Part shown: in pieces, positions 1 through 56,978 of the stretch
Layout of the letters: the number at the start of each line of letters is the position of its first letter
Position numbering within the stretch: position 1 is the stretch's first letter
Assembly: GCA_049999805.1 (NCBI GenBank)
Contig: JBNGIO010006279.1
Location: forward strand, 497,815-554,792
Direction of reading: 5' to 3'
Origin: Folioceros fuciformis
Lineage: Eukaryota
Length of the DNA: 56,978 nucleotides
Notes under the pieces: model-generated
The model's input: only the letters and a program-made list of their open reading frames with translations
What the model was told of the DNA's origin: nothing
The model's database searches: none
Program-made: the position numbers and the translations under genes

Positions 1-12247: not shown

Positions 12248-13766
12248 TCCTTGTTTCGGTACTAGCTAGCTCTTTGCCCTCCGCTCTCAAAAGTGTTCCA
12301 CTCAAATCTATCACAGCAATCCCCTGCCCCCACCCTCAATTGATCACATTCAACATTTCCTGTCCCAATCTCGGTCAATCACAAGCATTCTCTCCTCCCA
12401 CCTTCATCAACCCACGGCCCCAGCAGACAGACTTCCCTTTATGCCTCTGTCTCAAGGTCGAACAGCCTCTCGTACCACTCTCGTGGTACTCTCAGTCTCT
12501 TCTTCCTCCCTGCCTGTCGCAGTTCTTGGAGAGCATGAGACCTTTGAGATAGAGTGCACGAGGGGACTGCAGTCCTCCAAGGGCCGCTTACAATTAATGA
12601 GGTGGGAAGGTGCGCGGCTGGTAGCGACCCCCGGTCCTCGACCCGCCACATGCTCACCCATGGGCAGCTGTTAACCTCAGATACCAAAACGTGGACATAT
12701 TTCTCTTGTCAGTCCGAGGAGCGGCTGGAAGAATAATTGAGTCTCAGAATGATGGCGTGAACTCGGTCCGGAGGAGCTGTTGCAAGCGGGAGGAAAAGGA
12801 AGCCATTATTGAGCCAGTGCGCGCATGCCGCGTGCGAGGTACGTCATCTGCTTATGTGTGTGACATGAGCAGTAGCGAGCAGGAGGCGACACGCTAACAA
12901 TGTGCCATGGATGCACATTACAAAAGCGAATATGCATTCAACATTCAACCCGCGGGAAATGCATGCCTACTGCGGAGGAAATTGTCGATGGGTGTGGGGT
13001 CGGGGTCGGGCTACGGAAGGCTCGAAAGGCCATCGTAGCTTCCATCCCACATTTTAAAAACAGTTGATCGTGATTCTGGGCCTAATCGATTCCCTGTCCC
13101 CAAAGTCTCCACCGCAGAAACGAGATGCTTGGTCGGGGATGGAATGGGATGGGAAGCAGCTCTCGAAGCGCATTCGTCTCCTCTTTTGAGCCGGAGCTCA
13201 TTCTGCCAGGCGGGTCGGGTGTTCTGGGAGACTGTACCCTGTTTGCTTGTTGGAAGTTTGGTTGGTTAGGTTAGGGATCACACTGCTGTCAATCTCCGAA
13301 CGCTTCTTGTCGATGTGAATGAATTCGCACTTTGTTGGACGAGTGCCTTGCCCTTTTCGAAGATTCGGGAATCGTCTACAATCCCTTCGAACGCCCAGAC
13401 ATGTACCAGAATTCGAGTCAGACTGTCCATTTTATAACCCGATTGGTTATTTATCGCGCCACCGAGGCGAAGTAAATGGCTTGCGAGTACTTCGGATTGC
13501 CATCACACTGAAGCCCTAGAAACAGTGGAGAAGGTGCGGGATTGAGCTTGCCGCCCCTTCTAATCTGCGAGGTGAGTGCCGACCTGATTCTGATCGACTG
13601 GGTTGTGATCAACGCTGCTTGCTTGGCCTTGGGCCTGTAGGTTTCTTCGTGCAAGGTTTGTGACGGTCTGCAGCATTTGTGGTTAGAAACCCTTCGCATG
13701 TTCTTGGTGGTGGGTCTTTGTTTGATTTTGCCCTCGCTTTGCTAAGTCGGTTGTAGGTATTGGAGT

Positions 13767-14792
13767 ATGGCGGTTATTTCGGACTACACCGAGGAAACTC
13801 CGGAAGCGAAGTCGGTGGCAGGGCCTAGCGGTGCCACTCCTCCTAGCTTCCCTCTGGATGAGGCTTTGAGAGCTCTGTTGAAGGAGCACCAGGAGCAGCC
13901 TTTTGAGCTTTTGCGAACGGTGTTTGATTTTCTCAGGAGGAAGACCGACCTGTTCTTGGAGGCCGGGGCTGAAGCCCGTGTTGCAGAAATCGTGACTGCC
14001 GTGAAGCGGCAGAGAGTGGAGGGGAAGGCGGATCAAGACGCTGCCAGGGCTTCGTCTAGCAAGACGAGGACCGGTCCGATTAAGTTGGTTCCGCAGAGTT
14101 TTAGCAAGTCGGTGAAGCAGGAAAAGCCTGCAGTGAAGGAAGAGGCTGCAAATGCCGTCAATCATGAGGAGAAGGGGAAGCCCTCGGAAGATTCCACCAT
14201 GGAGGACAGCACTGTCACCTCTAGCAGCTCTGTAGCGTTGCCGGATGAGCCCGAGAAGGATGACGAGAAGGATGGGGTCAAGCCTAATGCTGGGAACGGT
14301 GCCGACTTGGATAAATATTCTTGGACTCAAACACTGTCGGAGGTGTCGGTGCAGGTCCCTGTACCATCAGGAACTAGGTCTCGAGCTGTGCTGTGTGAAA
14401 TAAAAAAGACACATATCAAGGTGGGCATCAAAGGGGAAGCTCCTATTGTCGAGGGCGACTTGTTCAATCGTGTGAAACCGGATGACTGTTTCTGGAGTTT
14501 GGAGGATGGCAAGGTTGTGTCTGTTCTGCTCACCAAGCACAATCAAATGGAGTGGTGGAAGTCTGTGATCAAGGGTGATATGGAAATCAACACCCAGAAA
14601 GTGGAACCAGAGAACAGCAAACTGGCAGATTTGGACCCTGAGACACGTCAAACTGTGGAGAAAATGATGTATGATCAACGCCAGAAGGCTATGGGACTGC
14701 CAACAGCTGATGAGCAGCAGAAGAACGACATTTTAAAGAAGTTCATGGCTCAACACCCTGAGATGGACTTTTCCAAGGCCAAGGTCTGTTGA
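13767..14792 (+). CDS. BOB1: BOBBER/NudC-family small heat-shock co-chaperone, intronless CDS
   Basis: MAVISDY N-terminus, [20 protein letters not shown] domain, [16 protein letters not shown] and [15 protein letters not shown] likely 5' UTR intron starts at GTGAGT 13572. Confidence 0.93.
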
Positions 14793-15422
14793 TAGCCGTC
14801 CTAGGGGGGTAATGAGAAGAACATTAAAGTCCAAGGGCCTGGGACTTTCTTTTTTTTTGTTGCACTGTAACTGGACAGCAAGAGCAGAGACTTTGAGAGA
14901 CAGGTTACCGATGTTCGTGAGAATTTTAGGTGTCATCACGGTCAGTGGACATTTAAGATTAAAGTATTTATGACAAGTTGTAAAGACGTCATAGAGTGTG
15001 TACTCTATGGAGGAGTTTTTAGTTACAAGTGTTGTGACAAGTTACATGATGATTGTGTAAACAAAAGTGAACACTGTCATGACCAGTTTGTGAAAGAATG
15101 AATCCTACTTTAGTGGGTAACGGCAGGGACCAGGTTACCATGACATCGGTCCCTCTCCTGAATTCCGACTTCAACTTCTAAGCGCAAGCTAAACTAAGCT
15201 TTAAGGTGAGCAGGGTGGGATTCCTCGGCTGTCGCCAAGTCCATCTCGCAGATTGTCTGCTCACTGCAACAAGATGAGCGGTTGGGTTACACAAAGGGTT
15301 TCCCATGGAACACGCAGAGCTCAAAATTTGTCAGTGTCTGCCACAGCGAAGACGCGTACCCGTGTTCGTTATCCCTCCGAGCTGCTTCTGCTGACACAAC
15401 CTTGCCTGATCGAGAAAGCTCG

Positions 15423-18400
15423 TTACCAGCCTTCTAGCCAGAATGGAGATGCATCTTCTTCCTCGGTTGTTGGGAACTCGAAAACTTGATAGTGATCTTC
15501 CGCGTGATAAAACTCTAGTGCTGAGGCCAGGCGCGATAAAATCTCTGGGGGAACCACAGTTCTGTGCTCAAGAAGACCTTCCCAATCAAGGCCACGGAAC
15601 CAGGGATGCCTCTTAATGGCATCAACCCCATGGATGCCACAACCGAGTCTCTCCTCCACATCGACCTGAAGCAACTGCTTGACAAATATCATGTCAGGAG
15701 GCTGACGATGAAATCTTGCAGACACATGATGCAAAGGAGGCTCGAACAGAGCACAGACCTTGTCAATAAGATCAGTTGCTTCAGGACTGGACTTTGCAGG
15801 AAACGATAACTGCCTCTGGGCAATCTTGTTGTAGATATCCAGCTCGCTGTCTCTCCATGAACCGAAGGGTAGCTCATTTTGGAGCATGAAATAAAGTAAG
15901 ACACCAAGCGCCCACCTGTTCAAGAGGAGAAGTACTTCAATTAACCTTTGAAGCTTTGAACTTGTGCCTCTGAAGGAACAAGAAAGCCATACCAGTCGGC
16001 GCCTTCATGGTGGCCTCGGCCCTGGATTACTTCAGGTGCCAAGAAGTCTGCCATTCCACATATAGTGAAGGTGCGGGCATTGTCAAGCCGCTTGGCGAAG
16101 CGGAAGTCCACCAACTGGACAATCAGAGAGCTCTGGTCAGGTCATTGCCACAAACCTCCTCACGACAAGCTTTTTTGCTAGCAGAGACAATAGAGCCTAC
16201 CTGGAGCCGGCCACTGCGATCTAGCATCAGCACGTCTGGTGAGACGCCACGATAGATTACTCCATCCTGGGGTTATGATTAGATGGTTAGACATTCCTGC
16301 ATGCTGCAATACAGAAAGTCTTTCCACACTAGACAAGCACCTTGTGAAGAAGGTCCAGAGCCAAAACAACTGAGGCTGCGATGAATCGACTTGCAGCTTC
16401 ATCAAGTGGTGAGAGCAGTATGAGAGCCAGTGGTCCAGCCAACCGGGTGTTCAATAACACTGCAGCATATTCCTTGTTTCCTCGAGTGCACAGCACTTGG
16501 GGCACATATACTGAGGGACTCAAAGTCTGGATGAGAGCTCTCTCATTCAAAATTTGTGCTTCCCTGCTCAATAATTTTACTTTTCGCCTCAGATATCTTT
16601 TCATACTGATGACCTGCTCCGTCTTCCCTGCAATCAGAGTCAAGGGAACAACATGCCCTCAGCATTGGTCATGCGCTTCTCCAAACAGATGTCACTGAAA
16701 AGTTGCAACTCCACGTCAGCAGCCAAGGGGACGACCTCTACCTGATTTTTTCCACAGAACTACGCCAACTTCACAACAGTCTGTAGAATATACAGTCTCT
16801 TGCCATTCCTAGCACAAAACAGTAGCCACACACAACGTCAACATAGGGCCCTCTAGTTACATCCCGAGCAATACTTATCCACCCAGTTTCCACAATAACA
16901 ATGTCACTACCAGATCAGCAAGACGAACTTTTTCGAAGCCAGGAACATCTACTTCAGCAGAGAGCTCCTTCCTCAAAAAGGACATCTTGTCCCTAAGTCT
17001 GCACATTAGAGAGAGCACGTGTGTCAACTCACATTTCCTCGTGACAGCATGAATGGCTAAAGCAAGTAAATGCAAAAAAACAAAAGTAAGGTCTACTTGT
17101 GTTTTCAGGCATTGCTTGCACCTTTCTTCAGCTTCAGTGCGTTGGAGAGGTCCAATGATGTCAATGAATTCCTCCTTGCTCATAGACCAACCCTCCACAT
17201 CCCCAACTGCTACAGCTGTGATAGAACGGGCTGGAGCACCAGTCACAACCCACTCCCCGCAGTACATCACTCCTCTCCGTATCTCAACATCAGGCTGAGG
17301 TGCTACTGTTGGAGAACCAGAACTCAATGTCGGTGAACTCATGGCAGATGGCGTCTCCCGCAAAGGTTCCTTCGGAGCATGAAAGACTTTTGATGCTTGA
17401 ATTGGAGATTGATGGGCTCTTCGTGCAATACGCATTTTATCCCCAAATGCAGGAAGGTCTCGCCTTTTCTTGGAGCCCACAACTTGTTTCATCAGCTCTC
17501 CATGATCTGTGACCTGTACATCTCCTCGGTTCACAATGTAAAATGTGGAAACCTCTTCATCCTGCAGTTGCCGCAAAACCATCAGCTCTTAGTTTTGAAG
17601 CAAAGACAACTTGATCGCGCTTATCCTGGTAATTTTGCAAGCCCAAAGGCACACACGCTAACAAACAGACAGCTCGAAGGCCAAAATGACTTTTCTTTTT
17701 CAAATTGACTCTTGTCCGACTACTTAGCTGTCGATATAGCCAGTACCTTCTCTACAATGACATCACCATCCTGAAACTTGAATTCCACCAGGCAGTCAGC
17801 AAGACGATGCAGCTGATGTAGGCTGAACTTTGAGAGCACATCTAGTGTCCTCATGATCTTCAGTGCAGACTGGTGAGTAAACTTTGTTAGGAGAACACTG
17901 CGGAATGTTTCTCGAGAAAGTGCCCAAAGCGTGCCATTGGTAACAGCTCGGACAGAGGCTTGCCGAGGTTTGTTGTACCTGCCAGATACGCAAGACAAGT
18001 TAAAGCCTGACAGCAATCTAGGACAGACAGTTCACAATCTTTATCAAAACAGCATCATACATTAAGGCAAGCTCGCCGAAACATGCGCTGTCTTCTCCTC
18101 TGTATTGTGCTACCACAGTGCCCATGTCTTGGTCTCCGATGGACGACTGCAAACAAAAACCAGTTCAGTGAATGCAGCCTTAAGTGAGAGGAAATGGAGA
18201 CATGATCCAGGCAAATCTGTCGCAACAACCTGGGAGACCAGAGCTTCAAATCGACCACTTTCAGCAATGTAGAATTGATCGCCTTCAGCGCCCTGTATAG
18301 ACAAGCCAACGTTTCCAATAATTGCACATGGAAAAAAGGATGACGACGAGAATCCAAGCCAACAACTCAGTCGATGTCCACGCGTTGGAACAACTTGTGG

Positions 18401-20484
18401 CTGCCAGGTTACTTACCTGACGTATAATAACATCCCCTGCCTTCACATGCACTCGTTCCATACAACCATAGAGAGTATCCAGCTGCTTCTCAGTCAGGTT
18501 GTGGAATAGGAAATTTGATTGAAGGGCCTTCTCAATTTGCGCCTGTCACCATCACGTTTCGAATATACCAGATATGGGCACCCACACAGAGATCGCAAGA
18601 AGCATAGCGTGAAGACTGTCCTCAAAATGCCGAACCTGAGTTCTGAAGACAAACGGAAAGTGACAAAGATGCATCAAGACATACCCTTTCTTCAGCAGTC
18701 TTCTCGTGTATTTTGGCTGGAGGCAACCAAACGTCGTCAGCCTCTAAGGAAGTCTCAATTGCCCTCAGACGCGCTCTTGACAGATCATGCCTAGCTGGGC
18801 GGACCCCTGATGACTTCCTTGCTCCAAAGGTCAACCCAGGAGAGCTCCCACCTTGTATCTTCTCAGTAAGCGAATATATGTCGCTGTCTTTGATGCCCAG
18901 GGTTCCTTCCGCCTGCATGAAGTCCCCACCAGTTCAGGGAACCACTCCCACACGTGGCCCAGGAGGTAACACAAGCATAAAGAATAAAAAAGGCGCTTAT
19001 GTAGTGCACATCAGATCTCAACCTGTGCACCACCACAACCGCTGCCTGCACTTACATCTTGAAGGCCATCGATATGCACAATGATGATGGTAATGTCATC
19101 GGTACGAGTTTCATATTGAAGCCATAGGCGATAGGACTCGGCCACAATTGCCGCACAAGCATCCCGGGGATCCTTAAACTTTGCAACCTGCAAGACACAA
19201 ATTGAAAGGTAAAAGCATAAGCATCATACTTCACACTGATCATGTCTCCAGAATGCCTGAGCATAGCAGCACTTTGTCTAGGAGCAATTTAATGTGCACA
19301 GCAGAACAAGCATTTCAACTCTGACAGCCAGAAGATACCACCAAGACATACACGGGCATAAGCCACACTCTCACCATGTCCACAACAGCTTGACTTGAGA
19401 GAAATTCAAACACTCCATCACTGGCCACCACCAGAAATGGGTGTTTCGAAGTGAGCTCCATGACAAGCACTTCAGGTACAGCAATAACACCAATACGTTC
19501 GGCCACCGTATCACCAATGCTCCTAGTGAAAGCTGTTCCAGGATACATACCATTCTGCACCCACAGGCGGGGAGGATCCCCATCATCATCCTCTTCCCCA
19601 CCCCAGCACTGAACGTTGGGATTCTTTAGGCCCTCCAACTGATCCAACGTGAGAACCCTGGCTCCAGCTGCTTTCACTCTGGCGCACTCGTCCGGCCGAA
19701 ATGGAGTCTGATCACTGGACAGATCTACCGCAACCAGCTTTTTCCCCCTCTTCTCTGCCAGAACAGCCCTGGAGTCACCTACATTTGCAACATACAGCAT
19801 GCTCCCCCTTACTAACACTGTCACACCTGTCGTACCACTCATGGAATCATCTATGCTATTCCGGTGAAGCTGAGTGTTCGTGGCCGTAAACGCCATATGA
19901 TAGGCCTGAACCGCATCCGTATGGAAATGCCTATTCCTGAGCAGATTCTCGCACAGGTGCTTCTTTGCAAACTGTGAGCACTGAGTCCCAAATTCGCCGT
20001 GCCCATCAAACACGCCGAAGAAGTGGTCATTTTGGTCTTGCCCAAACTGAGTGTGCACACAGAAGCTGTCTTGATTGGCCTTGTCCAGAGCCTCAGGGTA
20101 GTATCCCCGCTGCGAGAGATACGAATACCGCAGCTCGAAATTCCCCGACGGCACATGCACAACCCTGGATCCAGTAGGAGGCAGGTACTGTGCCGACAGT
20201 CGTGAAAGACGCGGCAGCCCCAGATCCAGGTCCGAGGGCTCCAGCTGAGCGGCACCCTGGGCGAGGTGGTAGTCCAGGACCGAGTTTGCACCGCCAAATT
20301 CAACCTTCTCACCACCCACAGCACCATCGCGCGAACCTTGAGACTTCACCCCTTTCTCTTCGTTCCTCCCGGACCCAGCTCCATTACTCGCATTCCTCTG
20401 CTTCTGCCCAAACCCTCTTCCCAAATTGGAGCAGAACCCCGGCCCAGTTTCGTCTGCAGAGGGCTTACCATTGATACAACCCAT
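15423..20484 (-). CDS. Protein phosphatase 2C - cyclic-nucleotide-binding - kinase-like fusion protein (multi-exon)
   Basis: Starts MGC. PP2C motifs [30 protein letters not shown]. Two cNMP domains ([32 protein letters not shown]). Kinase-like C-terminus ([30 protein letters not shown]). Many short GT-AG introns. Confidence 0.9.
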
Positions 20485-22399
20485 CGATCAAGCCCAGGGG
20501 TTACCGGCGACGCAAGAAAGGTTCAAGCATTTCATGCTCCCGGCACAACTCGACCGCGGGCCTTCCTTTCGCCCCTTCACACAGGAAGCAGAGGCAGCGC
20601 CGCTGGCGCCCTGCGCATTCCCTTCCTATCACCTCCGACAACGCCACGACGGCGGAACAAATTCTTCTCTCCCTTCCCTCAAGGCGCTCTGCTCAAGAAC
20701 TGCCTGCAGCATGGGGAAGCCAACCTGCCAGAGCTTCGACACTCCATTTCCTCCGCAGCTGAGAGGAATCTGGGCGAGCTCAGAGCAGATGCACGGCATT
20801 CCTTTCCTGCAACAAGGTGCGGCCCGGAAGAGAATTGCAGCTGCGGAGACGCAGCAGCAGCGAGGCAGTAGGTCGGGCAGAGGAAGAGAGACGGCAGGAA
20901 CGAGAACCCTCCATCGCCAATGCCAGCCCCTCCGTAATTCTGGGTCGCAAGCACCCGCCAGACCCAGAAACGAGTTCAAGCCCGCGGGCAGCCCAGACCT
21001 GGCCTGCCGACACAGCGGTCACAACAGCCGAGGCCCCAGCAAGAGAGAGAGGCTCTCCTCTCCAGCCACCGAGTCCCAACCAAGTCCCGCACTCCCAGCT
21101 GCACGCGGTGCCCGCAAGGCCCAACTCCCGAGACGCGGCACAAGCCCAGCCCCACAGCCAGAATGGGGTTCCTGTTGCGGTGCTAGCGGAACTGCACCCT
21201 TCTTCCACAAGGAGCCTACAGGGTTGCTTCTTCTCGCCGATTCTCTCCACACGCCAACTTCCAGCAACACACTGCCAGCTCTCTTTCACACCCGCAAGGC
21301 CTCATCTGCTCTGAGGAACAGAGCCAGGATAGCCCAAGGGTAAAGTATGAAGCAGCAGGCCCCACAACGAGATCAAATCCTTCAGGACTGCTGCCACAGT
21401 ACCACACTTGCAAGCCTCACTTCACACTGCACACTGTAGATGAGGTTGATCCCAAGATTGTCATTTCATCCGCCAAGATTTCACTTTCATGGGTGCAGTG
21501 TGTCCAATTTCCGGGGAATTTACCCCGTGATTATCTGCACCACCACAGATGAACGACGAGCTTCTCTCTCCCGCACGTCACCGATATTTCAAACAGCCCC
21601 ACATCAGAGCAGCAGTTACAAGGGCGCGTACCCCATGTACGTTACAGTTCCTCGTGCGTACATGCATAGCGCATAGCACGTTACAGCTCTCCATGCGTAC
21701 ATGCACACGCATAGCATATTGACCCTTCTCCACCAGTACGACCCCATCAAATTTGGAATTTAGTCCGAAAGGACACTCCCAGCATCCAGCAAATGGGAAT
21801 GCCACAATTCTGGTGGTTGGGTGATGGCAGCATTGATGGAGCAAGAATCCCGTGCAGCCGTTTTCCATCATCCCGGATTGAAGATCGAACAACGTAACAT
21901 ACATACCTTCAGACATACATGCTCAGGTTCCTTGGGGGAAGGAAGGCAAACACACGACTGTCGACTCTAAGACTCCAGTCCATGCGACAGGCCTCTGGTA
22001 GGTGTAGATTGTACGACTATCACACAGCTGTTATGAGGGGCATGTCCACTCTGCTTTGACTGCCTGGTGTCAAGTATTGTATGTACATACATGCAAGTGT
22101 ATGTAGCTCCACTCGGAAACTGGGACACATTTTGTAGGATTTGTAGGGACTGCTGTTGTGTCACAGTGATGAGACCTGAGGGGCGGGCTGACCTCGCCCA
22201 AATTAGAGTAGCTTCGAATGCCTTTGGTCGTGGGCTTCGAATTTATCGGCACCAATTACAGTAGCTTTTGCTTTGCCTCGGGCGGCATGCTTGCCGGGTT
22301 TGCCTCCTCGGGCTTTTGTTTCGATTAACCGGGCTGTCTCTGCCCTTACGTGATTGGGGCCGGGGAGCATGTGAAGGAAGGGGAAGGCCCATGCGTCAA

Positions 22400-24620
22400 A
22401 CAACCGATTGGCTGTTAGGCAGGCACTTGTTTCTCGGGATGTAGGCTCCTCCTCAACCTGCCGACCGTCTGGCTATAATCAGTTTGGAGCAACCTACCAG
22501 TCAGGAGCAGATGAGCTGCGTTGGATGGACTTTATTCCTGCCGGACGTGCCTTGGGATCGAGGCCTGTGGAGCAGTCCTTGGAGGTTTCTGCCTTGGGCG
22601 TCTGCAAGGAAGGACGACACCAAAAAGGGGCAGAGTGGGTGGGCACATCCACCTTCTTTATGACGCAGTGCCAAGGCTGGACTGCATTACAGTAATGATG
22701 CTCGCGTGGTTAGTACACAAACGGGTGATGGTGGCTAGGCTCGGGGAGGAGGAATGGACGAAGGTGGATGGATGCAGTGACCGCCTGTGACAGACACGAG
22801 CCACTGTAGTGACGTTTTGTGGACGAGCTTTTGGTTCGGAATCAGCCACATATGGCCAGAAGTGCCAGCATCTGCAGCACCCCTCGGCTGTCAACGGCGA
22901 GCATTGCGCTTATCCATGCCATAGAGTCGACCATCCAAGGATAGAATGGCCGTAAAAAACTGCATTTTTGTCCCTGCCCTTGATTGAAGCCCGAGGATTG
23001 CAGCCTCGACCAATGGGAGGCAGACCTGTATACCGGGTACCCACATGCGTCGGCTTTGTGGATTCCCATACATACGTATACATACGTCGGTGGGGATTTT
23101 GCCGCCCTGGCACATGTCAGATGTTTGGACCCAGCTGCAGCTTTGGGAGAACCCTCTGATCAAATGACACTGATCGCCATATGGACTGGCAGCCCCTGGA
23201 CCAGTTGGGGTCCAAGAAGTGATGCGTGTCAGAGCACACAAGACAGACCGTCCAGGCACACCTACTTGCTCAATTCTAGTAAACAAGGAGTTTGTGCTGT
23301 CGTCTCCAGGCTTGTAGACCTAGCGGTGCAAGCACTAAACAAGACTCCTGTCCTCTCATCTCCAGGCGTGGAGACTGTATGTTGTATGGCGTGCGTCCTC
23401 ACAGACTCAATTTTACACCAGCTCCCATGTGACTGTCAGAGCATAGCGCATGTTTCGTACAAGGTGGAAGCCGCCACGGTTTTTCCAAGATCTCGAACCC
23501 AGAGCATGTTCGAGCCGGGTGGCCTCCGAGGTGGGTCAGTCACATTAAGACGAGAAAACACCCCGGACTTGGCCATAGTGCCGTGCCTATCGCCGGTTGT
23601 CCCAGGTCCATCCCATTTCGTTTTCCATTACCTCGTTCTCGCTGCCTGAGGCGCACATGGACTCTCTCTTGTCAGGATTGCTCGAAGCCTTGGGAAGCTT
23701 CCTCCTTTGGTAGAAACTGCCCGGTCTGGCAGGATGCCCAGCTGCAGGAACCTTCCTCAATTCGGTAGAACTCCCTTGTCCCTTGTCCCTTGTCCCCCTG
23801 GATTTCTCCCAGCTTGTTGGTACATTCCCAATCAGGGTAGCTTATTCCCACAATGAATGCCGCATGTTTGTCAAATTGTGTTGATATTTGTGCTTTCACT
23901 GTCCACTACAGAAACTCACGTACTGTCTACTTTGAGGTGGTCTCTGCCCCTTCTGTCCCCTCAGCAGACGAGAATCCACCTAGCAAGGATGGCGGCGAGT
24001 TGGCAATACGTGACACCGCATCCCATAATGCTCAGAACAGCACAAGCCCTTGCAGTCAGTGGCTAAAATATCTCGAGTTGGGAGCGAGGACATCAAACTT
24101 AAGCTTGGTTCAGAGTTGGAACCAGATTTGGAGGTCTTGGACACTGTAGAGCTCGAAAAGGTTCCCACTCAAACCTGTATGGACTGGAGAAGGTGTATTT
24201 CGTACATGCAGAGAAGATAATCTAAAGATGTGCCGGCACTGCACATTGCACAATGAGGCAGCTCACGAGGTATGGAGGGCAGGATCCAGTTGTTTCTCTA
24301 GAAAGCAAGCGAACATGACATGATCAGCTGTCGTTATGCCCGTCTGCTGCAAAGCTGTATTATCCACTTGTCCAGAGCTTCCTGCCCATTGGCAAGCCCT
24401 TCCTCATGTAATCGGGGATTAGAGCAGTCCATGCCACAACGTCCTTTTCTGGCAGCTTGTCAAAACTTGTGCATACACGTCCGACAGGATACTGCCGCCA
24501 CAAGCAAATTTCGCTCCCATTAGTTCAATTCCACGGAGTAGTTTTTCTCGCCCTTTTGTGGAAGTCCTAGAAATCTTAGAACATTCGTGCGGGAGGCACA
24601 CAAGCGGCAGGACCTCGATT
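22400..24620 (+). pseudogene. Possible heavily decayed gene with kinesin-light-chain-type TPR repeats
   Basis: Fragments in different frames: HPIMLRTAQALA (~24018), DTAAT (~24489), EVLEILEHSCGRH (~24560), and upstream WVGTSTFFMTQ. No continuous ORF. Confidence 0.3.
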
Positions 24621-25287
24621 CCTTGAGGCGGAAGGTCACCACAATGCCTTCAGCGAATGTAGCTCAATCCCTTCTCGACAACGACGTAAAACGTCCAAGT
24701 CTTTTTCAAATCAAGAAGACCTCTCCGCTGGTTTGTTTACTGTTGACCCTGCCTATGTGTGTTTTTTGAAACTCACGAAGGAGGATTGTTTAACATGGGT
24801 CTCTTAGGGCTTGCCACATGGGCAGTTGTCGGATAGGCCTGCTTTCTGTGGCGAGGATAGCCAACGAGTTTGAATGCCATGGCGTGGTGAGTTAGGAGGG
24901 CCTGCTGGTGGCATGAGCACTCAAGCAGGGGTTCCCAGCTGCTATAGTTCAGCATTTCGAATAGCAGAAGCAGGCCCACGTGTTCGTTTTGCCAGGTTTC
25001 AGCCCGGCCTTGCCTTGCCACGCCATTGGCAGTGGCAGCCGTGGTGCGTGAGGGGCTCTTCCCTGTGGAGGGAGGGCATGCCCGCAATTCCTGGATGGCG
25101 GGTGGTTGTTTGCTGGAATTTCAGTGGTACTGAATTTTGTGAGAGTCCCTTGTCGGGATGGTGGAGTGGCTTGCTTTAGGCTGCAATTCAGCCTGCTGCT
25201 ACTCCTGTTGAGCCTTGATGAGCGAGCAGCAGCTGGTGTCCAGCTGGGGAGCGGGGGCGGGGCCCTTATAGCGAGGAAGTCATCTTA

Positions 25288-27351
25288 ATGGCGGAAATTT
25301 TGTCATGGAGCTCCTTAGCAGGGTTGCCGTCTTGCAGCGTGTCAGGGGACTGGCGAGGCAGACCTGCATTCACGATTCAGGCCAGGCATTGTGCGGAGCT
25401 GAGGTCCTCGGTTCTTGGAAGGTGTCTTAGGTTAGGACACGGCTCGTTGCCCGGAAATGCCGTTCCTGGAAGGAGCACAATTGTTTGCGGCCTGGTTCCG
25501 GATGGAGCTCTTGTGGCAGGCTTTGTCGCTCACAGCTCGGTTGAAATGCTCGGGCATTCTCTGCTAGGCAGTAGCGTTTTTGTTGCTGATGTTGTCGCGG
25601 ATGTGATTGGCAATCTGCGGGTGGACGGGATAGGGGAGCTGTTTCAGGACATTGGATCTGCGCAGATAGATGGTGCAGTGTCGCTGTTGCAGACTGGAAT
25701 TGTGGACTCTTTTCAGGCGTTCAATGGCTTGCCTGAGGGGGAAAGATGGCGGATTGGAGGAATTAGTGTAGGAAGCTGGGTGTACCTAACAGCTCGTCCA
25801 GGGGTTTTGAGCGGGGCCGTCGATGCGTATCTCTCTGCACCGTTGCAGAAGTTTCTGGATGGGATCCAGGGAAGAAGAAGTTGGAACCGTAGTGATTTTG
25901 TGGTCGGTGACAGACTTGGCGAGGGGTCCTTCGGCACTGTGTATGCTGGAGTGCTCCTTCCGAAAGGAGTGCGAGTGGAGGATGAACTCGGCCGCAGGGG
26001 TTCGAGGATTGAAGAACTGCCGGGGTACAAGAGTTTCCAGAAGGTTGTGCTGAAGAAGGTCAGTTAGCACCTGCTCTCAGGCCTCCTGGATGGATCATAC
26101 TAACTGGAGCTTAGGCATTGCGGATATCGCACATGGACATGTCTGTGTATAGCATTTCCACAGGTTTCGTGAACTCCCGTCGTCCAGTCATGACCGTTGA
26201 CGACTGTGAATGGTTGATGTCCAGGTGAAAGTTGGAGTGGTTGGAGCAGAGGAATGTGGCGAAATGGAAGAATGGTTTAACAACCGAATGCGACGAGCAG
26301 CTCCAGATGCATGTGCAACTTTTCTGGGAAGTTTTGTGGCTGATTCTACCCGTGGCCAGTTTACTCAAGGAGGGAAATGGCTGGTATGGAAGTTCGAGGT
26401 ATGTGCTGGCGTTTTTCACAGTTGTGGTGCCAACGAGCTATCTGAAGCTTTAGCTGAGCTTGGATGAGCAACGCTGACTCTTATTTGACGATAGGGAGAT
26501 TCAAATCTGGGGGAATTCATGCAACTTCGCGACTTTCCTCAGAATTTGGGGGAGGCAGTGTTTGGCAGAAACCTGAAGGAGGAGGACCCATTGAAACGAG
26601 ATGCCTTAATTATTAAGAAGATCTTCCGTCAAATTATCATCTCTCTGAAGCAGATGCATGACACAGGCATCGTGCACAGGGATGTGAAACCATCGAATGT
26701 GGTGGTGACCAACAGAGGCAAGCTCAAGTTCATAGACTTCGGAGCAGCCACTGATCTTCGTGTTGGCAAGAACTATATCCCAGACCGCGGGATGCTAGAC
26801 CCAGACTACTGCCCACCAGAACTTTTTGTCCTACCTGAACAGACACCCAAGCCTCCGCCTGCGCCAGTTGCTGCGCTTTTCTCGCCCTTCGTCTGGCAGG
26901 TATGTACGTGTTTCCGGCTGCTACTAATGTCGACTTCGAAGGCGATAACTTTGCTTTAGCTTCACTTTAGTCCGTTGACCAAGGACATGCATGTTCTTGA
27001 CAGATAAACAGCCCCGATCTATTCGACCTCTATTCTGCAGGCATCATCCTACTGTTAATGGCATCTCCAAACCTACGGTCCTCCTCCAGCCTCCAGGTCA
27101 TGAAAAAGGAGCTGGAAGCTGTAGACTACGACTTGCAGGTATGGAGGCGAACCACAAAGCTTCGGCCCAACTTACAAATCCTGGATCTGGATGGAGGTCA
27201 AGGCTGGGACCTAGCCACAAAGTTGATATGTAAACGAGGCATTTTTAGACGGGGAAGGCTCTCTGCTGCCTCAGCATTAAGGCACCCCTACTTCCTGCTT
27301 GGCCGAGATCAAGCAGTATCTATCCTGTCAAAGTTCACCTGGGCTCGATAG
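25288..27351 (+). CDS. STN8: Thylakoid Ser/Thr kinase STN8-like; exons ~25288-26058, 26225-26398, 26494-26899, 27005-27351
   Basis: Transit-peptide-like N-terminus, YLTARPGVLSGAVDAY..APLQ, LGEGSFG, HRDVKPSN, DFGAATDLRVGKNY, DPDYCPPE, GRLSAASALRHPYF. Confidence 0.88.
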
Positions 27352-27575
27352 GCTAGCTCCTCAAGGTTCTGTTGGAGCTCACTCCATTCATTCACACGTC
27401 TGTATTGGGCGCAATATTTCTTACGCATCAGGGTCTCCACAGCTGCTGTACATAACAGAGTCCCAACTTCATACAAGTTACGTTTTTTCGTCGACTCGGC
27501 CCCTGACGCTCATCTAAGGGGGCTCTCGTATAAGAACCTCCCAAGTGAACCTAAGAAACGCAACACAGAGGGTTT

Positions 27576-28432
27576 CTACATTGCTGGAGCTGGCAGTTGA
27601 CTCCCCTCCCCACCTTCCAGCTCCTCCTCTTCAGGCTCTTGACTGGCGTACGAATACAGGGACTTGAGCGCGTACCCGATTCCAAAGGAGAGTACTGTGA
27701 TACCAGCAACTGCTGCTACGATTCCATGCCGAACCTGGTTGCTGGTTGCGTTTTCCAACTCCCCGGTGCTACAGTACAGGGCAAAGCTCTCACAGTTCCT
27801 GGCAAATAGATCATAATGCCCAAATCCGTTGCTCTGCAGCAGACTGTACGCCCTTCCAACAATCCTCTTCGACTCATCCGCTTTGAACGATGTGCAGGTT
27901 CCTGGAGCAAAACAGGAACATGTCACAAAAACAGTACAGCCACACTCTCCCCATGCCAGCCACAACCAGCACCAGCCATCGCCAAACACATACATACTCC
28001 TCACCTCCACGCCTCACAAACTGGTACTCAAGACCGCCCACATTGTACTGGTACCGACGCAGCGTAGCACCCTGCAAAAAGCAGGCTAAGCAGGTCTTGG
28101 ACACTCCCGAAGGTCGACTGTCTTTGTTGAAGTTGCACTGTACCTTCTGCGGGCACTTTGCAAAACCCTTGCCGTTCTTGAACCCACCAAGAAAATGGAT
28201 CACCCAGCGCACGCCGTCCTCGCTTCTCCCGACGTAAATTCCTGCCACACGCACATTTGCCACCTTCCGTAAGCCATGAGCGCAAGCTTGTGCGAAAACT
28301 CGTGTGGCACACAAGCAAGCTTGCATCTGCCTCACCCTGGTGGGAGTACACAAATGCGCTGCGCCAGGCGTAGATGTGATCGCCTTCCACCAATTGAGAC
28401 TCGGAGATGGCGTGACTCAAGCCGGCATCCAT
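27576..28432 (-). CDS. LRAT/NC-domain (NlpC/P60-like) protein, copy 1; exons 28432-28336, 28241-28005, 27901-27576
   Basis: GDHIYAWR..YSHQGIYVG..VIHF, CLACFL..LRRYQY, GTC, YDLFARNCESFALYCSTG, then a C-terminal hydrophobic helix and acidic tail. Canonical introns. Confidence 0.85.
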
Positions 28433-29175
28433 GTTGCTCCTGATTCACAGCAACGCCGAACCCCTCCTCCTCCTTGCGTGGAGCATCTAGTCCAAACAGC
28501 CGCTTCGCGTGGCTTTGAAGGCAGCTGTCGGCCCGCTCAAGCCTGTGAACAGACGTGTGCACAGTGTAACACGCTCCTCCTAGTGTCGGGACGTGTGCTG
28601 TTCCGAGTGTGGGGACTGGACTACTTGCCTGCGTGTGACCGCGAATGCAGTGTGATTCACCTTCAATTTCCAATTTTAATTTCCACTGGAAAATACGTAC
28701 GTACATACTGTCCTGTACAACCCTATACAAGAGGGCCACGAATTTATCCCCCTTGCCATACCGCTTTCCAATGGAGGTTAGCGATTTATTCCCTTGTCAT
28801 CCAGTATAGAGACATGCATATATAGAACTGATGGCCCCTATTTTAATCGAGACATGCATATATGTATGTGGATAATAAATATATAATATTCTAGTGATAA
28901 ATAACACGATTTTGTTTGCAATCTGGTGCGGTTCCTTCCAAAGACATCCCACCAGTCTTTGTTGCTTGCAGTTAGATATTTCTGAATAGGATGTTTTAGT
29001 GCTTTCCGGATCTATATCAAGTTCTAGTGCTTTCCCGATCTATGCCAATCCATTCACAAGGTTTGAGTTTGGTGTCACAAGGTTTAGGTTTGGTGTCTAG
29101 CTCTGAAATTGTAGTCCGCATTGTGGTGCTCCTCCGATCGCAGCGTATGGAATCCTATGTAAAAAATTTAAGACC

Positions 29176-29724
29176 TCAAATGGTTCCCAATGAGGAGATG
29201 TAGAAAGTTGTTTCCCACTTACAATTTCCTCCAATGTGTTCAAATGGTTCCCAATGAGGAGATGTAGAAAGTTGTTTCCCACTTATAATGTCCTCCAATG
29301 TGTTCAAATGGTTCCCAATGAGGAGATGTAGAAAGTTGTTTCCCNNNNNNNNNNNNNNNNNNNNNNNNNNNNNNNNNNNNNNNNNNNNNNNNNNNNNNNN
29401 NNNNNNNNNNNNNNNNNNNNNNNNNNNNNNNNNNNNNNNNNNNNATGTGTTCAAATGGTTCCCAATGAGGAGATGTAGAAAGTTGTTTCCCCTTACAATT
29501 TCCTCCAATGTGTTCAAATGGTTCCCAATGAAGAGATGTAGAAAGTTGTTTCCCACTTACAATTTCCTCCAATGTGTTCAAATGGTTCCCAATGAGGAGA
29601 TGTAGAAAGTTGTTTCCCACTTACAACGATTACCATATTTCCTCCAATTCAAATGGTTCCCAATGATGAGATATAGAAAGTTGTTTCCCACTTACAACGA
29701 TTACCATATTTCCTCCAATGTGTT
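29176..29724. repeat. Tandem satellite with 64-bp unit (aatgtgttcaaatggttcccaatgaggagatgtagaaagttgtttcccacttacaatttcctcc) containing a 100-N assembly gap
   Basis: At least 7 near-identical units visible. Ns at 29345-29444. The last two units carry a 12-bp insertion (acgattaccata). Confidence 0.95.
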
Positions 29725-29949
29725 CCTCTCACGTTTCTTTGAATTGATGTTGATAACTATGATTATGCAAGCCACCCATTGTTGCCACCTATTGTTGTGA
29801 CATTTGTTCCTTCCCCATCCCACTAGACATAACTTCTGAATCCGCAAGGAACTTAGAGAAGCTCTAGAACATTTGATCTGCTACATCATGCGTGTGCCCC
29901 ACTATTAGAAAACCAAGAGCAAGAGCAGCCAGGTCAATTGTTCATGTGC

Positions 29950-31270
29950 GTACTTGCTGCTTGGCCTAGATGAAGCAGTATTAATACTATCAAAGTTCCC
30001 TGGGCCCGATAAGCTAGGTCACTCAAGGCTCTGTCTGAGCACACTCCATCCATTCTCACGTCTATATTCAGCGCAATATTTCTTACGCATCAGGGCCTTC
30101 GCAGCTGCTGCACATAACGGAGTCCCCAAATTCACGCACGCTACGTTTTTTCATAAGCTGAGGCTGTCAAGCCGAGGCTGCTATTAGTTTCGCAGCATCC
30201 ACCGTCGGAAGCTAGTACGCACTCAAGTCCCCGTATTCGTTCGCCAGTCGAGAGCCTGAGGAGGAGGAGCAGGAAGGTCGTGACGGAGGGGAGCCAATTG
30301 CAAGCTCCAGCTATCGATAAACGCTGTAAGATGCTTTTCCTAGGTTCACATGGGAGGGAGGTTCTCATATGAGAGTCCCCTTAAATAAGCGTGAGGGGTC
30401 GGTGAATCTGGTTGCTGGTTGCGAGTTCCTGGTTCTCGAGGGTACAGTACAGGGCAAAGGTCTCACAGTTCCGGTGAAGTAGATCATATGGCCCGAAGTT
30501 GTTGCTCTTCAGCAGAATGTACGCCCTTTCAACAACCTTCCTCCGGTCCTCCGCTTCCAACGGTGTGCAGGTTCCTGGAGCAAAACAGGAACATGTCCCA
30601 ATATTTAGAACAGTCACGCACTCCCCATGCCTGCCACAACCAGCACCAGCCATCGCCAAACGCGTACATACTCCTCACCTCCACGCTTCAGAATCCGGTA
30701 CACAAGATCGCTCGTATTGTACTGGTACCGACGCATCGCACCACCGTTCAGAAAGCAGGCCAAGCAGGTCTTGGTTACCCCCGAAAGTCGACAGTCCAAG
30801 TTAAATTTGCACTGTTTCTTCTGCGGGCAGTTTGCATAACCCTTGTCGCTCTTGAACTCAGCAACAAAATGGATCACCTGACGCACGCTATTCTCGTCTC
30901 TGCCTACGTAAATTCCTGCAAGACGCACATTTGCCACCTTGCGTACGCCATGAGCGCAAGCAAGTGCGAAAAAGAGTGTGGCATACCAGCAAGCTCGCAT
31001 CTGCCTGACCGTGGTGGGAGTACACGTATGCGCTGCGCCAGACGTAGATGTGATCGCCTTCCAGCAATTCAGACTCGGAGATGGCGTGACTGAAGCTGGA
31101 ACCCATGGTGCTCCGAATTCTACCCCTTCCTTGCGTGGAGCATCCAGCTTTGTAGTGGCATGGAGTGGCTTTGAAGGCACGCCGTCGGCCCGATCCACGC
31201 GCATCCAGCTTTGTAGTGGCTTTGAAGGCACGCCGTCGGCCCGATCGAGCGTGTGGACAGACGCGTGCAT
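29950..31270. repeat. Diverged direct duplication of ~27288-28560 (STN8 3' end, intergenic DNA and LRAT gene)
   Basis: tacttgctgcttggcctagatgaagcagta...caaagttccctgggcccgata aligns to the last STN8 codons. Homology continues through the LRAT exons, introns and upstream region. Confidence 0.9.
30381..31106 (-). CDS. LRAT/NC-domain protein copy 2, C-terminally truncated by an inversion (possibly a pseudogene); exons 31106-31010, 30915-30679, 30574-30381
   Basis: Same exon structure as copy 1, with YSHHGIY and HRNCETFALYC retained. It ends ATSNQIHRPLTLI* at the inversion breakpoint. Confidence 0.75.
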
Positions 31271-31515
31271 CAATCGTGGGCCTATCTCCTGCGGAATGCA
31301 TTGAAGGGATCGTATCATCGTATGGTGACACTATATCAATCTGGATGATTTGGCTGCATGCTTGATTGCATTGTAAAGGGTGACGCTATATCAATCTGGA
31401 TGATTTGGCTGCATGCTTGATTGTATTGTAAAGGATATATCTTGTCTTGTCAATCTGGATAATTTAGCTGCTTGCTTGCTTGATTGCATTGTAAAGGACT
31501 TATTTTGTCTTGTCA
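31140..31515. repeat. Two small tandem arrays: ~50-60 bp x2 (gcatccagctttgtagtggc..tttgaaggcacgccgtcggcccgatc) and ~57-60 bp x3 (tcaatctggatgatttggctgcatgcttgattgcattgtaaagg)
   Basis: Directly visible at 31140-31247 and 31331-31515. Confidence 0.8.
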
Positions 31516-32367
31516 ATCTCCTTAGCTGAACATTCGTTACCAAGCACATTTGCAAGTACTTGTAAAAGGCTGATGACAAATCATTTGTATAAACGATAAT
31601 ATACATACGTATAGCTAAGGAGTAGCAAACCCTCTGGTCGGGAGAGGGCGCTTGAAAAAACCGACGACATCTCTTTGAAGTAGCTCCTGGCAGGTAAAGA
31701 ACGGACGTAACTTAAAGCGATGGGCTCGCTTTGCAGCTCCTTTACGGCTGTAAAGGAATGCCTGTCTATCAGCCCTTAGCTGTTCCACAGAGGCTGGAGA
31801 ACACGACATTCTTCAGTCCTCCCAGGCTTGTATGGAGCCGAGATTAGGCCCCGACGTAGTCCATACAAAATGTTCCTGTAGTAAAATCGTCTTTCCTTGT
31901 TTGCACAACATCGAACCTATTCTTCTATTGGACTAGTCGACAATAGCCACACAATGCCAGAGGATTCCTACTAAGTTGGCCGACGATGACATAACGAGTC
32001 ATACGGACCACAGTTAGGCAGAGAGCCCGAGGCTGCTTCCTCTTATTGACCACTGTCACCAGGCTTCAAGAAGACAAAACGAACGAGTTTGGGACAGTCG
32101 TTGAGGAACAGCACATGGGTAGTTGCAAGTGAGTGATCCAACTTAACTCGGCTCAAGAAAGCCATGGCGTGAACATTTAACATATGAGGCTAGGCCAGAG
32201 CAAGTATGGAAGAAGATTCGTCCTCAACTCAACAGTGTTGCCCAGGAACAAGAACTGAACAACAGAGTACCTGCTTAGTTGACGGCGAGCTACAGACAGA
32301 GAAACTACGATAAGCAGCAGGAAGAGGAAAAAACTTGTGACATTTGTTCCCCAGCGTTGCAGTGTCC

Positions 32368-33762
32368 TCATTTGGCATCAGCCGAGAGGTGATTGTGTTG
32401 CTGTACAGGGTGCACGTTGCTCACCTTGTCCACAGCACCGCCCTGTTCCAAAACGGCTGCAGCACCCATCCCAGACCCTATACACATGGACACAACCCCG
32501 AACCGGCAGTCCTTCCCTCGCTTCTTCATCTCATGGAGCAGAGTGGCGATGCACCGGGCCCCTGTGGCCCCCAGCGGGTGCCCCATAGCGATGGCTCCAC
32601 CGTTCACGTTGATCTTGGCCGGGTCCAGCTCCAACTTACGCTGGCAGTACGAGTACTGGGACGCAAATGCCTCATTGATCTCGAACAAGTCGATGTCCGG
32701 GATCTCCAGCCCTGCAGCCCTGACCGCCTTGGGGATGGCAACGGCAGGCCCGATCCCCATCACGGCCGGATCCACACCTACCACAGAAAAGCTCCGAAAC
32801 ACACCCAAAATGGGAGCTCCCCTGGCAACAGCCGCCCCTCTGCGCATCAGCAGCACGGCACCGGCCCCGTCGCTCACCTGGCTTGAATTCCCCGCCGTGG
32901 TAGACCCGTTCTTCTTGAAAACCGGCTTCAACTTCCCCAAATCAGCCAGCGAGGTCCCCGGGCGGATGCCGTCGTCCTGCGAGATGGTCACCTGCTTTTC
33001 CTCCCCTGTCTTGGGATCCACCAGCTTCGTTGGCACCGGCACGATCTCCTCCTTGAACCTCCCGGACGCGGTCGCAGCGTGTGCCTTGGCATGCGAATTC
33101 ACCGCCACCTGGTCCTGCTCCTCCCTGCTCACCCCGAACCTCTGTGCCACGTTCTCCGAGGTGACCCCCATGGGGAGCAGACAAGCCTGGGCCTGGGCCA
33201 GCGTCTGCACCCGGGGATTGACAGTCCCCTCCCACGCCATGGAGTTCAACGTCATGGTCTCCAGCCCGGCCCCGATACCCACGTCGTAGAAGCCAGCGGA
33301 GATGGCCGCCACCACATCCGCCACAGCCTGCAGCCCCGACGAGCACTGCCTGTTCACCGTCCGCACAGGCACCGTCTCCGGGAAGCCGGCGAAGAAGGCG
33401 GCAATTCGGCACTCCGCGGCCCGCTGCGAGCCCTGGGCCAGCACGGTGCCCACCACGATGTCCCCAACCTCCTCCGGTCGCACCCCGGTGCCCTCCAGCA
33501 CCGCCTTCAGCACCGGCGTCAGCAGATCCTCCGCCGGCGTGTCCTTGAATCCCCCGCGCTTCGCCTTGCAGATGGGTGTGCGCACCGCGGCCACCACCAC
33601 CACGTCATCGTTGGAGTCTCCCCGCCGCTCGTACGCGGCTGAGTCCCCTGCAAAGCACACACTGCTGCTGAGGATCTCCTCCCCCACGCCCCTGATGGAG
33701 TTGGGCCCGGCTGGAACCAGGTGCGATGTAATCACGCTCTGCCTCCTCATGGCGCCCTCCAT
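32368..33762 (-). CDS. KAT2: Peroxisomal 3-ketoacyl-CoA thiolase (KAT2/PED1-like), intronless
   Basis: PTS2 RQSVITSHL, NRQCSSGLQA active Cys, NEAFA, GHPLGATG, SMCIGSGMG. The start is placed at MEGAMRRQ. Confidence 0.93.
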   Translation of the reverse strand: MEGAMRRQSVITSHLVPAGPNSIRGVGEEILSSSVCFAGDSAAYERRGDSNDDVVVVAAVRTPICKAKRGGFKDTPAEDLLTPVLKAVLEGTGVRPEEVGDIVVGTVLAQGSQRAAECRIAAFFAGFPETVPVRTVNRQCSSGLQAVADVVAAISAGFYDVGIGAGLETMTLNSMAWEGTVNPRVQTLAQAQACLLPMGVTSENVAQRFGVSREEQDQVAVNSHAKAHAATASGRFKEEIVPVPTKLVDPKTGEEKQVTISQDDGIRPGTSLADLGKLKPVFKKNGSTTAGNSSQVSDGAGAVLLMRRGAAVARGAPILGVFRSFSVVGVDPAVMGIGPAVAIPKAVRAAGLEIPDIDLFEINEAFASQYSYCQRKLELDPAKINVNGGAIAMGHPLGATGARCIATLLHEMKKRGKDCRFGVVSMCIGSGMGAAAVLEQGGAVDKVSNVHPVQQHNHLSADAK

Positions 33763-34525
33763 CTTGCCTGCCTTCGATTTTAGCTGGAGCTGCTCTTGCT
33801 TCTGCTCGTCCGATTCCTTCCCTTCTCCTGCTCCTCCTGCTGTGCTGCAACAAGACGACGGAGAAAATAAGGCGATGAGAAGAAGGTGAAGAAGCCTGGA
33901 AGCCAGCAAGCAGGAAACACACCGTCAGCCTTCTTTATTTAAGGTAGATGGCGTGGCATGCTCACCTTCCTCAGTCGACCAAGCACACGCAGCCGGGAGT
34001 TACTGGCTTTATGTAGCCCTCGCAAGCCAAGACCGCCACTTGCCTCAATCAGCTGCTGCGATTTCGGGACTCAGCATATGCTGGGAGGGGCTGGACTGGA
34101 GGAATAAAGCCCTAAGGAGTATTCCAGAACCTTGCGGTGCAAGGCACCCATGATCGCGGGAGATGGGAGCCATGGTGGCGAGCCAAAGAGGATTCGCTTC
34201 ATGGGCCATGGAGAAGGCAGTTGAGCTCCGTGTGCAAGACATTTCTGTACAATCGGAGACACACGCAGGCAAGCTTCACACTCGCGACAACGACCGACGA
34301 CGGCGTGCCATGGACTTAAAGTGATGTTTACTTCTCGGCGTAATTTCAGGCGACCCAAGAATTAGAGAGGCCTGGTCTCACATTACAGATGCGTGCAGGG
34401 GGGTATTCAAGAAAAGTTGTGCGCTACAAAGAATTTGTTCGGAAACTACACAGCTAATGCTAGTCACTCCTTCGAGGAACCAAAATTGAATCATCCGGCT
34501 CCAAGCACCGGAGAGAAGGGAGAGC

Positions 34526-35310
34526 TCAGATCCGGCTGGGGTACAAGAAAACCCTGACTCGGCCACCCTGCATCAGCATTGCAGTGGTTGAGTGAGGAGG
34601 TTGTTGAGACGTGATTCAGCATTGCAGCAAACGGGTGTGACATGCAAAGAAACCACTGGACACGGAAAAGAAAGCGACGGGTACCAGAGACGCTGGCGGC
34701 AGGTTCTTCCTGAACTTGGCTCGAACTACACCGCTGTTCCCATGTGGCCGGACAACCTTCCCCCAGATGCAACGAAACAGTGTGCCATTCTTCTTGGTCT
34801 TGCCTTTGTAGATGTAGGCTGTCCTCTTCCCGAGATACCAGTTCACCTCCTCCTTCGTATTCACTCCTTCGATTTGAAGGAGAGAGGTGCTAGGGTACTG
34901 GTTAGACTTCGACCTGCGAGGAACAGAACACATTGTCATGCGCAAGGAGCAAGCAGGGAGATGAGGGGGCCATAAGACATCACCCTGCAACAGAGCGGAG
35001 AAGCAACGCTGGGGAGCGGGACATACCTCTTGTAGCCTAGGACTATTCCTCGGACATACAGCCTGCAAGGAGGACACACAGAAACAGAATCCACAAGCAT
35101 CAGTACGCAGAAACCTACTTTCTTAACCACCATTGCAGCCACAGCAACAACGACAACAACATCATGAAATCGACTCCACCAACCACCAGGGAAGGTGCGG
35201 CTTTCACAAATCAGCATGCTGGAAAATGACACTCTTCCAACGAACGCGCCAACACTGACATCCGCCAACGCATCAACACACCTCACGGTCTCGCCTTTGG
35301 ATTCAGGCAT
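34526..35310 (-). CDS. RPL35A: 60S ribosomal protein L35a (eL33); exons 35310-35282, 35062-35027, 34913-34685, 34567-34526
   Basis: Spliced product [29 protein letters not shown]...[40 protein letters not shown]. All introns are GT-AG. Confidence 0.93.
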
Positions 35311-36227
35311 TTTAGACGGCGAGAGAGACAGGATTCGGAATTGTGGGTGTCGTCGGCTCGTTGGTTCGCAGTATTGGAAGACCGTCGACCGAAAGCTCGC
35401 CTGCAGACTAATCCCTAATTGTAGCCCTAGAGTACTCTACCCTGCAATAATTAGCTAAGGGAATAACCCACCGCCTTTGAGCATCGGTGCCTTGTAACCG
35501 GATAGTGATCTTTGTCTCTGATCTGCAACCTGATATAGAATCTCTGGCCTCTACCTAGTAACTGGCTATGTCTATGTAGGTTTAGTCGTTACCAATTGGG
35601 ACATCATATGTATTAGTACCTCGTTCACTTAGCTTGATGAAGGTACAATCCAAGAAACAATGTACCCCAAAATCCTCAACCCAAGCTCTGATGGATACTT
35701 GTGGCACTTGGAAGACCCCTGACTTTACTTAGCATAGGCCTATAGTTCTTAAGTCCCAAGAAAAAATTCCTTCGCTTTTGCAAGTATTTACATTGGATAC
35801 TGCTGATTGAAGCACACTAATATCCTTCGTTCCTCGACCCGAAAGCAAGCCAATGGAGACACTTTCGTAAAGATTACATCGTTCCAATGGATGAACGAAT
35901 TTTGGTGTAGGTTACAGAAAAAGCACCTTCCTTCGTACAGATAGTTCGTAGACTCGTTTGTTCAGCTGAAACTTGTAAAATAGATGGTTGGACTGCTTCC
36001 GAAGGCATTCCGTCTAGAGGAAGGATAAAGCATCGCAGTCCCCTGCTGGTTTACAAAAGCAGAAAATCACCCCGGTATTAATCGCTGCCTTCTCACAGCA
36101 CAATCTTAGTGGGTTCTTGTGAAGGTCCGACGGACGCCTGCTCCTCTGCCCGCATGCTGAGCTTTCGGTGGAGCAACAACTTCAACAAAAGTACAAGCGA
36201 AGCCGTTCAAAAGGCTTGCGTTGGGAA

Positions 36228-36478
36228 ATGGAAGCGCTGTGGAGGTCTTTCTTTCTGAACCCTGCGGAATGGTGGGACAACAGATTGATCAAGGTACGCT
36301 TGGGGTTGTGGTTGAAGCTCTAAATGGGTAATCCACTTGCAGTTCCCACACTGGACTTGGGTTTTGCAGACGGATTCTAGAGTTCCAGACTTTCGGCACA
36401 AAGTGAGCAAGGAGGGGTTGTGGGTGGAGCAGGATGGGACTCCGAGCTGGGTGGTGCCTGAGCTTGGTTTCATGGAGG
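36228..36478 (+). CDS. Exons encoding an OSB-type PDF motif (36228-36293 + 36370-~36478), probably 5' exons of the downstream PPR gene
   Basis: MEALWRSFFLNPAEWWDNRLIK | 76-nt GT-AG intron | TDSRVPDFRHKVSKEGLWVEQDGTPSWV. Colinear with the PDF motif at 52180-52323. Confidence 0.75.
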
Positions 36479-36954
36479 GTCAGAAGTGTGTGCATTATGC
36501 TGTGTGTGGGTCGTGGCATATTGTAATGGATACACGTCTCATGGGCAATTAATGTCGCTGTGGGGACAGGGGCCAGCACCCAAGAAACAAGGAGTCCACT
36601 GGAGTGGCAAGGCTGTGTCACTGGTAAGGTGAGCGCGAGATTTCATGCATCGATGTATTTTGTAGCCATGCCTTGTGGGTCGACCCCGTCTAAAGTAGGG
36701 ATTGTGGGATGCTTACAGAAAGTTGCGAGTGGGGTGGGTTACGAAGGCATGCAAGGAGTAGTGCTGGTGGAGACAAGCTTGACGTGAGAGTTGCAAGTTT
36801 GGAGTCCAGGAGACAGGCAAACTTGCTGAACAAGTTTAAGGACCGGACTTCGCAACATGGAGCTGAAGCAGATGTGAGGTACCTTACCCGGTTTTCTATA
36901 ACAAATGGAAGTGACCTTTTGAAGTTTTGAGGTGGTGGACTAATCAATGACTTC

Positions 36955-39576
36955 TTGCGCAATTCAAGGATCACGCATGGACGCAATCAGGAACTGAAAA
37001 AACTGTGTGAGGAAGGGCGGATTGAGGAGGCACTCGAGGTGCTGAAACAGAGGAGCCAGCATTCAGGAATGGTACTGAATGAGACATATGGACATCTGTT
37101 TGAAGCGTGCAGCAAAATTAGGAGCCTTGATATGGCTAGGAGGGCATATGCTCTTGTTACCGTGAAGGGTGGTGAGGTAACGGAAGCATATCTGTGCAGT
37201 GCGGTCATCAAAATGTTTGTCAAGTGCGGGAGTCTTCCGGATGCACTTCTGGTATTCAACCGTTCAACAAAACCTAATGTGTCTGCTTGTAAGACAGTCA
37301 TCTTAGGCCTTGCTGTAAGCGGACAGGGTCGAGAAGCTCTTAGAGTGTATCATAGAATGATAGCCCAACGTCTGAAGCCAGACAAGCACACATTTCTGTG
37401 CGTACTCAAAGTCTGCAGCAAACTAGCAGACCTGCAAGAAGGGAAAAGAATTCATGCGGACGTTGCGAGAGTTGGCTTGGAGTCGGATTTGTTCATAGGC
37501 ACAACTTTAGTAAATATGTACGTGAAATGTGGGAGTATGGTGGATGCCCAGGGTGCATTTGACAGAGTTGTCCCTCGCAATGTGCTTTCGTGGAATGTGC
37601 TGATTGCAGGATATGCCCAGCAAGATGAGAATGAAATAGTGTTGCGGCTGTATAATGAAATGCGAGACCAAGGTGTGAATCCACATGACAGGATCTTTGT
37701 TAGCGTGGTTAAAGGATATGGGAGCATGGCAACCTTGGAAACAGAGACAATGGTGGATGGACAGCCAATCAAGTTGCAAGCTCTAGAAAAGGGTAAGAGA
37801 ATGCATTGTGAGGTTTTAGAGTGGGGCTATGAGTCAGATGCGTTCGTGGCCACTGCTTTGATTGACATGTATGCTAAGTGTGGGAGCATCACTGATGCGC
37901 AGTATGCATTTAATTTATTGTCACAGCGGAATATAGCATCGTGGAATGCGTTACTATCAGGGTACTCCTATCATGGACATGCAGAGACAGTTTTGCAACT
38001 CTACTCCCATATGCAGAAGCAAGGAGTAGAACCCAGTGTTCGTACCTTTGTAACTGTATTGAAAGCCTGCGGCAGCGTGGCTGCTTTGGAAGATGAACAA
38101 ATTGTTTATGGGGAACTGGCGAAGCCAGCTTCTCTGCAAAGGGGAAAGGCCATTCATGCTGAAGTCTATAAGATGGGGTTTGAGACAAATGTTTTCGTGA
38201 GCAACACCTTAGTCCATATGTATGCAAATTGTGGCAGTTTCTCGGACGCCCTGATGTTGTTCGATAGGTTGGGAACACCTGATGTGATTGCTTGGAACGC
38301 AATCGTATCTGGATATGTTCGGCAGAAGCAGAGTGGCAGGGCTCTGGAATTGTATACTCAGATGCAGAAAGCCGGTGTGGAGCCTGACAAGTGGACGTTT
38401 GTAAGCGTGCTGCAGGCATGTGGAAGTGTGGCAGCACTGGAGGAAGTTCCTCAAACAGGTGGACATCCTGTGAAACAAGACTCGCTGCAAAAGGGCAGGG
38501 TAATACATGCTCAGATCCGCAGATACGGGTGTGAATCTGACCCATACGTTAGCTCTGCGCTGATTGACATGTACGGGAAATCTGGAAGTATGACGGACGC
38601 AGAGCATGTGTTCGAGAGCTTAGCTAGACGTGACGTAGTGTCATGGAATGCGCTGATATCTGGATATGCGCAGCAAGAGCAGGGGATGAGAGCAATTCAA
38701 CTGTACTCCAGAATGCAAGAGGAAGGTGCAATACCAGATGAGGCCACATATCTCTCAATGCTCAAGGTTTGTGGTGGTATTGGAGCCCTGTCAATGTGCA
38801 CACAGATCCATGTTGACATGGTGAAAAGCGGGCTCGGTTCGTCTCTAAGTATGGGAAACACGCTTATTCTAGCATACGCGAAATGTGGTAGTTCGGCTGA
38901 TTCAAAGCTTGTTTTCGACTCCTTGCCCAAGCGGAGTCAGATCTCATGGAATGCCATGATTGCAGCGTATACCTTGCAGGGTGACTACGATAAGAGCATG
39001 GAGTGCTTTCAGGAAATGCAGGAAGCAGGCGTGAAGCCGGACGGATACACGTTGAGCTCGCTGCTCGTCTCGTGCAGCCGTGCAGGAATGTTGTACAAGG
39101 GTCTGCACTACTTCCAGTACTTGGTGAGAGACTGCGGCATCAGTGCAACAGACAGGCATTATGCCAGCCTCATTGACCTCGTCGGCCGGGCAGGACTCCT
39201 CCACAAGGCAGAGGACTTGATGCTGCACATGCCTGACCGACCTGGCTTCACAACTTGGATGTCTCTTCTTAGTGCGTGCAGAATCCACCACAACGTTGAG
39301 CTGGGAAGACGTGCATTCGAGCAAGCTTTGAGGCTAGAGCCGAAGCACAGTGCTCCATACATGGTCATGGAGAACATATACGCCCAGGCCGAAATGTGGG
39401 ATTGTGCAGACAAAGTGCTTGAACTGAGGGCACAATCACTTCCTTGGAAGAGACGCGGTCAAAGCTGGATTGAGTGTGACAAGAACGTGCATGTGTTTGC
39501 GGCAGGAGACAAAAGTCACATTCAGACGGATCGCATTCATGCACAGCTTTCAAGATTAGCCTCAAAAATAGGCTAA
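36955..39576 (+). CDS. PLS-class PPR protein, E+ subgroup (no complete DYW), with long L motifs; true start probably in upstream exons
   Basis: Repeated P-L-S triplets (VVSWNALI, TFVSVLQAC, MYAKCG), P2-L2-S2-E1-E2, then RGQSWIE..VHVF..GDKSH and a stop. The ORF starts at TTG. Confidence 0.93.
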   Translation: MRNSRITHGRNQELKKLCEEGRIEEALEVLKQRSQHSGMVLNETYGHLFEACSKIRSLDMARRAYALVTVKGGEVTEAYLCSAVIKMFVKCGSLPDALLVFNRSTKPNVSACKTVILGLAVSGQGREALRVYHRMIAQRLKPDKHTFLCVLKVCSKLADLQEGKRIHADVARVGLESDLFIGTTLVNMYVKCGSMVDAQGAFDRVVPRNVLSWNVLIAGYAQQDENEIVLRLYNEMRDQGVNPHDRIFVSVVKGYGSMATLETETMVDGQPIKLQALEKGKRMHCEVLEWGYESDAFVATALIDMYAKCGSITDAQYAFNLLSQRNIASWNALLSGYSYHGHAETVLQLYSHMQKQGVEPSVRTFVTVLKACGSVAALEDEQIVYGELAKPASLQRGKAIHAEVYKMGFETNVFVSNTLVHMYANCGSFSDALMLFDRLGTPDVIAWNAIVSGYVRQKQSGRALELYTQMQKAGVEPDKWTFVSVLQACGSVAALEEVPQTGGHPVKQDSLQKGRVIHAQIRRYGCESDPYVSSALIDMYGKSGSMTDAEHVFESLARRDVVSWNALISGYAQQEQGMRAIQLYSRMQEEGAIPDEATYLSMLKVCGGIGALSMCTQIHVDMVKSGLGSSLSMGNTLILAYAKCGSSADSKLVFDSLPKRSQISWNAMIAAYTLQGDYDKSMECFQEMQEAGVKPDGYTLSSLLVSCSRAGMLYKGLHYFQYLVRDCGISATDRHYASLIDLVGRAGLLHKAEDLMLHMPDRPGFTTWMSLLSACRIHHNVELGRRAFEQALRLEPKHSAPYMVMENIYAQAEMWDCADKVLELRAQSLPWKRRGQSWIECDKNVHVFAAGDKSHIQTDRIHAQLSRLASKIG

Positions 39577-39959
39577 CTATGCATTGATAAATAGTGCTAG
39601 CAAACTAATTAAACAACGGTCCAAATCAAAGCACTAGATGAGACTGTCAAACTGCCAAAATAGCTGCGTAGTTCCTGCAGAGTAAAGTCGTTCGAGTGTC
39701 ACGCACAAGACCGAGTACACGACGCAAGAGCCTAGCTGCCAAAGCTTGCAGGGTCTCAAGTTTGCACGTGGACTGCAACTGAGGAACATCGGGGACAGTC
39801 TGCAAAGGAGTACGCTTGGTAACTCTAGAGTCCCAAGTCTAAACCCGGAAAGCCTGTCCATGCCTGCCGGACGATAGGAGGCTCCACCTAGCTCGATGAC
39901 TCCTTCCAAGACCAGGTGCAAGGACGCTGGAACATCCACGGATTCTGTCACCTTCCACT

Positions 39960-41363
39960 TTATTGCTTCACATGCCCATTGGAGCTGGGAATCTCACCTG
40001 TGGCGACAGAGTGCAGAGGCTTGGAAGGCATCCCAACGTCTGTGCCAAAGTAGCGATCCCCAAATTCACCCATGCCAGGAACAACGCGATATTCAGCATT
40101 CAAACCTTTGTCGATTTCGGATGTGACTATCTTCAGAAGTGGGAAACGGTCGCACACTGCTTGTATCCCCTCAGGAGCAGATATGAGGTTGAGGAAAATG
40201 ATGTTAGATTCGGGGACACCTTTCTTCAAAAGCAACTCGATGGCCTGAATAGCGCAGTTGCCTGTTGCCAGAACAGGATCAAGTAGCAACACATGCCGGT
40301 TCTGAATGTCTCTGGGAAGATTCTCGTAGATGAGATGCTTTCCATTGTCACCCTCCCTGTGAATCAAGATCTTGCCGATCTTGATGCCCTTGCAACAAGT
40401 CCGCAGAGCATTCTCCATACTCTCTCCACTTCGAATTATGGACACTCCACAAAGCCGCTTGCAAAAATCAACCCCACTGTAGACACATCCAGTAGGTGTC
40501 ACGACCTGCTTTTCCGTGAACGGCAGGTGCCCGAGACCGTGCTCAACAACTAAGCGGATCAACCGGTCAGCATAGAACACGAAGTCGGGATTCGTGGTGT
40601 CGTGGTCCCTAATGATGGTGTGCATGCCTCGGATTTGAAACGTGGACTGGATGACATGAACATTTCCATAAAACTTGCGCAGATCATGAAGCCCCAGCTT
40701 GGTCTGAATATGCTGCACAATCAGATGCACTGCCACGACATTCTCTCCTCCTCGAGGTATGATCACATCGGCATACTTCTTCGTCGGCAGAACAAAATCG
40801 TCGAACGCAGGCTTCACAAACTTAGCATACTGCTCAAGCACACCATTCACATCCCTTCCCCTCTCCAAAGTATCTCTTCTAATTCTTCTTGCAAGCCTCA
40901 CGTCCGCATCCGTGTCCACGAAAATCTTCATGTTCATCATATCCCGAATCCGGGGATCATGGAAAATCAGGATCCCCTCCAAAATCACTACATCCGCTGC
41001 ATTCACCTTCCGGGAGCTGAGAGTGCTCCGCCGGTGCCACTTGAAATCGTAGACAGGAATCTCCACATCCTGCCAGGCCTTCAACTGCCGCAAGCATTCC
41101 AAAAGCTGGTCAGTATCAAAAGCATCGGGATGATCAAAATTGTATTCGCCAGCGTTCTTCGATTCCTCCGGAGTCAGACCCCGGTAGAAGGAATCCTGGT
41201 TCACCAAAATGACCCGGTGGTCATGGAGCTGCTGGATGATCAAGTCGCAGACAGTGGTTTTCCCAGATGCAGTTCCACCAGCAACTCCAATCACAAACGG
41301 CTGCAACTGTTTGCAAAGCACAGTCTGCTTGTTCTCCTCTGCTTCTTCAGCTGCATCAGCCAT
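39960..41363 (-). CDS. UKL: Uridine kinase-like / uracil phosphoribosyltransferase fusion protein, intronless CDS
   Basis: GVAGGTASGKTT P-loop, QDSFY, NFDHPDAFD, LEGIL, then the UPRT domain (RSGESME, LLDPVLATG, PGMGEFGDRYFGT). Confidence 0.93.
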   Translation of the reverse strand: MADAAEEAEENKQTVLCKQLQPFVIGVAGGTASGKTTVCDLIIQQLHDHRVILVNQDSFYRGLTPEESKNAGEYNFDHPDAFDTDQLLECLRQLKAWQDVEIPVYDFKWHRRSTLSSRKVNAADVVILEGILIFHDPRIRDMMNMKIFVDTDADVRLARRIRRDTLERGRDVNGVLEQYAKFVKPAFDDFVLPTKKYADVIIPRGGENVVAVHLIVQHIQTKLGLHDLRKFYGNVHVIQSTFQIRGMHTIIRDHDTTNPDFVFYADRLIRLVVEHGLGHLPFTEKQVVTPTGCVYSGVDFCKRLCGVSIIRSGESMENALRTCCKGIKIGKILIHREGDNGKHLIYENLPRDIQNRHVLLLDPVLATGNCAIQAIELLLKKGVPESNIIFLNLISAPEGIQAVCDRFPLLKIVTSEIDKGLNAEYRVVPGMGEFGDRYFGTDVGMPSKPLHSVATGEIPSSNGHVKQ

Positions 41364-41750
41364 CTTAGGAACAGTTCCAGCCTCCTGGCTCACAGCTGAA
41401 TATCCGAGTGGCGATGGCAGGATGCTAGAGAGAAAATATAAAAACAGAATAAGCTCGTTTAGGGTATGACCACTTCTGTCCAATTAGGGTTGTGAGGCAA
41501 ACCACTGGCTTCCTTACCTCTCTTCTGGACATTCTCAGCACCTTCACATGCCATAAGCTGTGGCTTGATGCACAACGCATCTGCCATTTGTCTGCATTTG
41601 CACATACTCACCTAATAAAAATAAGCTCGGTTCTTGCTTCAATTCCACAGCCTCAGATATAGAATATCTTATACTGTACCACTTCGTCCGAAAAATTAAC
41701 TAAAATTGACTGGCTTCGTTTAGGGCATGACCTCCCCCACTCTCTCCGTT

Positions 41751-41758
41751 TAGGGTTT
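41751..41758 (-). promoter_or_regulatory. Telo-box (AAACCCTA) in the short divergent promoter between UKL and the complex I subunit gene
   Basis: Exact tagggttt about 100 bp upstream of ATG 41858; related gtttaggg copies near 41457 and 41718. Confidence 0.4.
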
Positions 41759-41857
41759 GCGTGAGCTGGAGATAGCATTCCCACACATGCTAAAGTGAGC
41801 GACGTTCAGCAAGCTCTCCGTCTCCCAGTGCTTGGACATCGGAGCAGATCAGAGCAA

Positions 41858-42263
41858 ATGGGGGTCATCCTGAACGCACCTAAGTTCCCGGTGGTTGATC
41901 CAAATCCATCGGCCAGCAAGACTGTGTCCAACTTCAACTTCGATGATCTCGTGAAACTCACGACACTCACCTCCGGATCGACGGCGTTTGGCTACATTGC
42001 AGGTCAGGAGGGATTGAGTCCTGTCCTTCGAATCCATCCCTTCTGCTGCGAGGAAGCTCCGCTGCTCTGTGAATTTTAATGATTCAGAATTGGAAGATCT
42101 GGATTTTGCAGGAGTGAGCTCCAACATCAGAGGCCCGTCTATGTATGTTGGAGGACTCCTCGGATTAATGGGGGGATTTATGTATGCATACCAGTGCTCC
42201 GCCTTCCGGCTGATGGGCTTCCTACCGAACGATGATGAGGTTGAAAGACACAGAAGATCCTGA
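41858..42263 (+). CDS. Mitochondrial complex I accessory subunit (20.9 kDa/NUXM-like); exons 41858-42002, 42112-42263
   Basis: PKFPVVDPNP..TVSNFNFDD..GYIAG|..IRGPSMYVGGLLGLMGGFMYAYQCSAFRLMGFLPN. 109-nt GT-AG intron. Confidence 0.85.
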
Positions 42264-42834
42264 CTTCGGGAAGTGAATTTTAATTCGAATTTTCGTGCCC
42301 GGGTTGGCACTAGCAGCTCAGTTAGACGATGGAGAGTTATGTGGATTGCGAAAGTGCAGTGTTCTGCCGCGAAGAGCAGCCATCCGTTTGGCAAAGATGT
42401 ATACCCCATTTGTTCAAGTCTGATATTTCCTGATAGCTGGGCTTGTAGAGCTTCATGCCTGCTCAGTGTTTCCTATAGCATAGCAGGCTGCCGTTGCATG
42501 CATGGTCAAGCTGCCCGGTTTGTTACATCTTGTTCCCTGACCAATTTGGTCAGTGTTCGTGGCCTGTCTCCGGCAACTCCCAGACCTTGTTAAGCCAACT
42601 CTAGTCATCAGCTTGTGGACCTATGCATCTCTCCTCAACCAGGTAAGGTGCTCGGTGTAGGCTACTGAACTCCCACGCACTAAACGGGATCACTCCGTGA
42701 AGCTTCTTGCTTTAACAAAGCTGATCCCCGTCTTTGACCCTCTTCAACCTCGCCCTGACTTCGTTCAGCGTATGCTGGTGCTTCGGGTGAGTTCTCATCT
42801 CATTTCAACCACAGAGTTCCACTTTTCAGATGAG

Positions 42835-44609
42835 TTACACTTTGCTTAGCAGCAGAGCTTCTGGTTCTTGTTGAGCCCATGCGGCAATCAAATTGTGAGC
42901 TATAGCATACGGCCCAGGGACGAAGGAGACAGGAGTTTCCTGTCCACTGGAATCTATCTGTAGGTCTACCAGCGAATCCTTGGCCAGCTGGTCTCCACAA
43001 CAAGCTCTGTACACCCTCATTGCAGACGAAAGTTGTGCTTTTTTATACTCTGTGTGCGTCAGGGCTTTTCTGATCTGGTCCCGAGTATGCCACTGGGCAT
43101 CTGCGGACAAATCACAACATAGAAACTTACAACCAGGATAAGGACAGGTCCAAAACTCCGTGGAACAACAAATTCGCGTGAATTACCCTCAAGCTCTTTG
43201 TTATCGACGCGTATGTCAAATGTCTTGGCAAATGCAAAAAATCCGACCATCAACTGGCACGGCATGCTGCTCCTTCCAACTGCAACACAGCCAACGAAGG
43301 ACGTCAAGAATCTTGCCACAACTCTCCCTTTCCACCAATCCACGTCTGACGGAAAGGGTCAGCAGTACTGCACCTGGCCAAGGCTGTGAACTGTGATATA
43401 CAACTTCGCCTACTTCGATGCCAACCTCTTCTCTAGTCTCACGCCTCACAGCTTCCTCCAGGCTTTCTCCTTGCTGCAAGGACACAGGCAAGGGTTCTCT
43501 CACACCGTGCCACTCAACACGATAGGCACGAGAGCAGATGGAATGGAAACTGGTGTAACAGATGTCAAGTGCGCACCTCGATGAAACCAGCCAGGCAGCT
43601 CCACATTCGAGGGACAAAGCGAGACTGCCGGCCCAGCACGACAGCATCCCTCTCCTTGTCAATCACCAGCATGATAACCACCTGCAAGCCTCACTTTACG
43701 TATCAGCACCCTTCTATTTGCCTGTCTGTCTGTCTGTCTGTCTTCATAGCTGCAACCAACTGGCACGAGATGTATGACTGCTGAAACCCACCGGATCCAG
43801 CCGCGGATAGGATTTGGTCCTGCAACTAGGGTTGGAGCACTGACGACGCAGCCCAGACTCAATGGATTGAGTCGGCTTCCCACACGTGCCACAGAACTGC
43901 GCATGCTTGTGCCACTCAAGCATTGCCCTGGCCTGCAAACCCACACCCACATGACAAGTCGGTTGGATCTTTCAACCACCTTCTAAGCACATTCCATCAT
44001 GAGTTCAGATCAGCCGAAGTACAACGAGAATCGCAATCCAGATACAAGCAAGATTTCCATCCCAGGGGAACACGGGCCCAAGTCACGCACATGACCTGCA
44101 ATCGACAGCTCGGCCAAAGCTGCTTCATCTGTCCAGTGCGCTCCCACCATCAACGTCCTGAGCTCCACAAACGCCACCGCATCTCCAGATTCGTGCTTCA
44201 ACCTCTTGGCCAGCTCCGCCTCCGCAGCAGCTGACGGCCGCTCTGAGGATCCTGGAGCTGGAGCAGGCGTGCCGTCGGTGGGCGACACGTCCAGCGCCAG
44301 AAACAGCGTGCCATCCCTCTCCCCCAGGTATACCACCTTGTCCAAATCGAGATCGCCCTCGCCATTGGCTGGCCGGCCGATGGCTTGCCCAACTGCGTCC
44401 GGCGAAATCCATACCAGCCGCCATTCTGGGCTCCTACCATCGGGTCCCAGAGAAGCAGTCACAAGAGGCTTGCCATCACAGACCGGCAGCACTTTGGTCT
44501 GGGTATCTGCTGTTTTGAGCAGGCTCCACAGCGCCTGTGTGCTCAGATCGTCCCTCTTGCCTGGGATCAGAGGATTTCGAGAGAAGACGTTCTGTTTTGC
44601 TTCTCCCAT
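42835..44609 (-). CDS. Nudix NAD(P)H pyrophosphatase (NUDT19/NudC-like), multi-exon; start uncertain
   Basis: FSRNPL, FVELRTLM, zinc ribbon FCGTCG..RQC..C..YPRLDP, LAGFIE|QGESLEEAVRRETREEVG Nudix box, SQPWP, AIAHNLI. Ends SKV*. Confidence 0.88.
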
Positions 44610-44922
44610 CCTGCGGCCTGCGACTTCTGGTCTGGCGAAGGCGCTGCTTGTCCGACACTTAAATAAGATCGCCCATGGTCTGGACGTCAAACACGGACGT
44701 GGAACAACAGGCCCAGATTGCTTGCTTGTGGTAACTCCTGTTGCCACAACCACAACCACGCCATCCTGTCACGACCCGAAGTGAAAAGCATTGCATGTGC
44801 TGGAGGCCGCGAGAGATTTACCGGTGAGAGGGTGAAGGTGATTGTGATAACATATCTGTGGGCTGTTGATGATCCGGTTGAGTGGACCCATGTCCAGCGT
44901 TGCACAGCTCAAAGTTTGACAG

Positions 44923-46887
44923 ATGTATTTGAAGCATTGTTTGGTTATGTCATCCTGTGGGAAGGGCAGGAAAGGGCAGGAGAAGGAGACGAGCTATGAG
45001 CAGATGAAAGGACTGTGTGCGGAGAGGAAGAAGCAGAGGTTTCTGAGGCTGCTGGAGAGCTGCAACAGGGTAGCAGACCTGGAAGAGGGGAGGAGAGTCC
45101 ATGCTGACATTGTTCGGGATAGGTGGGAGTCTGATGTCTGCATTGGGAATAGTCTTATCAGCATGTACTCCAAGTGTGGGAGCGTTGCAGATGCACGGAA
45201 TGTGTTTGATACCATGTCCAGGCGCTCTGTGGTATCTTGGAATGCCATGATATCGGGATATACTGGGCATCTGCAGATACAAGAAGAGGAAGCTCTTAAG
45301 CTGTATGCTGAGATGCAGAATCTTGGTGTTTCACCGAATGATCGTACTTTTGTCGGTGTGCTGAAAGCATGTAACAGGCTTGCCAGCAGAGAAGCAGAGA
45401 CTCTGGTGGATGGCCGAGCTCTCAAAGTGAATGCCTTGCACAAGGTGAAGGGTATTCAGGGGGAAGCTGTCCGAAGAGGTCTTGAAACGAATGTGTTTGT
45501 AAGCAGTAGTCTCATCCATGTGTTTGCTAGCTGTGGGAGCATCGGGGATGCTCGGCTTGTGTTTGATACTTTGGCTAATCCCAATATGGTGTCATGGAAT
45601 GCCATGCTTGGAGGATATGTTGAGCAGAAGGAGGGTGAGAAGGCTTTGGAGCTGTATGTTGTCATGCAGGAGAGAGGTGTCAGGCCAAATGACCGGACCT
45701 TCGTGAGTGTGATCAAAGCCTGTGCCACTGTGGCAGCCCGGGAAGCAAGCATCATTCTAGACGGGCAAACAGTGAAAGTGGACTCACTGCGGAAGGGCAA
45801 GGCTATACATGCTGAAGTTCTGGTCAGCGGGCATGAATCCGACTCATTCGTTGGTAGCACTCTCATCAAAATGTACTCCACCTGTGGGAGCATTGTTGAT
45901 GCAAGGGCTGTGTTTACATCATTACCTCATGTGGACGTGGTCCCGTGGAATTCGATGATTGCAGGGTACGCTCAGCAGGAGTTGGGCGAGGAGGCTCTGC
46001 AGCTCTACCTTCGGATGCAAGCTGAAGGCATCAGACCAACAGAGGCTACTTTTTTGTGCATCCTCAGAGTCTGCAGCAGTTTGGGAGCTCTGAACACCTG
46101 CAATCGTATCCGCCATGATGTTATTGCCCACGGGGTCCAGCAGAGCATACCTGTCACATCCGCCCTTATTCATGCATATGGCAAATGTGGGAGCATGGTG
46201 GATGCTCGGCAGGTATTCGACAGGTCGCGGAGGCCAGATTTGGTCCTGTGGAATGCTCTGATGGGAGGATATGCCTGGGAAGGGGATTTTGAGATGGTGT
46301 TCCAATCCTTTGCTGCAATGGTAGAAGCAGAAATTCAGCCGGATGGAGTTACATTTGTGTCACTTCTCTCCGCATGCAGCCATGCCGGCATGGTGAGCAA
46401 GGGCCTTGGGTACTTTGAGTCCATGACCATAGAACATGCCATACCTGCTTCTAGCGAGCACTATGCTTGTGTGGTAGACTTGCTTGGCCGAGCAGGGCTG
46501 TTCGACATGGTGCAAGCATTCATAATGCAGATGCCGCTGGAGCCTGGTCTGTCCGTTTGGATGTCATTATTGGGAGCTTGCCGGAAATATGGCAAGGTGA
46601 AGCTTGGTAGACATGCCTTCGATTGCTTGGTTCGAATAGATCCTGGGCAGAGTGCCGCATATGTCATGTTGTCACACATCTACGCTCAGGCTGGGATGCT
46701 GGGCAGTGCCAAGGAGATCGACGAGCTGAGAAGGCAAGCCGGTGCAAGAAAACAGCCTGGTCAGACATGGATAAATCATAACCACGAGGTACACATGTTC
46801 GTGGTAGAAGACAACAGGCACAAGGAAATTGACAAGGTGTATGAAGTGTTGCGAGAGCTTGATTCCCTCCTAGGTGTGCAAACGTAG
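44923..46887 (+). CDS. PLS-class PPR protein, E+ subgroup, with two long L motifs; intronless
   Basis: P-L-S triplets, E1/E2, KQPGQTWI..VHMFVVEDNRH, and a stop before the deaminase motif. Confidence 0.93.
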   Translation: MYLKHCLVMSSCGKGRKGQEKETSYEQMKGLCAERKKQRFLRLLESCNRVADLEEGRRVHADIVRDRWESDVCIGNSLISMYSKCGSVADARNVFDTMSRRSVVSWNAMISGYTGHLQIQEEEALKLYAEMQNLGVSPNDRTFVGVLKACNRLASREAETLVDGRALKVNALHKVKGIQGEAVRRGLETNVFVSSSLIHVFASCGSIGDARLVFDTLANPNMVSWNAMLGGYVEQKEGEKALELYVVMQERGVRPNDRTFVSVIKACATVAAREASIILDGQTVKVDSLRKGKAIHAEVLVSGHESDSFVGSTLIKMYSTCGSIVDARAVFTSLPHVDVVPWNSMIAGYAQQELGEEALQLYLRMQAEGIRPTEATFLCILRVCSSLGALNTCNRIRHDVIAHGVQQSIPVTSALIHAYGKCGSMVDARQVFDRSRRPDLVLWNALMGGYAWEGDFEMVFQSFAAMVEAEIQPDGVTFVSLLSACSHAGMVSKGLGYFESMTIEHAIPASSEHYACVVDLLGRAGLFDMVQAFIMQMPLEPGLSVWMSLLGACRKYGKVKLGRHAFDCLVRIDPGQSAAYVMLSHIYAQAGMLGSAKEIDELRRQAGARKQPGQTWINHNHEVHMFVVEDNRHKEIDKVYEVLRELDSLLGVQT

Positions 46888-46957
46888 CGGCGCAAGTTCT
46901 TTCGGCAGCAACAGCATGAATAGAATGAAGAAAAGCAAGGACTGGCAAAGGTCGTAT

Positions 46958-48464
46958 TTACAGGATGCCTGCTTGGAGGCTGTTCGACACACTCCTCATC
47001 CAGGCATCCAGCAAGGTCACAGCTTTTTCCCAACGGTCATCCAGCATCACATCATGAGCCAAACCTTTGATGAGATAGGCCTGCGTGCCCCACTCCTCAG
47101 CAGTTTTGTGGATCTCCTCAGGCGTAAAGATGGCATCACTGAGGCCACCGAGTACAAAGGCTGGAGGCAATGCCACGCCTTCCTTTTTCAACTTTTGAGG
47201 AAAGGCAAACCGCGAGGCCAGACCCATTGGCAGGAGAAAGGATTCCTGAGGCTCCAGATACGAATGTAGGCGCGCAACCTCATCGGCGTCAGAGAAATCA
47301 ACTGAGAGCATCATCTGGACCCAAGTGCAGAGCAGAAGAGGTCAGTGAACTTTGTGTCATCCGAGCGTTGCATCTAGATAGCTCATGGACAAACGTCTAT
47401 GCCGCATGCTGTGACAATAAACCGACCTCCTTGAACAGAGCAGGTGTGCCAAGCAAAGTCTTGAGATTCCAGGTGAGAAGCCCCACGAGAAATGCGACCT
47501 TCTTCCTCCATGCCCATCGAAGAAGAGCAGCCCCCCCTCCAGAAGGTGGAAAAGAAGCCATCAAAGCTATAGCTGTTACAGCTGGCACCTCGGTCTCAGT
47601 CCGCAGAAACCACCACCGGCGAGACTTGGGGAGGACCTGCCTTCCTGCCACGATTGCTTGTACAACTCCACCTCCAGCAGAGTGGCCTACAAGAATTGGG
47701 GGGCGGCTCCCTGGATTGTCCTTCGCAATCTTCTTGACAGCTAAATTCAGTCCTCGGACACATTGGCTCAGTGTGACTGTAGGCGTGAACCCCGTACTCT
47801 GACCTCGCCCCGGAAGATTCACCTGTGAAGAGAGCAGAGACTCAATCCACTGGAAAACCATGTCGGAGCACAAGGATGTGACGGAACAGCCTTGCCAAGT
47901 CCGTACTCTATGTGAATCTGTAGCTCACCGCATAGCATGCCCATCCTCTCTCAGCAAGCCATCCCGTCAAGTGCTCCTGCCAGCACCATGCCCCGTGGTA
48001 GCTGCATCCATTTGCACCCACAATCTCATCAGTACACCCGAGCCCAGCCCTGCCTACAGGACGTCGGATACAAGTACTGAACATCATTCAGTCCGTGACC
48101 GGACAGGTTACAGCGAATCCCTGGCAGAGGAAGAAAGAATCTGGAGGTACCCGCCATGGACGAGGACCAAGGGAGGAAGGCCGGGAGATCCAGAGCCCTG
48201 CTTCACCAGCTCCAGCTCGCATTCTTCCTCATCGATTGCGCAGTTGGAGAGCTTGCGGGAGAGAGATCGCACTGCCCGCCTACGCTGCCTCCTCCGCACG
48301 AACCAGAGAACGCCTCCGAACGCTGAAACCACCCCTACCGTTGCCAGAGCTGCGGTCAAAGCGGATGGCATCACAAACGGAAAAGAATCCGTGTCGCCAT
48401 GGCTGGAGCTTCCTGCTCGGCCGCCTGCTGGTCTGCCATAGGCGTAGTAGCCGTGAGGGGCCAT
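46958..48464 (-). CDS. Membrane-anchored alpha/beta hydrolase; 4 exons
   Basis: N-terminal TM helix, LVLVHGG|YHGAWCWQ..CYA|VNLPGRGQS, nucleophile GHSAGG, LGGLSDAIF, LAHDVMLD..W. Splice phases are consistent. Confidence 0.85.
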
Positions 48465-48955
48465 TCCTGCCTCTGTTCTCCACTTGCGGCTCCGCCATCT
48501 TAGGCTCAAGACGTTAGGGCCTTTGCTTTGCTTCGGGGAGATTGTTCTGCGAAACCGGTTCTATTTCTAGCAGGAACAGTAAAGCCAAGCTACACGAACT
48601 CCCACTCCGACCCAAGCTTTGGGGAAGTTCCAACTCCCTTCCATCCAAGTAGGAAGCTATGTGGGTGCGACATCAGGCATGGGACTTTTCGTCGTGGGGT
48701 TTCAAGGTGTGCAGCAGACTGGATGTGCAGATGCGAATGGGAGTTGGGTCAATGCTGTGTGGCCCGAATCCGAGATCTGGAAACCTGGCACGGTAATAGC
48801 ATCGAGCAACCCAACAAACCGTCCCTGAGGTTGAGAGGCTAGTGGTGCAGGTTAGACTTGACTGATTGGGCTGAATGCAGAAATGATGAGGTTGGGATTG
48901 CTCTTGCTCTGCGTGCAGGAAGCAGAAGCAGAAGGGGCCGGAATCAGAGGAGGCT

Positions 48956-51567
48956 TTGAAGTCGTTGAGTCGTCTGTGTGAGGATGGAAGGGTGGAAGAG
49001 GCACTACTTCAGATGGATCAGCCAGGTGCCGTGGATGCAGCGGATACAGTGCAGATATATATGAAACTGTTGAAATCGTGCACCACGAGGAAATCACTGG
49101 CTCAGGCCAAGCGGGTGCATGATCATCTGACCAAAAATGGGCTGGAGTCAAACAGGTATTTGGGTGATATGTTGTCTATACTTTGGTGAAGTGTGGGGGC
49201 TTTGTAGACGGGGTACGCATGTTGGACAGATTGTCAAACCGAACTGTTTTAACTTGGACAGCTATCATCTCAGGGTGCACTAAGCTGGGTCAATGGCAGG
49301 AGGCGCTGATAAGGTACCAGCAGATGCAAGAGGAAGGTGTGCAGCCAAACACTTACATACTTGTGAGCTTGCTGAAAGCCTGTGTCAGCTTAGGAGACCT
49401 GGGAGAGGGCAAGCGAATCCATGCTGATGTCGTGATTCGTGGGTGTGAGAATGATGTGTTTGTGGGCACATCTCTGGTTGACATGTATGTCAAGTGTGGA
49501 AGCATAGCTGATGCGGGGTATGTGTTTGACCGCTTGTCGCACCGGGATGTAGTTTCCTGGAATGCCATGCTTGCCGGATATGCTCTGCACAAGCAAGGGC
49601 ATAAGGTTTTGCAGTTAAATGTGCAGATGAAGGAGGAGGGAGTGAGTCCGAACCATCGGACTCTTGTTAGCGTGCTCCAAGCATGCAGTAACCTTGCAGA
49701 AGAAGAAGAAAGTGTCATTCTGGATGAGCAGCCCATCAAAGTGGATTCGCGATGTAAGGGGAGGGCGATCCACGGAGAAGCAGTTCGGAGGGGTTATGAG
49801 TCAGATCTATTTGGTTGTACGGGTCTCATCACTATGTATGCAAAGTGTGGGAGTATGGTGGATGCGCAACATGTGTTCAGATTATGTCAGCATGATCTAG
49901 TTTCATGGACTGCCATGATAGCAGGATACACTCAGCAGCAGCAAGGGGAGATGGCTGTGCAGCTGTTTGAGGAAATGGTAGACAACAATGTTGCTCCAGA
50001 TGATTGGACATTTGCTTGTGCCCTCCAAGGATGTGGTACTGTTGCTGAAAAAGAGGATAGCATCATCCTAGATCTGCAATCCATCAAAGTGGAATGTCTT
50101 TCCAAGGCAAAAGCTTTGCATGCGGAAGCTGCTCAAGGGGGATACGACTGTGTCTTGTTTGTATCTAACTCACTTGTCAGTCTATATGCAAAGTGTGGAA
50201 GCATAGGGGATGCACGATACGTCTTTGACAGATTGCCCCGACGTGACATAGTTTCATGGAACACAGTGCTTGCAGGATATGCTCAGCACCAGCAAGGAGA
50301 GGAAGCTCTCAAGCTTTTAGCGCAGATGTAAGCTGATGGCCTGACTGCTGATGACTGGACGTTTGCCAGTGTGCTTCAAGCATGTAGTTGCCTTGCAGAG
50401 AAGGAAGAGTCTATGTCTGTGAATGCCCAACCCATCAGAGTCGGGAGTCTGCATCGGGGAAAGACAGTACTAGCAGAAGCTCGTTCGAAGGGCTCTGTAT
50501 TGGACGTGTTTGTAGGTAACGCTGATATCAGCCACTATATAAAGTGCGGGAGTCCTACAGATGCACAATGTGTGTTTCAAGAACTCTGCCAGAGGGATGT
50601 CACGTCTTGGAATATATTGCTTGCCGGATTCACTGGCCAGGGTCTAGAAGAACAGGCATTGCAACTTTATGCTGAGATGCAGGCAGACGGTGTGAACGCA
50701 GACGATGTAACAATAGTTGCCATTCTCGGGGCATGTGGCAACATAGGATTTCTCAGCAAAAGCTCTCAAATCCACCATGACATTGTACGAAGTGGGCTTA
50801 AACCCAGTCCTAGTGTGGCAACAGCTCTAGTTCATGCATACGGGAAGTGTGGAAGCATGCTAGATGCTCGCGATGTCTTGGACTCCCTGCCCCGTGATAA
50901 TCTGTGGTCTTGGAGTGCACTGATTGCAGGCTATGCCCGTCAGGGCCACCACGACAAAAGCGTGTCCTGCTTTGAGGAGATGCTTGCGGAAGGCCTGAAC
51001 CCCGATGCGGTCACATTCTCTTCGCTCCTCTCAGCATGCAGCCATGCTGGCATGGTGGAACAAGGCTTGGAGTACTTCGAATGCATGGCCAGAAGTTACG
51101 GTATCTCTGCAACAGTGGAGCACTACGGCATCATGATCGACCTCCTGGGCCGTGCAGGTCTGTTCAAGGAGGCTAAGCATTTCATTACCAGCATGCCAAA
51201 GGAACCTACTCTACCAGTGTGGATGTCCTTGCTTGCTGCCTGCCGAAAGCACGGCAATGTGGTGCTTAGGAGACTGGCCTTCGAACATGCTGTCCGCCTG
51301 CAACCAAGAGAAAGTTCCGCGTTTGTACTCATGTCAAACGTGTATGCTCACGCTGGCATGTCGGAGTCTGCCAAGGAGATCGAGTGGCAGAGACAGCTCG
51401 CAGGCGCATGCAAGGAGCCTGGACGAAGCTGGGTCGAATGTGGACATCAAGTGCATTCTTTTGTCGTTGGCGACCGTGGTCACCCGGAACACGAAACGCT
51501 TCACCAAGTCCTGAAATGCTTGTCTCGAAATGAACATGAATCGAAGACTCCGCCAAGTGCACTCTGA
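48956..51567 (+). pseudogene. PLS-class PPR E+ pseudogene (one frameshift, one nonsense codon)
   Basis: Three ORFs (48956-49189, 49183-50331, 50371-51567) form one PPR array. A 1-nt deletion near 49173 and an in-frame TAA at 50329-50331 in QM*ADG interrupt it. It ends KEPGRSWVE..VHSFVVGDRGHP. Confidence 0.85.
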
Positions 51568-51981
51568 TTTCTTGTCTCACAGGATTGTTCTACGTATCCC
51601 GTTATCACAATTGCCCACGATTCCTCTTCGACCAAACCACACGTCGATGATGAAGACAAAATGGCACAATTCAATACTCAAATCACAACTCCATGGCAAC
51701 GTTTGCACGATCCCCGTTTGTCCATGTCCATTTTCGATCTCTTAGGCGGCTGTGGTTCACCAGCATCGTGCATAATCGGCCTTCAACTGCTTGGTTTCGC
51801 GATCTTCGCTGGCTCATGGCTAAAGTGTCCGAAGCGCGGTTTGTGGTTCGCCGGCATTGTACTACAGTCGGCCTCCAAGTGCTCACTTCCCTGAGATTTG
51901 AGACCTGCAGTTGTCAACAATGTTGTGGCAGAGCCGGTGGAATTCAGGAGAGGAGTGTCTGATATGATTCCATAGGAAGAA

Positions 51982-54900
51982 ATGGCGCTACCATTGCAGT
52001 TTTCCCAGGCCGTTTTGTGGGCGGTCCCCGACTCTGAGAATCTGGTAAATCAACAGTGGATACGTCTCCAGGCATCGCAGCCCACCTCTGTGCCTTGGAG
52101 GTCAACGAATGGCAGGTGTGTTGTGTGCACGGTTTCTGCCGTTCGGAGTGAGGGGAGTGTGCAGGCAGAGAAACAGGACCTATTGTGGCAGCATTTCTTC
52201 CAAGATCCTACTGTGTGGTGGGACAACAGACCGGATAAGAGGAGTTCCAGTCATCCCGACTTCAGGCACAAAACGTCCAAGGAGGCGCTGTGGCTGGATA
52301 ACCGTGACAAACCTGAGTGGGTGGATTCGCAGCTGGCCAGATGGGATGCTGGACAGAAGACCGCACAAGATGGCTGTAAAGCACATGCGGAAGTGGATGC
52401 TATGGTTCAGACATTGTACGTACGGTGTGAGGAGGGGGAATTGAGGGATGCTGTTGAAGTTTTAAATCTCCTAGTACAGAGAGGGTGCTGTGTAAGCCAG
52501 TCTCTCTACTATCGTGTTCTCAAGTTGTGCATGGCACGGAAGGATTTGGGTCTAGGCAGGCGGGTTCATGCTCTTGCTGAGAAAAGTGGGTACCAGTCAA
52601 GCCCATTCTTGGCGAACCACATCATCAGAATGTATGGTTTTCATGGCAAACTGGAGGATGCATTGCATATCTTTAACAAAGTGATTGAACCAGATGCTTA
52701 TATGTGGGCCAGCTTGATTCTGGCGCACGTTCGACATGGAGAGCCCAGGAAGGCTGTAGAGCTGTACCGACGGATGCGAGATTCAAGTATGGAGGCAGAT
52801 AATCATGTGTTCGCAGCAGTCCTCAGGGCCTGCGCAAGTTCAGAGGATCTAGTTGCTGGCAAGGAGGTGCATGCTGATATTGTTGCCAGTGCTGTCCAGG
52901 CTGATGTGGTTGTTGGCAACAGCTTGGTGAACATGTATGCGAAATGTGGGAGAGTGGATGACGCTCGCAGTGTGTTTGACAGGTTGGGTGCGAGGGATGT
53001 GGTGACCTGGAATACTATGATCACTGGATATACGCAGGAGGGGCTTGGTAGAGAAGCCCTGGCCCTCTATGCTAGCATGCAGGAAGAGGCACTTGCTTTA
53101 GCCAATCCCGCTACTTTCATGTGCCTCCTGCAAGCTTGCAGTACTGTGGGAGCACTGCATCTGGGACAGGAGATTCACGAGCGAATACGGGACAAGGGAA
53201 TGGGAACTGATCTGCTGGTGGGAAACTCCTTGGTCGACATGTATGCAAAGTGTGGGAGCTTGGAAACTGCAGTCAGGGTATTTGATGCAATGCCCACGAG
53301 AGATGTGGTGACATGGAACACCATGATAGCTGGATATACGCAGCAGGGGCATGGTCATGATGCACTCGCCATGTATGCAAGGATGCAGGAGGAGGGCGTC
53401 ATTGCCAGTGAAGTGACGTTCGTCTGCCTTCTTCAAGCATGTGCGAATATCGGCATCGAAGCTGTTTTCGAGGGAAAGGAGCTCCATGAGCAGATTTGTG
53501 GAAGGGGTCTGGAAACTGGTACGTTGATCGGGAGCTGCCTGGTGGAGATGTATGCCAAATGTGGGAGCGTGGAGAAAGCTCGAAGTGTGTTTGACAGGAT
53601 GTCCACAAAAAATGTGGTCACATGGACTTCCATGATCGCAGGATATGCTCAGCACGGGCTTGGACAGGACGCCCTTGCCCTATACAGTAGCATGCAACAA
53701 GAGGGCATGACTCCACCTGATCGTGTCACATTTCTTTATCTCCTGAAAGCATGCGGTAGTTTAAAATCTCTGCACCTGGGCCAGGGCCTTCACACACAGG
53801 TCAAAGAACGAGGGCTGGAAGGAGATTTGCTAGTTGGTAACTGCCTTATCGAAATGTATTTGAAATGTGATAGCTTGGAGGATGCTCGGAGAGTGTTCAA
53901 CGGTCTACGCACAAGAGATATTGTGACATGGAATACGATCATCGCAGGATATGCTCACCGAGGGCTCGGGCAAGAAGCTCTTGATCTGTATGACACTATG
54001 CAAGCAGATGGGTTGACTCCGGCCAATCAAACAACTTTTGTGTCCCTCCTTCAAGCTTGCGCCACAGTGGGAAGGCTGCATCAGGGGAAGCAGCTTCACG
54101 CACAGATTCGTGAAAGTGGTCTGGAAGCTGATGTATCTGTTGGCAGCAGCCTGGTCGACATGTATGCAAAATGCGGGAGCTTGAAGGATGCTCTCACCAC
54201 CTTTGACAACCTGATGACGAAAGACGTGGTTACATGGACTGCCATGATCGCAGGATACTCCCAGCAGGCAATGGGTCAGGAAGCACTGGATCTTTATGTA
54301 GCTATGCAGCTAGAGGGCATGAGTCCAGCTAACCATGTAACATTTGTGTGCCTCCTTCAAGCGTGTGCAACTTTGGGCGCCCTGCATCAAGGAAAGGGGC
54401 TTCATGTGCAAATAGAGGAAATGGGTTTCCTTGCAGACGTGCAAGTCGGCAACTCTCTGGTGAACATGTACGCAAAATGTGGAAGTATGGGTGACGCCAG
54501 AACTGTATTCAACAGATTGCCAGCAAAAGACGTAGTAACATACAGTGCCCTGCTCAACGGCTATGCCGAGCATGGTGACGGGCAAATGGCTATGGAATGT
54601 TTCGAAGAGATGCTTCAGCAAGGTGTACAGCCAGATGCAACCAGCTTCGTCTGCCTGCTTGTGGCATGCAGCCATGCAGGCCTGGTCTCTGAAGGCAGGC
54701 AATACTTCAGAACGATGGTGGACACGTACGCTATAGTTCCAACTGATCAGCACCATAGCTGCATGGTTGACCTAATCGCAAGATCAGGCCATCTCTCAGA
54801 AGCTGAAGATATGATCCTATCTACGAGGTTCGAGAACGACTTTGTGGCCTGGAAGTCTTTGCTCAGTGCGTGCAAAAACCATGGAGATGTAGACCGTGCA

Positions 54901-55446
54901 AGGCGGTGCTTCAACCGTCTCGTCGAACTGGAACCTGAGCACGCCAGTTCCTACGTACTCCTGGCCAACATGTATGCGAGCGCCGGCAGGAGGACGGACG
55001 CAGATCGGATAGAGGACATGAGAAAGACGGCAGGTGCTAGGAAGAAACCTGCCAGGGCCGGCATCGAGGTGAACAACAAGGTGCACGAGTTCACAGTGGG
55101 AGAAGGTAGGGTTGAGATCTCATCAAAGGTGCGGAGTGTGAACAAGAGGTTAAAGGAGGAAGGTGGCCATGTGCCACAGACGGACTTGGTGCTCAGGACC
55201 GTGTCGGAACAGGAGAAGGAAGACGCCTTGTGTGGACATGCTGAGAAACTCGCGTTGGCCTATGGCTTACTGAACACTCCAGACGGCGCCACTTTGCTGG
55301 TGACAAAAAACCTCCGGATGTGCAACGACTGCCATAGCAGTACCAAGATCATGTCAAATCTCGAGAACCGGGAGATAATTGTCAGAGATGCTCATCGTGT
55401 CCACCGCTTTGTGAATGGATCTTGCAGCTGCGGGGATCGACATTGA
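51982..55446 (+). CDS. PLS-PPR protein with DYW:KP (DRH-type) deaminase-like domain and N-terminal PDF motif; candidate U-to-C organellar RNA-editing factor
   Basis: 1154-aa intronless ORF: transit-like N-terminus, WWDNR..PDFRHK, ~23 PLS motifs, E1-E2, KKPARAGIEV, HAEKLA, CNDCH, SCSCGDRH*. Confidence 0.93.
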   Translation: MALPLQFSQAVLWAVPDSENLVNQQWIRLQASQPTSVPWRSTNGRCVVCTVSAVRSEGSVQAEKQDLLWQHFFQDPTVWWDNRPDKRSSSHPDFRHKTSKEALWLDNRDKPEWVDSQLARWDAGQKTAQDGCKAHAEVDAMVQTLYVRCEEGELRDAVEVLNLLVQRGCCVSQSLYYRVLKLCMARKDLGLGRRVHALAEKSGYQSSPFLANHIIRMYGFHGKLEDALHIFNKVIEPDAYMWASLILAHVRHGEPRKAVELYRRMRDSSMEADNHVFAAVLRACASSEDLVAGKEVHADIVASAVQADVVVGNSLVNMYAKCGRVDDARSVFDRLGARDVVTWNTMITGYTQEGLGREALALYASMQEEALALANPATFMCLLQACSTVGALHLGQEIHERIRDKGMGTDLLVGNSLVDMYAKCGSLETAVRVFDAMPTRDVVTWNTMIAGYTQQGHGHDALAMYARMQEEGVIASEVTFVCLLQACANIGIEAVFEGKELHEQICGRGLETGTLIGSCLVEMYAKCGSVEKARSVFDRMSTKNVVTWTSMIAGYAQHGLGQDALALYSSMQQEGMTPPDRVTFLYLLKACGSLKSLHLGQGLHTQVKERGLEGDLLVGNCLIEMYLKCDSLEDARRVFNGLRTRDIVTWNTIIAGYAHRGLGQEALDLYDTMQADGLTPANQTTFVSLLQACATVGRLHQGKQLHAQIRESGLEADVSVGSSLVDMYAKCGSLKDALTTFDNLMTKDVVTWTAMIAGYSQQAMGQEALDLYVAMQLEGMSPANHVTFVCLLQACATLGALHQGKGLHVQIEEMGFLADVQVGNSLVNMYAKCGSMGDARTVFNRLPAKDVVTYSALLNGYAEHGDGQMAMECFEEMLQQGVQPDATSFVCLLVACSHAGLVSEGRQYFRTMVDTYAIVPTDQHHSCMVDLIARSGHLSEAEDMILSTRFENDFVAWKSLLSACKNHGDVDRARRCFNRLVELEPEHASSYVLLANMYASAGRRTDADRIEDMRKTAGARKKPARAGIEVNNKVHEFTVGEGRVEISSKVRSVNKRLKEEGGHVPQTDLVLRTVSEQEKEDALCGHAEKLALAYGLLNTPDGATLLVTKNLRMCNDCHSSTKIMSNLENREIIVRDAHRVHRFVNGSCSCGDRH

Positions 55447-55766
55447 CGCACACTTGTACAATCCAGGTATTCTTCTTTTCTTCCCCACAGCCATGCCGGC
55501 GTGAAACCCAGACAACGCGCCAGACGGAACACTTCAGGGGTGCCTTTTGAAAGGAATCTACACACAGTAATGTTTGTAGGCATCGTTTGTCTTCTACGAA
55601 GGGTTCACACATTCTCCGGAAACGTTGTCTTTTTCAACAAAGGTCCATATACAATGCTCCTACATACTTATCTACTAACGTTCAATGTATATTTTCCTAT
55701 TTTCCTGTAGGAATGGACATGACTCTACATCGTTGTATCTAGACTACAAATTTAAATCCAATAAAG

Positions 55767-56765
55767 TTATTGATTATCAGTAACAATTCCTTGTATGTTG
55801 AACACACTTTTTCTTATTTTATTTTGATCTTCAATTGACAGACGTAAGTCTTTTGTGAGGGTGAAACCATGGCTTAAAATATATGTTACCTCTATGTATA
55901 GTTTTTGAAGACATCTTTTATGAATATGTTTTGAATAGAGTTCCTGAAGTTCATCAGGCTTTTTCCTGGTCTTGTTCTTTCTTGATACTTTTTCGTTTGT
56001 CTTCTCCATATGAGGAACATATTTTCCATTGTAGGCATCTTTGTCAAAGGTGTTCCACCAATGTACTTGAATGTAAGGGTTCTTACACTTCAAGTTCAAG
56101 TTTTCAATCATTCCAATCCAGAATGGACGAGTAGGAATATCGGCACACAAAATAGCCACAAATTCTCCTCGTTTGTAAGCTTCAATCGTCCTTGGATGGT
56201 CTGCTTCCTCTAAGTTCCTTGGATGGTCTACTTCCTTTGAGTTCTGCACCTCCCCTACATCTCTAGGCTTTCTTGTGGCAATTGGTGTTATAGCCTTCCG
56301 CTTTTTATTTTGTGCATCGATACCGAAACATGAGCCACTATGAAGCCTTCGTGGGGATAAGGTGGTAATTGTGCTTGTTCTCGTCATTGGTATAATGGAT
56401 TTCCCTTTTATCTCCTCCTTATTTTTGTTTTGCATATGTTTCCGTCTGCTAGCCTCTAGCTTCCTTAGTATTTGGGTTTCATGATCTTCAACTCTACTAT
56501 TGTCAGTTTGTAGGTGTACAGCCTTCTCCAATGCATCCAATCTTTTGTTGATTTTGTCCATCTGTGTTTCTCTCTTCTCTATATCACTATTCTTTTCAAG
56601 GGATTGACTTTGCAATTCCACCATGGTTTGAAGTTTGACAAGAAGATCCTTCAAGTTAGTTTCAAGTGTTTTTACAAAAAGTGACAATAGAAGATAAGTG
56701 AGGATAGGAAACAAGTAATGACATATGTCCTTTGTGTTGCTTTGCAAGTCTAGGGATTGACACAT
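55767..56765 (-). other. AT-rich ORF of unknown function (coiled coil plus a Trp-rich beta-barrel-like domain), probably transposon-associated; may extend beyond the annotated start
   Basis: 332-aa open frame with heptad-like N-half, NLS-like NKKRK, and GEFVAI..RPFWIGMI..IQVHWW. Sharp GC drop after ~55600. Confidence 0.4.
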
Positions 56766-56978
56766 TGAAACTCTAGTTGCCTTGTAGCATTTTATTCGAT
56801 TTACCTTATGACGTTGTCATTTGTAGCGTTTGTAAGATAGCAGCCTGAAGTGGTTGTTGTTTGACTATCTTGATTGCTCCTGTTGCAGCTTTTCAAGCCA
56901 TTACCAAGCTCTAGCTTGCTTCCCTACCAATATCTGTCTCTAAGAATGAATGGCTTGTGTGTTCACATCATGTTAAGT

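Follow-up and report, generated by a model that had tools for sequence, protein, structure and literature searches.

PPR editing factors are described as proteins in which an RNA-reading repeat tract is joined to E and DYW ends, and the PLS-class E/E+ PPR proteins act as organellar RNA-editing specificity factors. OSB proteins, for their part, are described as an OB fold together with PDF motifs. The PDF motif is about 50 residues long and bears a Pro-Asp-Phe signature (accessible portions of PMC6963530, PMC4166229 and PMC13393729), and the motif of OSB1 is reported, in the accessible portions of two reviews (PMC6963530, PMC4166229), to be sufficient for the binding of single-stranded DNA.

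We consider here a locus of the hornwort Folioceros fuciformis at which a PDF motif and a PPR tract lie side by side. The stretch of DNA analysed (hereafter the window; 56,978 nucleotides, contig JBNGIO010006279.1 of assembly GCA_049999805.1, positions 497,815 to 554,792 of the forward strand) represents nuclear DNA of a plant and is rich in PPR genes, and all positions below are those of the window. Like the PLS-class E/E+ PPR proteins, the PPR ORF of this locus has its PPR repeats followed by an E motif, with a weak and incomplete E+ match behind it, and is devoid of a deaminase domain; it would differ from them, if joined as we propose, by an extra N-terminal PDF module. The motif itself shares with those of OSB1 to OSB4 the invariant W, WWD.R, K, PDF.HK, LW and P.W as well as the 8-residue spacing class. 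However, in OSB1 to OSB4 the PDF motif lies C-terminal of the OB fold, whereas here it is N-terminal, present as a single copy, placed before a PPR array and unaccompanied by an OB or SSB domain.

The PDF part of the locus consists of the following elements.

36228..36293, plus strand: PDF exon a, comprising the ATG and the first motif half and ending on the invariant K of ..WWDNRLIK
36294..36369, plus strand: intron 1, 76 nt, GT..AG, phase 0, acceptor TTTTGCAG
36370..36478, plus strand: PDF exon b, comprising the second motif half, PDFRHK .. LW .. PSWV

Exon a opens with the ATG at 36228 and holds 22 codons; exon b starts TDSRVPDFRHK.. and its frame stays open until the stop at 36550-36552. 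A first-pass annotation of this DNA had recognised a PDF motif interrupted by a GT-AG intron (36294-36369), and this is borne out, the GT occupying 36294-95 and the AG 36368-69, with excision restoring an intact motif in phase 0. In the neighbouring gene, the introns that RNA-like contigs skip have TGCAG acceptors, to which TTTTGCAG is similar. In exon b the codon-usage score is +8.9 in frame, the two remaining frames scoring -9.4 and -11.2. Upstream of exon a, the interval 36123-36227 has low-grade similarity to OSB linkers only and shows no evidence of coding.

The colinearity with the PDF motif of a second protein of the window, the one ending in DRH, also holds, both halves matching its N-terminus in order in BLASTP (exon a with residues 68-88 of the DRH-ending ORF, E 9e-8; exon b with residues 94-131, E 4e-10). 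When the DRH motif was run by tblastn against the whole window, it found itself and the two exon pieces (E 2e-5 and 5.6e-9), the next match being at E 0.04. Likewise, against a profile built from the 331 PDF domains of 150 database proteins (the best 150 of 702 motif matches), exons a and b score 79.2 bits when spliced, in a single ungapped alignment over profile positions 15-73, compared with 27.6 bits for exon a alone (profile positions 13-35) and 38.1 bits for exon b alone; the DRH copy scores 88.6 bits. The distance between W.D.R and PDF is 8 residues in 201 of the 329 motifs of these best 150 proteins, 12 residues in 121 and another value in 7, and the splicing of intron 1 yields precisely the commonest of these spacings. 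In an alignment of 34 sequences, 8 columns are invariant and 7 nearly so, and the target, as read from its translation, keeps every one of them. On the sequence evidence, the presence of two small exons encoding an intact OSB-type PDF motif is thus confirmed. A 17-nt direct repeat, 88% identical, links 36302-36318 in intron 1 with 36414-36430 in exon b and is probably due to chance.

The DRH protein is encoded by a gene for which the first-pass annotation had claimed an intronless copy of the motif, and this gene is indeed found 15 kb away.

51982..55446, plus strand: comparison gene, PDF-PPR-DYW:KP, ending in DRH, intronless, one ORF

Its PDF motif lies at approximately 52153-52365 and is preceded by a stretch of 57 residues, while its C-terminal part matches DYW_deaminase at 124 bits and the E motif at 55.1 bits and has HAE in the deaminase site; DRH is given in the available part of PMC9478123 as a hornwort variant of DYW:KP proteins. 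This gene therefore holds the PDF-PPR architecture as one polypeptide within a single ORF. It agrees with the target in placing the motif N-terminal of a PPR array that opens with ..C.EG.L..A.., but differs from it in being a single intronless ORF, in its DYW:KP end and in the 57 residues that precede the motif, and in their second motif halves the two genes have only 18 of 38 residues identical.

To place the motif more widely, 1.84 billion library representatives were scanned with the DRH motif by HMMER, which returned 702 proteins at E<=1e-3, of which 203 reached E<=1e-10. Pfam, with a family threshold of 1e-5, divides the best 150 of the 702 matches as follows.

30 proteins: SSB domain with C-terminal motif or motifs, the OSB architecture
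12 proteins: PPR proteins with an N-terminal motif
1 protein: kinesin
2 proteins: odd weak matches
105 proteins: no Pfam family at 1e-5

Several members of the SSB-type clusters bear the names OSB1 or OSB3 in their sources, and for the PDF motif itself Pfam returns no family. Within the same best 150 proteins the classes with 8 and with 12 residues between W.D.R and PDF are sharply separate. Insertions at positions 19-30 are reported for Group III OSBs in the accessible part of PMC13393729, and the 12-residue class probably corresponds to them; the site of this insertion coincides with the position of intron 1.

The 12 PPR-type proteins among the best 150 matches come from Diphasiastrum, Selaginella (RefSeq), Ceratopteris, Adiantum, Sphagnum, Pteridium and Logan contigs, the Pteridium member being a transcript ORF, and one Logan contig protein (P0006) has three PDF motifs before its PPR array. 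In their sources, the PDF-PPR proteins of the library are unnamed or called 'hypothetical'. A scan of metagenome contigs with an alignment of four PDF-PPR N-termini gave 415 relatives, from which 80 loci were retained. A PPR tract follows just downstream on the same strand in 76 of these 80 plant-like loci, an OB fold was found in none of the 80, and the second PDF half runs directly into the PPR ORF. At one of them (L044) everything from the PDF motif through the PPR tract is one continuous ORF, and an intron between the two, considered for this locus, was rejected on that account.

In motif trees of 62 columns the label 'PPR-linked' requires 3-4 changes, as against about 16 for shuffled labels, and the AU test does not reject the grouping of all 18 PPR-linked motifs in one clade (p 0.318), a result compatible with one origin and falling short of proving it. 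The DRH motif groups with P0006, P0076, P0090, P0093, P0142 and P0151 (SH-aLRT 93), and the target motif sits outside this group on a long branch of unsettled placement. All these PDF-PPR genes (Diphasiastrum O6H91_01G119900, Selaginella XP_024517303, those of Adiantum, Ceratopteris and Sphagnum, and the metagenome loci L001-L080) share with the target the order of PDF motif and then PPR tract; they differ from it in that their second PDF exon continues straight into the PPR ORF, whereas at the target some 450 nt with four stops intervene.

By architecture and motif match, PDF-PPR is then a widespread family of seed-free land plants and not the product of a local double capture. Of the earlier suggestion that a PDF-PPR fusion had occurred twice in 20 kb, the part concerning a second PDF on the DRH gene stands, and that of two local fusion events does not. 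The related idea of exon capture from an OSB-like gene at the target locus is not upheld: the same layout recurs in lycophytes, ferns, mosses and most of the metagenome loci, and since both the fusion and the coexistence of intron-bearing and intronless copies are family-wide, no such capture is needed.

Intron 1 is also a family trait. Among the 80 metagenome loci the motif is split in 24 (20 distinct), whole in 42 (40 distinct) and partial in 14. The split loci break at profile positions 35/37, and in all 24 the GT comes right after the K codon and the AG five codons before PDF, so that place and phase agree with those of the target; 23 of them continue into a PPR tract, the exception being a contig of 1087 nt. 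As far as sequence comparison can date it, the intron after the invariant K is old. Two Diphasiastrum isoforms, P0158 and P0157, differ only by an insertion of seven residues immediately behind the invariant K, which looks like the use of alternative acceptors at the same intron, and the isoform pairs among the OSBs carry no information on its position. The earlier observation of one copy with the intron and one without it thus extends beyond the window, since 24 split and 42 whole loci imply that intron-bearing and intronless copies coexist across the family. Retroposition, which had been offered as the origin of the intronless copy, is a fair reading and fits the literature on PPR retroposition: the accessible part of PMC13386178 attributes PPR expansions to retroposition-associated duplication, and loss of the intron in the course of such an expansion can fairly be taken as the simplest account of intronless copies such as the DRH gene.

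Downstream of the PDF exons lies the PPR body.

36969..39576, plus strand: PLS-type PPR body, its ORF open from 36931, stop at 39574-39576

The ORF 36931-39576 matches PPR_2 at 294.5 bits and E_motif at 37.1 bits (cut-off 27.3), and no match to the DYW deaminase (PF14432) was found in it. Its previous designation as an E+ PPR is upheld for the E motif and less so for E+, since Eplus_motif, covering positions 1-25 of 28, reaches 12.4 bits and stays under the cut-off of 24. The frame runs for 881 codons free of stops, and an RNA-like contig (record 1) covers 37926-41376 with zero differing letters. As had been noticed before, this ORF has no start of its own ahead of the first repeat.

How, then, might the PDF exons be connected to this ORF? 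Exon b and the PPR ORF are on the same strand and in the same frame, but the spacer of about 450 nt between them contains four in-frame stops, at 36550, 36625, 36691 and 36928. The most likely reading is that the stop-bearing spacer would be removed as two further introns.

36479..36718, plus strand: proposed intron 2, 240 nt, G|GTCAGA .. GCTTACAG|
36719..36878, plus strand: proposed linker exon, 53 codons, in frame with exon b and the PPR ORF
36879..36968, plus strand: proposed intron 3, 90 nt, GAG|GTACCT .. AATTCAAG|

Proposed intron 2 contains three of the four stops (36550, 36625 and 36691) and has a codon-usage score of -2.2 in its best frame. The linker frame is open over 36694-36927 (78 codons), with ATG 36709 as an alternative, stand-alone start, and the frame identity of this linker ORF (36694-36930 as delimited here) with the PPR ORF, pointed out in the first-pass annotation, is correct. 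Over 36721-36876 it scores +6.7 in frame versus -3.8 and -22.8 in the other frames, where known coding pieces of 159 nt have a mean of 10.9 in frame (sd 11) and of -16.8 off frame (sd 9.7). Proposed intron 3 takes out the TGA at 36928-36930 and has a negative codon score in all three frames, and its acceptor falls short of the local TGCAG type in strength. With introns 2 and 3 excised, all four stops disappear and one frame of 981 codons extends from 36228 to 39576. Other GT-AG arrangements also give open paths in silico, 27 with a single intron and 59 with two, the proposed path being one of the 59.

We infer from this arrangement that the PDF exons are rather probably the N-terminal nucleic-acid-binding module of the downstream PPR gene, the whole forming one fused gene. 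The N-terminus of the PPR part (..LCEEG..) is colinear with the region just after the PDF motif in the DRH gene, P0006 and P0076. A start at ATG 36228 would deprive the protein of an N-terminal presequence, an unusual condition for a protein of organelles; this does not exclude that putative start, because the gene models of Selaginella (RefSeq) and Adiantum have their Met directly at the PDF motif.

The contig and read material is largely neutral on transcript structure. Contigs were aligned to 20 kb at 90% likeness, a procedure that also admits paralogous PPR contigs; the mean word depths of 2.3 and 3.5 over 35600-36933 do not discriminate between structures, nor does a contig over 36436 (G read as T), which ends 42 letters away. 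A look-up of sequencing runs returned no RNA run among its matches, one run of unrecorded type (X1) having 0.77 of the sampled words. Three word-index protein searches yielded no model or transcript ORF of the target gene and only three distant PPR proteins. Among word-index matches, that best matching the N-terminus of the target PPR is P0001 of Diphasiastrum, which opens with a weak look-alike of the first PDF half (profile score 1.0, not significant) followed by K-V-R, the residues obtained by reading through the donor of target intron 1; the annotation of P0001 may retain the same intron.

A different way of dealing with the spacer is to assume two genes, an 82-residue PDF-only mini-gene and an independent PPR gene starting at ATG 36709.

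36228-36293 and 36370-36549, plus strand: mini-gene on the two-gene assumption, two exons, stop 36550-36552
36709, plus strand: start ATG of the PPR gene on the same assumption, with one 90-nt intron

We consider this unlikely. It takes the exon b frame as closing naturally 22 codons past the motif and the ATG at 36709 as opening a frame of 73 codons with a coding-like score, and short PDF-only entries occur in the library (for example P0097 with 102 aa and P0065 with 162 aa, which may be fragments). But only about 160 nt separate the stop at 36550-36552 from ATG 36709, leaving little room for a terminator and a promoter, the mini-protein would be without a presequence, the reading frame common to both parts would be a coincidence (one in three), and in the related loci, 76 times out of 80, motif and PPR tract form one gene.

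One fused gene, the reading that we prefer, could also have been damaged. The related loci examined can pass from the PDF motif to the PPR tract without an intron, and for this reason the four-stop spacer is atypical and could mark a disrupted gene. An ancestral exon, continuous from the second PDF half into the PPR tract, would then have gained stops or an insertion in the linker; the PDF exons would be untranslated relics or a uORF, and the PPR part either a pseudogene or translated from 36709. Besides the intronless linker of the relatives, the confinement of the four in-frame stops to the 450-nt linker and the long branch of the target motif speak for such a decay. We nevertheless hold it to be quite improbable, as decay would not spare the flanks, in which all 15 conserved motif columns and the PPR frame of 881 codons are intact, and as the frame is preserved across the spacer; moreover, the window has no other copy of the spacer and the spacer lacks inverted repeats, so that nothing points to a transposon.

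It is very improbable that exons a and b form the 3' terminus of an ordinary OSB gene, with an OB fold and a C-terminal PDF motif, which merely adjoins the PPR gene. In OSB proteins the C-terminal PDF motif is followed by a short tail, comparable to the 22 codons seen here. But when the 30 SSB-type proteins were used as tblastn queries, their 87 matches in 36200-36500 involved PDF parts only, no OB fold was matched (the only matches in 33000-36122 were at E 0.74 and E 8.7), and Pfam returned no family in the frame upstream of exon a. In addition, a ribosomal protein L35Ae gene on the opposite strand (34616-35436) leaves less than 800 nt for the OSB part. On these alignments the target motif is a member of the PDF family, while the gene itself, since 30 OSB-type queries find no OB fold nearby, is not an OSB. 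A chance resemblance to the motif has a negligible probability, being refuted by the BLASTP, tblastn and profile scores, the spacing class and the intron position common to 24 loci.

The fold of the motif was approached through the DRH copy. AlphaFold models it with a pLDDT of 94.2 as a helix, a small three-stranded element, in which the residues W, D, R, K and PDF are located, and a second helix; modelled together with the first PPR repeats (pLDDT 91.6, lower in the linker), the second helix continues into the PPR stack. With this motif model Foldseek found nothing in the PDB at E<=0.001 (best E 1.8), and the highest Z that VIA-align reached over 48,161 chains was 4.4. No known fold can thus be named for the modelled motif, which is not the same as showing a new one.

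From these elements a mechanism can be outlined. In the gene structure proposed as usual for the family, exon 1 would supply the start and the first PDF half, a phase-0 intron would follow the invariant lysine, and exon 2 would lead from the second PDF half straight into the PPR array; at the target, removal of the spacer as introns 36479-36718 and 36879-36968 would leave the linker exon of 53 codons. By analogy with OSB1, the PDF module could add unspecific binding of single-stranded nucleic acid to a sequence-specific PPR protein of RNA-editing type, or it could, alternatively, tether the PPR protein to the nucleoid; on the same analogy it would sit at the 5' end of the RNA footprint. More tentatively, it is possible that the PDF-PPR proteins make up a large class of organellar PPR proteins of RNA-editing type, that an OSB module became fused to the N-terminus of PLS PPR proteins before the split of hornworts and vascular plants, that the intron was kept, and that the module ties editors, including the U-to-C editors of DYW:KP type, to single-stranded nucleic acid or the nucleoid, so coupling editing to transcription or genome maintenance, with the target having gained two linker introns.

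U-to-C editors are now in use for synthetic base editors, and the module, if functional, would be an accessory nucleic-acid-binding part for natural editing factors, the U-to-C editors included. It would likewise tie RNA editing factors to a family known for mitochondrial genome stability, and the conserved intron would provide a marker by which retroposition could be followed as the PPR family expanded. The locus also shows annotators of genomes how readily a short exon at the 5' end of a PPR gene is overlooked. In the literature library searched, five papers use the term 'PDF motif' and one more the term 'PDF domain', and in none of the six was a link to PPR found. The accessible part of a 2026 study of the OSB family, which uses the term 'PDF domain', mentions neither PPR nor intron nor hornwort, and that of PMC13386178, a survey from 2026 of the domains fused to editing factors, mentions neither OSB nor SSB nor single-stranded. 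The PDF-PPR layout is thus present in the databases in unlabelled form and no description of it was found; because Pfam returns no family for the motif, Pfam-based surveys miss this fusion of an OSB motif with PLS PPR proteins. Two hornwort members of the family come from the window, the DRH gene and, probably, the target with its conserved intron.

Some further features of the motif and of the window may be recorded. Five proteins (P0004, P0005, P0008, P0010 and P0015) have 9-13 tandem PDF motifs, with no OB-fold or PPR family of Pfam at 1e-5; the largest number, 13, is found in P0004 of Kingdonia, and P0010 has only DUF4927 and NifQ, both as low-grade Pfam matches. In the Coptis kinesin (P0063) the PDF motifs are N-terminal of the motor domain. 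The motif seems to be a mobile module whose range goes beyond OSB and PPR proteins.

Within the window, 49168-51567 (plus strand) is a PPR gene with an E motif that one in-frame stop (50329-50331) divides into two ORFs. A further RNA-like contig (record 3) covers 49271-51577 with zero differing letters, so that the stop is present in the contig too, and the locus could be either a pseudogene or a gene expressed in spite of its interruption. At 1425-4930 (minus strand) there is a remnant of a non-LTR retroelement having endonuclease and reverse-transcriptase domains in broken frames, which bears on retroposition-driven PPR expansion only in a general way. Finally, the record 1 contig begins within the plus-strand PPR ORF and runs through the entire minus-strand uridine kinase/UPRT gene (39960-41483), which suggests that these convergent genes have abutting or overlapping 3' ends.

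Follow-up and report, generated by a model that had tools for sequence, protein, structure and literature searches.

A DYW:KP PPR protein with an N-terminal OSB-type PDF motif, an apparently recurrent accessory of PLS-class PPRs in non-seed land plants

An open reading frame in the window (by which we mean the whole stretch of 56,978 nucleotides analysed here) raises the question of what a motif of OSB proteins is doing at the N-terminus of a candidate U-to-C RNA-editing enzyme, and whether the two are bound up with each other. The initial annotation had read the gene as a three-part editor, made up of an ssDNA-binding module, a sequence-specific RNA reader and a reverse-editing domain. To our knowledge, DYW:KP proteins are the sole candidates for the enzymatic conversion of U to C, and for the PDF domain no role is known other than the binding of ssDNA in OSB proteins.

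The frame has no internal stop, and an in-frame stop lies three codons 5' of its ATG (Table 1). Residues 139 to 1154 could be tiled exactly, without leftovers, by one P-like motif, 23 PLS motifs, E1, E2 and a 133-aa DYW domain. Pfam matches and motif-length tiling together reveal the arrangement of the PLS class, i.e. alternating P, L and S motifs, a final P2-L2-S2 triplet, E1 and E2. The first 55 residues of the translation, the presumed transit peptide, include nine Ser/Thr, four Arg and two acidic residues, and the PDF module ends within about six residues of the first PPR helix. An internal methionine (Met141) is located just before the first PPR motif. Judged by these sequence features, the gene is intact and encodes a PLS-class PPR protein of the organelle RNA-editing-factor type linked to U-to-C editing.

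Table 1. Features of the PDF-PPR gene and of its neighbour, in window coordinates
Feature	Position	Strand	Composition or basis
Complete intronless ORF, 1154 aa + stop	51982..55446	+	PDF - PLS PPR array - E1/E2 - DYW:KP(DRH)
Presumed organelle transit peptide, aa 1-55	51982..52146	+	Upstream of PDF module; without Pfam match
OSB-type PDF motif, aa 56-133	52147..52380	+	LW..FF.DP..WWDNR..K.....PDFRHK...EALWL....P.WV; phmmer, HMM, AlphaFold
PPR array: P-like motif (aa 139-172), then 23 P/L/S motifs (aa 173-953)	52396..54840	+	Pfam PPR families, motif-length tiling
E1 (aa 954-987) and E2 (aa 988-1021)	54841..55044	+	Pfam E_motif aa 967-1025, 9e-15; tiling
DYW:KP domain, 133 aa	55045..55443	+	KP at 1-2, no xHP, HAE, Lys88, CNDCH, C-terminal DRH
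Second PDF motif, two exons (36228-36293 and 36370-36478), 76-nt GT..AG intron	36228..36478	+	Six-frame HMM, splice sites
Neighbouring PPR-E+ ORF	36932..39576	+	Pfam PPR and E motif

The features of the C-terminal domain were read from a phmmer alignment to the solved PG-type DYW domains of a synthetic PPR-DYW protein (9kfx), OTP86 (7o4e) and DYW1 (7w86), with which it shares the deaminase fold signature and the zinc ligands (E 2.8e-50 to 1.1e-33); Pfam DYW_deaminase (PF14432) also matches aa 1062-1152 at 2.2e-36. In contrast to these references, KKPARA is aligned opposite the KEPGCS of 9kfx, so that Lys-Pro replaces Pro-Gly, the SHPQ of 9kfx faces a four-residue gap where the xHP segment is missing, HAEKLA stands in place of HSEKLA (Ala for Ser), and the protein ends in GDRH instead of GDYW. 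CNDCH is retained, and together with HAEK it forms the zinc signature HxE...CxxC(H) in the alignment to the solved domains. The initial annotation had noted the KPARA motif, the lost SHP segment, HAEKLA, the CxxCH and the DRH terminus, and the alignment with all three structures bears these out. Counted from KP to the end, the domain measures 133 aa, with HAE at positions 65-67 and a lysine at position 88. According to excerpts of PMC9478123, DRH and GRP define two hornwort subgroups of DYW:KP, xHP is absent from most KP domains and the alanine of HAE is conserved; excerpts of PMC11845758 give a length of 132-133 aa for DYW:KP domains and describe Lys88 as essential for U-to-C editing. Since Lys88 is conserved in PG-type domains also (same excerpts of PMC11845758), it does not tell KP from PG. 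The whole set of DYW:KP/DRH sequence characters, namely the KP start, a length of 132-133 aa, no xHP, HAE, Lys88 and DRH, is found in the window domain. Compared with the hornwort DRH subgroup (Gutmann et al., as cited in the excerpted PMC9478123; the source of the KP1 model), which has the same PLS array, E1/E2 and a 133-aa KP domain ending in DRH, the catalytic part of the window protein shows no departure at all, and its N-terminal PDF is the extra.

Nine hand-picked nearest relatives (P0154, P0158, P0170, P0184, P0190, P0192, P0194, P0220, and P0253) share 50-57% identity with the window protein. Eight of these nine hand-picked sequences are of the HAE type, with ends such as DRH, GRP, DAH and the like, and P0158, which ends in DRP, gave no match to the HxE regular expression. 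P0190 and P0253, both ending in DRH (53-57% identity), are among the closest database relatives.

As the initial annotation had stated, and as excerpts of PMC9478123 agree, DYW:KP proteins have a link to U-to-C editing and occur in hornworts, lycophytes and ferns; the PPR code is reported there to match KP proteins to U-to-C sites. However, only KP2, KP3 and KP6 of the seven designer proteins described in the same excerpts performed U-to-C editing in E. coli, and the DRH-based KP1 was not among them, so that DRH domains are only candidate U-to-C editors. In addition, KP6 switches between C-to-U and U-to-C upon small changes (excerpts of PMC11845758). The window protein might thus be a C-to-U editor, a bidirectional editor or a catalytically silent specificity factor, a reading that the inactivity of KP1 and the flipping of KP6 would suit. 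We consider it unlikely: every KP sequence hallmark is present in the window domain, natural KP proteins reportedly pair with U-to-C sites by the PPR code (PMC9478123, in excerpt), and a consensus design that fails says little about natural proteins.

The N-terminal module was used as a phmmer query (aa 55-135) against 1.84 billion representatives, which yielded 710 matches at E<=1e-3 and 208 at E<=1e-10. Two of the ten matches that were looked up bear the name OSB, 'protein OSB3, chloroplastic/mitochondrial-like' from Chenopodium (6.7e-45) and 'protein OSB1, mitochondrial-like' from Populus (3.6e-22), and the window PDF aligned with the PDF copies of both. An HMM built from the phmmer matches locates the motif at 52147-52380 (i-E 4.3e-31), and the string that had drawn attention to it (52180-52323) corresponds to aa 67-114. 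Thirteen columns reach >=80% conservation among the PPR-linked PDFs (n=40) as well as among the others (n=295), and at every one of them the window PDF had the consensus residue. By these sequence comparisons, aa 56-133 are a genuine OSB-type PDF motif, far beyond chance, as had been proposed at the outset. Sensitivity of the search mattered, in that a full HMMER scan was required to find the relatives of the PDF, whereas a word-index homologue search gave eight candidates and scored none for the PDF piece alone, and returned only two proteins for aa 56-240. Pfam has no model for the motif (no match at E<=0.1 in aa 1-173), and domain-based surveys would therefore miss it.

Although the window protein shares with OSB1-OSB4 the same PDF motif of roughly 50-70 aa, it is not an OSB protein in sequence terms. 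In the excerpted descriptions, OSB1-OSB4 consist of an OB/SSB-like domain followed by one to five C-terminal PDFs, whereas here a single N-terminal PDF (aa 56-133 of 1154) is followed by RNA-editing domains. No SSB/OB Pfam match was obtained in the whole window protein, aa 1-173 included, and only 55 residues precede the PDF; the OSB-like matches P0007 and P0024 do carry PF00436. Lacking an OB/SSB-like domain and bearing its PDF at the N-terminus and not at the C-terminus, the window protein shares the module of OSB proteins without being a member of that family.

The function of the module in OSB proteins is described in reviews. Excerpts of PMC6963530 and PMC4166229 both describe the PDF as their ssDNA-binding part, in agreement with the initial annotation; the PDF of OSB1 suffices for ssDNA binding (PMC6963530), and OSB1 and OSB2 prefer ssDNA over RNA (PMC4166229). 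The five Trp/Phe positions, DxR..K and PDF.HK are equally conserved in OSB and PPR-linked PDFs, which argues for the same biochemical activity, the reported binding of ssDNA, in both. It argues likewise against another reading, that the PPR-linked PDF is a protein-protein or oligomerisation module that recruits editosome partners, or that stabilises or caps the N-terminal end of the PPR solenoid. In the AlphaFold prediction (32-row alignment; pLDDT 89.2, pTM 0.73), the check by structure prediction suggested by the initial annotation, the PDF forms a compact, folded module of a helix (3-20), a small sheet and a second helix (59-78), and such a module abutting the first PPR helix could serve as a cap. 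AtOSB2 is reported as a tetramer (excerpts of PMC6963530), and among the PDF matches the motif was found in varied contexts, with 1-13 copies in tandem. No solved nucleic-acid-binding fold matched the model, since the top Foldseek matches in the PDB were adenylate kinase fragments at E 2.4, i.e. no solved look-alike, and VIA-align against 48,161 chains gave only generic helical matches (best Z 5.2). In view of the shared residues, we give the protein-protein reading no more than a minor chance. Phage gp49 clusters retrieved from the ESM Atlas (0.80-0.84) fell below the 0.9 lead threshold and were dismissed as chance.

A count of fusions among the nearest homologues, along the lines of another check that had been suggested, revealed that the combination is not peculiar to this gene. 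An N-terminal PDF was detected in 21 of the 120 closest PPR homologues, and conversely PPR proteins made up 14 of the 150 best PDF matches, four of these 14 being Pteridium transcriptome ORFs that contain PDF and PPR together. The 21 carriers comprise nine HSE-type proteins, all ending in DYW or DSW, two HAE/KP-like proteins and ten in which the regular expression detected no HxE. The named carriers are all non-seed plants and span mosses, liverworts, lycophytes and ferns, whereas none of 28 seed-plant PPRs has a PDF. The uncharacterised PDF-PLS-PPRs of Diphasiastrum, Selaginella, Sphagnum, Calypogeia, Ceratopteris, Adiantum, and Pteridium have the same architecture as the window protein, with one to three N-terminal PDFs immediately ahead of a PLS array, but unlike it most end in a canonical HSE-type DYW domain or lack a detectable HxE. 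PLS-type motif signatures occur in all full-length carriers (by a crude regular expression). In several carriers the annotated start is 3-30 residues from the PDF, which leaves little room for a presequence, unless the gene models are truncated. Two other apparent fusion partners of the PDF, a kinesin (Coptis) and an ICR2-like protein (Striga), were set aside as possible merged gene models.

A FastTree phylogeny was reconstructed from 335 PDF copies. The PPR-linked copies are clustered, requiring 13 label changes as against 38.4 in shuffled labellings (none of 500 as low), with the caveat that the 'other' rows may include N-terminal fragments of PPR proteins; they do not form one clade in this tree, in which 17 of 332 branches are well supported (64 columns).

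The window itself probably holds a second case. Six-frame HMM matches at 36225-36293 and 36373-36477 mark another PDF, split by a short intron (Table 1), which can be joined in frame to the neighbouring PPR-E+ ORF by a conceptual splice over a 453-nt GT..AG intron. The result is an open frame of 939 aa with a single contiguous PDF match (72.4 bits, 9.7e-25). On this conceptual gene model, the neighbouring E+-type PPR gene probably has an N-terminal PDF too.

The PDF-PPR fusion itself was not found described in the literature covered, which takes in Zaegel et al. (2006) on OSB proteins as cited in reviews; the initial annotation, too, knew of no functional description. The excerpts of the KP papers PMC9478123 and PMC11845758 do not mention a PDF module, a 2026 kingdom-wide survey of domain fusions in editing factors contains no occurrence of PDF or OSB, and the PDF-PLS-PPRs listed above are annotated as hypothetical or as PPR protein, no functional description of them having been found in the literature. 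The N-terminal PDF is thus apparently a common, recurrent and undescribed accessory of PLS-class PPRs in non-seed land plants.

These counts also bear on the reading from which the analysis set out, a specialised three-part reverse editor whose PDF holds the enzyme at the nucleoid or transcription bubble, so that U-to-C editing is co-transcriptional, the fusion being tied to reverse editing. PDF, PPR array and DYW:KP(DRH) domain are all real and lie within one ORF, and the ssDNA binding reported for the PDF of OSB1 and the preference of OSB1/2 for ssDNA over RNA (excerpts of PMC6963530 and PMC4166229, respectively) would suit a tether, although tethering to the nucleoid or to transcription is purely conjectural. 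However, among the 16 HAE/KP-like relatives in the 120 closest PPRs only two carry a PDF, and therefore the PDF appears dispensable for KP chemistry; carriers include the nine HSE-type proteins with DYW or DSW ends as well as the ten without HxE, a Sphagnum PPR ending in DYW also bears a PDF, and the present sample suggests that the PDF is equally or more frequent on PPRs of the C-to-U type. Since the fusion, in terms of sequence distribution, is not confined to reverse editors, the original reading is only partly supported: its three parts stand and fusions do recur, while a dedication to reverse editing is quite improbable. More improbable still is that the PDF-like stretch lies outside the working protein, as a relic 5' of the true start or cleaved off with the transit peptide; the internal methionine before the first PPR motif would permit the former, but a protein starting at Met141 would be without a presequence, PDF and PPR array share one unbroken frame, the 13 hallmark residues are all intact, and the same arrangement recurs in the PPR proteins of both searches, fern transcript ORFs included.

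We favour, as rather probable, the reading that the gene is nuclear and intact and codes for an organelle-targeted PLS-class PPR editor with a DRH-type DYW:KP domain, a candidate for U-to-C editing, whose PDF would act as a single-strand clamp that is not specific to reverse editing. A short N-terminal presequence would direct import into the organelle. About 24 PPR motifs would then recognise roughly as many nucleotides of RNA (24 nt) on the 5' side of the target; by the PPR code, the predicted target element is 5'-nUnnUYnUCnAGnUYnGAnUGnG-nnn-U. By analogy with the designer KP proteins, E1/E2 and the zinc-binding HAE...CxxCH centre with Lys88 would turn the target U into C. The PDF (aa 56-133), predicted to be folded, seemingly maintained by selection and of the same kind as the ssDNA-binding domain of OSB proteins, would sit by the first PPR helix, i.e. 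at the 5' end of the bound RNA, and might work there as a sequence-independent clamp for single-stranded nucleic acid that adds affinity or recruits the editing factor. Its partner could be either the RNA on the 5' side of the editing site or the ssDNA present in the nucleoid or transcription bubble; given the preference of OSB1 and OSB2 for ssDNA over RNA, a DNA tether would be the somewhat better fit, an RNA clamp the lesser.

Seed plants depend on separate helpers, among them MORF/RIP. A broader and rather speculative extension would see in PDF-PLS-PPR an ancient land-plant form of editing factor, in which the OSB-type ssDNA clamp links C-to-U and U-to-C editors alike with the nucleoid or transcription bubble; the module would have persisted in the hornwort-type, moss, liverwort, lycophyte and fern lineages, while the PPRs of seed plants lost it.

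DYW:KP proteins are under development as programmable RNA base editors, and natural members such as the window protein are raw material for them. The more interesting result, however, is a folded, strongly conserved PDF that many PLS-class editing factors of non-seed land plants carry where the RNA enters. Should the PDF turn out to be dispensable, the gene would simply belong to a known family as one of its ordinary members; if it contributes, a small, portable single-strand binding domain would be at hand for designer PPR editors. In constructs of the moss factor PPR56 for heterologous assay, only 14 residues were kept 5' of the first PPR. Should the coupling reading be true, a functional domain has been missing from the assays of native editing factors of non-seed plants, their N-termini being routinely removed in heterologous tests, and if the PDF adds affinity, recruitment or coupling to transcription, views of how sites are found in early-diverging plants would change.

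The ORF at 51982..55446 (+) is uninterrupted and encodes a protein of 1154 aa, with an in-frame stop codon three codons 5' of the ATG. Pfam detected many PPR repeats together with E and DYW_deaminase matches (see the table), and found no match in aa 1-173; aa 139-1154 tile by motif lengths with a remainder of zero. The C-terminal 168 aa were aligned to three solved PG-type DYW sequences, 9kfx (2.8e-50), 7o4e (4.5e-35) and 7w86 (1.1e-33), and the departures listed in the initial annotation were all recovered: KP replaces the PG box (KKPARA faces KEPGCS), the DxSHP segment is missing (a four-residue gap faces SHPQ), HAEKLA stands where the solved sequences have HSEKLA, CxxCH is retained as CNDCH, and the protein ends in GDRH versus GDYW. 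Within the DYW domain, KP lies at the start, HAE at 65-67, a Lys at 88, followed by CNDCH and the terminal DRH. According to PMC9478123, DYW:KP proteins are known from hornworts, lycophytes and ferns, those of hornworts falling into two subgroups (DRH and GRP), most KP domains lack xHP, and the Ala of HAE is KP-specific; PMC11845758 gives a KP domain length of 132-133 aa and describes Lys88 as essential for U-to-C editing, the lysine being conserved in PG domains too. The closest relatives, picked by hand among the PPR homologues (P0154, P0158, P0170, P0184, P0190, P0192, P0194, P0220 and P0253), share 50-57% identity with the protein; eight of the nine are HAE-type, with ends such as DRH, GRP, DAH and similar, and P0158 gave no HxE match by regex. 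On its domain features and closest relatives the gene belongs, as judged from sequence, to the DYW:KP/DRH group of PPR proteins as a typical member, agreeing with it in every sequence criterion; by the name of this subgroup, a hornwort is the probable source.

Features of the 1154-aa protein (aa) and of other loci in the window (nucleotide positions, strand)
Feature	Position	Basis or remark
P-like motif	aa 139-172	tiling
23 P/L/S motifs, the last P2-L2-S2	aa 173-953	tiling
E1	aa 954-987	tiling
E2	aa 988-1021	tiling
DYW domain, exactly 133 aa	aa 1022-1154	tiling
E motif	aa 967-1025	Pfam, 9e-15
DYW_deaminase	aa 1062-1152	Pfam, 2.2e-36
Non-LTR (LINE-like) retrotransposon	2939-4900 (-)	653-aa ORF; endonuclease/exonuclease/phosphatase and reverse-transcriptase domains
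Thiolase	32368-33762 (-)	464 aa, one uninterrupted ORF
Second PDF motif	36225-36293, 36373-36477	two frames, six-frame scan
PDF exons with 76-nt GT..AG intron	36228-36478 (+)	
PPR-E+ ORF	36932-39576 (+)	
Uridine kinase/UPRTase	39960-41363 (-)	467 aa, one uninterrupted ORF
PPR-E+ frame, probably a decaying PPR paralogue	49219-51567 (+)	single in-frame stop 50329-50331
Lys/Glu-rich ORF	55767-56765 (-)	332 aa; no Pfam match at E<=0.001

The N-terminal string lies where it had been placed (52180-52323), and its reading as a true OSB-type PDF motif was borne out, as far as sequence comparison goes, by OSB-named matches, a full-length HMM alignment and the conserved columns. When aa 55-135 served as phmmer query in a set of 1.84 billion representative proteins, 710 matched at E<=1e-3; of these, 208 reached <=1e-10 and 20 reached <=1e-30. 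Many of the matches contain 2-13 tandem PDF copies. OSB names were attached to two of the ten matches looked up first: P0007 ('protein OSB3, chloroplastic/mitochondrial-like', Chenopodium; 6.7e-45, four copies) and P0041 ('protein OSB1, mitochondrial-like', Populus; 3.6e-22, two copies). In an HMM built from the phmmer matches, the window motif aligns over its whole length to the OSB copies in both, and it carries the consensus residue in each of the 13 columns (W15, P22, W25, D27, R29, K32, P38-D39-F40, L49-W50, P57, W59) that are >=80% conserved in both PPR-linked (n=40) and all other (n=295) copies. AlphaFold2, given the window piece and 31 short matches picked from 150 listed, predicted with confidence a compact module (mean pLDDT 89.2, pTM 0.73) with helix 3-20, a small sheet and helix 59-78; among solved structures none resembled the model (Foldseek best E 2.4; VIA-align best Z 5.2, among generic helical matches). 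The PDF module is common to the OSB family and the 1154-aa protein; however, because the latter lacks an OB/SSB-like domain (a weak Pfam SSB domain is seen in P0007 and in another PDF match, P0024) and has its PDF at the N-terminus, it is, by sequence, not an OSB family member. PDF motifs also occur, in the set of matches P0002, P0004, P0060 and P0024, in up to 13 tandem copies in Kingdonia (1160 aa, no Pfam domain) and in proteins annotated as kinesin-motor (Coptis) and ICR2-like (Striga), which may be true fusions or merged gene models.

The second PDF motif of the window lies about 450 nt 5' of the neighbouring PPR-E+ ORF, and when its exons are conceptually spliced to this ORF across an intron of 453 nt (GT..AG), the result is a 939-aa open frame in which the PDF HMM gives a single contiguous match (72.4 bits, 9.7e-25). 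If this putative gene model holds, two PPR loci of the window carry PDF. The split motif shows that gene calls can miss upstream exons, and the counts of PDF carriers by organism are therefore lower bounds. Four same-strand PPR loci (~36.2-39.6, 44.9-46.9, 49.2-51.6 and 52.0-55.4 kb) lie within ~19 kb (36200-55446), so that PLS-class PPR genes are clustered locally here; the third, interrupted inside a P motif, lacks a start-proximal region and stops early in the DYW region. Single uninterrupted ORFs, as in the uridine kinase/UPRTase and thiolase genes, are unusual for plant housekeeping genes. The Lys/Glu-rich ORF lies just 3' of the 51982-55446 gene on the opposite strand.

Fourteen of the best 150 PDF matches count as PPR proteins by a phmmer match (E<=1e-5) to aa 141-960 of the 1154-aa protein, ten with one N-terminal PDF copy, three with two and one with three: Diphasiastrum (2), Selaginella (1), Sphagnum compactum (1, ending in DYW), Ceratopteris (1), Adiantum (2) and Pteridium (4, transcriptome ORFs), with seed plants absent among the 11 taxon-labelled proteins. 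An N-terminal PDF was found in 21 of the 120 closest full-length PPR homologues, and by a tally of organisms made by hand (taking 'Gb_' to be Ginkgo and 'PITA_' Pinus) these comprise at least 10/19 in Diphasiastrum, 3/4 in Calypogeia, 3/4 in named Sphagnum, 1/14 in ferns (Adiantum, Ceratopteris; a weak partial match), 0/2 in Selaginella, 0/28 in seed plants and 4/49 in entries without organism label. A crude regex picked up PLS-type motif signatures in every full-length carrier. In a quick, poorly resolved tree of 335 PDF copies the PPR-linked ones clustered (13 label changes vs 38.4 expected; 0/500 label shuffles as low as 13). In the PDF-PPR proteins P0138, P0269, P0151 and P0152 the PDF begins 3-30 residues from the annotated N-terminus and so leaves little space for a transit peptide; either these gene models are truncated or targeting differs.

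The proposal of a three-part reverse editor is supported in part: its components (PDF, PLS array and DYW:KP) are present, but an architecture unique to reverse editing is not supported: nine of the 21 carriers are HSE-type with ends DYW or DSW, ten have no HxE by regex, and only two of the 16 HAE-type (KP-like) proteins among the 120 closest PPRs carry PDF, one DRH and one GRP. The fusion recurs widely and without a link to reverse editing. The scarcity of PDF in KP-like relatives also speaks against over-reading a functional model, as does KP1, the DRH-based designer, which is not among the three of seven designers active in U-to-C in the account of the designer proteins in PMC9478123.

The gene documented here has an intact ORF in which a PDF module, folded and conserved, is combined with a full PLS array and with a DYW:KP domain that bears all the catalytic hallmarks. 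In its proposed working, aa 1-55 would serve as presequence and the PPR array would bind ~24 nt 5' of the target U. Applied to the fifth and the last residue of each P and S motif, with S2 set at -4, the PPR code would predict the upstream element 5'-nUnnUYnUCnAGnUYnGAnUGnG-nnn-U. The KP domain would turn the target U into C by the Lys88-dependent mechanism of the designer proteins. Only ~6 residues separate the PDF module from the first PPR helix, which puts the module where the RNA's 5' end would be bound. Since its hallmark residues are conserved as in OSBs, it is taken to retain single-strand binding; it would act as a sequence-independent clamp, raising affinity or recruiting the factor to single-stranded nucleic acid. 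The ligand could be RNA or nucleoid ssDNA. As summarized in the reviews PMC6963530 and PMC4166229, the OSB1 PDF motif alone is enough to bind ssDNA, and OSB1/2 bind ssDNA in preference to dsDNA or RNA; this reported preference (PMC4166229) favours DNA as the ligand.

The view that this fusion lacked an earlier functional description held: no description of PDF-PPR was found in open-access papers and preprints, neither PDF nor OSB occurs in a 2026 survey of editing-factor domain fusions, and PPR does not occur in a 2026 OSB family paper. The 51982-55446 gene itself adds one member to a known family. The PDF-PLS-PPR architecture seems to represent a widespread variant that had gone undescribed. 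The gene is of interest not as a unique reverse editor but for a recurrent, overlooked accessory domain on non-seed-plant editing factors, whose function is directly testable.
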